Below are positions 1 through 32,000 of a stretch of DNA of 32,000 nucleotides, piece by piece (positions within the stretch are counted from its first letter, which is position 1; the number at the start of each line of letters is the position of its first letter). The stretch is from contig OY969425.1 of NCBI GenBank assembly GCA_963699255.1, positions 60,001-92,000 of the forward strand. The letters are read 5' to 3'. Both the position numbers and the translations under genes were made by a program. This DNA is from an uncultured bacterium (lineage in GTDB: Bacteria; Margulisbacteria; WOR-1; CAVSGV01). The notes under the pieces are model-generated. The model did not search any database and was not told the origin of the DNA. It was given only the letters and a program-made list of their open reading frames with translations.

Positions 1-117
1 AAGCTGGTCAAAAAAGGCGTAATGATCGGAGAGGTTACGAGGGCAAGGAAGATCGTTCTAGTCGACGGCAAAGGCCGGGAGTCTCTCATGAAAGCAAAGG
101 GGTACGAGCACTTTTGA
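1..117 (+). CDS. 3' end of an upstream gene (last 38 codons), possibly a ThiL/AIR-synthase-like protein
   Basis: The frame is open from the window edge to TGA at 115-117. It translates as KLVKKGVMIGEVTRARKIVLVDGKGRESLMKAKGYEHF*. The G-Y-E-H-F ending recalls thiamine-monophosphate kinase C-termini, from memory only. Confidence 0.3.
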   Translation, partial: KLVKKGVMIGEVTRARKIVLVDGKGRESLMKAKGYEHF

Positions 118-140
118 AGGGGTGAGGTCGGAGGGTAATT

Positions 141-1256
141 TTGATAAATAAGAACAATTTGGTAAAGCGTTTCATTAAATACGTTAAGATCGACAGCCTG
201 TCGGGAAAAGAAGCCCGGTTCATGAAGCTTATCAGGAAACAGCTGTCGGATATGGGGATCAGGTCATATCAGGACAATGCCGGCCGCAAGATCGGGGGCG
301 ACTGCGGCAACCTTTACGCTTTCATTAAAGGCACGGTAAAGGGCGCGCCAAGGATACTTATTAACGCTCATGTTGACACGGTCATGCCGGGGGAGAACAT
401 CAGGCCGCGGATAAGGAAAGGGATCATCCGCAGCGACGGGAAAACTATATTAGGCGCGGATAACAAGGCCGGCGTCGCGGTGATAATGGAAGTTTTAAAA
501 ACGATCAGGTCAAATAAAGTGCCTCACGGGGACCTGGATATTCTGTTCACTGTTTCGGAAGAAACCGGTCTCATGGGCTCAAAATACGTGGACAGGAAAT
601 TCCTGAAGGCCGACTTCGGCTATGTCCTGGACGGCGGGGAAGTGGAGGAGATGATCAACAATGCCCCTTCGCAGGACTCGTTCGACATCACGATAACGGG
701 GCGCGCGGCGCATGCAGGGGTCCATCCGGAGCAGGGGATAAACGCGATCAAGGTCGCGTCCGCGGCGATATCAAAGATGAGACTCGGAAGGATCGACCAT
801 GAAACCACCGCCAATATCGGGATAATAAAAGGCGGCGTCGCGACGAATATCGTCCCTGAAACCGTTAATATTCTGGGAGAGGCGAGGAGCCGCGACATGA
901 AGAAACTGAGGCGGCAGGTGAAGCATATGGTAAGCGTCCTGCGCGAGGCGTGCTCTAAATTCAAGGCAAAACTGATATGCAAGGTCACGCCTTCTTACAG
1001 GGCGTTCAATATCCCAAAGACGCATAAGGCATTGGTCCTGGCGCAGAAAGCGGCAAAAAAGATCGGATTGAAACCGGTCGTTAAACCTACCGGCGGCGGA
1101 AGCGACGCGAATATTTTCTCTTCATTTGGACTGCCGTGCCTGATCCTGGGCGTCGGAGCGGACAGCGTCCACACAAAAAAAGAGAACATAGCCGTGGATG
1201 ACATGGCGGCCGGCGCGGACCTTCTTTTAAATATCATAAAGGAGAGCTTGGGATGA
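141..1256 (+). CDS. M20 family metallopeptidase (PepT/ArgE/DapE-like)
   Basis: 371-aa ORF with a TTG start and GGAGGG upstream. The motifs NAHVDTV, GADNKAG and SEETGLMG fit the M20 metal-ligand pattern. Confidence 0.8.
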   Translation: MINKNNLVKRFIKYVKIDSLSGKEARFMKLIRKQLSDMGIRSYQDNAGRKIGGDCGNLYAFIKGTVKGAPRILINAHVDTVMPGENIRPRIRKGIIRSDGKTILGADNKAGVAVIMEVLKTIRSNKVPHGDLDILFTVSEETGLMGSKYVDRKFLKADFGYVLDGGEVEEMINNAPSQDSFDITITGRAAHAGVHPEQGINAIKVASAAISKMRLGRIDHETTANIGIIKGGVATNIVPETVNILGEARSRDMKKLRRQVKHMVSVLREACSKFKAKLICKVTPSYRAFNIPKTHKALVLAQKAAKKIGLKPVVKPTGGGSDANIFSSFGLPCLILGVGADSVHTKKENIAVDDMAAGADLLLNIIKESLG

Positions 1257-1783
1257 TGGAGAAGACCCTGAAAACAAATAGGATATATAAAGGCAGGATC
1301 GTCGGATTGAGGGAGGACACTGTCAAACTAGTTAACGGAGTGGTGTCCAAAAGGGAGATAGTTGAGCATCCGGGCGCCGTCGCCGTTATCGCCGTTACAA
1401 AAGACGGCAGGATGGTCCTGATAAGGCAGTTCAGGAAACCCGCGGAGAAAGTTCTTCTTGAAATTCCCGCGGGGCTTGTGCACAAGGGAGAAAGCAATAT
1501 CAACGGCGCGCGAAGGGAGCTTACGGAAGAGACCGGATATGTGGCCGGCAGGATCAGGGAGATATTCAGCGGCTACTCGTCCCCTGGGTACAGCACGGAA
1601 GTGATAAAATTCTTCCTCGCGACCGACCTGAAGAAAGCGGAACAAAATTGCGATGCGGATGAAATGATCAGCGTTGAACTTTGTCCCGTGAAAAAAGCCC
1701 TGAAGATGCTGAGGCTGGGAAAGATAAGGGACAATAAAACAGCCGTCGGAATACTGCTAGCTAATATTTTATGGAAAAGATAA
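1253..1783 (+). CDS. Nudix hydrolase (ADP-ribose pyrophosphatase-like)
   Basis: The Nudix box GLVHKGESNINGARRELTEETGY is present. The start overlaps the upstream stop as ATGA. Confidence 0.85.
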   Translation: MMEKTLKTNRIYKGRIVGLREDTVKLVNGVVSKREIVEHPGAVAVIAVTKDGRMVLIRQFRKPAEKVLLEIPAGLVHKGESNINGARRELTEETGYVAGRIREIFSGYSSPGYSTEVIKFFLATDLKKAEQNCDADEMISVELCPVKKALKMLRLGKIRDNKTAVGILLANILWKR

Positions 1784-2631
1784 TAGAAGAATTTTTAAGC
1801 CACCTTAAGTATGAAAGGGGATACAGCGGGAACACCGTATCTGCTTATAAGAGGGACCTTGCTCATTTTGACAGGCATTTGAGGCAGCTGAATATCAGCT
1901 CTGTAAGCAGCATCACAAGGCCCGCGATAAGTTCGTTCGTCACGGCCCTTGTGGGGATGGGGCTTGAAGCTTCAAGCATAGAAAGGCATGTTGCGGCGGT
2001 AAAATCATTTTTTGCTTATCTGGTAAGGGAAGGCAAGGTCAAGATAAACCCCACTTCTGATATAAGGCTTCCGAGAAAGAGCAAGAAACTGCCGAAAGCC
2101 CTTTCAATGAACGAGGCGAAGAGCCTGGTGGAATGCCCCAGGTCAAAAAAGGACAGGGCGATAATGGAGCTTCTTTACGCGACGGGGATAAGGGCGACGG
2201 AGCTGGTCGGCCTCACGCTGAATGATGTCAATCTGGACGTCGGCTTTATCAAATGTTTCGGCAAGGGCGGGAAAGAACGGATCGTGCCGATGGGAGGATC
2301 CGCGATCTCCGCCATTAAAGAATACATCAAGTCGGACCGTCCAAAGTCCTCAAGCGATATTTTGTTCCTGGACAGGATGGGAAAGCAGCTTACCCGCCAG
2401 GGACTCTGGTTCATCGTCAAGAAATACGTTGAATTATCGGGGGTGAGGGCGAGCGCGTCTCCCCACACCCTGAGGCATTCTTTCGCCACGCACCTTTTGG
2501 AGGGCGGCGCGGACCTGCGCTGCGTCCAGGAGATGCTGGGCCACAGCGATATTTCCACCACCCAGGTGTATACTAGCGTAAGCAGGGAGCGGCTGAAAAA
2601 GATATATCACTCCGCTCATCCTAGGGCATAA
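1771..2631 (+). CDS. xerD: Tyrosine site-specific recombinase XerD
   Basis: The C-terminal catalytic region LRHSFATHLLEGGADLRCVQEMLGHSDISTTQVYT and the terminal HPRA are typical of XerD/XerC. The N-terminal SAM-like domain starts EEFLSHLKYERGYSGNTVSAYKRDL. Confidence 0.85.
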   Translation: MEKIIEEFLSHLKYERGYSGNTVSAYKRDLAHFDRHLRQLNISSVSSITRPAISSFVTALVGMGLEASSIERHVAAVKSFFAYLVREGKVKINPTSDIRLPRKSKKLPKALSMNEAKSLVECPRSKKDRAIMELLYATGIRATELVGLTLNDVNLDVGFIKCFGKGGKERIVPMGGSAISAIKEYIKSDRPKSSSDILFLDRMGKQLTRQGLWFIVKKYVELSGVRASASPHTLRHSFATHLLEGGADLRCVQEMLGHSDISTTQVYTSVSRERLKKIYHSAHPRA

Positions 2632-2845
2632 CGGGTAACCATGGAACCTGAGACTAAAAGTCTCGGTTCCAAATAGAGTATGAAAATTAACCGCGAATTT
2701 TATTCGCGGGATGTTAGTTAGCTCATCCTAGGGCATAACGGGTAACCATGGAACCTGAGACTAAAAGTCTCGGTTCCAAATAGAGTATGAAAATTAACCG
2801 CGAATTTTATTCGCGGGATTTTAGTTAACTCATCCGAGGGCATAA
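2614..2845. repeat. Tandem direct repeat with a 107-bp unit: two full copies plus an 18-nt third start
   Basis: Units 2614-2720 and 2721-2827 differ at one position (2713 g versus 2820 t). The segment 2828-2845 repeats only the first 18 nt with two changes. Each unit starts with GCTCATCCTAGGGCATAA, the last codons and stop of xerD. Each unit also carries two hairpins, at 2643-2670 and 2691-2709 in unit 1. Confidence 0.9.
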
Positions 2846-2848
2846 AAT

Positions 2849-3448
2849 ATGTTAGGCGCTTTGATACTTATTTTGATATTCCTTTTTGCCGTCACGATAC
2901 ACGAGGCCTCTCACGGATTCGTGGCTAACATGCTTGGGGATCCGACGCCGAAGCTTGCCGGCCGCCTGACCCTGAACCCTGTGGCGCATCTGGATCCCAT
3001 CGGGACGCTGCTGCCTCTTTTGCTGATATTTTCTGGGTCTCCAATGGTATTCGGCTGGGCGAAGCCGGTGCCGATAAACCCTTATAATTTCAAGGACCCA
3101 TCCCGTGGGGAAATGCTGGTTTCGTTCGCCGGGCCGTTCTCAAATTTCCTTGCCGCATGGATAGTTGCGATGCTGATAAGGTTCATCCCCGCACATATAA
3201 TGATGACCGGTATTACAGTTTCCGTTATACGCAGCTTTATTCTGGTCAATCTTACCCTGGCGGTCTTTAATCTTATTCCTATCCCGCCTTTGGACGGTTC
3301 GCACATACTTGAGCCGTTCATTCCGTACGAGTTCAGGCGGATGTTCGAGCAATACGGCTTCTTCATATTGATATTCATACTTATTTTCCCGCCAACGGCG
3401 GACCTGTTGTTCTACATAATAAACTTCCTGTTCGGGCTGATGACCTAA
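2849..3448 (+). CDS. Site-2 protease family (peptidase M50) membrane protein
   Basis: It has the HExxH motif IHEASHG and the NLIPIPPLDGSH motif, and is multi-pass hydrophobic. A GAGGG SD lies 8 nt upstream. Confidence 0.8.
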   Translation: MLGALILILIFLFAVTIHEASHGFVANMLGDPTPKLAGRLTLNPVAHLDPIGTLLPLLLIFSGSPMVFGWAKPVPINPYNFKDPSRGEMLVSFAGPFSNFLAAWIVAMLIRFIPAHIMMTGITVSVIRSFILVNLTLAVFNLIPIPPLDGSHILEPFIPYEFRRMFEQYGFFILIFILIFPPTADLLFYIINFLFGLMT

Positions 3449-3449
3449 A

Positions 3450-4631
3450 ATGAACTATCGCCGCGCGGTCGCCTATCTGGAGAGCTTTCAGAAAATGGGC
3501 ATAAGGCTTGGGCTTGAAAGGATCCGCACCCTGCTTTCGCATCTCGGAGCCCCCCAGGATGCTTACAAGATGATCCACATTGCCGGAACGAACGGAAAAG
3601 GTTCCATTGCCGCCATGCTTTCATCGATACTTAAACAGGCCGGATATAATGTAGGGCTTTACACTTCGCCGCATCTCGTCGATTACACCGAGAGGATAAG
3701 GATAAATGAGAAGGACGTCTCGAGGGAAAAATTCGCCGCGGCCGTTGAGGCGGTTAAAAAGGTCATCAACAAGCTGCCGGAGATGGACCTTACGGAATTC
3801 GAGGTCCTGACCGCCGCATCGTTCTTGTTGTTATCCCGTGAAAAAGTTGAGATAGTCATCGTTGAGACCGGGCTTGGCGGCAGTCTTGACGCGACGAACG
3901 TAATAACCCCCATATTATCGATCATCACTAATATCGATTATGACCACATGGATGTTCTGGGCGGCACTATAAGCAAGATAGCAAAGGAAAAGGGCGGGAT
4001 CATAAAGAACCATGTCCCGCTTGTCACCGGCGAAAAAAAAGTGTGGCGGATCCTGCATAGTATATGTAAGGAAAAGAGATGCAGGTTCATCAGGTCCGTC
4101 AGGGAAAAGGTTAAATATGTCCCGTTACTGGGGAGCCATCAGGCGGAGAACACGAAGGTTGTGCTTGCCAGCGTACGGGTTTTAAGGGGTTTGGGGCTCA
4201 ATATCAGCGATAAGCAGGTGGACAGAGGGCTTCGGCGCACTTTCTGGCCAGGAAGGCTTCAGGTCGTCTCAAAAAGTCCTCTGACTATCCTTGACGGGGC
4301 GCATAATCCCGCGGGAGCGAAAGCTCTGGTTGAATATCTGTCAGGATTGAAGAAGAAGTTCACTTTTGTTATCGGGATGCAGAGGAACAAGGATATTGAT
4401 AGTGTTATCAAAATATTGATGCCTGTCGCGGACAGGTTCATTGTTGTAAAGTCGAGCAATCCGAATGCCGTGTCGAAAGATGTCCTTGCGAAGAAGATAG
4501 AGAGGGCAGGGGGGCTGGCGGTGATCGCGAAGGATCTGAAGGGGGCACTTTCGATGGCGAAAAAGACAGGGAATCCCGTCTGTGTCGCCGGCTCGCTTTA
4601 TTTAATAGGAGATGCGTTAAAGAAGTTTTAA
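3450..4631 (+). CDS. folC: Bifunctional folylpolyglutamate synthase / dihydrofolate synthase
   Basis: The Mur-ligase ATP motif HIAGTNGKGS is present, along with YTSPHL, ETGLGG and DGAHNPAG. The length of 393 aa fits. Confidence 0.85.
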   Translation: MNYRRAVAYLESFQKMGIRLGLERIRTLLSHLGAPQDAYKMIHIAGTNGKGSIAAMLSSILKQAGYNVGLYTSPHLVDYTERIRINEKDVSREKFAAAVEAVKKVINKLPEMDLTEFEVLTAASFLLLSREKVEIVIVETGLGGSLDATNVITPILSIITNIDYDHMDVLGGTISKIAKEKGGIIKNHVPLVTGEKKVWRILHSICKEKRCRFIRSVREKVKYVPLLGSHQAENTKVVLASVRVLRGLGLNISDKQVDRGLRRTFWPGRLQVVSKSPLTILDGAHNPAGAKALVEYLSGLKKKFTFVIGMQRNKDIDSVIKILMPVADRFIVVKSSNPNAVSKDVLAKKIERAGGLAVIAKDLKGALSMAKKTGNPVCVAGSLYLIGDALKKF

Positions 4632-4673
4632 TTTGAGAAGGATTTAAAAGGTCCTTATTTAAGGAGTTGTCGG

Positions 4674-4793
4674 ATGATGCTCGTTGCAATGGCATTTACT
4701 CTAATTCATAGGCACAGTCTGGGTAAAGAGAGTTTGAGAAGGCGAAGGAATGGAATATTAGGATTCCGAACGAAAAAGAGTATAATGAGTTGA
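4674..4793 (+). CDS. Candidate small ORF of 39 aa with a hydrophobic N-terminus and basic tail
   Basis: AAGGAG lies 7 nt upstream of ATG 4674. The translation is MMLVAMAFTLIHRHSLGKESLRRRRNGILGFRTKKSIMS*. It was not in the ORF track because it is under 60 aa. No homology evidence is available. Confidence 0.25.
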   Translation: MMLVAMAFTLIHRHSLGKESLRRRRNGILGFRTKKSIMS

Positions 4794-4870
4794 AATATCT
4801 TATTTTGTTAGGTGTACTAATGTGATTAGCGGAAATGAATCAACTAAAAAACGACTATTGGAGGTAAATC

Positions 4871-6412
4871 ATGGATGTAACAGATGAAGTGTCTTTTTGG
4901 TCCAGATTAGGATTTAAGGCGAACCCTTTCCAATATACAAATGCTGACCAGGAAGATGAATTGCATAAATATTTTGTGCCGCCTCAATATTTTCCGTCTG
5001 TATGGGGTGACCCTCAAAAACCCCAGTCTTGTGTGGTGTTTGCACCACGTGGTGGAGGCAAATCTGCACAAAGAAGAATGATCGAAAATCAAAGTATTGG
5101 GAGTAAAGTCCTTGCACTTCAGTACACAAGGTTTGAATTTAGACCGGGTATGCGCATATCGGACATAGATATTGAATATCATCTCAAAAACATTATTCGA
5201 ATATGTTTAATCGGATTTCTTATGCAAACATATGAGAATAAAATTGGGCATATGGTTTTCAATGCAACTGAAAAGAGGCAAGTTAAGGATCTATGTAATT
5301 TTTATTTACATGATATGAATACTGAAGCGGTTTCCGCAGCTGTAAATGCGATAATGAGTCCAGCCGAAAAAGCAAAAAAATTGTTTTATGAGAACTCATG
5401 GGTTATCGGACCAATTATTCAGATTTTAGCAAAAACGTATATAGGGATAGACTTATTCCCTTTAACACTTCAAGCTGATGATACATCAATAAGAAATGTA
5501 TCAAAGACGCACTTAGAGAACATATTATTACTAATTAAAAAGCTTGGTTATGATTCAGTATATGTATTAATTGATAAAGTCGATGAAACAAGCTTAACAA
5601 GTAATAATGCACAAGCTTCCTTTGATTTGATTGCTCCAATGCTTAAGGATTTAGAATTACTACAAATGGGTAATATTGCCTTCAAATTCTTTTTGTGGGA
5701 TGAAATCACTCCTTCATTTATTAAATATGCACGGCCTGACAGAATTACGGCATTTAATATGACATGGTTAGAAGCAGACTTAAAAAATATGATGACTCGG
5801 AGGCTGTGTGCTTATAGCAATAATGGTAAGCGCAATTTCGGAAATCTATTTGATGCTAAGATAGCCCCCATAGATGTCCTTGAAGAATTGCTTTCTATTT
5901 TCTCCCAGAATTCCCCAAGAGATATGATTCGGATATGCAGGCAAATGGCTGCTGAACAATTAAAAATTAACCCATCAGATAGCCATATAGGCATGACTGC
6001 TGCTACTGAAGGGATAAACAGATTTTGTCTTGACCGCGCGCGCGAAGTTGTTTCCACGAAGATTCTTGAAGAGCTTCAGAAAACTCACCGATTAGATTTC
6101 ACTGTAAATTATGTTGCAAATGATATTTTTAAAATAGACCAAAATGCTGCAAGGGCAAAAATTACCTCAAGTTGGGTGGTAACTGGTATTATAAGGCGCA
6201 TTGATGATACCCATATTAAGGGAGTAAAAAAACCAGCGCATCATTTTGCGGTTATGGATTCTAGGATTGCCAGATCAATATTCCCTGAACTAAACTTTCT
6301 GGATTTCTTAGAGAATAAAGTTCGTGAATGTAAATGCGGGGAATTTGTTCTTAGAGATTGGGATATTTCAAGCAATCAGATATGTCAAAAGTGCAAAACG
6401 CAAATGAAATAA
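4871..6412 (+). CDS. Orphan P-loop NTPase (AAA+/STAND-like) with a C-terminal zinc ribbon
   Basis: GGAGG SD is present. Walker A is APRGGGKS at nt 5042-5065. A Walker-B-like VYVLIDKVDE lies at about nt 5558-5587. The N-terminal LGFKANPF..A..E lead-in is common in AAA_22/ExeA-like and ORC-like ATPases, and SPRDMIRICRQ looks like a sensor/lid motif. The C-terminus has CKC-x17-CQKC at nt 6329-6394. The gene is clearly more AT-rich than its neighbours. Confidence 0.7.
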   Translation: MDVTDEVSFWSRLGFKANPFQYTNADQEDELHKYFVPPQYFPSVWGDPQKPQSCVVFAPRGGGKSAQRRMIENQSIGSKVLALQYTRFEFRPGMRISDIDIEYHLKNIIRICLIGFLMQTYENKIGHMVFNATEKRQVKDLCNFYLHDMNTEAVSAAVNAIMSPAEKAKKLFYENSWVIGPIIQILAKTYIGIDLFPLTLQADDTSIRNVSKTHLENILLLIKKLGYDSVYVLIDKVDETSLTSNNAQASFDLIAPMLKDLELLQMGNIAFKFFLWDEITPSFIKYARPDRITAFNMTWLEADLKNMMTRRLCAYSNNGKRNFGNLFDAKIAPIDVLEELLSIFSQNSPRDMIRICRQMAAEQLKINPSDSHIGMTAATEGINRFCLDRAREVVSTKILEELQKTHRLDFTVNYVANDIFKIDQNAARAKITSSWVVTGIIRRIDDTHIKGVKKPAHHFAVMDSRIARSIFPELNFLDFLENKVRECKCGEFVLRDWDISSNQICQKCKTQMK

Positions 6413-6419
6413 TGGACAG

Positions 6420-6440
6420 GTGATTATCTATGCTAATCAC
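6420..6440 (+). terminator. Weak hairpin terminator candidate after the NTPase gene
   Basis: GTGATTA-tctatgc-TAATCAC is followed by TCTTCTTCTTC. The stem is AT-rich, so this is a weak call. Confidence 0.3.
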
Positions 6441-6502
6441 TCTTCTTCTTCAGGAGTGCTAGGGAGGCAGGCTAAGAATCCTTAAATATGCTCTCTAACT
6501 TG

Positions 6503-7063
6503 CTATTTCTTGATATTTATTGCCACTGACCGGCTGAACCAGATCTTAGGTTCTTCAAGAACATTAAACCCAAGGCTTTTTATCGTTTCTATCGACTTGC
6601 TAAAGTCTTTCTTTGAAACATGGAACTTCGGCTCAACTATTAGGACTTTCCCGTCCGGCTTCAATAACGTCTTTATTTCCTTCAACAACGCCAGCTGGTC
6701 GGGGATCTCGTGAAGGACATAAAATATCAAAATAAAGTCGAACTTTTCCGTTAAGCCTAACTTGTCCTTCGGGGTTATATATAGCTCTATGTTCTTAAGG
6801 CCCGAACGCTCGATCTTTTTCTTCAGTATCTCCAGCATCCCATCCTGCAGATCAGCCGCAACCACCTTGCCGGAAGCTCCCACCATCTTCGCCATATCCA
6901 TGGTGAAAAATCCCGGGCCGCAGCCAAGATCAAGCACCGTCATCCCTTCATTAATATATGGCTTTAATATCCGCTTCGGATCATGGGCCCGCCTGCGTAT
7001 CCCCATATCCAATATGCCCGAGAGTATTACCGGGCAGATTTTGTAGTTTATATCTAATTTCAT
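6503..7063 (-). CDS. Class I SAM-dependent methyltransferase
   Basis: SAM-binding motif I VLDLGCGPGFF is present, followed by VVAADL and the post-I/II pattern FDFILIFYVLHEI. Length is 186 aa with a TAG stop. Confidence 0.8.
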   Translation of the reverse strand: MKLDINYKICPVILSGILDMGIRRRAHDPKRILKPYINEGMTVLDLGCGPGFFTMDMAKMVGASGKVVAADLQDGMLEILKKKIERSGLKNIELYITPKDKLGLTEKFDFILIFYVLHEIPDQLALLKEIKTLLKPDGKVLIVEPKFHVSKKDFSKSIETIKSLGFNVLEEPKIWFSRSVAINIKK

Positions 7064-7083
7064 TTTTCCTTCCCGCTTTCTTT

Positions 7084-7112
7084 ATTATATTTATCGTTCA
7101 TCAGCTTGTCTA
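7084..7112 (-). promoter_or_regulatory. Sigma70-like promoter for the methyltransferase gene
   Basis: The minus strand reads TAGACA-N17-TATAAT. The -10 lies about 20 nt upstream of the GGAAGGA SD and ATG. Confidence 0.45.
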
Positions 7113-7254
7113 TATTTCATTTGTTGAACTATTTTTCAGGTGAGAGTTAACATGGTGGAAGCTAATTTGGGCTTATCGGCAAGATCAAAACGCGTTTCTG
7201 CGCTTTAGATATACTATGGCATAGTAATAAGCCAATCAGAAACGCTTGACCTTC

Positions 7255-7302
7255 TTTCTTTGTTACTTTCTTTGTGTCAAGACAAAGAAAGTAAGAAAGA
7301 AA
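7255..7302. repeat. Imperfect 21-bp AT-rich inverted repeat (TTTCTTTnTTACTTTCTTTGT / ACAAAGAAAGTAAGAAAGAAA)
   Basis: Hand pairing of 7255-7275 with 7282-7302 gives 13 bp, one mismatch, then 7 bp, with a 6-nt loop. The right arm is the start motif of the repeated element. Confidence 0.7.
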
Positions 7303-7565
7303 TGCCTTTGTGTTGTTTAGACAAAAAATGATCTTAAATGATCGAGACGAGGGGCTCTGCCCTTACGTAGAAAGTATAGTGGTTCCATTAAGATATCTCT
7401 CTCATCCCGCCCATTTTCTTTCTGCTCCTTCCTTGACTTGCCTACTCCCCCGACACAAGGTCGAGGTCGTACGGCTCAAACAGAAGGCCTAACAATGAAA
7501 CCCCCTCTGTATCTCCCCCTTACTAAGGGGGAGAAGTCTTGCGCGCAAGCGTGAGACAGAGGGGG
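7284..7565 (+). repeat. Repeated structured non-coding element, copy 1 (possible ncRNA or relic of a mobile cassette)
   Basis: 7346-7425 matches 9605-9684 at 77/80. 7431-7550 aligns to 9745-9864 without a net indel. It contains nested hairpins: P1 pairs 7501-7509 with 7557-7565, and an inner TCTCCCCCT-tacta-AGGGGGAGA sits at about 7513-7535. No convincing ORF is present. Confidence 0.75.
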
Positions 7566-7583
7566 TGCAGACTTATTAAGAGG

Positions 7584-7612
7584 TTGACAATGGGATTTTT
7601 GGCTATTAGTAT
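7584..7612 (+). promoter_or_regulatory. Sigma70-like promoter upstream of the DUF5678-like/retropepsin pair
   Basis: TTGACA (7584-7589), N17, TAGTAT (7607-7612). A perfect palindrome GGGTTAACCC at 7635-7644 lies between this promoter and the AGAGGAGA SD. Confidence 0.4.
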
Positions 7613-7723
7613 GACTGCATCGGTCTCGCAAGAGGGGTTAACCCGTTATTCTTTAAGCCATAAATACTGAAATTTATCGCGTAATTTAATGATATATATG
7701 ATGAGAAGAGGAGAATTGATCCG

Positions 7724-7912
7724 ATGGACAACACATTGGTAAAAGATGAAAAATACGGCGGCCGGTTCGTGGCTCTGAAGAGCTTTGACGACAAAACAAT
7801 ACTTGTTGACGGGAAAGATCCGAAAGAAACCCTTGAAAAAGCAGCTCAAAAAGGGTTTAAAAATCCTGTAATATTCTATGTGCCGATAAAAGATATGGTT
7901 CAGATCTACTGA
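7724..7912 (+). CDS. Small DUF5678-like protein (62 aa)
   Basis: EKYGGRFVALKSFDDKTILVDGKDPKETLEKAAQKGFKNPVIFYVP matches my recollection of the DUF5678 pattern (Y.GKWVA...G.VV..G....E..EKA...G..nP.i..VP). The SD is good. The next ATG is 3 nt after its stop. Confidence 0.6.
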   Translation: MDNTLVKDEKYGGRFVALKSFDDKTILVDGKDPKETLEKAAQKGFKNPVIFYVPIKDMVQIY

Positions 7913-7915
7913 CAG

Positions 7916-8320
7916 ATGGGACTTCAGAACAAACCTTTTATTCAGATCGGCTCGGGAAATACTCCAAAACCCTAGCTTCCTATCGTTATAATAAATCCTC
8001 ATACCAAGAAAAGCGTTTCCACTTATGGACTTGTTGACACGGGTGCGGATGAATGCGCCTTGCCCGCTAGTTTTGCCGAAATACTTGGCCATAACCTGCA
8101 ACAAGGAAGCCCCAAGGAAATATCCACGGGGAATGGCATTACGATCGCATATTCGCATACTGTTTCAATTGAAACGGATGGCTTTCATACGGAGGATGTG
8201 TTGATCGATTTTATGCCCAATTTAAGCATTCCATTGTTGGGCGTGAGAAGCTTTTTGAGTAAATTTATTCTAACGATTAACTATAAAGAGCGAACTTTTT
8301 CTCTGCAGCCAAACAACTGA
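7916..8320 (+). CDS. Retropepsin-like aspartic protease with its frame interrupted by an in-frame TAG at 7973-7975 (pseudogene or readthrough)
   Basis: Reading from ATG 7916 gives MGLQNKPFIQIGSGNTPKP*LPIVIINPHTKKSVSTYGLVDTGADECALPASFAEILGH... The catalytic D-T-G-A at 8036-8047 lies upstream of the ORF-track start at 8060. No ATG, GTG or TTG exists between the TAG and the DTG motif. Confidence 0.6.
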
Positions 8321-9398
8321 TAAACTCCGCTTTCAGCCGGGTTTCGGCCCATTCGCCCTCCGCAGTGGAATCCCAGATTATCCCGCCGCCTATTCCCATC
8401 TCGCAACTTTTACCTCGTACAAGTATAGTCCTGATGGGAACATTGAAATACATCCCGCCATCGGGAGATATGTACCCGATCGCCCCCGTGTAAACATTCC
8501 TTTCTTCCTTTTCGATCTCCCTGATGATCTCCATCGCGCGTATCTTCGGCGCGCCGGTGACCGACCCGGAAGGGAAAAGCGCGGACATCAGTCTTGAGAG
8601 CTTGATATCAGGCGGGACTTTAGCGGTGACCGTGGATGTCATCTGGAACAGAGTTTTATATGCCGTTACCTTGAACAGGTCCCGCCACGCGATATTTCTG
8701 CCTATCCTTCCCAGGTCATTCCGCAAAAGATCCGCTATCATTATGTTCTCAGCCCTGTTCTTTCCATCATGGAAGAACCTGCGCTTCTCGATAACATCGG
8801 ATATCGCATTTTTCCCCCTGCGCCACGTGCCTTTCATCGGCTCAGTTAGAATATGCCCGCAGTTTTTCTTTATAAAACGCTCCGGGGAAAGCGACAGGAC
8901 CTGGAATCCTCCCGCGTCGATGTAAGCGGGATAGGGGACAGGCTGGCGGCGTAAAAGCTCTTTGTACAGCGCGTACGGGTCGCCCTGAAGATCGAATTTA
9001 TATTTTACGCAGTATGTTATCTGATAAACATCGCCGTTCGATATGTGCCGGCGGATGAGTCCGATATTGCGGGAGTAATCTTCAAATGAAATATCCGGCC
9101 TTAGATCTTTGATGCCGAAGGTCCCGGGTTTCCTCGATGTTGACTCCTGGCCACAAGCATTTTTATAAACGCCGAAAATAAGAAGTGGGAGATCAGAAGG
9201 GATCGCTGTGTATAATTTTTCTTCAAGGCAATAGCCGGCTTCGTATGAAATGTATCCCGCCAGCCAGTATCCGGCGGCGGAAAGATCCTCCAGCTCCTTC
9301 AGCGCGGAATGAAAATGCTGCGGATCATAACAGGCCACGATCTTTTCCGGATCGCGGAAAAAAAGCGGTTTGTTCTCAAAACTGGCCTGGACTTCCAT
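8277..9398 (-). CDS. pabB: Aminodeoxychorismate synthase component I / chorismate-binding enzyme (PabB-like, short form)
   Basis: Chorismate-binding motifs PSGSVTGAPK and GAIGY are present, along with GIGGGI near the C-terminus. An AAGGAG SD is present. Length is 373 aa. An anthranilate synthase TrpE-type assignment cannot be excluded by eye. Confidence 0.75.
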   Translation of the reverse strand: MEVQASFENKPLFFRDPEKIVACYDPQHFHSALKELEDLSAAGYWLAGYISYEAGYCLEEKLYTAIPSDLPLLIFGVYKNACGQESTSRKPGTFGIKDLRPDISFEDYSRNIGLIRRHISNGDVYQITYCVKYKFDLQGDPYALYKELLRRQPVPYPAYIDAGGFQVLSLSPERFIKKNCGHILTEPMKGTWRRGKNAISDVIEKRRFFHDGKNRAENIMIADLLRNDLGRIGRNIAWRDLFKVTAYKTLFQMTSTVTAKVPPDIKLSRLMSALFPSGSVTGAPKIRAMEIIREIEKEERNVYTGAIGYISPDGGMYFNVPIRTILVRGKSCEMGIGGGIIWDSTAEGEWAETRLKAEFISCLAAEKKFALYS

Positions 9399-9404
9399 GG
9401 ACTT

Positions 9405-9441
9405 ACTCCTTTAAGCCTGGGTGTCCCGGTTAAAGAGGAGT
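9405..9441 (-). promoter_or_regulatory. SD-sequestering hairpin in the pabB leader
   Basis: The minus strand reads ACTCCT-ct-TTAA-ccgggacacccaggc-TTAA-AGGAGT, then aagtcc, then ATG. The 3' arm is the SD of pabB. Confidence 0.4.
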
Positions 9442-9462
9442 GAAGTTCATGGCCCGGACATG

Positions 9463-9471
9463 ATTATATCA
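9463..9471 (-). promoter_or_regulatory. Extended -10 (TGATATAAT) promoter element for pabB
   Basis: The minus strand reads GTGATATAATCATG about 60 nt upstream of the pabB ATG. The -35 is weak. Confidence 0.35.
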
Positions 9472-9540
9472 CTTATAATTCCGGATGTAATTTCTTACCT
9501 TGTGAGCAACTGCTCGAAGCCGCGAGCCTGAAGGAATGTA

Positions 9541-9864
9541 AAAGAAAGTGGAAAGGAAATACCTTTTATGTAAAACAATGCAAAATGAAAACTAAAGTTA
9601 TCGTGACGATGGGCTCTGCCCTTGCGTGGAAAGTATAGTGGTTCCATTAAGATATCTCTCTCATCCCGCCCATTTTCTTTCTGCAGCGAAAGAAAATGGG
9701 GGAAAAGAACGCCGACAGGGGACAAGCCCCCTGTACCCCCACGGCCTTGACTCGCCTTCTCGTCCTCACCAAGCTCGGCCTCGTACGGCTCAGACAGAAG
9801 GCCTAATAATGAAACCCCCTCTGTATCTCCCCCTTACAAAGGGGGAGAAGTTTCGAACGCAAGC
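9541..9864 (+). repeat. Repeated structured non-coding element, copy 2
   Basis: It is homologous to 7284-7550. It carries an extra 60 nt (9685-9744) that completes a perfect 13-bp hairpin at 9669-9700 and adds a 7-bp hairpin at 9715-9734. It lacks the 3' strand of P1 that copy 1 has. Confidence 0.75.
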
Positions 9865-9865
9865 A

Positions 9866-9944
9866 AAAGAAAGTAAGAAGGAAAGGTATTATGTTTTTTT
9901 GAGTTAGAAACATGGAGCGAACTTTTTCTCTACAGCCAAGCAAC
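9866..9944 (+). repeat. Third partial start motif of the element, plus a 30-nt relic of the retropepsin 3' end
   Basis: 9866-9900 (AAAGAAAGTAAGAAGGAAAGG...) resembles 7284-7320. 9915-9944 matches 8288-8317 at 28/30. Confidence 0.7.
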
Positions 9945-9988
9945 ACTAGCCCAATTCTAAGATTATGAAGGCTAGGTGGCCATGATGA

Positions 9989-10837
9989 TTACGAGCATAT
10001 ATAATTAATGATATGCTCCTCTAGGGTCCTTCCGATTTGATATGCGTCATTTCTTTCGATCACTTTTTTCAGAGCTTTTTCATCAAGGCATATTTCATCC
10101 ACGGCTTCAGACGCTGCCATAGCATCATTTTCCACAAGATATTTATAGAAGCTGAACGCCTTTTCAACGCCCAGTGACCGCACTACGGACCTGACGACCG
10201 CCTCGTCATCCTCCGGCAATTTGATCTGAAAAAGGTAGGGCTTGATGAAGAAGCCGGAAAGATCTTCAAGCCCCAGCTCTTTTACCGCTTTCATGATCAC
10301 AAGGTCTCCAAGCTTTACAAGCGATGCCGGGAGCGATGAGCCATATTTCCTGCTGTAATCCAATATGTTCGAGATCATCGGCGCGTCTTCTTTTATAAGC
10401 CATTCCATCCCTGTAAGCGCGTGCCTGAACGTTCTTCTGTCCGTGCCGGCCAGTGTGCCCAGGAAATCGATCGCTCCATCACTGTTATATCTGTAATAGG
10501 CGTGCCACATGCTCTTTGCGCGGTCCGCGCCGAACTCTTCAAATAAAGCGGCCGCTTTCTCCCTGTCCATGGAATGCAACAGCCGGCATTCTCTCGTGTC
10601 AAATGTATATCCTATCGTCAATTTGGGAAGCGTTTCGTTCAAGAATTTCTTTGCCTTATAATATCCGCGCGTTTCCAGGTCGCTTACGATAAAACTTTCT
10701 GTGCCGCAAAAAGGGAGCGACCTTTTTAATCCCCAGAACACCTTATCCGCTTTTCGCGCCCGCATCTTCACGAACCTGCGGACCCCCGCGGCTTTAAGAT
10801 TTGCCTTTATAATGGCGTTAAAAGATAACTCACTCAT
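9989..10837 (-). CDS. Hypothetical protein (282 aa)
   Basis: The ORF is long with an AAGGGGA SD. I recognise no motif. Confidence 0.6.
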   Translation of the reverse strand: MSELSFNAIIKANLKAAGVRRFVKMRARKADKVFWGLKRSLPFCGTESFIVSDLETRGYYKAKKFLNETLPKLTIGYTFDTRECRLLHSMDREKAAALFEEFGADRAKSMWHAYYRYNSDGAIDFLGTLAGTDRRTFRHALTGMEWLIKEDAPMISNILDYSRKYGSSLPASLVKLGDLVIMKAVKELGLEDLSGFFIKPYLFQIKLPEDDEAVVRSVVRSLGVEKAFSFYKYLVENDAMAASEAVDEICLDEKALKKVIERNDAYQIGRTLEEHIINYICS

Positions 10838-10970
10838 CGTTTTTCCCCTTATTCAATGCTTGATCGAGCCGTATATATCTCGTTAAATTCCCCGAAAAAT
10901 CCCAGTATTTTTATAAAATTCTCATGACCCGGAGGCTGGCGGCAGTGGATAAGGGAGCAGGCAAAAGCGG

Positions 10971-11627
10971 TCAGTTCTGCAGGACTATCGCGGATCCGTC
11001 ATGATCGCCGGTGGTCAGCGTTTCGCTTGTGATCATATTGTCCAGAAAGACCTTGCGGGTCATCTTGAGCTCCGTTTTGCTTGTTATCCGGGCGGCGAAT
11101 TCTTCGCGGGCCTTCACGAACGACACATAATCATGCCCGCGCCGGTCCAGCTTCTCCCTGCTGAATGCGCCGGTAAAATAGAACTTCCCTTCGCTCTTAT
11201 ACGGCCCGAAGATCCTCCCGTGGTCGTTCTTGAATTCGGGAGGCCTGTCGGAGAAAGCATAGCGGTTTTTCCTCGGGATCTGCGGGTACAGCGATGTCCC
11301 GATGTATCCCGAATAACCCGATGAATGCCCCCTTCGGGGCTTGAAACCGGCTTCCGCGCAGTACTTGGATATCCTGCCTATGGCTTCTTCAGAGGTCTTT
11401 GACCTGCTGTCTATGATCACCACGTTTATCGGCTCCTTTATTTCTTTTCCATGGAATTTCAGCCCCAGCCAGTTCGCGGGCTTGTTAGAAGGCGTTATCA
11501 TCCATTTGCCGATGACCGGAAGCCCTTTGGGATGCGCCAGGTCGGAAGATGCGGGCTGGTACGCTGCGCCTGCAGCGTAAAAAGCCAGCGCGGCCAGGAA
11601 AATGATCACGATCGATCTCTTTCGCAT
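10971..11627 (-). CDS. Secreted hypothetical protein, possibly an LssY C-terminal-like domain
   Basis: The N-terminal signal peptide is MRKRSIVIIFLAALAFYAAGA. The pattern PINVVIID...AEAGFKP...YAFSDRP...NDHGRIFGP resembles my recollection of LssY_C proteins. Confidence 0.55.
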   Translation of the reverse strand: MRKRSIVIIFLAALAFYAAGAAYQPASSDLAHPKGLPVIGKWMITPSNKPANWLGLKFHGKEIKEPINVVIIDSRSKTSEEAIGRISKYCAEAGFKPRRGHSSGYSGYIGTSLYPQIPRKNRYAFSDRPPEFKNDHGRIFGPYKSEGKFYFTGAFSREKLDRRGHDYVSFVKAREEFAARITSKTELKMTRKVFLDNMITSETLTTGDHDGSAIVLQN

Positions 11628-11780
11628 CTTAACCTCTGCCCTCCGATCCTTCCTGATACATCCCCATCAACACGAGGCACGACCAAATTTATTATAACAC
11701 TTTTTGGCCATGTGAACAGTTCACGGCCCAAGTTATCCGTACACAGAGTGAAATTTCCATGAAGATATGACGACAAATAT

Positions 11781-12290
11781 ATGAGCGAGGAGCTGATTAA
11801 TATGGGGATACCTATAACATATATAAGAATAAGGACCGGGACAGGCGAGATCGTAGGGGGGACCAAGAGGAACGTTATTGACAGGCATGCCTTTAGCGCC
11901 CTGACCCCGGATATTTTGCGAAACATTAAATGTCTCCCGGGTAATATTCAGGATAAGCTGAAAATAATAAATCCGCTGGTCCGGATGCCGAAAGCGCCGT
12001 TACAATTCGCGTTACGGAAGATCGATCTTGATACACCGGTGACCTGCAGCGATTTTACGAAAAAATATGCTCCTAAACGTTTTGAGGAAGCGATAGCTTT
12101 TTTTAAAGAGTGTCTAAAGACATCGGACGCAAAGATAGGAGCAGCTTTGGGTGTTGAGGCGGATCCTTACGGGAGGACATGGCCGGGAGCCCATCTACAG
12201 CTGAACTTTCACACGTGGATCAAAGGGTCAATGGACCTGTCTAAAGATGTGATACACATCGATCTGTACAATATGTATTCACTGGCGTGA
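11781..12290 (+). CDS. Hypothetical protein (169 aa)
   Basis: The ORF is divergent from the 10971-11627 gene. The SD is weak and no motif is recognised. Confidence 0.45.
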   Translation: MSEELINMGIPITYIRIRTGTGEIVGGTKRNVIDRHAFSALTPDILRNIKCLPGNIQDKLKIINPLVRMPKAPLQFALRKIDLDTPVTCSDFTKKYAPKRFEEAIAFFKECLKTSDAKIGAALGVEADPYGRTWPGAHLQLNFHTWIKGSMDLSKDVIHIDLYNMYSLA

Positions 12291-12395
12291 TAGATAACTT
12301 GACCCGCCCCCGCGACCCTAGCCACTATTGATTTCTTTTCTTCGGGATAGGTGTATAATAAAATACAGCGATCAGGGATCCGGAGGAGGATAATC

Positions 12396-13511
12396 ATGAA
12401 TAAGCATCTGTTGGCTGTTTCCGTCACTCTATTGTGCCTCGCGTCTCTCGCCTTAACATTTACTATTTCCGGCTGCGGTTCCAACGCCACGGGAGGCGGC
12501 GGCAGCGGCGGAGGAGCCAGTGTCACAGCTACAGGAGAGGTATATATCACCGATTTTTTGAATAAAAGGGTTCTTGTCCTCTTGTCCAGCGGCGAGTCAT
12601 TCATTCAAGTGGCCACAATAGAACTGACCGGCGCATCAACTCCAAAATGGATGGCCATGAACCCGAGCGGCACAAAGCTGTATGTCGCGGATGAAGGAGC
12701 CAATAAAGTATTTGTGATAAATACAATAGGGAATACTGTTGAAGCTTCAGTTCCTGTATGTAGCACACCGAGAGGCATGGCTTTTAATGCTGACGCGAGC
12801 AAGCTCTTTGTCGCAACACCCGGCGATTGGGATATAGACATCATAGATACATCAAATAATACAAAAAGTGGTCCTATTTCGGTTGGCTCTATCTTCTCAT
12901 CAGATTTTTCCGATATAGCTTATGGCGGCGGTTATGATCAACTCTACGTTGCGGAAACAGGCCTGAATTCTGTTGAAGTTGTGGATACCCCCGGAGGTGC
13001 CGCCGTGATAGCCGGCTATATTCCCGTTCCTGCGCCGTATGAGATAATTAGTCACGATACCAGTACAGTCTACGGGATTGCGTATACGACATCACATGAT
13101 TCGGCCGCTCCATATCTAAGCGAAGTATATACGACCACTAAAAAGATCGTGCACACATGGGAATCTTCGGCGTCCTCAGCAACCCCCACTGCTTATCACG
13201 GGTTCCGCAGCCTGGTCTTTTCACCGGATAACAAGAAACTCTACGCGGCTGACCATGATTTCAGCTATATTGACAGTATGGGTATAACAACTTTCGAAAC
13301 TATGAAACCGATAAATTATATTTCCGGAGCGGCTGGTTCGGTCCCAGCTCCCGAACAGATCGCCGTATATCCGGACGGGAAGTACCTGGCAGTATTGAAC
13401 AGTTACGACACGAAAGAAGTCGTTTTACTGGATACCGTCCATAAAAAGAGGGTTGGGTCTTATGCGCTTCCATATACCGCTTCTTATTTCGGGATAGTGT
13501 ATAAGCCATAA
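12396..13511 (+). CDS. YVTN-type beta-propeller repeat lipoprotein
   Basis: I prefer ATG 12396 because GGAGGAGGA lies 6 nt upstream. The lipobox LTFTISGC is followed by a G/S linker. Repeated motifs such as P..MA.NP.G.KLYVA......V.VI are present. Confidence 0.7.
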   Translation: MNKHLLAVSVTLLCLASLALTFTISGCGSNATGGGGSGGGASVTATGEVYITDFLNKRVLVLLSSGESFIQVATIELTGASTPKWMAMNPSGTKLYVADEGANKVFVINTIGNTVEASVPVCSTPRGMAFNADASKLFVATPGDWDIDIIDTSNNTKSGPISVGSIFSSDFSDIAYGGGYDQLYVAETGLNSVEVVDTPGGAAVIAGYIPVPAPYEIISHDTSTVYGIAYTTSHDSAAPYLSEVYTTTKKIVHTWESSASSATPTAYHGFRSLVFSPDNKKLYAADHDFSYIDSMGITTFETMKPINYISGAAGSVPAPEQIAVYPDGKYLAVLNSYDTKEVVLLDTVHKKRVGSYALPYTASYFGIVYKP

Positions 13512-13525
13512 CAGAACGGGATAAG

Positions 13526-14254
13526 ATGGTTGATGTCTCCGTAGTTATACCTGTCCGCAATGAAGCGGGGACACTGAATGGCCTTCACTCCAGACTCAAA
13601 AAAGAGCTGGAAGCCCTCCGGAAAACATACGAGATCATCTATGTGAATGATTGCTCCGCTGACGATTCTGCGAATATACTCCATGCCATTCAGATGAAAA
13701 ACGAACATGTGAAGGTTGTCAATTTCGACAGGCATTACGGTCAGGCAAATGCCCTGCAGGCGGGATTCGATATCGCGCAGGGAAATATCATAGTTACTCT
13801 TGATGCTGATATGGAGAACGACCCCCTCGACATCGAACAGCTCGTCAACAGATTGAACGACGGCTATGACGCGGTGTGCGGAAGGCGCGTCGGGCGGCCC
13901 GTAAATTTAAAACTTCTTCTTTCCTGCTTGGGCAACTTTGTGTTCCGGCTCTTCTTTAGGACGCCCGTAAGCGACCTGGCATGCACCTTAAGGGCATACA
14001 AAAAGGAAGCAATAAAAGGCCTTGTCATAACCGGGACCCTCCACAGATATCTGCCCGCGCTTCTTTATATGAGAGGAGCGAAAGTGGCCCAGATAGAAGT
14101 GAGATACAAGATGAGAAGATACGGGAAAACAAAGTATAATGATTTTTCAAGGGCTATAAGCACCCTGAAAGACCTTTTTTGGATGATATTCGACCGGAAC
14201 AGGATATTGAACAATAAGATAAGAGGATATAAGATCCGGGAAATATGGCAGTGA
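13526..14254 (+). CDS. Family 2 glycosyltransferase (polyprenol-phosphate sugar transferase-like)
   Basis: VSVVIPVRNE...IIYVNDCSAD and the TLDADMEND (DxD) motifs are present, with a C-terminal amphipathic or TM region. Confidence 0.8.
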   Translation: MVDVSVVIPVRNEAGTLNGLHSRLKKELEALRKTYEIIYVNDCSADDSANILHAIQMKNEHVKVVNFDRHYGQANALQAGFDIAQGNIIVTLDADMENDPLDIEQLVNRLNDGYDAVCGRRVGRPVNLKLLLSCLGNFVFRLFFRTPVSDLACTLRAYKKEAIKGLVITGTLHRYLPALLYMRGAKVAQIEVRYKMRRYGKTKYNDFSRAISTLKDLFWMIFDRNRILNNKIRGYKIREIWQ

Positions 14255-15696
14255 ATTTCTTAAAACGGTTAAAACAAAACAAAGAGCTCCAGATGATCCT
14301 CTCGATCATATTTGTCGGCGCTTTATTGAGGCTGCTGTCGCTTACTCGCGAAGGCCTATGGTACGACGAAGCGCTTACCGCCCTTTCCATGAAAATGCCG
14401 TTCGCCGAGATGCTGAAGGACAGGTTCGCGGCCGGCCATTCGCCCCTTTATTTCACGGGCCTGTATGTATGGAGCCGGTTCTTCGGCGCAAGCGAATTTT
14501 CCCTGCGATTCCCCTCGGCTGCCGCCTCGATAGTTTCGATATATTACTTCTGGCTGCTCGCAAGGAAGCTGTTCACCAATTACAAGGCCGCGGTATTGAG
14601 TACGGTTTTCTTCACTCTCAGCGCGCTGAACATATATTTCGCGCAGGAAGCGCGCATGTACAGCATGTCCGTGCTTTTCACCATAATGTCTTTCTATTAT
14701 TTCCTGGAGGCCCGGGACGGTCCGGGGATAAAGGGCTGGATCTATTATATCGCGTCCACCGCCGTTCTTTTGTATCTCAGCGCGTCCAATATCCTTATCA
14801 TCTTCGCGCAGATAGCTTATGTCCTGATAAAGAGGAAAAAAACCGCGGAATATTTCCTGTCGCTTGCCGTGACATGCGCCGCGTACCTGCCGATGGCGTT
14901 CTTTTATTTCAGCATGAAGAAGCTGGGTTTCATAGAATGGATCCCGCCTGTAACGATCAACACATTCCTCGAGTTGTTCTACGGATGGGGGTTCAAGCCT
15001 GTTCCGGTCGCGGGAGCCGGGGGATTATACCTGGCTTACCTTTATTTTGCGGAGCTTTTGAGCGTGTTCATGGTCGGGCCGATCATCGTTTTTGGCGCCG
15101 CGGTGTCGGCGTATGTGTCGTTCAGGAAGAAAAGGCTCGAGAGAGACGCTGACACGGCGATATTCCTTATTTTATGGCTTGTTCTCCCGATCCTTCTCGC
15201 GCTCCTTTATTCATGGCTGAAGCAGCCCGTCTTCGGTCCGAAGAGGTACCTGATAATGCTCTCGCCCGCGTATTACCTGCTTATCGCGCTCGGGCTTTCC
15301 AGGATAACATGGCGCAGGCTCAAGTACGGCCTGGCTTATCTTATTATCGCCATGTTCATTTTCACTCTCGGGATATTCTATGTCACGCCTACAAGGGAAG
15401 ACTGGAGAGGGGCGGTTTCTTCCATTGACCGCGAATTCACGCGGGGAGAGATCATATTCGGCGACCTCGCGACGGGCGTCATGTATCAGTATTACGGCAG
15501 GCATGCGGACGCCATCATCTGCGATGTCAGGTATATCAATGCGGGAATAGCGGGCAGAGGCTGGCTGCTCATGAGGACGAGGGATTTCGGGGCGATATTC
15601 GGCAGCGGCGATCTCATAACGCGGCATTTCAAAAATAAGGCATATCCGGGACATTTTGGCCTTGAACTGTACCACATAACCGGGAAGGCGCGCTAA
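14245..15696 (+). CDS. GT39/ArnT-like (PMT_2) membrane glycosyltransferase
   Basis: The 483-aa polytopic protein has the N-terminal loop motif GLWYDEALTA, typical of the GT-C/ArnT-like family. It overlaps the GT2 gene by 10 nt. Confidence 0.7.
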   Translation: MAVNFLKRLKQNKELQMILSIIFVGALLRLLSLTREGLWYDEALTALSMKMPFAEMLKDRFAAGHSPLYFTGLYVWSRFFGASEFSLRFPSAAASIVSIYYFWLLARKLFTNYKAAVLSTVFFTLSALNIYFAQEARMYSMSVLFTIMSFYYFLEARDGPGIKGWIYYIASTAVLLYLSASNILIIFAQIAYVLIKRKKTAEYFLSLAVTCAAYLPMAFFYFSMKKLGFIEWIPPVTINTFLELFYGWGFKPVPVAGAGGLYLAYLYFAELLSVFMVGPIIVFGAAVSAYVSFRKKRLERDADTAIFLILWLVLPILLALLYSWLKQPVFGPKRYLIMLSPAYYLLIALGLSRITWRRLKYGLAYLIIAMFIFTLGIFYVTPTREDWRGAVSSIDREFTRGEIIFGDLATGVMYQYYGRHADAIICDVRYINAGIAGRGWLLMRTRDFGAIFGSGDLITRHFKNKAYPGHFGLELYHITGKAR

Positions 15697-15817
15697 AGAG
15701 CGATCTGCCTTATTGACGGGGATTCCTTTGTCCTGCTTTTCCGCCTTAGGCGTATATGCCTCACTCCCAAAAACTGTTTGACTTACGACCTGTTTTTTTG
15801 ATACACTTACTGAATAA

Positions 15818-16534
15818 ATGGGCGAAAGAAGAGATCTAAGGGATTTACTTAAAGACGCGGACTTCACGCAAAAACGGATAATTGACGATCTTGCGAGTTC
15901 CGATGCCGAATCCGATTCTCCGAGGCGGGGAGTGGCGAGGGACATCAGAAAATCCGAAGGGGGAGATTTTATAAAGAACGTTTTTATAGGCCTTCTCCTT
16001 GTGGGCATAGTCGTGGGAAGCTTCTGGGTCTCCTTCCTTATAGGCAAAAAAGTCCTCGTCCCGCCGGTCAAAAATCTCCAGCCATTTGAGATGCCGGCCC
16101 CAAAGGCCATTTCCATGTCGGACATAGAGAAAGCCACTCCTGTTCAGGGTGAACCTGCCATTCAGGAAAAAGAGGTCAAGGAAGTCGAGGTCAAAGCAAC
16201 ACTGCCCAAGCCGGTCGCGGCCAAAAAAGTCACGGCCGCAAAAAAGATCGGAGCCGCGGTCAAGTCCTCGAAAGTTAAGTCTGCCATAAAGACGCCGGTC
16301 GCAAAAACAAAGGGCGCTAAACATTGCAAGGTCATAGTCGGGACATATAAAACGCCGGCTGAAGCGAACGTCCTGGTGGCGGCGTTAAAACAAAAAGGTT
16401 TTCAGTCCTATGTGAAAGCGCTGTCGGGCCTTTACAGGGTCCAGTCCGGGGCATTTGACAGCAAGGCAAAAGCAGGTCCGCTGGTGGTTAAATTAAAGAA
16501 TAAGGGATTCACCCCCACGGTAATTGTTGAATGA
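15818..16534 (+). CDS. SPOR domain-containing protein (single TM, Lys/Ala-rich linker)
   Basis: The C-terminal segment CKVIVGTYKTPAEANVLVAALKQKGFQSYVKALSGLYRVQSGAFDSKAKAGPLVVKLKNKGF matches the SPOR fold pattern. The TM segment is FIGLLLVGIVVGSFWVSFLI. Confidence 0.7.
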   Translation: MGERRDLRDLLKDADFTQKRIIDDLASSDAESDSPRRGVARDIRKSEGGDFIKNVFIGLLLVGIVVGSFWVSFLIGKKVLVPPVKNLQPFEMPAPKAISMSDIEKATPVQGEPAIQEKEVKEVEVKATLPKPVAAKKVTAAKKIGAAVKSSKVKSAIKTPVAKTKGAKHCKVIVGTYKTPAEANVLVAALKQKGFQSYVKALSGLYRVQSGAFDSKAKAGPLVVKLKNKGFTPTVIVE

Positions 16535-16629
16535 AGCAATGATCCAATGAACAATGACACAATGACCAATTAATGTGTCATTTATAATATACCCTTCCTT
16601 AATTGTTCATTGTATAATTGTGTGATTGT
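16530..16629. repeat. Intergenic inverted array A: about 6x AATGA (7-8 nt period) facing 4x ATTGT (7-8 nt period)
   Basis: AATGA-type words start at 16530, 16538, 16546, 16553, 16561 and 16568/72. ATTGT words start at 16602, 16609, 16617 and 16625. It shares exact cores with 20813-20828 and 20902-20913. Confidence 0.8.
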
Positions 16630-16647
16630 TAATTAGGAGGATTTAAT

Positions 16648-17691
16648 ATGGGTGCTTTTGATTTTGTTTTCGGTTATTTTTCAAGGGATCTCGGCATCGA
16701 TCTCGGTACCGCCACGACCCTTGTATACGCGAAGGGCGAGGGGATAATATTATGCGAGCCCTCGGTCGTTGCCATTGAAAAGGAAAAAGGGAAGGTCATC
16801 GCCATAGGCAATGAGGCGAAGGGAATGCTGGGCAGGACGCCGGGGAACATCATCGCGATCAGGCCGATGAGGGACGGCGTAATAGCTGATTTTGAGGTGA
16901 CCGAAATGATGCTCCGCCATTTCATAAGCAAGAGCCACAACAGGACGGCTTTCGTGAGGCCGCGCATCGTTATCGGGGTCCCGTCAGGCATAACCGGAGT
17001 CGAGAAACGCGCGGTCCTTGACGCGGCGATGCACGCCGGGGCAAGGGAAGCTTATTTAATTGAAGAACCAATGGCCGCAGCTATCGGCGCGAACCTTCCG
17101 GTCTCGGAACCGGCAGGCTCGATGATAGTTGATATCGGCGGCGGCACGACCGAGGTCGCGATACTGGCGCTGGGCGGCATAGTCGTTTCCAAATCGATAA
17201 GGGTGGCCGGCGATGAGATGGATGAGGCGGTCGTTGCCCACTGCAGGAAAAATTATAATTTGCTTATCGGAGAGAGGACTGCGGAACAGATAAAGATAGA
17301 TATCGGTTCTGCGTATCCTCTGGGCGAAGAGCGCACCGTTGAGGTCAGGGGAAGGGACCTTGTCACGGGACTTCCGAAGACGCTGACGCTTACTTCCTCC
17401 GAGGTCAGGGACGCCCTGTCAGAGCCTGTCGCTACAATAGTTGACGCGGTCAGGATGACGCTGGAAAAAACCCCGCCGGAACTTGCGGCGGATATCATTG
17501 ACAGGGGTGTCGTGATGGCAGGAGGGGGATCGCTGCTGAGAGGACTGGATAAGCACCTGAGCCAGGAGACCGACATGTCCGTCTATGTCGTTGACGACCC
17601 GATGTCGTGCGTCGTTTACGGCTGCGGAAAAGTCCTCGACGAGCTCGAGACCCTTAAGAAATTCCTGATCACATCCAAAAAGAACGTATAA
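16648..17691 (+). CDS. mreB: Rod shape-determining protein MreB
   Basis: [26 protein letters not shown] and [10 protein letters not shown] are actin-fold phosphate and adenosine motifs. A strong AGGAGG SD is present. Confidence 0.95.
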
Positions 17692-17719
17692 GATAACGGC
17701 AGAAACCGGTTAGAGGGTT

Positions 17720-18544
17720 ATGTATTATTACGAAAGCGGCAGAAAAAGAAAAGGCGTGTATTTTTGGATCGTCATTCTGATTTTGCTGGTCGTGTTCCTG
17801 AATACGCCCCCCGTCAGGAGATCAAAGCCTCTCCACATTTTTAAAGCCCTGGCAAGCAACGCGTTGTTCCCGTTCAAATATGTTTTTAACGGCATATATG
17901 TGAACTCAACCTCCGGCGTCCGTGAATTTTTCAGACTGAAGGGCGTACAGAAGGAGAACGAGGCATTAAAGAACGAGATAAACGGATACAAGGCGCAGAT
18001 CGTACTTCTCAACGGGCTTTCAGTCGAAAATGAAAAGCTCCGCAGCGCGCTTTATTTCCGGTCCAGGAGCTTCATCCCGAGACTTTTGCCGGCGGAGATC
18101 ATCGGAAGGTCCGGCAGCAACTGGTTCAATGTGGTGGAGATAAACAGGGGGTCGGAGGACAAAGTAGCGCCTGACTGCGCGGTGATAAATGAAGAGGGCC
18201 TTGTCGGAAGGGTCTTTGAGGCATCCCGATTTTCCTCCAAGGTCCTGCTTATCACGGACCCTTCTTCGGCCGTTTCCGTGGTTGATGCGGAAACAGGGGA
18301 TATGGGCATCGCGTCGGGCAATGCCATGGGGCCGCTCAGGATACTGTACATATCGGCCACGGCCGCGATAAAAGAGGGTGACAGGATCGCGACATCCGGC
18401 ATGAGCGACATTTTCCCGAAAGGCGTCACCGTGGGAGTTGTAAGGTCCGTAAGCAAGAAAGATTATGATATTTTTCAAAAGGTGAGCGTCGGCACGGCCG
18501 TGAACTTTTCAAGGCTAGACAAGGTCTTTGTCATCACAAAATAA
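17720..18544 (+). CDS. mreC: Rod shape-determining protein MreC
   Basis: It sits directly after mreB. It has an N-terminal TM, a coiled coil (ENEALKNEINGYKAQ) and a beta-barrel region with GLVGRV and GIA.G motifs. Confidence 0.85.
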   Translation: MYYYESGRKRKGVYFWIVILILLVVFLNTPPVRRSKPLHIFKALASNALFPFKYVFNGIYVNSTSGVREFFRLKGVQKENEALKNEINGYKAQIVLLNGLSVENEKLRSALYFRSRSFIPRLLPAEIIGRSGSNWFNVVEINRGSEDKVAPDCAVINEEGLVGRVFEASRFSSKVLLITDPSSAVSVVDAETGDMGIASGNAMGPLRILYISATAAIKEGDRIATSGMSDIFPKGVTVGVVRSVSKKDYDIFQKVSVGTAVNFSRLDKVFVITK

Positions 18545-18547
18545 CGA

Positions 18548-19033
18548 ATGAGAACAATAAAGATCGCCTTATTGATCATACTTGTATATCTGCTGCAGAT
18601 CACGATCATCTCCAGACTGTCCGTGTTCGGCGTCAAAGCCGATCTCCTTCTGATAATCACCACTCTGTTCGCGGTCACATACGGGGCGGAGGACGGCTTT
18701 TTGATCGGGCTGTTATGCGGACTTGTCCAGGACGTGTTCGGCGGGTCGTTCTACGTGCAGGTCGTTTCCAAAGCTCTTCTCGGTTTTTTGATCGGGACCT
18801 TCAAGGAGAGCGTTTTCGGAACGGAGGAGAGCGTGGCTTTTATGGCGGTCTTTGTCGCGACCGTCACCAATTTTGTCCTGGAGGCGGTGATCCTCTTTTT
18901 CTTTTTCGGGAGACCGTTCGCCTCGCCGCTCATCCTTGTGGGCACCCTTATCATCTCCTGTATATATAACAGTCTGCTTGCGCCCCTGTTCTACCCGATA
19001 GTGAAGCTTACCTCCAGATCGGTCATGGAATAA
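18548..19033 (+). CDS. mreD: Rod shape-determining protein MreD
   Basis: It is a 161-aa polytopic membrane protein in the mreBCD position. Confidence 0.75.
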   Translation: MRTIKIALLIILVYLLQITIISRLSVFGVKADLLLIITTLFAVTYGAEDGFLIGLLCGLVQDVFGGSFYVQVVSKALLGFLIGTFKESVFGTEESVAFMAVFVATVTNFVLEAVILFFFFGRPFASPLILVGTLIISCIYNSLLAPLFYPIVKLTSRSVME

Positions 19034-19036
19034 ACG

Positions 19037-20848
19037 ATGGACAGGGAAAATCAATCCAGGCTTTTTATAACATGCCTCTTTATCATTTTCATCGTTCTGT
19101 TCGGACGGCTCTGGCAGCTCCAGGTGCTTGAATACTCAACGTATTCCGCGCTGTCAAAGGAGAACGCCACAAGGACGATCCCCATGCTGGCTCCCAGAGG
19201 GATAATTTACGACAGGCACGGGAAGGTCATTGTTGAGAACAGGGCGATATTTTCCGTTTACCTGTTCCCGGGCAGCTTCGACGATGAGGATGAAATGAAA
19301 ACAGTGCTGTCATCCGTTTCGCGCATAGTCCAGATCCCCCAGGACAAGATACTGAAAAAGATAAACGAGAACAAATCGCGGACGTTCGAGCCGATCCTGA
19401 TAAAAGATGATCTTTCCATAAGGACCGTTACCGCCCTTGAAGAAAGGCAGTACAGCCTTCCGGGAATCGTGGTCAATGTCAGGCCGGTAAGATATTATCC
19501 TTACAAGAACCTCGCGGCCCAAGTCCTGGGCTACGCGGGCGAGATAACGAAGGACGAACTCAGCTACATGCATGAGCAGGGATATAACCTGAAGGACATA
19601 ATCGGCCAGGAAGGGATCGAGGATACTTACGATAAATACCTGCGGGGAGTGAACGGAGGCCAGCAGCTGGAGATAGATGTTGCCGGACGTCCGGTAAGGA
19701 CAGTGGGAGCTCTTGAACCCGTTCCCGGATCGGACATAAGGCTGACGCTGGACCTGGACCTGCAAAAACTCGTCGAGAAGAACCTGGAGGGAAAGCGCGG
19801 CGCGGTCATAGTTATGGATCCGAGGAACGGCGAAATACTTGCCATGGCAAGCCATCCAAGCTATGACCCGAACATCTTTGCCGCGCCTCTGGACAAGCGC
19901 GAATGGGAGAGGATGGATAAAGAAGAGCACCCATTCCTTAATAGGGCTATCTCCACTTATCCGCCGGGCTCAACTTTCAAGGTAGTGAATTTATCCGCCA
20001 CCCTTCAGGAAAAGACGGCGACCCTGGATGAGACGTTCGATTGCAAAGGATATTTTATTTTAGGGAATCGGAAAGCGATGTGCTGGATCTCAGCATATCC
20101 TAAAAAAATGCACGGCAAGATGACCATATTGGAGGGACTTGTTAATTCGTGCGACGTGGTTTTTTACAATCTAGGATTAAGGAATGGCCCGGAACTTCTA
20201 TCAAAATACGCGAAGGCTTATGGTCTGGGCACCCGCACGGGAATAGATCTTCCGGGTGAACTTGCCGGCGTGGTCCCCGATGCGGAGTGGAAGAAGAGCG
20301 TTTACAATGACGTCTGGGTGAAAGGCGATTCCATCAATTACGGGATCGGTCAGGGTTTTCTTATAGTTACGCCGCTTCAGATGGCTAACGTATACGGCAC
20401 CATAGCCGTCGGCAAGAGATACGTTCCGCACGTTCTGCTTGATGTAAAATCCAGGGATGGCAGGTATATCTATAAGTATAAACCCGCGGAGATGGGCGGC
20501 ATTCCGTTATCGGCTGAGAACGCTGCTTTGCTCAGGGATACTATGAGGCAGATAGTGAAGCGCGGCACGGGCATCGCAGCCGAGGTCAAGGACATGCCGG
20601 CGGCGGGCAAGACCGGGACCGCGGAGAATCCCGGCAAGGCCCATGCGTGGTTCATTTGTTTCGCGCCTTACAGCTCTCCCGAGGTCGTGATCGCTTCATT
20701 TGTCGAGCACGGCGAACACGGCGACCATGTCACCGCTTACATAGCCCGGGAGATACTTAAGTGGTACAGGGATAATGCTTATAATAAGGAAGAGAAGAAT
20801 AAATTAACAATTAACAATGACACAATGAACAACAAGGAATATATTTAA
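19037..20848 (+). CDS. mrdA: Penicillin-binding protein 2 (elongasome transpeptidase)
   Basis: The STFK motif (PPGSTFKV), SCD and KTGTA motifs are present. It has an N-terminal TM and follows mreD directly. Confidence 0.9.
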   Translation: MDRENQSRLFITCLFIIFIVLFGRLWQLQVLEYSTYSALSKENATRTIPMLAPRGIIYDRHGKVIVENRAIFSVYLFPGSFDDEDEMKTVLSSVSRIVQIPQDKILKKINENKSRTFEPILIKDDLSIRTVTALEERQYSLPGIVVNVRPVRYYPYKNLAAQVLGYAGEITKDELSYMHEQGYNLKDIIGQEGIEDTYDKYLRGVNGGQQLEIDVAGRPVRTVGALEPVPGSDIRLTLDLDLQKLVEKNLEGKRGAVIVMDPRNGEILAMASHPSYDPNIFAAPLDKREWERMDKEEHPFLNRAISTYPPGSTFKVVNLSATLQEKTATLDETFDCKGYFILGNRKAMCWISAYPKKMHGKMTILEGLVNSCDVVFYNLGLRNGPELLSKYAKAYGLGTRTGIDLPGELAGVVPDAEWKKSVYNDVWVKGDSINYGIGQGFLIVTPLQMANVYGTIAVGKRYVPHVLLDVKSRDGRYIYKYKPAEMGGIPLSAENAALLRDTMRQIVKRGTGIAAEVKDMPAAGKTGTAENPGKAHAWFICFAPYSSPEVVIASFVEHGEHGDHVTAYIAREILKWYRDNAYNKEEKNKLTINNDTMNNKEYI

Positions 20849-20913
20849 TAATATGTTGCCGAAGGCAACACGACGTTGTTAATTATTAATTGAGAAATTG
20901 TTAATTGTGTGAT
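20802..20913. repeat. Intergenic inverted array B: AAT(T/G)A words (7-8 nt period) facing ATT(G/A)T words
   Basis: Forward words start at 20802, 20809, 20816 and 20824. Inverted words start at 20882, 20889, 20897 and 20904. The left arm encodes the last residues of PBP2 (KLTINNDTMNNKEYI). Confidence 0.75.
20854..20870 (+). terminator. Hairpin after mrdA (terminator candidate)
   Basis: TGTTGCC-gaa-GGCAACA is followed by only a moderately T-rich tract. Confidence 0.3.
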
Positions 20914-20918
20914 ATAAT
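20890..20918 (+). promoter_or_regulatory. Sigma70-like promoter with an extended -10, upstream of rplY
   Basis: TTGAGA (20890-20895), N17, TATAAT (20913-20918), preceded by TGA, giving TGnTATAAT. Confidence 0.5.
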
Positions 20919-20972
20919 TTTGCCTCGTTTTGTTGCCCCGAAGAATAGATCCACGGGGCGGGGAGAATTAAA

Positions 20973-21755
20973 TTGGAAAAAGTTGAGTTAGAAGCAAAGG
21001 AAAGGGAAAAGACCGGGAGAGCACACTCCCGCAGAGCAAGGATAGCCGGGATGATACCCGCTATCGTTTACGGGCAGGGAATGGATTCCCTTTCCATCGA
21101 AGTGAACACCAAGCAATTCGCGAAGATAATCACTTCAAAAGCGGGGCGCAACATCATTATTACTCTTAAGGTCGCCGGTGACGGCAAGGTCCAGAACATC
21201 CCCGTCCTGGCGCATGAGATATTAATAGACGCGATCAAGGACAACATAGTGCATGTCGATTTCTATAAAATAAACATGGAAGAAGCGATAAAGGTAAAGG
21301 TCCCGGTCATCCTTCAGGGAGAATCTACCGGCGTAAAACTTGACGGAGGCATCCTTGTGCACGGGCTCAGAGAAGTGGAAATTAAATGTCTGCCCGCCAA
21401 TATCCCTGATAAGTTCGTGCTGGATGTTACCCCCTTAAAGATCGGCGGCGGGCTCCATGTGTCAGACCTTAAGCCGGAAAAGGGAGTGGAGGTCGTAACT
21501 ATTCCCACGGAAATTCTGGTGACGATCGCGGCGCCGGCCAAGGAAGAAGAAGTTATTGCTCCTGTTGTGGCTCCGGAAGTTACGGGCCAGGCAGTACCGC
21601 CCACAGCGCCTGGCGCAGCACCAGCTGCGGGGGCGGCTCCCGCCGCTAAGGAAGCAGCGCCTGCAAAAGGTGCCGCCGCGCCTGCCGCTAAAGAAGCAGC
21701 GCCAGCTAAAGGTGCGCCTGCTAAAGCTGCCGCTCCGGAAGCAAAAAAGAAATAA
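20973..21755 (+). CDS. rplY: 50S ribosomal protein L25 / general stress protein Ctc, with an Ala/Pro/Lys-rich tail
   Basis: TTG start with a GGGGAG SD. The N-terminus LEAKEREKTGRAHSRRARIAGMIPAIVYG matches the L25 signature. The C-terminal ~55 aa are low-complexity A/P/K. Confidence 0.85.
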   Translation: MEKVELEAKEREKTGRAHSRRARIAGMIPAIVYGQGMDSLSIEVNTKQFAKIITSKAGRNIIITLKVAGDGKVQNIPVLAHEILIDAIKDNIVHVDFYKINMEEAIKVKVPVILQGESTGVKLDGGILVHGLREVEIKCLPANIPDKFVLDVTPLKIGGGLHVSDLKPEKGVEVVTIPTEILVTIAAPAKEEEVIAPVVAPEVTGQAVPPTAPGAAPAAGAAPAAKEAAPAKGAAAPAAKEAAPAKGAPAKAAAPEAKKK

Positions 21756-21921
21756 TTATTTAATCACAGATATTCTTACCTCACCCCAAAGTATATTGGT
21801 GTCATAATCTACTTTAGTTTATTCTTTGCCCCCCTCTCCTTATTAAGGAGAGGGGTCGGGGGTGAGGATGCAAGTTCCGCGGTTATTCTCACGATATATA
21901 GATTGGCGCAAAAAGCGCGGA

Positions 21922-21950
21922 TTGACTTTTTATCCCTTGAAGTATATTAT
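21922..21950 (+). promoter_or_regulatory. Sigma70-like promoter heading the flagellar operon
   Basis: TTGACT (21922-21927), N17, TATTAT (21945-21950). It lies 21 nt upstream of the fliK ATG, with an AAGGGGTGG SD. Confidence 0.45.
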
Positions 21951-21971
21951 TTTCATTTAAAGGGGTGGATC

Positions 21972-23225
21972 ATGGGCGAAGATTTGAATACATCTGCAGG
22001 ATCCCTTCACCCGGGAAGGCCGGTCATATGGCCTACAGGTAAACCAACTTCAACATCATCTGCACCTCAAGCTTCCGCGGGAGCTCAAGCTTCTGCGGCA
22101 GCTAAAACTCCCTCAAAAGTTGCTCCTACTCCTCAGGAGATCGCACAGATTCAAGCCGCCGCGCAAGCGCTTGAGAGAGGACAGGTAGCCCGTCAATATA
22201 CGCAGGCGGACCTGAAGGAGCTGCTTCTTTCACAGAACATCGCGGACACCGAGGCTAACGAAAAGCTCGCGACCGCCATGCTTCGCTACGGAGTGGAAGT
22301 CTCAAAATCGAATTTCACGAAACTCGCGACAATGATCGGGTCCGATGCGAGCCAGACGACCCAGGAAGCCGCGATACTTCTTCTGATGAAAGGGATAGAT
22401 TCCCCCGCTGCGGCAAAAGCTTTGAGCAGCTTTTTGTCCGATAACCCGCAGCTTGCCGCACAGCTTACATCCCTGAAAGGGAACGTTTCAGACCTTCTTA
22501 CCGCGCTCTCCATGGGACAGGGGATCATAAACGACCAGATGGCCGCAAAGCTGGCTGCTGTGCTTGCACAATTCGGCACGGAAATGGATAACGTCCCCGG
22601 GAAATATAAATTCTCAGGGAAAGGCTCGATGGGCAGGGCCGAACTTTCGTCTGACCTGAGGGCGCTTAAAGCGCTGCTCGACGGCCTGCCGGAGAAGGAA
22701 AACCTTCCCGACAGCGCGGAAGGGCAGATCATCGAATCAAATATCAACGCGACCTCGAACAGGCTCGACCAGATGATACAAAGCGTGGTCTCACAGGCGA
22801 TGCTTTCAAAACAATCCTCCAAGCCCGAGATGAATTATTCTTATTATCAGATACCGAACGCTTTGGTGAAACCTCAGACAACGGTCGATCTGATAGTTAA
22901 GAGGAGCGACAAGGAGGGCGGGAAAAAGATCGATCCCCAGGACACTCAGATAATAATGTCGCTTGAAACGCTGAACATGGGCCGTGTCGCGGTGAAGATG
23001 ACCATTAAAGGGAAGAACGTCGATTTCCTGTTCAACACGCAGAATGACGAAGTGAAATCTTTGATCGCCAAAAATTCGAAAGAGCTTGCCAGCTCAGTCT
23101 CGGGTAAAGATTTTTCCGTCCCGAAGATCCAGGTAAACGTGAACCCTTCGATGTGCGCTATAAAGCCTTTCCTGATACCTTTTCTTGGAATCGAGGATCT
23201 AATGAAGATAGATGTGAGCGCGTGA
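21972..23225 (+). CDS. fliK: Flagellar hook-length control protein FliK-like
   Basis: I prefer ATG 21972 because of its SD. The N-terminal region is Pro/Ala/Gln-rich. The C-terminal Flg_hook-like segment is VDLIVKR...LETLNMGRVAVKMTIKGKNVDFLFNTQNDEVKSLI. It sits directly upstream of an FlhB-C-terminal-like gene. Confidence 0.65.
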   Translation: MGEDLNTSAGSLHPGRPVIWPTGKPTSTSSAPQASAGAQASAAAKTPSKVAPTPQEIAQIQAAAQALERGQVARQYTQADLKELLLSQNIADTEANEKLATAMLRYGVEVSKSNFTKLATMIGSDASQTTQEAAILLLMKGIDSPAAAKALSSFLSDNPQLAAQLTSLKGNVSDLLTALSMGQGIINDQMAAKLAAVLAQFGTEMDNVPGKYKFSGKGSMGRAELSSDLRALKALLDGLPEKENLPDSAEGQIIESNINATSNRLDQMIQSVVSQAMLSKQSSKPEMNYSYYQIPNALVKPQTTVDLIVKRSDKEGGKKIDPQDTQIIMSLETLNMGRVAVKMTIKGKNVDFLFNTQNDEVKSLIAKNSKELASSVSGKDFSVPKIQVNVNPSMCAIKPFLIPFLGIEDLMKIDVSA

Positions 23226-23548
23226 TGGCCGAGAAAGAGAAGCCGATCCCGGGTAAAAGAACCGCTGTCGCGATGCGGTATGATGTGGAATCGGACAAAG
23301 CACCGCTGATACTTGCTTCCGGTCGCGGAGCCGTGGCGGATGAGATACTTCGCATAGCCGATGAGAACAAAATACCTCTTTACGAGAACAGGCAATTGGC
23401 GACTATGCTCGCAAAATTGGAAATTGACTCGGAGATCCCCCCTCAGCTCTACGTTCTGGTCGCCGAAGTTCTTTTCTTTGTTTATAAGCTTGACAAGATG
23501 GCAGAGAAAAGAGAAAAGCTGGTCCAAAGGATAAAAGAACAAAAATAA
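23225..23548 (+). CDS. Stand-alone FlhB C-terminal-domain-like protein (EscU/YscU/HrcU family fragment)
   Basis: TAVAMRYDVESDKAPLILASGRGAVADEILRIADENKIPLYENRQLATML...IPPQLYVLVAEVLFFVY aligns by eye to the FlhB region just after NPTH. No NPTH site is present. The ATG overlaps the fliK TGA. Confidence 0.75.
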   Translation: MAEKEKPIPGKRTAVAMRYDVESDKAPLILASGRGAVADEILRIADENKIPLYENRQLATMLAKLEIDSEIPPQLYVLVAEVLFFVYKLDKMAEKREKLVQRIKEQK

Positions 23549-23553
23549 ACCCC

Positions 23554-23581
23554 TTGATTTTTCCGTAATCTTGCGTATAAT
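23554..23581 (+). promoter_or_regulatory. Internal sigma70-like promoter before flgF
   Basis: TTGATT (23554-23559), N16, TATAAT (23576-23581). It is followed by a leader of about 100 nt containing the stem GCCCCGTA...TACGGGGC. Confidence 0.4.
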
Positions 23582-23687
23582 TTTCATGGTAAACCTCTCT
23601 GCCTACTCGCTTTGCTGCGGGATGGCAGGCCCCGTAAGAATGCGTCGCATCTCTACGGGGCAGGCAGTGCGGTTAGGAGTTGATAAC

Positions 23688-24425
23688 GTGGTGAACGATA
23701 AGATCCTTGAAGTTGGAGGGGCAGGGATTGACGGAGCGGACGCACAGGTAAAGGCTCTGATGAACAACATAGTTAACTCCGAGACCCCGGGATTCAGGAA
23801 ATCCGATGTTGTTATCAAGTCTTTTCCTACTTATTTGGAAGAAGCCCAGCTAAGATCATCCACGCAAGTGCCGCAAGTTGAAGGCATACATTACGATCAA
23901 ACCCCCGGAACGCTCCTGCGAACGGGAAATAAAACGGATCTTGCTATAGGAGGCGAAGGGTTTTTTGTTATTGACACGCCTTATGGTGAAGGCTACACAA
24001 GAGATGGAAGGTTCACACTGGACCAGAATGGCAAGCTTGTTACGGTTGCAGGCAACTTTCCTGTTGAAGGGATCTCGGGACAGATCATCGTGAATCCCGG
24101 CGACGATATAGAATTTACGGTAGATGGAAAAGTAAGGGTGAATGAGCAGGAACTAAATACGATAAAGGTGGTTAAATTTCCGGATATGTCCGCCTTAACT
24201 CCCATAAACGGATCAACTTTTAAAGCCAGCGATCAGGCGGAAAGGGAGATAAATCAAACGCCGCGCATCGTCAGCGGTTACGTTGAAGCATCTAATACGA
24301 ATCTCATAGAAGAATATATGAATATGATCTATTTATCCAGGGTTTACGAAGTCGATTCGAAGGTGGTTGCCAACAGGGAAGCCATGTTGTCAAAAGCCGT
24401 AGAAATGGGGAAGGCAGCACAATAA
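23688..24425 (+). CDS. flgF: Flagellar basal-body rod protein FlgF
   Basis: I prefer the GTG start at 23688 because AGGAG lies 8 nt upstream. The N-terminal motif is NNIVNSETPGFRK and the C-terminal motif is GYVEASNTNLIEEYMNMI...RVYE. Confidence 0.8.
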   Translation: MVNDKILEVGGAGIDGADAQVKALMNNIVNSETPGFRKSDVVIKSFPTYLEEAQLRSSTQVPQVEGIHYDQTPGTLLRTGNKTDLAIGGEGFFVIDTPYGEGYTRDGRFTLDQNGKLVTVAGNFPVEGISGQIIVNPGDDIEFTVDGKVRVNEQELNTIKVVKFPDMSALTPINGSTFKASDQAEREINQTPRIVSGYVEASNTNLIEEYMNMIYLSRVYEVDSKVVANREAMLSKAVEMGKAAQ

Positions 24426-24529
24426 AAGCGCCTTGAGGGGTGCCAGCGAAGCGCAGGGTCAAGTTGAGAGGCTTTAGCCGCTCAGCGTTCACCCCGCCAA
24501 TTGGGCGGGGTAAAGGAGGTTGAAAGAAT

Positions 24530-25333
24530 ATGTTTGAACCGCTTTATGTCGCCGCTACGGGGATGAATGTTTTTGAAGATGAGATGGTTGATATAACGAA
24601 CAATCTTGCGAATGCCAGCACGGTCGGGTTTAAAAAGGGCAGGGTTGAAAAAGAAAGTCTTTATACTATCGAGAGAACTTTTCAGTCTGAGCTGAGGGAC
24701 CAGATGCTCAAACAGGGGATCGCGCCGTCATTCGGGCCGACGGAGTACGGGAGCGGCGTGCGCGTTGCCGCGGCATCCAAGGATTTTTCGCAGGGCACGA
24801 TCGAGACCACGAACAATGCGCTTGACATAGCGATCCAGGGGAATGGCTTTTTCCAGTTCAGCATGCCCGACGGCACCTTTGCTTATGGAAGAGCGGGCAA
24901 CCTGCATGCCGACAATGAAGGGAATCTGGTCGATCCGAACGGCCGCAAGCTCGAACCCGAGATCGTGCTTCCCGAGGGAACGACAAAAGTGATAATCAAG
25001 CAGGATGGAACGGTACTGGCTTCCGTTAACAATAGCATCGATACTCAGGAGGTCGGACAGATCGCCCTGGTGAAATTCTTCAACCCTGCCGGATTGAAAA
25101 GCATCGGACAGAATATGTTCGTTGAGACAGAAGCTTCCGGAACGCCGACGATCGGGGTCGCCAATCAGGAAGGATTCGGCTCCATAAATCAGTATGCTCT
25201 TGAAAATTCAAATGTTGATGTTATATCCGAGATGATGCGCATGGTCATGCTCCAGAGAGTATTTGATACGGTCTCGAAAGCTGTTCAGAGCTATGACGGC
25301 ATGCTGGCGTCAGTGGACAAGATGAAATCGTAA
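24530..25333 (+). CDS. flgG: Flagellar basal-body rod protein FlgG
   Basis: LYVAATGM...ITNNLANASTVGFKK at the N-terminus and LENSNVDVISEMMRMVMLQRVFD at the C-terminus. AAGGAGG SD is present. Length is 267 aa. Confidence 0.9.
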   Translation: MFEPLYVAATGMNVFEDEMVDITNNLANASTVGFKKGRVEKESLYTIERTFQSELRDQMLKQGIAPSFGPTEYGSGVRVAAASKDFSQGTIETTNNALDIAIQGNGFFQFSMPDGTFAYGRAGNLHADNEGNLVDPNGRKLEPEIVLPEGTTKVIIKQDGTVLASVNNSIDTQEVGQIALVKFFNPAGLKSIGQNMFVETEASGTPTIGVANQEGFGSINQYALENSNVDVISEMMRMVMLQRVFDTVSKAVQSYDGMLASVDKMKS

Positions 25334-25364
25334 TTAGGCCCGGTTTTCTTAGGGAGATTAAAGA

Positions 25365-26087
25365 ATGGCAAAAAAAGTCCTATTATTTATTTTTTTATTG
25401 GCTCTGGCAGGCAGTGCCGGATTTGGAGCTTCTGTTCCCAATGATGTCCCGGGCAGGATGACAAAGGCCATTATCAGCTGTCTCATCGCCAAGGATCCGA
25501 GCTACTCCGGCAGGAAGATCGAAGTGACTTATAAATACGCGGACAAGATATTCAGGGACCTTAAAGCGCGCCAGGGCAAGGTCACTTTTGCGATCGCCGA
25601 ACTATACCCGGATTTCAAGCCGATCGGGAATATCATTGTGCCGGTCCAGGTGATCGTTGATGATGTTCCGAAGGAAAAGATATTCCTTAGAACAAAGGTG
25701 TCCGTTTATGATGGGATCGTTGTCGCTAAAAAGCGTTTAAAGAGAGGGGATATTCTGTCAAGCGCTGAAGCCGGAATGGAAGAAAGGGATGTTGCGGTGC
25801 TGAATCAGGATGTGATCAAGGATGTGAACCTTGTCCTCGGCAGGGAAGTGAAAACATTTGTGACAAGCGGGAATCCTATTTACAGCTGGATGATAAGGGA
25901 AAAACCGTTCGTGAAGAAGAACGAAAAGGTCAAAATCATCGCGGCCTATGAAAATGTCTTTGTGTCGGCTGACGGGATGTCGCTGGAGGACGGCAATATG
26001 GGTTCCGAGGTCAAGGTCAAGAACGCGTCCTCCGGCAAGGAAGTTATAGGCGAGGTTACGGGAACGGGAGAGGTAACAGTTAGATGA
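25365..26087 (+). CDS. flgA: Flagellar P-ring assembly chaperone FlgA
   Basis: It has a signal peptide and a SAF-like region ([13 protein letters not shown]). The C-terminal segment is [41 protein letters not shown]. It is in the position before flgH and flgI. Confidence 0.8.
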
Positions 26088-26425
26088 TGAGAATAATGCT
26101 GAGATCGAAGCTTCACAGATTGACCGTTACGGAGACGAACATCAATTATGAAGGAAGCATAACAATAGACAAACGCTTGATCAGGAGCGCCGATATTTTG
26201 TCGGGAGAAAGGGTACAGGTCGTAAATATAAATAACGGCGAGAGATTCGAGACTTATGTTATCGAGGGAGGGGATGGTGTCGTGTGTTTGAACGGCGCCG
26301 CTGCGCGTCTCGCGACCCCCGGAGATAAAATAATAGTCATCGCGTATGCGATGGCCGATGAAAACGAGGTTAAAAGCATAAAACCAAAGGTCATATTGGT
26401 CGATGAAAGGAACAGGGCAAAATGA
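26084..26425 (+). CDS. panD: Aspartate 1-decarboxylase (pyruvoyl-dependent) PanD
   Basis: [29 protein letters not shown] aligns position-for-position with E. coli PanD, including the G24/S25 self-processing site. NGAAA is also present. ATGA overlaps occur at both ends. Confidence 0.9.
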
Positions 26426-27012
26426 GGAATCTTAAGCTCTTAAGCGCGTTGATCCTGGCTGTTGTCATTCTGTCTTATGGTTTTGCTTATGCCGATTCGA
26501 TCTGGGACAAAACCAGCTCTTCACCATATTCTGTCAGCAAGGCATTCAAGGTGGGGGATGTCATAACTGTTTTTGTCCTTGAGTCAACATCGGCGGCGCA
26601 AAAGGCCGGTACCAACACGAATGCGGACGACAGCTTGAGCCTCGCTTTCAGCTCAAACCTTGCCGCCTTTTATCATCCTGGCAAAGCGATCACCGGTTCG
26701 GGCGGGAACACTTATAAAGGACTTGGCGATACTTCCAGGACAAGCAATGTGACCGCAAAGATCGCGGCGGTCGTGGTGAAAGTGCTGCCGAACAGCAATC
26801 TCTTGATCGAGGGGGAACACAAGGTCGCGGTCAATGATGAGGTGCAGACCATAAAGATATCCGGTATGGTACGTCCGATGGATGTAAGCCTGCAGAACAC
26901 GGTTTATTCTTATCAGGTGGCGGGAGCCGATGTCTCAGTTAAAGGGAGCGGGGTTGTCGGGGATGTGGAAAGCCCGGGCGTTGTTAGTCGCTTCCTCAAT
27001 TGGTTGTTCTAA
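26422..27012 (+). CDS. flgH: Flagellar L-ring protein FlgH
   Basis: DSIWD..., GDVITV.V.E and [26 protein letters not shown] are FlgH hallmarks. It has a signal peptide but no cysteine anywhere. Confidence 0.85.
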
Positions 27013-27013
27013 A

Positions 27014-28081
27014 ATGAAGAGCTGTAAAATTAATGCGCAAAAGTCAATATCGCCTGCCTGCCGGCAGGCACGGCGATCCATAAGCCGGAGCTTATTTTTC
27101 GTGCTTTTCACTTTCGCGTTTTTCTTTTTGGCTTTTGGTCTTGCCTTTGCGGCGTCGCCTGCCGTGAGGATGAAAGATATAGCGCATGTGCTTGAAGCCA
27201 GGGACAATCAGCTGATGGGATTCGGGCTTGTTGCGGGGCTGAAGAACAGCGGAGATTCCTTTCAAACGCAATTCACGAAACAGGCGCTTACCAACCTTCT
27301 TTCCAGGATGGGGATCGCTCCTCAAGACAAAGAATTCAGGTCAAAAAATGTCGCCTCGGTCATGGTGACGGCAAAACTACCTCCTTATTCACCGGTCGGA
27401 CAAAAAATTGACGTTGTTGTTTCTTCTCTGGGAGATGCAACAAGCCTTCAGGGAGGGACCCTTCTTATGACGCCGCTGATGGGTGCGGATGACGATGTGT
27501 ATGCCGTTGCTCAGGGGCCGATCGCAGTGGGTTTTTCAGGCATGGAAGGCTCTGATGTAACGCCGGCTGAGAAAAGACAAACGGACGTCGGCAGGATCGT
27601 GAACGGAGCGATAGTGGAGCGTGAAGTCCCGGTTTCTATTGATCAGAACTATGTAACTGTTGTGATCGACAAGCCTGATTATACGACCGCGTCGCGGATC
27701 GTTAGCGCTATGAGGCAGGCTGGAATAAGCGCGAGGGCAAGAGATGCCGCCACAATAATAGCTTCAAAGGAAGCAAGTCAGGACATGGTCGATTATATTT
27801 CCACGATCGGAAATTTGACCATAGTGCCTGATGCGGTCGCCCGCATAGTGATTAACGAGATAACGGGAGTGGTGGTCATGGGAGAGAACGTGAAGATCGC
27901 GCCGGTTGCGGTGTCATATGGGGATGTGAACGTGACCGTATCGTCCGGAACGGCTGAAGCAACGCTTTCCGATATAGTCTCAGCCTTGAATGCGGTCGGG
28001 ATCAAGCCAAAGGACCTGGTGGCGATCATTCACGCGATCAAATCATCCGGAGCGATCTCGGCTGATGTAGAGGTGATGTAA
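27014..28081 (+). CDS. flgI: Flagellar P-ring protein FlgI
   Basis: I prefer ATG 27014, just after the flgH stop. A signal peptide ending AFA precedes RMKDIAHVLEARDNQLMGFGLVAGL. LQGGTLLMTPL is also present. Confidence 0.85.
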   Translation: MKSCKINAQKSISPACRQARRSISRSLFFVLFTFAFFFLAFGLAFAASPAVRMKDIAHVLEARDNQLMGFGLVAGLKNSGDSFQTQFTKQALTNLLSRMGIAPQDKEFRSKNVASVMVTAKLPPYSPVGQKIDVVVSSLGDATSLQGGTLLMTPLMGADDDVYAVAQGPIAVGFSGMEGSDVTPAEKRQTDVGRIVNGAIVEREVPVSIDQNYVTVVIDKPDYTTASRIVSAMRQAGISARARDAATIIASKEASQDMVDYISTIGNLTIVPDAVARIVINEITGVVVMGENVKIAPVAVSYGDVNVTVSSGTAEATLSDIVSALNAVGIKPKDLVAIIHAIKSSGAISADVEVM

Positions 28082-28369
28082 GTGGATTCATATATAACAG
28101 GCATTGATCCTTTGTATGCGATCGGCTCGAACATCAATTTGAACAGGGTCAATACAAAGGCTGATGCGGGGCGCGAATTTGTTTCCATCTTTGTATCGCA
28201 GATATTAAAAGAGGTATTCAATAACCAGAGCGCCATGTTCGGGAAAGAAGGAACGCTTGGGGCTTTCTCGGACAACCTATACAATGATATCCTTGTGGCA
28301 AAGATCTCCAGTGAGATCGCTAAGACCAAATCGTTCGGATTTGATAAACTGATCGCGGGCATAAAATAA
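28082..28369 (+). CDS. Rod-binding protein (FlgJ N-terminal-domain-like, no muramidase domain)
   Basis: It is 95 aa with a GTG start directly after flgI. EFVSIFVSQILKEVF is typical of the Rod-binding family. Confidence 0.65.
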   Translation: MDSYITGIDPLYAIGSNINLNRVNTKADAGREFVSIFVSQILKEVFNNQSAMFGKEGTLGAFSDNLYNDILVAKISSEIAKTKSFGFDKLIAGIK

Positions 28370-29106
28370 TGGCAATTAAAAAGAAAGCCGCCAACACCGT
28401 GGCACAGAAACAGGAAGATATGCCGATCAAAATGGCTGAGATGTACATGCCTCTTGTCCATTCGATCGCTTCGGTTGTCTCAAATAAAGGGCTTCCCCCA
28501 AGCATTGATTACAATGATCTGGTCGCGGACGGGACCGTAGGGCTGATGAAGGCATGGAAGAGTTTTGACCCGGGCCGCGGGGTTAAATTCGAGACATATG
28601 CTTCATACAGGATAAGGGGGGAGATACTGGACGGATTGAAGAATTACAACCCCGTGCCTTACAGGGTGCAGGTAATGATAAGAGATGTCGCAAAAAGAGG
28701 CTACTCAGCGATAACCGGCAAGAAGAAACTGGAGGAAGAAGAGAGTTACGAAAAAAAAGAAATATCCGAAGAGGAATTCAAGAACGCCATAACCAAAATA
28801 AGAAAGATCGTATCCGCTTCAGCGCTCATGTATTTGATGTCGCTCGAATCCGCCCAGGAAGCCGGCGTTGAGATCAACGTGTCATCAGAAAAAACACCTG
28901 CGGAAGAAGTTGAATTCGCCGAGCTAAGAGCGAGGCTTAAAAATTCCTTGATGGAACTTCCGGACCTTGAGCAAAAAGTCATTGACCTGTTCTTTAACCG
29001 CGACATGAGCCAGAAGGATATTGCGTCAAAAATGAAGCTATCAAGGAGCAAGGTGAACAGGATCATCGGAAGGACCGTGGTCTTCCTGAGGGAGAAGCTG
29101 AAATAA
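28369..29106 (+). CDS. fliA: Flagellar sigma factor FliA (sigma-28 family)
   Basis: Region 2 reads DLVADGTVGLMKAWKSFDPGRGVKFETYASYRIRGEILD. The region 4 HTH reads MSQKDIASKMKLSRSKVNRI. TAATG overlaps occur at both ends. Confidence 0.85.
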   Translation: MAIKKKAANTVAQKQEDMPIKMAEMYMPLVHSIASVVSNKGLPPSIDYNDLVADGTVGLMKAWKSFDPGRGVKFETYASYRIRGEILDGLKNYNPVPYRVQVMIRDVAKRGYSAITGKKKLEEEESYEKKEISEEEFKNAITKIRKIVSASALMYLMSLESAQEAGVEINVSSEKTPAEEVEFAELRARLKNSLMELPDLEQKVIDLFFNRDMSQKDIASKMKLSRSKVNRIIGRTVVFLREKLK

Positions 29107-29402
29107 TGGCGATGGAAATCTTTGATGATACATTTGTAAGATTACAGCAGAGCATTAACAAGGCGACGATGAAGCAGTCTGTTATCGCGCAGAACATTGC
29201 CAACGTCAATAATCCCAGCTATGAAGCCCTTGAATTTAACGATGTGTTGAATAAGGCCGTGAAAAGGGCGAACAAAAAGGTGGTCCTTGAAGAGGAAATG
29301 GCTGACCTATCGAAGAATTCGCTTGAACACTCAGCTTACGTGAAACTTCTCACGTTAAAAATGAGCGTCCTGCACACAGTGACAACTCAAGGGAAGAAGT
29401 AA
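29106..29402 (+). CDS. flgB: Flagellar basal-body rod protein FlgB (short)
   Basis: The QNIANVNNPSYE motif is present. It sits directly before flgC. Confidence 0.75.
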   Translation: MAMEIFDDTFVRLQQSINKATMKQSVIAQNIANVNNPSYEALEFNDVLNKAVKRANKKVVLEEEMADLSKNSLEHSAYVKLLTLKMSVLHTVTTQGKK

Positions 29403-29430
29403 ATGCACAGCAACAGGGAGGCGATGCATA

Positions 29431-29859
29431 ATGGGGCTTGATCAGGCGTTAGATATAAGCGTTTCCGCAATAAACACGAACCGGATCTATATGGAGATGA
29501 TTTCAAGCAATTTAGCGAACATTAACACGACAAGGACGGCGCAGGGCGGCCCATACAGGAGAAAGATCCCTGTATTGAGCGAAAAGCCGCTTCAGTTTTC
29601 GGAGTCGTTATCTGCCGCAGAACAAAAGCTATCCGGCGGCATTGAAATTAAAGAAATAGTTGAAGACCCGACCCCTTTTCAAAAAGTGTTCAATCCGGGA
29701 CATCCTGACGCGGACAAAGAAGGGTTCGTCTCGCTTCCAAACGTGTCCCTGGCAAAAGAAATGGTTGACATGGTTTATGTGGAAAAGGTTTATGAGGCGA
29801 ATATAACCGCATTTGAAACGACAAAAAGCATGGCAAAGGAAACCATATCTATACAATGA
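29431..29859 (+). CDS. flgC: Flagellar basal-body rod protein FlgC
   Basis: ISSNLANINTTRT...GPYRRK at the N-terminus and NVSLAKEMVDMVYVEKVYEANI at the C-terminus. Confidence 0.9.
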   Translation: MGLDQALDISVSAINTNRIYMEMISSNLANINTTRTAQGGPYRRKIPVLSEKPLQFSESLSAAEQKLSGGIEIKEIVEDPTPFQKVFNPGHPDADKEGFVSLPNVSLAKEMVDMVYVEKVYEANITAFETTKSMAKETISIQ

Positions 29860-29877
29860 ACAAGGAGGGGATGAGTA

Positions 29878-30204
29878 ATGGTTAATTCACCTATAACTCC
29901 TATATCTTTAGCGCAGGTTGCAGGTCCCGCGACCGTGCCGACGGTAACGGCAACCCCCGGGGGGCCGGCTCAGACGGAAAACATCTTTGACCAGGTGCTC
30001 GGACGCGCCGTTGATGCTTTAAATAGCGTTTCAGATTCGGAAATAAACGCGAACAAACTTATCGACCAATATCTTGCAGGAAAGGTGGAACTCTCCGACG
30101 TTATGGTCGCGACTTCGAAGATGACGATCGCTGTTCAGCTTGCGGTTACGACCATAACATCGGCGGTAAGTACTTTTAACCAGATAACCTCAATGGCTAT
30201 TTAG
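29878..30204 (+). CDS. fliE: Flagellar hook-basal body complex protein FliE
   Basis: The C-terminal segment is LSDVMVATSKMTIAVQLAVTTITSAVSTFNQITSM. AAGGAGGGG SD is present. It lies between flgC and fliF. Confidence 0.85.
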   Translation: MVNSPITPISLAQVAGPATVPTVTATPGGPAQTENIFDQVLGRAVDALNSVSDSEINANKLIDQYLAGKVELSDVMVATSKMTIAVQLAVTTITSAVSTFNQITSMAI

Positions 30205-30239
30205 TGTAATGAAGTCGCATATATGAGAAGGATGGCACA

Positions 30240-31673
30240 ATGGCAGAAGATGTAACACCCGCTTCGGGGGGCAGGCAGGTAATAATAATCGCAACTGTAA
30301 TAGCAGTTGTTTTTTTTACAATTTTTATTTTTGGGTTGAGATCCTGTTCAACATCGCCCGATCAAGGGGCCGGAAAACCCAAACTTCCCTCCCAGGTGGT
30401 CATTTATTCAAACCTGGACCTGAAGGATTCAGCGCTGGTAATAACAAGGCTCAAGGAGCTGAAAATCCCCTATGAGATAAGGGATGAAGGCCATTCAATA
30501 GCCGTTCCAAGAGGCCGGGCCGATGATGCGCGGCTCGGGCTTGCGGAAAAAAATCTTCCCGCAGGCGGGACCATTGGATGGGAGATATTTGACCAGGCCA
30601 GACTTGGTGCGACCGACTTCGACAGGCGTATCCAGTTCATCCGCGCGATATCAGGAGAGCTTTCAAGGACAATAAACCGGATAAGCGCCGTTGAGGACGC
30701 AAGGGTCCAGATCGTGATACCCGAGACCAGTATGTTCCAGGCTACAACATCCCCTGTCACCGGGTCCGTTCTTCTAAAGTTAAAACCTGGAGAGATATTG
30801 ACCAAGGGGCAGGTTAACGCCATCGTGCATCTTGTCGCGGGGAGCGTTGAGAATTTAAAGCCTGAAAATATAACCATAATAGACACGAACGGAACTATAT
30901 TAACCGGAGGCGGCGCGGCAAATGAAAACATTGCGGCGAATGAAAATGTCGCGGCGACTGAAAATGTAACAGAAAACGTTCCTGCCGCTCCGGCAGAAAC
31001 GGCGGCCACGCCAAAAGTTGAGGAAAATGCAGAAGTTGTTGTGGCAAAGGAAGAGGAAAAGGCAGCTCTGGGGATCCAGGCAAAGCTTGACCTTGAAAAT
31101 TCATTGACAAGCAAGGTTCAGTCCCTGCTCAATAAGATTTTTCCTCCAAATATCGCGATCGCCAGGGTCAATGTCGATTCGATAAAAACAAGAAAGACCA
31201 CGGTCCTTATCCTGGTAGATAAGTCCTTTAAAATGAACCCCTCCATAAAAAAATCCGCATTTGAGACCGTTTCAGCGGCGGTGGGTTATGACAGAGGCAG
31301 GGGTGACAAAATAATCATGAAGAGCGTTCCTTTTCGCGTGGGAGGGCCTGTACAGGCTCAAGCTCTGGGAGAGAAAAAGCTGGAATTATTTACTTTGGCT
31401 ACTCTTAAAACGATATACCGGAAGTATGGCAGGGAATCTGCGATCGCGATCACCGTGCTTTTTGTGCTGGTCCTGTTCTCAATGTTCAGATCATTAGGAA
31501 AGGGTAAAGGGGGGCGTACTGTTGAGGAGGCTCCCGAAGAAGCGCCCGCCATAGAAGAAGAGCAACAAGAGGAAGGGATCCCTATAGTTGATCAGATGAA
31601 AGAGCTGGCGTCGAGAAATCCGGAACTTGTGGCGCAACTAATTAAATCGTGGGTTGAGGAGGAGGGGGCTTAG
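30240..31673 (+). CDS. fliF: Flagellar MS-ring protein FliF (short form, 477 aa)
   Basis: It has an N-terminal TM and the YscJ/FliF-type region LGLAEKNLPAGG..GWEIFD...LGATDF..RI.FIRAISGELSRTI. A C-terminal TM and an acidic tail ending LIKSWVEEE are present. Confidence 0.85.
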   Translation: MAEDVTPASGGRQVIIIATVIAVVFFTIFIFGLRSCSTSPDQGAGKPKLPSQVVIYSNLDLKDSALVITRLKELKIPYEIRDEGHSIAVPRGRADDARLGLAEKNLPAGGTIGWEIFDQARLGATDFDRRIQFIRAISGELSRTINRISAVEDARVQIVIPETSMFQATTSPVTGSVLLKLKPGEILTKGQVNAIVHLVAGSVENLKPENITIIDTNGTILTGGGAANENIAANENVAATENVTENVPAAPAETAATPKVEENAEVVVAKEEEKAALGIQAKLDLENSLTSKVQSLLNKIFPPNIAIARVNVDSIKTRKTTVLILVDKSFKMNPSIKKSAFETVSAAVGYDRGRGDKIIMKSVPFRVGGPVQAQALGEKKLELFTLATLKTIYRKYGRESAIAITVLFVLVLFSMFRSLGKGKGGRTVEEAPEEAPAIEEEQQEEGIPIVDQMKELASRNPELVAQLIKSWVEEEGA

Positions 31674-32000
31674 TGTTAAAAGGGCGCGAAAGAGCTGCTG
31701 CTGTCCTGTCGCTTCTGGGAGATGAACTTTCTCAGAAGATTCTTAAGTTATCTTCCCGAAAATGACGCTGTCGCAATAATATCCGCCTCCGAACAGTTAA
31801 AGACCCCTACAAAGCAAGTGTTGCTGGATGTCGTTTCTGAATTTAATGATTACATGGTGAATGCCCAGAAAGCGCCTGTCGAGGCGGTTAAAGAAGAAGG
31901 AATAAGCGAGGCACAGCCTGTCCCCTCTGCTCAACAGGGGACCCCGCTTGATATCATTTCCAGAGCTTCTGCTCAATCTTTGGCTAAAGCGCTTGAACCT
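31673..32000 (+). CDS. fliG: Flagellar motor switch protein FliG, N-terminal part, with an apparent +1 frameshift near 31748-31750; continues beyond the window
   Basis: GTG 31673 overlaps the fliF TAG and gives VLKGRERAAAVLSLLGDELSQKILK, then hits TGA at 31763-31765. The frame starting at 31749 continues as YLPENDAVAIISASEQLKTPTKQVLLDVVSEFNDYMV... Both parts match the FliG N-terminal domain pattern. Confidence 0.7.

Follow-up and report, generated by a model that had tools for sequence, protein, structure and literature searches.

DS-41 (working name AAA2, WP_033812887.1) is a single-gene anti-phage system of an E. coli ECOR strain that was named and validated in 2025/2026 (DeWeirdt, Mahoney, Laub, 'DefensePredictor', Science 2026; PMC13092281). 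The prototype functions when transferred alone into E. coli K-12 and by itself confers 1.4 to 5.3 logs of protection against diverse phages, with log reductions in plating of 5.3 for T4, 5.0 for Bas1, 4.7 for Candy and 3.6 for Bas63 (PMC13092281, Table S7). Its top HHpred match was 2QBY_A, over residues 8-488, and it was also listed as a remote homologue of Avs1B over 52% of its length (PMC13092281). That paper reports neither mutants nor a mechanism for DS-41, and our literature search retrieved no mechanistic follow-up beyond it. Also related in part to the protein described here are BrxC/PglY and BrxD of the BREX phage-defence system (PMC12839542; PDB 9zll, 9zdx), in which an AAA+ module of the ORC/Cdc6 clade, a clade marked by an insert after strand 2 (PMC12839542), is followed by a winged helix-turn-helix, as well as STAND/NLR-like sensors such as Avs and bNACHT, in which a single polypeptide works as an oligomerising switch driven by nucleotide.

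Here we describe a gene of the DS-41 family in the window, by which we mean the whole 32,000-nucleotide stretch of DNA that was analysed. The gene (P0001; 4871-6412, plus strand) encodes an AAA+ ATPase of 513 aa, as had been proposed in an earlier note on this DNA, which took the protein for an orphan that matched no named system and might be uncharacterised. It belongs to a named family and is thus not such an orphan. The HMM search that the note had suggested returned a curated anti-phage model, NF053860.1 (DS41_1_antiphage, NCBIfam), which is an equivalog model with a curated cut-off of 370 bits and is matched at 394.3 bits (E = 7.7e-118) over model positions 1-447 of 448. Homologues of the zinc-ribbon clade, to which the window protein belongs, score 365-474 bits against the same model, and the cluster representative of the E. 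coli prototype scores 414. In direct comparison, the window protein and E. coli DS-41 share 26% identity over 371 aa (BLASTP, E = 8e-37), and a profile alignment of the ribbon clade with the prototype clade reaches a probability of 100% (hhalign, E = 1.8e-63, 459 columns, residues 7-474).

Both proteins are accessory single-gene systems of about 500 aa, and both present, in the same order, the lead-in, Walker A, a long helical insert, hhhhDKxDE, RxDR, an SPRE/D lid motif and a winged helix. They differ in that, at roughly 25% identity, they lie on opposite sides of the deepest split of the family tree, which separates the ribbon clade from the ribbon-less prototype clade, with an SH-aLRT of 98 on both sides. 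Of the full-length cluster representatives in our sample, about 60% fall in the ribbon clade, which extends over many bacterial phyla, with archaea included; the prototype clade, as sampled, comes largely from named Proteobacteria. PADLOC v2 (2023), also suggested in the note, gave no significant match (best PDC-M28C, E = 0.005), its library being older than the DS-41 family. In addition, a PHROGs search with the protein returned nothing meaningful, and a tblastn search of 50,697 phage records found no homologue of the family.

The AF2 model of the protein (pLDDT 94.5, pTM 0.92) consists of an AAA+ core, a large variable helical insert, a lid, a winged helix and then the ribbon, all encoded on the plus strand. 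Ahead of strand 1 stands a highly conserved N-terminal lead-in, LGF..NPF..TNAD.E..L..YFVPPPYF (aa 13-50; 4907-5020), which by column entropy is among the best-conserved regions of the protein and to which its sole Pfam match, PF24389 (ORC-CDC6-like, aa 18-75), is confined. The Walker A motif or P-loop, APRGGGKS, follows at aa 58-65 (5042-5065), with R60, G61, G63 and K64 invariant in both clades. After strand 2, a helical insert of about 125 aa with six helices according to DSSP of the model (aa 100-225; 5168-5545) occupies the position of the initiator-specific insert of ORC/Cdc6 proteins; as the most variable region of the protein (mean column entropy 2.35 bits), it is a candidate recognition surface. 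The Walker B motif VYVLIDKVDE (aa 230-239; 5558-5587) supplies D235, D238 and E239, which are invariant in 112 homologues and in both clades. Just ahead of strand 5 (aa 293-296), R288-P-D290-R291 (5732-5743) is by its position a candidate arginine finger, of which R288 is invariant in both clades and D290 and R291 in the ribbon clade, and the lid helix carries a sensor-2-like SPRDMIRICRQ (aa 348-358; 5912-5944) with invariant S348, P349 and R350.

The start of the lead-in (LGFKANPF, residues 13-20), both Walker motifs and the sensor-like sequence had been picked out in the earlier note and are borne out at these positions, K64 in Walker A included. A region of some 150 aa that it had regarded as unassignable can be assigned to the last part of the AAA+ lid, followed by a helical linker and, finally, a winged-helix domain at about aa 407-470 (6089-6280), the last of these recognised from the secondary structure of the model and from Foldseek matches to Orc1/Cdc6 that include the winged helix. 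This domain is common to the prototype clade by hhalign, and its conserved residues are F410, T411, F420, R428, W435, D463 and R465. All residues invariant among the 112 homologues are present in the window protein. As such, the model displays the hallmarks listed for the ORC/Cdc6 clade (PMC12839542), namely the order of strands and helices and the invariant K64, D235/D238/E239, R288 and R350, in an assignment in which the insert is far larger than usual and the roles of the residues are read from their positions.

The structure prediction and search that had been recommended point to the same clade. The best Foldseek match is archaeal Orc1/Cdc6 on origin DNA (2qby_A, E = 1.5e-5), at modest TM-scores (0.42 when normalised to the length of the query, 0.56 to that of the target), and it is also the top structural relative of E. 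coli DS-41; 2qby_A/B are followed by yeast Cdc6, A. pernix ORC2, MalT, BrxC and TnsC. Searching the PDB by sequence profile was without result (best E = 0.12), and comparison with viral structures by Foldseek was uninformative. The archaeal Orc1/Cdc6 proteins (S. solfataricus 2qby_A/B and A. pernix ORC2, 1w5s/1w5t) share with the window protein the AAA+ core, the lid and the C-terminal winged helix, as well as the insert after strand 2 and the arginine before strand 5. However, identity is only about 10%, the Orc1/Cdc6 insert is a short helix-extension-helix where that of the window protein spans about 125 aa, and the window protein has a conserved N-terminal lead-in and a zinc ribbon in addition. 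The protein is not the initiator of the cell, since none of 40 relatives yielded a homologue, and its gene is of foreign base composition.

Of the description in the earlier note as a STAND/AAA+ NTPase resembling ORC/Cdc6, the AAA+ and ORC/Cdc6 part is upheld, whereas a classical STAND protein of the Avs, NACHT or NB-ARC type is the poorer description: Pfam recognises the ORC-CDC6-like lead-in only, PADLOC matches no Avs or NLR model, and the model of the protein contains no TPR, LRR or WD40 repeat sensor and no N-terminal effector. BrxC/PglY and BrxD both appear among the Foldseek matches, but BrxC, unlike the window protein, is 1200-1300 aa long and acts inside a multi-gene methylation system, and there are neither BREX genes near the window gene nor a match to a PADLOC BREX model.

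The feature that sets the window protein apart from the validated DS-41 is its C-terminus, where a four-cysteine zinc ribbon (aa 484-513; 6320-6409) follows after residue 474 in place of the short acidic tail without cysteines in which the prototype ends. The ribbon has the pattern C487-K-C489-x15-C505-Q-K-C508, with an RDW motif (R495-D496-W497) between the knuckles; the earlier note was correct in naming a four-cysteine ribbon, and its spacing of x17 (CKC-x17-CQKC) is amended to x15. The cysteines are invariant or nearly so in the 112 homologues, and the ribbon as such occurs in 111 of 112 proteins of the clade of the window protein versus 0 of 111 of the prototype clade. It is modelled at a pLDDT of about 95 and falls beyond the hhalign alignment to the prototype clade, which stops at residue 474, and the NF053860.1 model does not extend over it either.

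The first knuckle of the window protein is a CxC, found in only 3 of 111 homologues, CxxC being usual, and no promoter-like site was seen upstream of the gene; both would fit a decaying or inactive passenger without a current function in this genome. We regard such decay as improbable, given that the frame is intact and full length, the invariant residues are all kept, the score lies above the equivalog cut-off and the gene retains a strong Shine-Dalgarno sequence of its own, as previously noted (GGAGG, 4860-4864, plus strand, 6 nt 5' of the ATG at 4871, read from sequence). The weak hairpin terminator that had been proposed at the 3' end did not hold up. What is present is a weak AT-rich hairpin with an 8-bp stem (6419-6441, plus strand), then CTTCTTCTTC, which is not a canonical intrinsic terminator; a terminator scan detected none, and shuffled sequence folds just as well (z = -0.14).

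The gene is the most AT-rich of the window, as had been stated, with a GC content of 36.1% (35th lowest of 1273 ORFs in the genome, z = -2.7) and a GC3 of 29.8% (11th lowest, z = -3.1), and this atypical base composition marks it as foreign. It is the first gene, and the only strongly AT-rich one, of an 11.2-kb segment (4632-15817) that separates folC (3450-4631) from a SPOR-domain gene (15818-16534) and mreB. This segment is an insertion, and the low-GC islet of the earlier note lies inside it. In five relatives, three of the same family and two of the same class, folC, the SPOR gene and mreB are directly contiguous, and a search of 41 genomes found the gene in this genome only, with no homologue in the 40 relatives. 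The gene is clearly accessory and was horizontally acquired into a variable folC-mreB segment. The neighbouring methyltransferase gene (6503-7063, minus strand), which the note had counted as defence context, is irrelevant to it, since it matches small-molecule SAM methyltransferases of the UbiE/MenG/ArsM type and no DNA methylase family, and hence encodes no restriction-modification partner. We also rejected an integrase-family gene at 1771-2631 as a mobility gene, as it encodes a XerC/D-type recombinase in conserved synteny in 5/5 relatives examined. Scanning the entire window for Rfam families and tRNAs yielded no match, and there is thus no tRNA integration site in it.

These features of the locus bear on two readings without an immune role. 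A low-GC, inserted gene whose product has Orc1/Cdc6 initiators as top structural matches, with TnsC also listed, could encode a replication initiator or target selector of a mobile element (of Orc1/Cdc6 or TnsC/TniB-like type) that was left behind by, or is carried in, an integrated element, and one homologue (P0042) does adjoin a casposon-like pair of PolB and Cas1. Such a role is very unlikely in our view, because no transposase, integrase or replication gene adjoins the window gene, and the only matches that turned up when its surroundings were searched for target-site duplications and terminal repeats are AT-rich, short (10-15 nt) and compatible with chance. In addition, the homologues are lone genes in unrelated contexts, the family is missing from the phage records searched, and one of its members is experimentally protective (PMC13092281). 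Around the PolB and Cas1 pair beside P0042, no terminal inverted repeats were found in a 16.5-kb stretch (L017 5000-21542).

The second reading, to which we give the lowest probability of all, is an ATP-dependent transcription regulator, a MalT-like AAA+/STAND protein with a winged helix that would control neighbours such as the methyltransferase or pabB. It draws on the winged helix of the model, on MalT among the Foldseek matches (8bob_C) and on some JGI records that label homologues 'predicted transcriptional regulator'. However, neighbours are not conserved between homologues, no homologue turned up in the 40 relatives, whereas those examined do retain folC and the genes upstream of it, the base composition is foreign, and no regulator resembles the protein nearly as strongly as NF053860.1 matches it.

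The surroundings of the homologues, which had been proposed as a further check, gave a divided answer. Restriction and methylase genes do occur among the neighbours, the most recurrent of which by raw counts are DNA methylases (5), CfrBI-type restriction enzymes (2) and integrases (2), out of 146 neighbours from 37 loci, and some prototype-clade copies lie on conjugative IncF plasmids of E. coli amid toxin-antitoxin modules; most homologues examined, on the other hand, adjoin ordinary housekeeping genes and not recognisable defence islands. No partner gene is conserved, either in 6 long contigs or among the 146 neighbours, where the most frequent family reaches 3/146, and the window gene is a single-gene system without a conserved partner.

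Taken together, we put at roughly 70% the reading that the gene is a real, stand-alone member of DS-41, horizontally acquired and of the ribbon-bearing branch, with a probable anti-phage role that follows from family membership. The single-gene anti-phage factor suggested in the earlier note is supported, as the protein passes NF053860.1, aligns with the prototype clade by hhalign, shares 2qby_A as structural relative and is accessory in its genome.

As for how the protein may act, we speculate that its variable insert, winged helix and ribbon would recognise a sign of infection, for which phage DNA or a replication intermediate is the likeliest candidate, that ATP binding would then lead to oligomerisation via the arginine finger in the manner of Orc1/Cdc6, TnsC or BrxC, and that the DNA-bound oligomer might itself block phage replication. 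Fold resemblance is the ground on which we propose DNA binding, oligomerisation and the kind of trigger, and we give the three steps jointly somewhat less than an even chance. Some family members are fused to TIR, EAD1, DUF952 or Ser/Thr-kinase domains, which oligomerisation would activate in these relatives, and TIR, EAD1 or kinase modules are likewise carried by NLR-like proteins.

The same fusions can be read another way, as the modules joined to the family core in them (TIR, EAD1, Ser/Thr kinase) are typical effectors, of suicide or signalling, and adaptors. The window protein would then belong to the same family and still serve defence, only as a sensor or switch, with abortive infection brought about through a host factor, ATP drain or the coating of host DNA, and with the ribbon as a protein-protein adaptor, a defined packing or docking role that its high pLDDT would fit. 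It also speaks for this that DS-41 acts on a very broad range of phages, T4 and its modified DNA among them, a breadth that argues against simple recognition of a DNA sequence. Yet effector domains are missing from both the window protein and the tested prototype, a conserved partner gene is lacking, and the prototype works alone in E. coli K-12 (PMC13092281), and we therefore hold an abortive switch to be possible but rather doubtful.

Returning to the direct block of replication, its most specific form is an unlikely one: the ribbon clade may consist of effector-less 'anti-initiators', Orc1/Cdc6-derived proteins that would be loaded through the winged helix, the ribbon and the hypervariable insert as ATP-dependent oligomers on phage DNA or its intermediates, and that would stop replication without killing the cell. 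If true, such immunity would work differently from nuclease-based, NADase-based and abortive systems.

With the present analysis, an apparent orphan becomes a member of a named and validated defence family, and the DS-41 family itself gains structure in the form of two deep clades, of which the protein tested so far represents the ribbon-less one. DS-41 is broad in range and lacks a recognisable effector, and the ribbon clade provides natural variants with which the role of the C-terminus could be probed. Within this genome, the gene is probably just a defence gene that was gained by horizontal transfer and sits in a variable segment.

The ORF at 4871-6412 (+) is genuine, and its 513-aa product can be placed in DS-41, a named family of anti-phage ATPases, because it scores above the cut-off of a curated equivalog model whose range already includes its clade. 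NCBIfam NF053860.1 ('DS41_1_antiphage') matched the window protein with E = 7.7e-118 and 394.3 bits, the curated cut-off being 370 bits, over model positions 1-447 of 448. As the prototype representative scored 414 bits and proteins of the ribbon-bearing clade, to which the window protein belongs, scored 365-474 bits, both groups are already covered by one curated family. In addition, NF047389 ('P-loop ATPase, Sll1717 family') gave 134 bits, the Pfam match was restricted to the first ~60 residues (PF24389, ORC-CDC6-like), and searches of the protein against PADLOC v2 (2023) and PHROGs returned nothing significant. The earlier note, which proposed a single-gene defence NTPase with a zinc ribbon, was right in its description and conclusion, and the named match it had lacked is DS-41.

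DS-41 was named by DeWeirdt, Mahoney and Laub (DefensePredictor, Science 2026; PMC13092281). The prototype (working name AAA2) is one 502-aa gene from an E. coli ECOR strain (WP_033812887.1, supplementary tables), annotated by these authors as an AAA+ ATPase with an HHpred match to 2QBY_A (Cdc6/Orc1) over residues 8-488 (PMC13092281). Cloned in MG1655, it lowered plating of T4 by 5.3 logs, Bas1 by 5.0, Candy by 4.7, Bas63 by 3.6, Bas3 by 2.7, Bas69 by 2.5, Bas19 by 2.3 and Bas25 by 1.4, so that a relative of the window protein is documented to protect E. coli by itself; the main text traces homologues as far as Halobacteria and gives neither mutants nor mechanism (PMC13092281). In BLASTP, the window protein shared 26% identity (E = 8e-37) with the 399 residues of DS-41 that are published, and profile-profile comparison of two homologue sets, one gathered around each protein, gave a probability of 100% (E = 1.8e-63, 459 columns) for an alignment running from residue 7 to 474 of the window protein and from 1 to 489 of the prototype. 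When 91 proteins were placed in a maximum-likelihood tree, they fell into two major clades (SH-aLRT 98 each), one with the E. coli prototype and the other with the window protein, whose subclade had a support of 100.

The one notable architectural difference between the window protein and the sole tested member is the C-terminal ribbon, in place of which the prototype has a short acidic tail. The four-cysteine motif is present in 111 of 112 full-length proteins of the window clade and in none of 111 from the prototype clade, and proteins of the former clade show little or no variation at its four cysteines or at an R-D-W motif lying between the knuckles. Among full-length cluster representatives (50% identity), 48 of 78 carry the motif, so that proteins with a ribbon outnumber those without in the diversity sampled, and the only tested DS-41 protein belongs to the less common, ribbon-less group. 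The ribbon of the window protein reads C487-K-C489-x15-C505-Q-K-C508, with a spacer of 15 residues rather than the 17 first reported; its first knuckle is CxC instead of CxxC, as in 3 of the 111 motif-bearing clade proteins.

The AlphaFold2 model of the window protein (112 sequences; pLDDT 94.5, pTM 0.92) places strand 1 and the P-loop at aa 54-65, strand 2 at 80-85, a six-helix insert at ~100-225, strand 3 with Walker B at 229-239, strand 4 at 269-276 and R288-x-D-R291 immediately ahead of strand 5 (293-296), then a helical lid bearing SPR350, linker helices, a winged helix (~407-470) and, after one short helix, the ribbon. The motifs read from the sequence were all located, namely LGFKANPF (residues 13-20), Walker A APRGGGKS (58-65, with lysine K64), the Walker-B-like VYVLIDKVDE (230-239) and SPRDMIRICRQ (348-358). 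With these motifs intact, a dead gene is a far-fetched reading. Within the ribbon clade, conservation is highest in the N-terminal lead-in and nucleotide-binding motifs and variability in the helical insert (mean entropy 2.35 bits). The best Foldseek match in the PDB was S. solfataricus Orc1/Cdc6 on origin DNA (2qby_A, E = 1.5e-5, TM by target length 0.56), the same chain that HHpred found for E. coli DS-41, followed by 2qby_B, yeast Cdc6, A. pernix ORC2, MalT, BrxC and TnsC. A transcription regulator, for all that a winged helix is predicted, seems very improbable.

The target gene is a lone, foreign acquisition where synteny breaks, as indicated by the synteny gap, its base composition, its being the sole homologue in the genomes searched and the lack of mobility genes or repeats beside it. 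The upstream block (M20 peptidase, NUDIX, XerC/D-type recombinase, M50-like peptidase, folC) is syntenic in five relatives of the source genome, in all of which folC is directly followed by a SPOR-domain gene and mreB. The source genome has 11.2 kb (4632-15817) at this point that the five lack there, comprising the target gene, a UbiE/MenG-like small-molecule methyltransferase, pabB, a beta-propeller protein, two glycosyltransferases (a GT2 and a PMT_2) and four ORFs without family match (170, 282, 218 and 169 aa). Only the target gene is strongly AT-rich in this segment and, as first noticed, it is the most AT-rich gene of the window, with a GC of 36.1% and a GC3 of 29.8% (genome-wide ORF means 47.9% and 55.9%), the latter being 11th lowest among 1273 ORFs (z = -3.1). 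Among 41 genomes (the source and 40 relatives), the source alone has a homologue. No mobility gene adjoins the target gene in the window, no repeats were found flanking it, and tRNA and Rfam scans of the window gave no match; that its product is the initiator of a mobile element is hardly credible. Its Shine-Dalgarno sequence, GGAGG, lies 6 nt upstream of the ATG. The proposed terminator did not hold up, being only an 8-bp AT-rich hairpin (6419-6441) that is no better than shuffled sequence and was not reported by the terminator scan. Elsewhere in the segment, diverged non-coding copies of ~280-300 nt (7278-7559 and 9581-9884, 82-88% identity) lie either side of the 170-aa ORF and pabB, and a 30-nt piece of the 3' end of pabB (- strand) is repeated at 93% identity (8288-8317 and 9915-9944). 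In one relative (G001, stretch L014 7842-8881), the match to mreB is split into two pieces that overlap (query residues 1-67 and 57-347), which suggests a frameshift or assembly error.

Searched with a profile, 1.84 billion cluster representatives yielded 2604 clusters with E <= 1e-3, 704 of them with E <= 1e-30. A scan of species-representative genomes gave 148 relatives, from Acidobacteriota, Chloroflexota, Zixibacteria, Bacteroidota, Actinomycetota, Bacillota, Cyanobacteria, several proteobacterial classes, Methanococcoides and one other archaeon. The gene is solitary on each of six long contigs, mostly amid housekeeping genes, and on one it lies beside a casposon-like group of PolB, Cas1 and N6/N4-methylase genes. 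The homologue P0042 (L017 11557-17340, Candidatus Acidiferrales MAG GCA_054639595.1) abuts genes for a PolB-like protein (1002 aa), Cas1 (517 aa) and an N6/N4 DNA methylase, an arrangement repeated in stretch L018; no terminal inverted repeats were found around the PolB and Cas1 pair within the stretch searched (L017 5000-21542). No neighbour family recurred more than three times among 146 immediate neighbours from 37 loci (two genes each side). By raw counts the commonest were DNA methylases (3 N6/N4, 2 C5), CfrBI-type restriction enzymes (2) and integrases (2), which suggests that the family is to some degree associated with restriction-modification genes and mobile DNA. Five conjugative E. 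coli IncF plasmids carry prototype-clade genes; on the one whose annotation was examined, CcdAB, RelE/ParE-CopG and a RES-family NAD+ phosphorylase flank the gene. On that plasmid (CP058102.1, stretch L106, 80198-90645) it lies in an accessory region, labelled 'hypothetical protein'.

Longer family members carry a C-terminal TIR domain without ribbon (P0298), a ribbon followed by EAD1 ('Effector-associated domain 1', P0302) or DUF952 (P0292), or a Ser/Thr protein kinase N-terminal to a complete core and ribbon (P0321, P0324, P0335); Aravind and colleagues reportedly assigned EAD domains an adaptor role in NTP-dependent conflict systems. Such fusions would be expected of a DS-41 core that acts as sensor and switch, oligomerises and can drive varied outputs. 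P0308, P0342 and P0351 have an extra helical tail of ~100 aa beyond the ribbon with no Pfam match. That the window protein is purely a sensor, acting via abortive infection or a host factor, is a rather unlikely alternative. We have shown that it belongs to DS-41, has an Orc1/Cdc6-like fold, retains its ATPase motifs and is encoded by a stand-alone gene, and we tentatively favour a mechanism in which the variable insert, winged helix and ribbon would recognise an infection cue, ATP binding would lead to oligomerisation via the conserved arginine, in the manner of Orc1/Cdc6, TnsC and BrxC, and, in effector-less members, the nucleic-acid-bound oligomer might itself interfere with phage replication; for this whole chain of steps we estimate a probability of roughly 0.35-0.4. 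The main interest lies in how an Orc1/Cdc6-like defence protein of broad range works without an effector, and in the ribbon clade, rather than in the target gene itself.

Follow-up and report, generated by a model that had tools for sequence, protein, structure and literature searches.

The window analysed here, a stretch of 32,000 nt from a 1.77-Mb genome, carries between folC and pabB a variable island of low GC content (31–40% over 4600–6600, against ~50% elsewhere), and the gene content of this interval is different in the syntenic relative L007 (Table 1). The island encodes a 513-aa anti-phage ATPase (NF053860, 'anti-phage protein', 394 bits for a cut-off of 370), a UbiE-like methyltransferase, and a cassette of a DUF5678 gene and a retropepsin-like gene, the latter with a TAG codon where L019 has TGG. 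The right edge of the island, at 8316/8317, falls within the final codons of pabB and coincides with the end of a repeat of the retropepsin tail; pabB takes ~10 foreign codons from the island edge, giving a product of 373 aa versus 363–364 aa in relatives.

The original prediction described a structured non-coding element, here called E, present twice in unusually long intergenic gaps of 660 and 590 nt. Both gap lengths are correct, and BLAST within the window matched two blocks of the copies with E-values of 2e-36 and 4e-33, with no further copy in the 32 kb. The two copies, E1 and E2, are direct repeats of 282–325 nt that differ by one 55-nt indel, and their similarity is as had been described: 77 of 80 positions are identical between 7346–7425 and 9605–9684; 7431–7550 aligns to 9745–9864 without a gap (101/120 identical: 33/45 over the diverged beginning, 68/75 beyond it); and the 5′ ~60 nt are more loosely alike (34/62 in an ungapped alignment over 62 nt). 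Both copies also contain a break point of Logan contig L001, for which the presence of two copies suffices as explanation. Each copy lacks something that is present in the other, making a longer ancestor, of ~340–355 nt, a reasonable proposal. E1 lacks a 55-nt module that contains half of a 13-bp hairpin and the whole of a 7-bp hairpin, and E2 lacks the 3′ partner of an outer stem because a third stub starts at 9866, leaving CCCCCTCTG at 9815–9823 unpaired. The longest identical run between the copies, 56 nt, is not conserved in relatives of E found elsewhere (see below), and is therefore most simply read as a recent gene conversion between E1 and E2.

Beyond the two copies, we observed fragments that the original prediction had not included. 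The third-copy stub, E3, matches 7278–7302 at 88% over 9866–9885, with the remainder of 9866–9911 only loosely similar. It is followed by a duplicate of the last retropepsin codons, in which 9915–9944 matches the final 30 nt of that gene, 8288–8317, at 93%; the duplicate is the remnant of a second cassette from which ~950 nt were deleted. The succession of E3 and a second retropepsin tail indicates that the repeated unit was E, promoter, DUF5678 gene and retropepsin gene. One such unit is still almost complete at the locus, though it carries a nonsense codon; the other has lost nearly all of its cassette. An inverted copy of the first 21 nt of E1 lies upstream of E1. A tandem array, to which a degenerate additional copy ahead of E2 or E1 would point, was rejected when local alignments scored below shuffled controls.

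Table 1. Features of the element, its hairpins and its surroundings, in window positions.
Feature	Position	Strand	Remark
Variable low-GC island, folC-pabB interval	4632–8316		Anti-phage ATPase (NF053860), methyltransferase, E1, cassette
Inverted copy of first 21 nt of E1	7255–7275		With 7282–7302, a 20/21-bp palindrome with 6-nt spacer
E1, element copy 1	7284–7565	+	Lacks 55-nt two-hairpin module; keeps complete 3′ three-way module
56-nt identical run	7370–7425		Equals 9629–9684; not conserved in relatives
3′ module of E1	7501–7565		9-bp outer stem around 10-bp hairpin and CTTGCGCGCAAG palindrome
10-bp CTCCCCCTT/AAGGGGGAG hairpin, E1	7512–7521/7525–7534		Loop ACT
Cassette proper	7583–8316	+	Promoter-like site 7584–7612, DUF5678 gene, retropepsin-like gene
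DUF5678 gene	7724–7912	+	
Retropepsin-like gene	7916–8320	+	In-frame TAG at 7973–7975
Block absent from syntenic L007 and L008	9474–9968		Relatives have ~68 nt between pabB and next gene
E2, element copy 2	9541–9865	+	Keeps 13-bp and 7-bp hairpins; 3′ end truncated
S3, GGGC-TCT-GCCC mini-hairpin	9611–9621 (E1: 7352–7362)		Stem compatible in relatives; loop variable
S1, perfect 13-bp hairpin	9669–9700		6-nt loop TGCAGC; left arm alone survives in E1
S2, perfect 7-bp hairpin	9715–9734		Relatives able to form hairpin at same position
10-bp CTCCCCCTT/AAGGGGGAG hairpin, E2	9826–9835/9839–9848		Loop ACA
E3, third-copy stub	9866–9911	+	Abuts E2; first 20–25 nt clearly element 5′ end
Retropepsin last-codon duplicate	9912–9944	+	9915–9944 like 8288–8317

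Comparison with relatives places E2 inside an insertion. The alignment of L007 and L008 with the window stops after 9473 and resumes at ~9969, and these relatives have ~68 nt in place of the intervening ~495 nt. Besides E2, E3 and the retropepsin tail remnant, the inserted block contains 67 nt of unrelated sequence and 24 more nt; comparison with the empty sites of L007 and L008 made no target-site duplication or terminal inverted repeat evident at 9474/9968. At the pabB loci of the more distant L002–L005, which share ruvB-pabB-lapA-hisB synteny, the element is absent. Cassettes of other metagenomes are 80–83% identical in nucleotide sequence to the one in the window, with the homology starting only at 7583, the −35 box, indicating that E is not part of the cassette; all eight of the relatives compared (L010–L014, L017–L019) lack E upstream, and on this ground we rejected E as the cassette's own leader or as the end of a mobile unit. 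In L010, small genes form an array with repeated non-coding modules between them. The copies do flank the retropepsin cassette and pabB, as had been pointed out, but a functional link to either does not follow, since insertion and rearrangement of island DNA explains the arrangement.

The claim that neither copy holds a credible ORF was confirmed: the 55-nt indel shifts the frame, and seven stop-free frames had no Pfam match. A word-indexed search of 5.8 billion proteins with a six-frame pseudo-protein returned no match. Exhaustive HMMER searching with the stop-free E2 frame returned six clusters of 44–81-aa ORFs (eight sequences; E = 4e-10 to 8e-4, 54–67% identity) from JGI, ENA and one NCBI MAG. 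These, the only protein 'homologues' of E, are frameshifted relative to one another and are translations of E-like elements, indicating that a small family exists; the 'hypothetical proteins' P0246–P0254 (e.g. NCBI MFH1710581.1) are thus probably translations of a non-coding element. In the stretch that sets E1 apart from E2, P0248 resembles E2 more than E1 does, which places E1 and E2 in different sublineages.

Searches for the element among nucleotide sequences and known families were negative. The statement that E resembles no known RNA family agrees with our comparison with Rfam 15 (4227 models), which gave no match at gathering thresholds over the whole window and, at E ≤ 10 over 7050–10000, only microRNA-hairpin noise on the palindrome 7255–7302; ARAGORN called no tRNA or tmRNA gene in the window. 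Neither an exact 20-mer, TGGTTCCATTAAGATATCTC, nor six degenerate 24-nt patterns placed inside the best-conserved E1/E2 blocks (which are not conserved across the family) had a match in IMG/VR, GTDB genomes or JGI metagenomes, suggesting that the E family is rare. Scanning viral sequences with the relatives' alignment found nothing, and blastn of 9474–9970 against phage and plasmid collections gave no match.

The hairpins on which the original prediction rested are present. The strong hairpin CTCCCCCTT/AAGGGGGAG forms in both copies, with 10 bp including its flanks; the outer stem of E1 is paired at 9/9 positions (7501–7509/7557–7565) and accompanied by the proposed mini-hairpin, the CTTGCGCGCAAG palindrome at 7538–7549; and E2 has both the 13-bp (9669–9681/9688–9700) and the 7-bp (9715–9721/9728–9734) hairpins. 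Half of the 13-bp hairpin does survive in E1, at 7410–7422, one base away from where it had been placed. The 3′ module of E1 gave DNA-fold z-scores of −6.9 (plus strand) and −6.3 (minus strand). RNA folding relative to shuffled sequences gave z = −8.2 (+) and −6.1 (−) for 7250–7570, a region that includes the 21-bp inverted repeat, and z = −3.5 (+) and −3.6 (−) for 9535–9890; the two strands of E are equally stable when folded. Major stems total 69 Watson-Crick pairs, with no G-T pair and one mismatch. A 5-bp helix joins the 5′ and 3′ ends of E, as UAAGA/UCUUG in E1 and UGGAA/UUUCG in E2, so that pairing is kept through two double changes. The purine motif AAAGAAAGT occurs 26 times in the window, compared with 11.3 ± 3.6 expected, and is clustered in the elements in both orientations.

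Within the family, hairpin positions are kept, loops vary and, as judged by back-translation, one stem has apparently been replaced. The arms of S1 are conserved in relatives (PHFL/KENG in the minus-frame translation) and its loop is variable. P0249 and P0254 would form a hairpin at the S2 position with a different stem, CCNAARGG/CCNYTNGG, for which back-translation suggests five determined Watson-Crick pairs. A lack of further copies and of covariation, named in the original prediction as refuting it, is not what we observed, since relatives exist and one hairpin seems to have been replaced; the putative covariation comes from two sequences and back-translated ORFs.

We also considered E in relation to transcription. 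No promoter or terminator brackets E on either strand, and no terminator-like site was called in E1 or E2 in either orientation; on the minus strand beyond the 3′ module there is only TTTCATTGTT / TTTCATTATT, which falls short of the U-run expected of an intrinsic terminator. Promoter-like sites, identified as consensus matches, precede the methyltransferase gene (7112–7084), pabB (9491–9463) and the DUF5678 gene (7584–7612). All three lie between E and the respective gene, placing E outside their leaders. A minus-strand riboswitch for pabB or the methyltransferase was rejected because these promoter-like sites intervene and the pabB leader of relatives is short. Of the description of E as a structured non-coding element, the non-coding, hairpin-rich character is thus supported; an identity as RNA is unsupported, given the lack of bracketing signals, the equal folding of the strands and the Watson-Crick stems free of G-U pairs.

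Tentatively, we favour reading E as a non-autonomous, modular, hairpin-based non-coding DNA repeat that belongs to a small uncharacterised family and is borne by mobile island DNA; with the same reserve, we take it not to be a gene of the chromosome's core. Consistent with this reading, the insertion carrying E2 is absent from L007 and L008, E1 lies in a variable anti-phage island, E is separable from the cassette, and the family occurs elsewhere. Copies differ in having or lacking entire hairpins, and the stems are DNA-like, being Watson-Crick paired and equally stable on both strands. The locus also shows a composite repeat (E3 with the second tail) and decay (the retropepsin TAG), and E has clustered AAAGAAAGT motifs and no bracketing promoter or terminator, Rfam match or coding signal. 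Against it, the window of this genome holds two copies and a stub, the inserted block contains more than E, no copy turned up in the pattern scans of GTDB genomes, JGI metagenomes and IMG/VR, and there is neither a nearby transposase, HUH enzyme or integrase (the sole recombinase in the window being chromosomal XerD at 1771–2631, with 329.8 bits for an XerD cut-off of 329.6 and the integron-integrase model far under its own) nor a target-site duplication or terminal inverted repeat. Kept hairpin positions with variable loops and an apparently replaced stem also fit a structured RNA, and the closing helix keeps its pairing.

As a DNA repeat, E would act through extruded or single-stranded hairpins, which a trans-acting enzyme encoded elsewhere may recognise, as for IS200/IS605-derived PATEs, REP/BOX-type repeats and other hairpin-dependent elements. 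Alternatively, E may merely be carried, and reshuffled by recombination at the many short AAAGAAAGT purine-run repeats. Gene conversion would let the copies exchange sequence, slippage would remove entire hairpin modules, and the arrangement around pabB would have arisen incidentally, through insertion, local duplication and deletion, rather than as a functional bracket.

Like PATEs and other MITE-like elements, E is short (~300 nt), non-coding, hairpin-rich and intergenic, is present or absent between relatives, and has no target-site duplication or transposase of its own. E has a strong hairpin near its 3′ end (7512–7534, 9826–9848) and weak pairing near its 5′ end. It differs in lacking terminal inverted repeats and a defined target motif, in the absence of TnpA/TnpB from the window, and in that the insertion carrying E2 holds other sequence too. 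As to classical MITE termini, the 5′ AAAGAAAGT sequence has no inverted 3′ counterpart, the sole inverted copy being that upstream of E1 (7255–7275). BOX/RUP of Streptococcus, ERIC, REP/BIME and Correia repeats share with E hairpin modules that are present or absent between copies, confinement to intergenic regions, restriction to a lineage, and possible folding on either strand. Repeats of these families number tens to hundreds in a genome, which is what defines them; E, by contrast, has 2–3 copies in the 32-kb window and no sequence similarity to them. Integron attC sites in cassette arrays are, like E, folded-hairpin DNA beside small mobile gene cassettes, with structure conserved over sequence. 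attC sites measure 57–141 nt and have R″/R′ cores (RYYYAAC/GTTRRRY), with an integron integrase expected nearby, whereas E measures 280–350 nt and has no such integrase nearby; no attC cores were read at 7284, 7565, 9541 or 9865.

It is possible, though on balance unlikely, that E encodes, or forms a cis-acting part of, a new ~340-nt structured RNA on mobile islands. This would be a multi-hairpin RNA closed by the 5′-3′ helix, e.g. a regulatory or guide-type RNA for an island-encoded protein. The strong predicted folding (z = −3.5 to −8.2), the S1, S2 and S3 positions that remain formable in relatives despite loop changes, the two relatives with an apparently different complementary pair at S2, the two compensatory changes in the closing helix, and the position of E just upstream of the cassette promoter in both units are all consistent with such an RNA. 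However, transcription signals do not bracket E, its strands fold equally well, there are 0 G-U pairs among ~70 stem pairs, E is unlinked to the cassette elsewhere, Rfam has no match even at E = 10, the covariation has the narrow basis described above, and relatives do not conserve the 56-nt block that seems constrained. Both copies are damaged, and this locus would therefore yield at most a damaged RNA. Large structured non-coding RNAs such as HEARO/IscB omega-RNA, ROOL, GOLLD and OLE came to light through comparative genomics, only once alignments had been made. Like E, they span several hundred nucleotides, have many hairpins and often lie on mobile DNA; E differs in having no match among the 4227 Rfam models and no associated protein gene, and is known here from DNA sequence alone.

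A broader reading, which we consider improbable, is that E and its metagenomic relatives form a new class of ~340-nt structured nucleic-acid element, RNA or single-stranded DNA, on mobile defence islands. As RNA, it could, e.g., act as a guide or bridge for a recombinase whose gene lies elsewhere; as DNA, it could be a self-folding single-stranded substrate in which selection keeps hairpins rather than sequence.

We think it similarly improbable that E is functionless, neutral filler of a foreign fragment, locally duplicated around pabB and now decaying. Damage to both copies, the retropepsin pseudogene, the near loss of the second cassette and the overwritten end of pabB suggest decay, and a tandem duplication of pabB with the unit, followed by two deletions, gives the observed order. 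On the other hand, several other metagenomes retain E-like sequences whose hairpins occupy the same positions, and the difference between the E1 and E2 sublineages seen with P0248 makes a simple recent duplication in situ insufficient.

Least probable, to the point of being doubtful, is that E is an att- or dif-like recombination or attachment region of an integrative element: the perfect 13-bp inverted repeat with its 6-nt spacer (9669–9700) has the geometry of a tyrosine-recombinase core, for which AAAGAAAGT, in both orientations, would supply arm-type or accessory sites, the boundaries of insertion and island are where E is located, and a related cassette adjoins a tyrosine integrase on the viral contig L009, but the island has no integrase or excisionase, XerD is a conserved chromosomal gene, nothing like E is present on L009, E1 and E2 are again alike past the 55-nt gap (making the E1 half-site an internal deletion rather than a crossover junction), and a dif/Xer-like reading of the TGCAGC palindrome together with the retropepsin tail was rejected because the island edge 8316/8317 lies off the spacer and the likeness of the tail to S1 (20/30) is coding sequence, FSLQP, also found in L019.

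At the level of annotation, E accounts for the unusual length of two intergenic gaps and for an assembly break point (L001). If E proves to be an RNA, it would represent a new class of structured RNAs associated with island DNA. If, as in the DNA-repeat reading that we favour, the family is real and mobile, it would add an unclassified non-autonomous element to the host's phylum, and would provide an example of repeats remodelling a defence island and overwriting the end of a housekeeping gene, pabB.

Two copies of E, the hairpin-rich non-coding element, are present in the same orientation, as the original prediction had it: E1 in front of the cassette formed by a promoter-like site, a DUF5678 gene and a retropepsin-like gene, and E2 beyond pabB. 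The reported similarities were also borne out, with identity at 77 of 80 positions between 7346–7425 and 9605–9684, and at 101 of 120 positions in an ungapped alignment of 7431–7550 with 9745–9864 (33/45 in the first part, then 68/75). Compared within the window, the two blocks gave E-values of 2e-36 and 4e-33; between them, 55 nt are present in E2 and absent from E1. Every predicted stem was recovered in place, with the surviving half-hairpin in E1 moved by one base, to 7410–7422. Missed by the original prediction was a fresh element start directly 3' of E2, the stub of a third copy (E3; 9866–9885, AAAGAAAGTAAGAAGGAAAG), followed after ~27 nt by the last 30 nt of the retropepsin gene again (9915–9944 versus 8288–8317, 93%). 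Also missed were an inverted copy of the first 21 nt of E1 just before it, at 7255–7275, forming a 20/21-bp palindrome, and an excess of the motif AAAGAAAGT, which occurs 26 times in the window with at most one mismatch, versus 11.3 ± 3.6 expected. This motif clusters, in both orientations, at the 5' ends of E and in the arms of the 13-bp hairpin. No further copy of E was found in the 32 kb. E formerly lay within a duplicated unit of E, promoter, DUF5678 gene and retropepsin gene, the second unit being nearly all deleted.

Features around the two copies of E, in window coordinates
Feature	Position	Strand	Remark
XerD	1771–2631	+	
FolC-type ligase	3450–4631	+	
513-aa P-loop protein, NCBIfam NF053860 'anti-phage protein' (DS41_1)	4871–6412	+	394 bits, cut-off 370, equivalog-level
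Methyltransferase	6503–7063	-	
Promoter-like site of methyltransferase	7112–7084	-	consensus match only
E1	7284–7565	+	
Promoter-like site of DUF5678	7584–7612	+	consensus match only
DUF5678	7724–7912	+	
Retropepsin-like gene	7916–8320	+	in-frame TAG 7973–7975
pabB	8277–9398	-	
Promoter-like site of pabB	9491–9463	-	consensus match only
E2	9541–9865	+	
282-aa gene	9989–10837	-	

Because the original prediction had tied E to the retropepsin cassette, we gathered the closest cassettes: five loci (L010–L014) with P0121, a retropepsin relative of 89% amino-acid identity, three (L017–L019) with DUF5678 relatives of at least 90% identity, two (L015, L016) with cassette relatives at 77–79%, and an IMG/VR contig (L009) at 50%. 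At the nucleotide level, cassette homology to the window ran from 7583, the -35 box of the promoter-like site, to 8304–8318, and nothing upstream of 7583 was common to the cassette relatives, which have their own unrelated repeats where the window has E. E was found by neither BLAST nor nhmmer in the 19 loci. The cassette therefore does not include E, which is separable from it and merely stands in front of it in both units; the proposed link did not hold. At the codon that reads TGG (Trp) in the close relative L019, the retropepsin gene of the window carries TAG, indicating that this gene is a nonsense pseudogene; the DUF5678 gene upstream of it is intact.

The DUF5678–retropepsin module is widespread in Omnitrophota, Margulisiibacteriota, Saganbacteria, Nitrospirota and Elusimicrobiota. 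In L009 (2989–4698 of IMG/VR UViG 3300017593_001354, a 27.8-kb viral contig) the pair lies directly upstream of a 362-aa tyrosine integrase, and in L015 it lies beside HEPN/nucleotidyltransferase and AAA_14/DUF4143 genes. In its behaviour the module resembles a mobile cassette, toxin-antitoxin-like or for defence. L010 (1–11819, JGI 3300035701) is a dense array of small genes with repeated non-coding modules between them, two of these having five copies each in 12 kb: one just after genes (TCCCACCCATTGCAACAC...) and one promoter/RBS-like (TTCCTTGCCCC...GGGCGTATAAT...AAGGCGGTGAGAATATG). In addition, runs of GGGNTAAGG G-tracts stand there in pairs with inverted, C-rich copies. L017 has the TCCCACCCATTGCAACAC-type module as well, upstream of its cassette, and L019 shares the inverted G-rich/C-rich runs. 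The whole resembles a cassette array, or else an intergenic repeat system that extends genome-wide.

We recovered two syntenic relatives, L007 (JGI, 12.9 kb, shared genes ~84% identical at the nucleotide level) and L008. Each has ~68 nt between pabB and the homologue of the 282-aa gene, indicating that 9474 to ~9968 is an insertion of ~495 nt. Besides E2, the E3 stub and the remnant of the retropepsin tail, it comprises 67 nt of unrelated sequence and a further 24 nt; neither a target-site duplication nor a terminal inverted repeat was seen at its edges. At the opposite flank of pabB, L007 and L008 become homologous to the window at 8317, the exact end of the retropepsin-tail repeat. The pabB product, whose best named homologues are from Candidatus Omnitrophota, is 373 aa long here versus 363–364 aa in relatives, and its final ~10–14 codons are the antisense of the retropepsin gene tail; the island insertion replaced the native stop, leaving a 44-nt convergent overlap (8277–8320). 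The folC–pabB interval has wholly different gene content in L007, with a SEC-C-domain protein and an ORF6N protein in the position of the 513-aa protein. The N-terminus of the latter is ORC-CDC6-like (Pfam), and its gene lies within 4600–6600, where GC is 31–40% versus ~50% around. E1 is therefore inside an anti-phage island of variable content, and E2 sits in a small insertion of its own. The DNA carrying E is missing from close relatives. The order around pabB can be reached by two routes, either two insertions or a tandem duplication of pabB plus the unit followed by two deletions.

Other parts of the window also differ from L007 or contain repeats. The genes for an NHL-repeat protein, a glycosyltransferase and a membrane protein at 12351–15696 have no counterpart in L007, and this is a second indel between the source genome and L007. 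At 2614–2850, a 107-nt unit stands in tandem (2614–2720 and 2721–2827, 99% identity; third partial start at 2828), the ~200 extra nt being absent from L007. The 3'-terminal 17 nt of xerD (CTCATCCTAGGGCATAA) open the unit, which contains two hairpins, GGAACCTGAGAC...GTCTCGGTTCC and a terminator-like CCGCGAAT...ATTCGCGG. Intergenic regions 16545–16626 and 20808–20913 have CAATGAACAATGACACAATGACCAA in common (92%), plus a further block of 28 nt (75%). The downstream gene is mreB (16648) in one case and an L25/Ctc-like gene (20973) in the other, and the shared sequence may be a common regulatory motif.

The 55-nt indel puts all frames out of register between E1 and E2. No Pfam family was matched by the seven stop-free frames of E, and a six-frame pseudo-protein had no match among 5.8 billion proteins in a word-indexed search. 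Rfam gave no match window-wide at gathering thresholds, and at E-values up to 10 only microRNA-like noise on the palindrome 7255–7302; no tRNA or tmRNA genes were found. E is non-coding, and is not a known RNA either.

DNA-level searches for relatives of E were all without match. An exhaustive HMMER search of 1.84 billion representatives with the 112-codon stop-free minus frame of E2 (9498–9833) returned six ORFs of 44–81 aa (E-values 4e-10 to 8e-4, 54–67% identity); cluster mates P0253 and P0254 made eight sequences, from JGI/IMG, ENA and one NCBI MAG (MFH1710581.1), on contigs of up to 22.8 kb. The ORFs have differing start points, and P0248 changes midway to another E2 frame. Rather than forming a protein family, they are translations of non-coding elements like E, and the public 'hypothetical proteins' concerned (P0246–P0254, including the NCBI entry) are probably spurious ORFs. 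E thus belongs to a small family present in several metagenomes. Conserved in the ORF alignment are G[VI]LFPHFL.L.KENGRD over S1 (the 13-bp hairpin, 9669–9700), QGLAPAG over S2 (a 7-bp hairpin, 9715–9734) and RKG.A.RHD over S3 (a GGGC/GCCC mini-hairpin, 9611–9621). A 56-nt block identical in E1 and E2 is not conserved in relatives (ERDILMEPLYF versus GRRELIKSTRY), and for its identity gene conversion is a better reading than constraint. Over the stretch of greatest E1/E2 difference P0248 sides with E2, indicating that E1 and E2 belong to different sublineages.

The most economical reading, to which we give somewhat less than an even chance, is that E is a non-autonomous hairpin-based DNA repeat in mobile island DNA. 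Such a repeat would gain or lose entire hairpin modules and exchange sequence between copies; short purine-run repeats and microhomologies may supply the recombination points, for example CAAGC in the 3' region of E and CAAGAC left of E1, matching the E2/E3 junction. The known systems that E most works like are modular hairpin repeats (PATE/MITE, REP, BOX); unlike classical MITEs, it has neither terminal inverted repeats nor target-site duplications.

A serious rival, though an unlikely one, is that E is a structured RNA. Hairpin positions are kept among relatives, and the residues encoded by the loops vary. When the ORFs were back-translated to degenerate DNA, the inferred S1 pairs were all still compatible in seven ORFs (P0248 left out), and a hairpin appeared still formable at S2, where the stem of P0249 and P0254 would instead be CCNAARGG/CCNYTNGG, of 8 bp, five of its Watson-Crick pairs being fully determined. 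No other real hint of structure-level conservation was found, and this one fits RNA and single-stranded DNA equally. E is more stable than shuffled sequence, equally so on both strands: RNA folding gave z = -8.2 (+) and -6.1 (-) for E1 with the upstream inverted repeat (7250–7570) and -3.5 (+) and -3.6 (-) for the E2 region (9535–9890), and DNA folding gave -6.9 (+) and -6.3 (-) for the 3' module (7495–7570). A 5-bp helix between the two ends of E (UAAGA/UCUUG in E1, UGGAA/UUUCG in E2; RNAalifold) still pairs through two double changes, which is suggestive, two sequences being too few for statistics. The major stems have 69 Watson-Crick pairs, no G-T/G-U pair and one mismatch, a composition that would be more in keeping with DNA palindromes or very young hairpins than with typical structured RNA. 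All three promoter-like sites, consensus matches that are no proof of function, lie between E and their gene, so E is outside all three leaders, and a consensus scan found no promoter-like or terminator-like site bracketing E.

E1 and E2 are damaged, each in its own way; that E is functionless debris is nonetheless an improbable reading. An att/dif-like recombination region is more doubtful still. Of attC sites, terminators, riboswitch leaders and Rfam families, E showed none of the testable hallmarks. So far, nothing distinguishes E from many lineage-specific repeats of uncultivated phyla. The observation itself is sound and the family undescribed, and E fits best, as a new and unclassified member, under the broad heading 'intergenic hairpin repeat on mobile DNA'.

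Follow-up and report, generated by a model that had tools for sequence, protein, structure and literature searches.

In a 32,000-nt stretch of DNA from an uncultured bacterium of the Margulisbacteria (the window; contig OY969425.1, positions 60,001 to 92,000 of the forward strand), a gene for a DUF5678-like protein is followed closely by a gene for a retropepsin-like aspartic protease whose reading frame is broken by an amber codon ahead of the catalytic motif. The locus raises two questions. Does the amber codon record a fresh inactivation, a stop that is read through at low frequency so as to dose a dangerous protease, or an error in the sequence? And what does the two-gene cassette do, in which the original prediction saw a toxin-antitoxin-like layout?

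Layout of the cassette and its two products

The features of the locus are collected in Table 1. The two genes are separated by 3 nt (CAG), a leader of ~105 nt lies between the promoter and the DUF5678 ORF, and the protease frame runs from an ATG at 7916 to a TGA at 8318-8320. There is no in-frame ATG, GTG or TTG between the TAG and the DTG motif; the earliest is the TTG at 8060, past the motif, so any product of translational restart would lack the catalytic aspartate. The coordinates, the 3-nt gap, the promoter, the position of the TAG before DTGA and the absence of a restart codon ahead of DTGA had all been proposed beforehand and were confirmed on the sequence. The host genome is a single contig of 1.77 Mb with 47.5% G+C.

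Table 1 Features of the DUF5678-protease locus, with positions numbered from the first letter of the window.
Feature	Position	Strand	Basis or remark
Cassette promoter, sigma-70-type: TTGACA, 17-nt spacer, TAGTAT	7584-7589 and 7607-7612	+	consensus match 10/12
Palindrome GGGTTAACCC, in the leader	7635-7644		read from sequence; probably fortuitous
DUF5678 gene, intact, 62 aa	7724-7912	+	PF18929
Retropepsin-like aspartic protease gene, 134 codons, nonsense-inactivated	7916-8320	+	PF13975, PF13650
In-frame TAG, protease codon 20, derived from TGG (Trp)	7973-7975	+	
Catalytic motif D41-T-G-A, 3' of the TAG	8036-8047	+	read directly; invariant in protease alignment
PabB-like chorismate-binding gene, convergent	8277-9398	-	PF00425, E = 2.8e-78
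Composite dispersed repeat, 5' of the cassette	7278-7559	+	second copy at 9535-9884
30-nt relic of the protease 3' end, 28/30 identical	9915-9944	+	repeat search, confirmed by blastn

The cassette promoter is the only strong match on its strand and is conserved in the nearest relative of the cassette (L007). A strict pattern, TTGAC[AT]-N16-18-TAnnnT at most 160 nt upstream of DUF5678, was found at 20 of 81 loci, compared with 0.65 in shuffled sequences. The predicted promoter is thus upheld by its own consensus match, by conservation and by enrichment upstream of homologues. The perfect 10-bp palindrome in the leader, which had been put forward as a plausible operator, fared differently. Such palindromes are present in 14 of the 81 homologous upstream regions, with 15.7 expected from shuffles, and this one is absent from the leaders of L007 and of a second close relative, L010. 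Being at chance frequency and not conserved, it was rejected as an operator, and the DUF5678 protein that might have bound it has no recognisable DNA-binding fold; the palindrome is probably best treated as chance. A structured leader RNA was also considered and rejected, because the leader folds no better than shuffled sequences (z = +1.0) and Rfam has no match in the window.

The upstream product matches PF18929 over profile positions 4-49 of 49 with 27.6 bits, above the curated cut-off of 23.2, in agreement with the predicted DUF5678 assignment, and is 84% identical to its counterpart in L007. Its AlphaFold2 model (pLDDT 85.7) has a beta-beta-alpha-beta layout. Neither sequence nor fold comparison returned a significant relative in the PDB, and no HTH, RHH or AbrB fold, nor any other DNA-binding fold, was recognisable in the model. 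In the family alignment, the C-terminal I-Y is nearly invariant. Proteins whose genes overlap the protease gene by 11 nt carry 2-4 extra residues beyond it (Y-V-S, P-L-G or P-V-A-E); speculatively, the Tyr-Pro junction in the DUF5678 tail resembles retropepsin cleavage sites. A literature search found no published function for DUF5678 or for its paired protease.

Translated through the amber codon, the downstream frame scores above the cut-offs of two Pfam families, PF13975 (gag-asp_proteas; 33.5 bits, cut-off 28.2) and PF13650 (Asp_protease_2; 28.1 bits, cut-off 24.3). The motifs D41-T-G-A and L107-L108-G109 (hydrophobic-hydrophobic-Gly) are invariant or nearly so in the family, and both lie past the stop in the window. 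The AlphaFold2 model of the protease (pLDDT 88.9) adopts a retropepsin fold, for which the top Foldseek hits were ApRick (5c9f/5c9d; E = 5e-7, TM 0.65-0.74) and then the HIV-1, SIV and HTLV proteases. By sequence, ApRick was the only match in the PDB, and a weak one (E = 0.007). Pfam scores, fold and motifs therefore agree in supporting the predicted retropepsin-like assignment. No signal peptide and no membrane segment were found in the protease. In the model, Trp20 starts a strand (20-26) that precedes the strand leading to DTG, and the 19-residue product that ends before it cannot fold. Two NCBIfam models of clan AA subfamilies also align over the whole domain, TIGR03698 (DTGF; E = 1.9e-9) with 37.8 bits against a cut-off of 57.35 and TIGR02281 (DTGA; E = 2.9e-5) with 24.2 bits against 57.95; because these scores fall below the curated cut-offs, the protease belongs to neither subfamily.

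APRc constitutes the soluble domain of a protein that is anchored in the membrane and processes autotransporters. The protease described here shares with APRc/ApRick of Rickettsia conorii (PDB 5C9B, 5C9D, 5C9F) a single-lobe DTG architecture and the expectation of dimerisation, but it is a minimal cytoplasmic domain of 134 aa, only ~21-24% identical to APRc/ApRick and always paired with DUF5678. Other operon-encoded retropepsin-like proteases include RimB of Pseudomonas, whose partners are RimA and RimK (PMC11957791), and the secreted aspartic proteases RloA-C of P. aeruginosa (PMC12239564). As described, both are set apart from the present protease in having no DUF5678 partner.

Origin of the amber codon

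Aligning homologous cassettes, a check suggested with the original prediction, revealed a sense codon at the TAG position and no recurrent stop. In the DNA alignment, codon 20 reads TGG in L007 and L010, the closest relatives (89% identity at the protein level), and the adjoining 28 and 15 bases match the window without a difference. One G>A transition in a Trp codon therefore produced the TAG. In the protein alignment, all close relatives have Trp at position 20, and the residue is aromatic in 76 of 80 genome loci (W 41, Y 32, F 3, other 4). A stop at codon 20 occurs in none of these 80 loci and in none of ~100 relatives. A search with the read-through protein returned 937 homologues, nearly always 132-136 aa in full length and covering 97-100% of the query, so that codon 20 and the 19 residues before it form part of the conserved protein.

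The stop aside, the protease in the window has kept all 40 family-invariant residues. Relative to L007, dN/dS is 0.098 for the protease, 0.093 for protease codons 21-131 and 0.096 for DUF5678. A ratio of ~0.1 downstream of the stop, together with the retained invariant residues, shows that the stop is recent. From these sequence comparisons, nearly all of the divergence arose under purifying selection, and the window's copy is best described either as a pseudogene of recent origin or as a null allele that has yet to be fixed or lost. Accordingly, among the readings offered at the outset, fresh inactivation is the one that gained support, from the TGG in relatives, from the same TAG in a second contig (see below) and from a dN/dS of ~0.09 past the stop. 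We consider it very probable that the locus is a recent Trp-to-stop pseudogene inside a mobile DUF5678-retropepsin cassette. The amber codon itself is ordinary: it marks a young pseudogene and no recoding event.

On this account, the G>A change would have converted Trp20 from TGG to TAG in the window genome and translation would end after 19 residues. No active protease would be made, while the upstream DUF5678 protein would stay intact and expressed.

A sequencing or assembly error at the TAG, with TGG and an intact protease in the actual organism, is in our judgement quite improbable. The suspicion is natural, since the window differs from its relatives by one base at the TAG and the site lies in a CCWGG-like context (CCTGG in the relatives), a motif at which some long-read base calls contain substitution errors. 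However, a look-up of the exact DUF5678 protein led to a 2151-nt Logan contig (L011; run ERR10755942) that matches window positions 7508-9658 at 2150/2151 positions and carries the same TAG. Its sole mismatch, at 8267, identifies it as a separate assembly and not a copy of the window's assembly, although it may come from the same sample and could then share an error or a population polymorphism. Nor is there a sign of systematic conversion of CCTGG to CCTAG: the host genome contains 2067 CCTGG and 174 CCTAG, the latter against 156 expected, and internal TAGs are not enriched genome-wide. With both counts normal, a systematic CCWGG base-calling artefact was rejected.

Readthrough or suppression of the amber codon at low frequency, as programmed dosing of a dangerous protease, is highly improbable, being at odds with the decoding machinery of the host and with the distribution of stops in the family. 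TAG terminates 205 of 1057 ORFs of at least 250 codons (19%) in the host genome, RF1 is present (495 bits), no PylS scores above cut-off, and no tRNA-CUA is found among the 44 tRNAs listed by ARAGORN, findings on which pyrrolysine or suppressor decoding was rejected. What would suit readthrough is the early position of the stop, ahead of the catalytic Asp, a tRNA-Gln(CUG) that is available as a near-cognate decoder, and the C that follows the TAG. TAG-C is a relatively weak termination context, in which low basal readthrough may occur; however, because the relatives have TGG-C, this C is ancestral and was inherited along with the Trp codon. The three other nonsense codons in protease genes are a TGA at codon 19 (L025), a TAA at codon 65 (L073) and a TAA at codon 47 (L091). 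The first, one codon upstream of the window's TAG, could be taken to favour readthrough, but the three differ from it in kind and in codon, and such independent stops elsewhere in the gene argue that codon 20, which is never a stop in the relatives, is not a recurrent recoding site.

L025 belongs to an unrelated Omnitrophota genome, and its TGA (L025:2228) adjoins the position of the window's TAG. That two of the four known protease stops are adjacent is easily due to chance (roughly p = 0.1). In the ARAGORN search, a tmRNA was found alongside the 44 tRNAs and tRNA-Asn was not found; the single-contig genome is estimated to be 95% complete.

Pairing and spread of the cassette

We scanned the protease alignment against one genome per species, which returned 80 loci. 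In 80/80, as well as in L007, a DUF5678 homologue lies directly upstream on the same strand, so that the tight pairing and co-conservation anticipated from the single locus holds throughout. The two genes are -1 nt apart in 34 loci, -11 nt in 16 and 0 to +3 nt in another 16; overlapping or near-touching stop and start codons in most loci suggest translational coupling. The normal unit would be a ~0.74-kb operon with its own sigma-70 promoter, from which a 62-aa DUF5678 protein and a 134-aa single-lobe protease would be translated in coupled fashion. As judged from its fold, the protease would work in the cytoplasm as a homodimer, with one DTG aspartate from each subunit, and the invariable pairing suggests that DUF5678 is its obligate partner, perhaps as inhibitor, substrate or chaperone.

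The hosts include Omnitrophota, Nitrospirota, Elusimicrobiota, Desulfobacterota, Planctomycetota, Margulisbacteria/Saganbacteria and others, as well as one Methanoperedens archaeon, and the cassette proteins are 55-65% identical across phyla and this archaeon. The window and its nearest relatives are homologous only from 7583, at the -35 box, to ~8318, at the protease stop. On either side of this segment they are unrelated, even when the comparison is with L012, the copy carried by a member of the same family. The cassette was found in 8 of 146 genomes of its own phylum, in one of five other genomes of its own family and in 20 of 401 sampled Omnitrophota genomes. The pair is also present on four IMG/VR contigs; none was found in collections of cultured plasmids and phages. 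Restricted homology, patchy spread and an own promoter together point to a self-contained mobile module of ~0.74 kb. A search of the host genome found no second copy of the cassette, and complementation by such a copy was therefore rejected.

Elsewhere, the neighbours of the cassette include phoU and pgk, an nSTAND ATPase, a caspase-like protease and a nucleotidyltransferase pair. In the window, it is flanked by Mur-ligase/FolC-like and PabB-like genes, with an ORC/CDC6-like ATPase and a methyltransferase nearby. The former is a 513-aa protein (4871-6412) with an N-terminal ORC-CDC6-like domain (PF24389, E = 1e-7) and a faint PADLOC match to PDC-M28C (E = 0.005). The SAM methyltransferase (6503-7063, minus strand) lies in the same accessory region, which is bounded by the FolC-like and PabB-like genes.

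The last 44 nt of the PabB-like gene overlap the 3' end of the protease gene (8277-8320). Since the flanks of the relatives are unrelated, the PabB-like gene lies outside the cassette. Its last ~14 codons are the antisense of the cassette 3' end, which suggests that the cassette inserted onto the original end of pabB or took its place. Copies of a ~300-bp repeat, 82-88% identical, bracket the cassette and pabB, and segments of this repeat, notably a ~70-bp element at 7498-7566, are found ~10 times across the genome. The relic of the protease 3' end sits just past the second repeat copy, as if a second copy of the cassette had been deleted.

Possible roles of the DUF5678-protease pair

The interest of the locus lies in the cassette, a strictly paired, self-promoted unit in many bacterial phyla, one archaeon and a few viral contigs. 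Tentatively, the protease may be harmful when unchecked, with DUF5678 restraining it in a toxin-antitoxin-like manner, in which case loss of the protease would be cheap. A toxin-antitoxin-like or defence role for the cassette as a whole is likewise conceivable, if somewhat doubtful. We think it unlikely, though worth setting out, that the cassette is a new selfish or defence module of the toxin-antitoxin or abortive-infection kind, with the aspartic protease as its toxic effector and DUF5678 as a proteinaceous restraint. Were this true, the amber allele in the window would be a naturally disarmed copy that retains the antidote only, and if the protease is toxic and DUF5678 protective, aspartic proteases would join the effectors of toxin-antitoxin and defence systems. 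We know of no toxin-antitoxin family with an aspartic-protease toxin, and a literature search found nothing linking retropepsin-like proteases with toxin-antitoxin systems.

A toxin-antitoxin-like role is favoured by strict pairing, coupling, an own promoter, small size and mobility across phyla, and by neighbours that are often defence-type or toxin-antitoxin-type genes. In common with type II systems such as RelBE, VapBC and HicAB, the cassette consists of two small coupled genes with their own promoter, is spread patchily across phyla without flanking synteny and has a smaller upstream gene that sometimes occurs alone. The genes are paired, co-oriented and co-conserved, with gaps mostly of -11 to +3 nt. 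Unlike in type II systems, we found no DNA-binding, autoregulating antitoxin with an operator: DUF5678 has no recognisable DNA-binding fold, the upstream regions have no conserved operator, and at two loci the small gene is broken beside an intact protease gene. Also counting against a toxin-antitoxin role are the unusually strong conservation of both proteins and the lack of a convincing PADLOC match, since the protease matches PDLC01052 weakly (E = 8e-4) and not confidently, and DUF5678 has no match.

Several of these observations fit a different account, in which the protease is a non-toxic accessory enzyme of a housekeeping type, with DUF5678 as its dedicated substrate, pro-peptide or assembly factor, and its loss reflects neutral gene decay in a small genome. 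This is possible, although we would not call it likely, and it is compatible with the nonsense-mutation reading of the TAG. An accessory protease would sit well with the identity of 55-65% across phyla and a dN/dS of ~0.1, with the nearly invariant C-terminal I-Y of DUF5678, and with a partner that has neither a DNA-binding fold nor a conserved operator. On the other hand, the patchy distribution, the lack of flanking synteny and the own promoter fit selfish or defence modules better, as do the frequent nSTAND, caspase-like and nucleotidyltransferase neighbours and the restriction of whole-gene loss to the protease.

Patterns of gene decay bear on both accounts. Counting the window, point decay has produced four protease stops and two DUF5678 frameshifts, which matches the 134:62 ratio of gene lengths; because length alone predicts 4 versus 2, asymmetric point decay was rejected as evidence for a toxin. 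The two frameshifted DUF5678 genes, in L066 (97-313) and L038 (172-408), each lie beside an intact protease, and together with length-proportional point decay they speak for an accessory protease. By contrast, whole-gene loss was seen for the protease only. Of the 25 close-subfamily loci that were anchored on DUF5678, one retains a 24-residue protease stub (L111) and two have no protease (L119 and L097), whereas none of the 80 protease-anchored loci has a protease without a trace of DUF5678. This one-sidedness gives a Fisher p = 0.012 between two samples that were drawn differently; overall, gene decay is no more than weakly asymmetric. The natural null alleles show that the protease is dispensable while its partner persists, and provide ready-made experimental controls. 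The frameshifted DUF5678 genes of L066 and L038, unless they are assembly errors, are awkward for a simple antitoxin role.

Follow-up and report, generated by a model that had tools for sequence, protein, structure and literature searches.

Repeat and cassette debris on either side of pabB, and its probable origin by local duplication

Genes and repeats on either side of pabB

The window, a 32,000-nucleotide stretch of the genome of an uncultured bacterium, contains two copies of a folded repeat core, a two-gene cassette encoding a DUF5678 protein and a retropepsin-like protease, and, between the two core copies, the gene pabB. The first locus begins with a P-type module (7180–7306). Its 21-bp palindrome (7255–7275 and 7282–7302, an inverted repeat with 95% identity) follows GAAACGCTTGAC, and the module has another small hairpin region. 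Core copy 1 on the plus strand (7322–7497) is degenerate, with 55 nt containing two hairpins deleted and the 3′ half decayed, and a complete 69-nt nested-hairpin mini-repeat (7498–7566, plus strand) is appended to it. The cassette (7583–8320, plus strand), delimited by Pfam matches, a promoter scan and homology boundaries, is self-promoted and consists of the promoter (7584–7612), the DUF5678 gene (7724–7912) and the retropepsin gene (7916–8320). The gene pabB (8277–9398, Pfam PF00425) lies on the minus strand, and the DNA homology with pabB and its leader in relatives extends over about 8323–9475 (BLAST against genome G002). It is followed along the window by an internally deleted core of a divergent subfamily on the minus strand (9478–9563), composed of a module Q and one arm of a GTGG-type P hairpin. 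The second locus contains the structurally intact core copy 2 (9580–9812, plus strand), a 69-nt mini-repeat truncated after ...GCAAGC (9812–9864, plus strand), and the loop, one arm and extension of a P hairpin (9860–9905, plus strand), which is the usual downstream partner of the core. A 30-nt relic of a second retropepsin gene (9915–9944, plus strand) ends 45 nt from the stop codon of a convergent, uncharacterized 282-aa gene that has no Pfam match (9989–10837, minus strand).

The direct repeats described in the initial annotation are real. In a self-comparison of the window, 7322–7425 and 9581–9684 are 88% identical and 7431–7559 and 9745–9873 are 82% identical, both in direct orientation, so that the overall pair is formed by 9581–9864 and 7322–7550. 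The longest exact runs are 56 nt (7370–7425 and 9629–9684) and 30 nt (7494–7523 and 9808–9837). The repeats bracket pabB, as had been stated, and given the 56-nt exact run, recombination between them that deletes or circularizes 2.3 kb could in principle occur. The short start motif that had been noticed for a third time after copy 2 was also confirmed: positions 9866–9885, which hold the AAAGAAAGTAAGAAGG motif, are 88% identical to 7278–7302, and the motif matches its counterpart near genome position 1209650 at 25 of 25 bases.

The relic at 9915–9944 matches the final 30 nt of the retropepsin open reading frame before its stop codon (8288–8317, plus strand) at 28 of 30 positions, as originally reported. 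Apart from itself, the 771-nt cassette matches only this segment in the 1.77-Mb genome (BLAST E-value 1.5e-5), and a binomial estimate puts the chance of finding 28 or more matching bases out of 30 within 100 nt of copy 2 at about 3e-10. Translated in the retropepsin frame, the relic gives ERTFSLQPSN, compared with ERTFSLQPNN* in the gene; the stop codon is not conserved. The second locus thus retains homology to both ends of 7322–8317 and lacks the interior of about 740 bp, which comprises the promoter, the DUF5678 gene and most of the retropepsin gene. A comparison of the 30-nt linker at 9885–9914 with the cassette interior, aimed at marking the endpoints of the deletion, gave no significant similarity, with 64 of 300 shuffles scoring equally high.

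The arrangement is reproduced in the independent, short-read Logan assembly of run ERR10755942, the only other sample found in exact-protein look-ups. One of its contigs corresponds to 7508–9658 with a single mismatch at 8267, and a second contig corresponds to 9738–11211 with 100% identity. Because these two contigs reproduce the arrangement, the junctions of the locus are not assembly artefacts. Apart from the mismatch at 8267, where the genome has A and the contig C and the retropepsin codon specifies Ile or Leu, there is no sign of variation in the population. No close relative of the source genome was found in any of the collections searched.

The repeat family and its folded core

The core of about 235 nt is present four times in the genome (G000), at genome positions 67320–67500, 69580–69815, 1535398–1535159 and 1210103–1209865, the last two on the minus strand. 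Within the same family, three further genera (G002, G003 and G004) carry it as well, at 72–88% identity. Copies of the element number four in G000, at least five in G003, at least four in G004, and one or more in each of G001, G002 and G005, and the repeats are limited to this one Omnitrophota family. An exact scan of GTDB for the core hairpin found it in G003 and G004 only, and the exact scan of JGI metagenome contigs returned no match.

The initial annotation regarded copy 1 as the full element, and the comparison with other cores reverses this assignment. Copy 1 has an nhmmer score of 130.6 bits and keeps 19 of the 38 consensus pairs, whereas copy 2 has a score of 237.5 bits and keeps 37 of 38. 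The three copies in the genome other than copy 1 score 217–238 bits, and copy 2 is 85–88% identical to the 1535-kb copy and 86% identical to a copy in G003 (contig C109).

Among the cores of G000 and G002–G004 that were compared, only copies 1 and 2 carry the 69-nt module, at the same point after ...GGCCTAA(C/T)AATGAA. The two copies are identical at 81 of 86 positions, including the 56-nt exact stretch, in a region where the other copies vary. Because of this common insertion point and the near-identity in a region that is variable among other copies, copies 1 and 2 are sister copies. Elsewhere in the genome the 69-nt mini-repeat has five full-length copies (at least 66 nt) and several shorter matches, none of which adjoins a core. 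It has the form AACCCCCTCTGT.TCTCCCCCTTA.TAAGGGGGAGA...GAGACAGAAGGGGTT and constitutes a separate small repeat family, with copies at genome positions 225161, 549458, 553221, 621280, 732795 and others. At the second locus, the truncated 69-nt module and the P arm meet (...GCAAGC|AAAAG) at a CAAGC that is common to both modules, and this suggests a microhomology deletion.

The P module recurs in the genome near 1209650, at 1534970, at 1546350–1546410 and at 1547460–1547860, while shuffled genomes yield zero or one match. Together with module Q it is found at 1209, 1535, 1546 and 1547 kb, where the Q–P stretches are identified by nhmmer as divergent cores on the opposite strand. The internally deleted core at 9478–9563 has matches of this kind at 1535116–1535082 and 1547718–1547752. 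In the relatives, the core and the P module share one unit bounded by terminal inverted repeats, with the P module 130–250 nt downstream; beyond the P arm at 9860–9905, such a repeat would be expected but is absent.

Complete units in G001, G003 and G004 consist of a core or a variant of it and a P hairpin, are free of open reading frames, and are bounded by inverted TAATCAACCTTATGT ends. Inverted TAATCAACCTTATGT pairs 398–473 bp apart are present in G001 (C1), G003 (C109) and G004 (C13 and C48), where a reversed-pattern control gave zero matches, and outside the family the motif occurs at background level. The ends are absent from the genome studied here, in which all four copies have decayed ends. 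Units are about 400–470 bp long, with no conserved reading frame, as insertions and deletions differ between copies. In three of the four complete units TA is present on both sides of ATCAACC...GGTTGAT, which can equally be a 2-bp extension of the inverted repeat. In the single clear comparison of a filled and an empty site, the unit in contig C13 of G004 separates two divergent genes, and the orthologues of these genes in G000 (1479757–1480479 and 1480501–1481241) are about 37 nt apart; the filled site also holds extra DNA that does not belong to the repeat.

The element alone belongs to a MITE-like family. In common with the bacterial MITEs Correia/CREE, RUP, modular BOX and BIME, it is short (400–470 bp), free of open reading frames, multi-copy, intergenic and rich in hairpins; it is bounded by terminal inverted repeats of about 15 bp in G001, G003 and G004 and possibly flanked by TA; it fills a site in one genus that is a short spacer in another; and its modules are shuffled. 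Unlike those families, it has no autonomous partner or matching transposase among the sequences searched, the copies in this genome have lost their inverted ends, and the conservation of its interior of about 235 nt from genus to genus is unusually high, with compensatory changes in the stems. All inverted-repeat pairs found are less than 500 bp apart, so none encloses an autonomous partner with the same ends. The search for a transposase with matching ends found no DDE_3 (IS630-type) gene in G000–G005 and no TnpB gene in G000. As a previously uncharacterized addition to the MITEs, the family is unremarkable except for its structured interior, which is unusually well conserved. It is this description of a MITE-like family within one Omnitrophota family, with an interior that is conserved across genera and has compensatory stem changes, that gives the repeats a modest value.

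An origin as REP/RAYT or IS200/IS605-derived palindromes was considered and rejected, since the REPs at the sole Y1_Tnp gene are unrelated to the core, P, Q and 69-nt modules. This Y1 (RAYT-like) transposase gene (G000, 1290815–1291165) is flanked by GGAACC...GGTTCC REP hairpins, which have at least 30 further matches in the genome. Two of them are in the window (2638–2672 and 2745–2779), just after a tyrosine recombinase gene (2101–2589), and no evidence ties the tyrosine recombinase to the repeats.

In an alignment of core copies from G000, G002, G003 and G004 (A2), 94% of the cells in the helices of the core are paired. Compensatory changes are present at 13 pairs, compared with 4.8 in shuffled alignments; none of 500 shuffles reached 13, and slid controls gave at most five. 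G–U pairs account for 2 of 323 cells in the helices. Such a near-absence of G–U pairs despite 13 covarying pairs is unusual for an RNA. Because G–U pairs are almost absent, a DNA-level structure or a constraint acting on two strands is as likely as an RNA. Covariance models of Rfam 15 gave no match at the gathering score anywhere in the window; matches at E ≤ 1 were chance microRNA-like hits on the AT-rich palindrome. No tRNA or tmRNA is present in the window. A candidate sigma-54 promoter upstream of the cores was dropped on inspection of the sequence.

The DUF5678/retropepsin cassette

The two cassette proteins are assigned by Pfam to DUF5678 (PF18929) and to retropepsin-like proteases (PF13975/PF13650); the score of the protease against TIGR03698 is below the cut-off. 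Homology of the cassette to locus L076 and to G004 begins at the TTGACA box (about 7583) and does not continue past the stop codon (8320). The pair is kept in 29 other loci, which comprise five other Omnitrophota genomes and 24 metagenome loci, and both genes are present in all 27 loci with enough flanking sequence. Within the phylum, the cassette was found in six of 146 genomes, spread over five families. Its proteins are 88% identical to those of the copy in G004, whereas the two pabB products are only 57% identical. The cassette is horizontally mobile, as seen from this patchy distribution and from the excess of its identity to G004 over that of pabB. Its landing places are gene ends and intergenic spots.

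Direct repeats of host sequence bracket the cassette at six of about 23 loci (L078, L097, L083, L031, L034 and L032). Their lengths are 136, 109, 75, 44, 24 and 20–23 nt, with a spacing of 685–1245 bp, and equivalent repeats in shuffled flanks reach at most 12–14 nt. At L031 the end of the cassette provides the host gene with a new C-terminal tail, at L032 the first 30 nt or so of the host gene are duplicated, and L083 and L097 each have the cassette in an epimerase-like gene, at its 3′ end.

The retropepsin gene in the window contains an in-frame TAG at 7973–7975, in place of the TGG (Trp in ...KPWLP...) found in all close homologues, and the same TAG is present in the Logan assembly of ERR10755942. 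Because the TAG precedes the sequence encoding the catalytic DTG, the protease is probably dead. With the deletion at the second locus, neither copy would retain an intact protease gene; this adds an example of the decay of the cassette and would fit a toxin-like role.

In its genomic behaviour, the DUF5678/retropepsin pair resembles a toxin–antitoxin-like cassette. As in type II toxin–antitoxin systems, a small protein and an enzyme form a strictly conserved pair with its own promoter, the distribution is patchy and shaped by horizontal transfer, and the decay products are similar, in that the enzyme gene has been lost here by a nonsense codon in one copy and a deletion in the other. Unlike type II systems, the pair is known here from its genes, so that the likeness is one of genomic behaviour, and an aspartic protease is, to our knowledge, not an established toxin class for pairs of this type.

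Origin of the second locus

The initial annotation proposed that the element and the cassette together form a unit of about 1.05 kb, with the second locus as its internally deleted derivative, and named the co-occurrence of the two ends in other genomes as a test of this. None of the element modules (core, P, Q and 69-nt) is present at any of the 29 other DUF5678–retropepsin loci, and about 13 more loci of the element, distributed over this genome and four related genera, have no cassette. Nor was a nearby fragment of the cassette detected at the 24 other cassette loci tested. The element and the cassette are independent of each other. Because the two ends are associated in no other genome, the 1.05-kb stretch is not a mobile unit and the second locus is not its miniature. 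The part of the earlier interpretation that holds is that of a copied stretch which has lost its middle, as it fits the relationship of the sister copies.

Positions 9541–9944 can be read as a mosaic of three fragments left over from the repeat and the cassette. These would be an intact core, a truncated 69-nt mini-repeat joined to one P arm and, ten bases further on, the last 30 nt of a second cassette. On balance, the second locus is probably the debris of a local segmental duplication followed by loss of the interior of the second cassette, and not a miniature mobile element. In the order and mechanism that are inferred as most likely, a stretch of about 1 kb that comprised the core, the 69-nt mini-repeat and the cassette would have been duplicated locally in this lineage, pabB would have ended up between the two copies, and the interior of the downstream cassette copy would then have been deleted. 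The upstream cassette copy would have been inactivated by the TGG-to-TAG nonsense change, and the upstream core would have decayed. Local duplication with loss of the interior explains the collinear order of features at both loci. The relic is identical to the resident cassette at 28 of 30 positions, compared with about 19–21 of 30 for the nearest foreign cassettes (L076 and G004), as counted on the alignment. A loss of the cassette by recombination or deletion, which had been mentioned at the outset as one option, is close to the simplest history given the sister copies and this affinity of the relic.

Some features of the locus call for additional steps. The homology between the loci ends at 8317 and 9944, three bases before the stop codon, and about 50 nt of the second locus (9865–9914, the P arm and linker) have no counterpart at the first. 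Therefore, at least one event beyond the duplication and one deletion is required. The identity along the copy 1 and copy 2 repeat is uneven, with 94% over 7340–7425 and about 77% over 7426–7497, and therefore faster decay of copy 1 or gene conversion is needed. None of the genomes searched shows an intermediate state, such as two complete cassettes or copies that have no pabB between them.

Less probable, and the best-surviving of the alternatives, is a history in which there never was a second cassette, and the 30-nt pair is a long target duplication. A block of about 1.6 kb (8318–9914), containing pabB, the decayed Q/P′ copy, core copy 2, the 69′ fragment and the P″ arm, would have inserted into the 3′ end of a lone retropepsin gene. 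Host direct repeats of 20–136 nt surround the cassette at other loci, beyond the 12–14 nt reached in shuffles, and therefore insertions with tens of bases duplicated do occur in these organisms. Moreover, the 30-nt homology ends at 8317 and the pabB homology starts at 8323, and the frame of the relic continues into a plausible longer C-terminus. However, the frame of the relic runs nine codons past the QP motif, whereas the homologues and copy 1 end zero to four codons past it. The right end of the insert, at 9914, would lie inside a repeat unit at no recognizable end. A separate duplication would still be required to produce the sister pair of core 2 with the 69′ fragment and core 1 with the 69-nt module, and the shared order and orientation of the two loci, with the core before the 30 nt in both, would be left to coincidence.

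It is doubtful that the core of about 235 nt is a selected functional fold of RNA or single-stranded DNA, the latter being named because G–U pairs are nearly absent, and that direct copies of it promote the capture or relocation of the genes between them. The core could then serve, for example, as a guide or recognition module for a putative recombinase, and the genes between the copies would be the toxin–antitoxin-like cassette and pabB.

Two independent acquisitions of the cassette beside repeat copies that were already in place, with the second decaying to 30 nt, are improbable. The cassette is horizontally mobile and lands at gene ends and intergenic spots, and both of its copies are just downstream of a core and 69-nt module, which could mark a preferred landing site. 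However, none of the 29 other cassette loci adjoins this repeat family, the relic is much closer to the resident cassette than to any foreign one, and the cores are sisters, so that the flanks were duplicated in any case.

An autonomous mobile unit of about 1.05 kb with a still mobilizable, MITE-like derivative at the second locus is very improbable, because, even though both ends are retained without the middle and the element alone does belong to a MITE-like family with terminal inverted repeats, the ends are nowhere else associated, neither inverted nor direct terminal repeats were found at 7284/8320 or 9541/9944, the TAATCAACCTTATGT ends that are the real ends of the family enclose the core and P hairpin and not the cassette and are absent from this genome, in the supposedly full copy the core is broken and the protease gene is interrupted by a nonsense codon, and the only open reading frames, as the initial annotation had noted and Pfam confirms, encode the DUF5678 protein and the retropepsin-like protease and no transposase, integrase or reverse transcriptase. 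The combination of element and cassette is thus no MITE.

The reading as a duplication followed by loss of the interior places the locus among ordinary cases of segmental duplication and pseudogenization, with which it shares two collinear paralogous stretches in direct orientation, each independently damaged and one internally deleted, in a region flanked by other accessory genes. Unlike such cases, it has a housekeeping gene between the copies that uses cassette and repeat DNA. The locus is the ordinary decay of a duplicated accessory stretch and not a new type of mobile element; as ordinary genome debris, it does not give grounds for defining one.

The last 14 codons of pabB (ISCLAAEKKFALYS*) are read from the 3′ end of the cassette on the reverse strand (8277–8322), while the protein of G002 ends ...AEFLGQP*. 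The predicted promoter of pabB (9463–9491, minus strand; promoter scan) has its −35 box in the repeat-derived module Q. The housekeeping gene thus appears to co-opt cassette DNA for its C-terminal tail and repeat-derived DNA for its predicted −35 box. It had been considered that the 30 nt might instead be conserved as a C-terminal coding sequence of the pabB type. This is not the case, as retropepsin homologues that have no pabB nearby conserve the 30 nt, and the homology of pabB to its relatives stops at 8323, outside them. A duplicated 3′ end of pabB upstream of the cassette, sought by analogy with other cassette loci, was represented by the 9-mer CCCGTTATT only, which was judged to be a chance match.

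The immediate neighbours of pabB differ between G000, G002 and the pair of G001 and G004. In G002 the order is ruvB, pabB and a lapA-like gene, and the matching site in G000 is a clean junction without pabB. In G001 and G004, pabB adjoins a homologue of G000 positions 301545–303014, and in G001 it is within 15 kb of homologues of two genes from the window. Synteny does not fix the direction in which pabB moved, because G001 is so rearranged. One stretch of G001 (C3, 328001–362000; L051 and L052) mixes homologues of G000 regions at about 66–71 kb, about 298–321 kb, 965 kb and 1770 kb; this points either to extensive rearrangement of gene order in the family or to a chimeric G001 bin.

The leader of pabB (GGCCATGA.CTTCA...ACCCAGGC.TTAA; 9399–9475, minus strand) is conserved in three genera despite the differing gene contexts, with counterparts at positions 9540–9623 of L041 and 1460–1533 of L042. 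Judged by this conservation, it may be a small cis-regulatory RNA.
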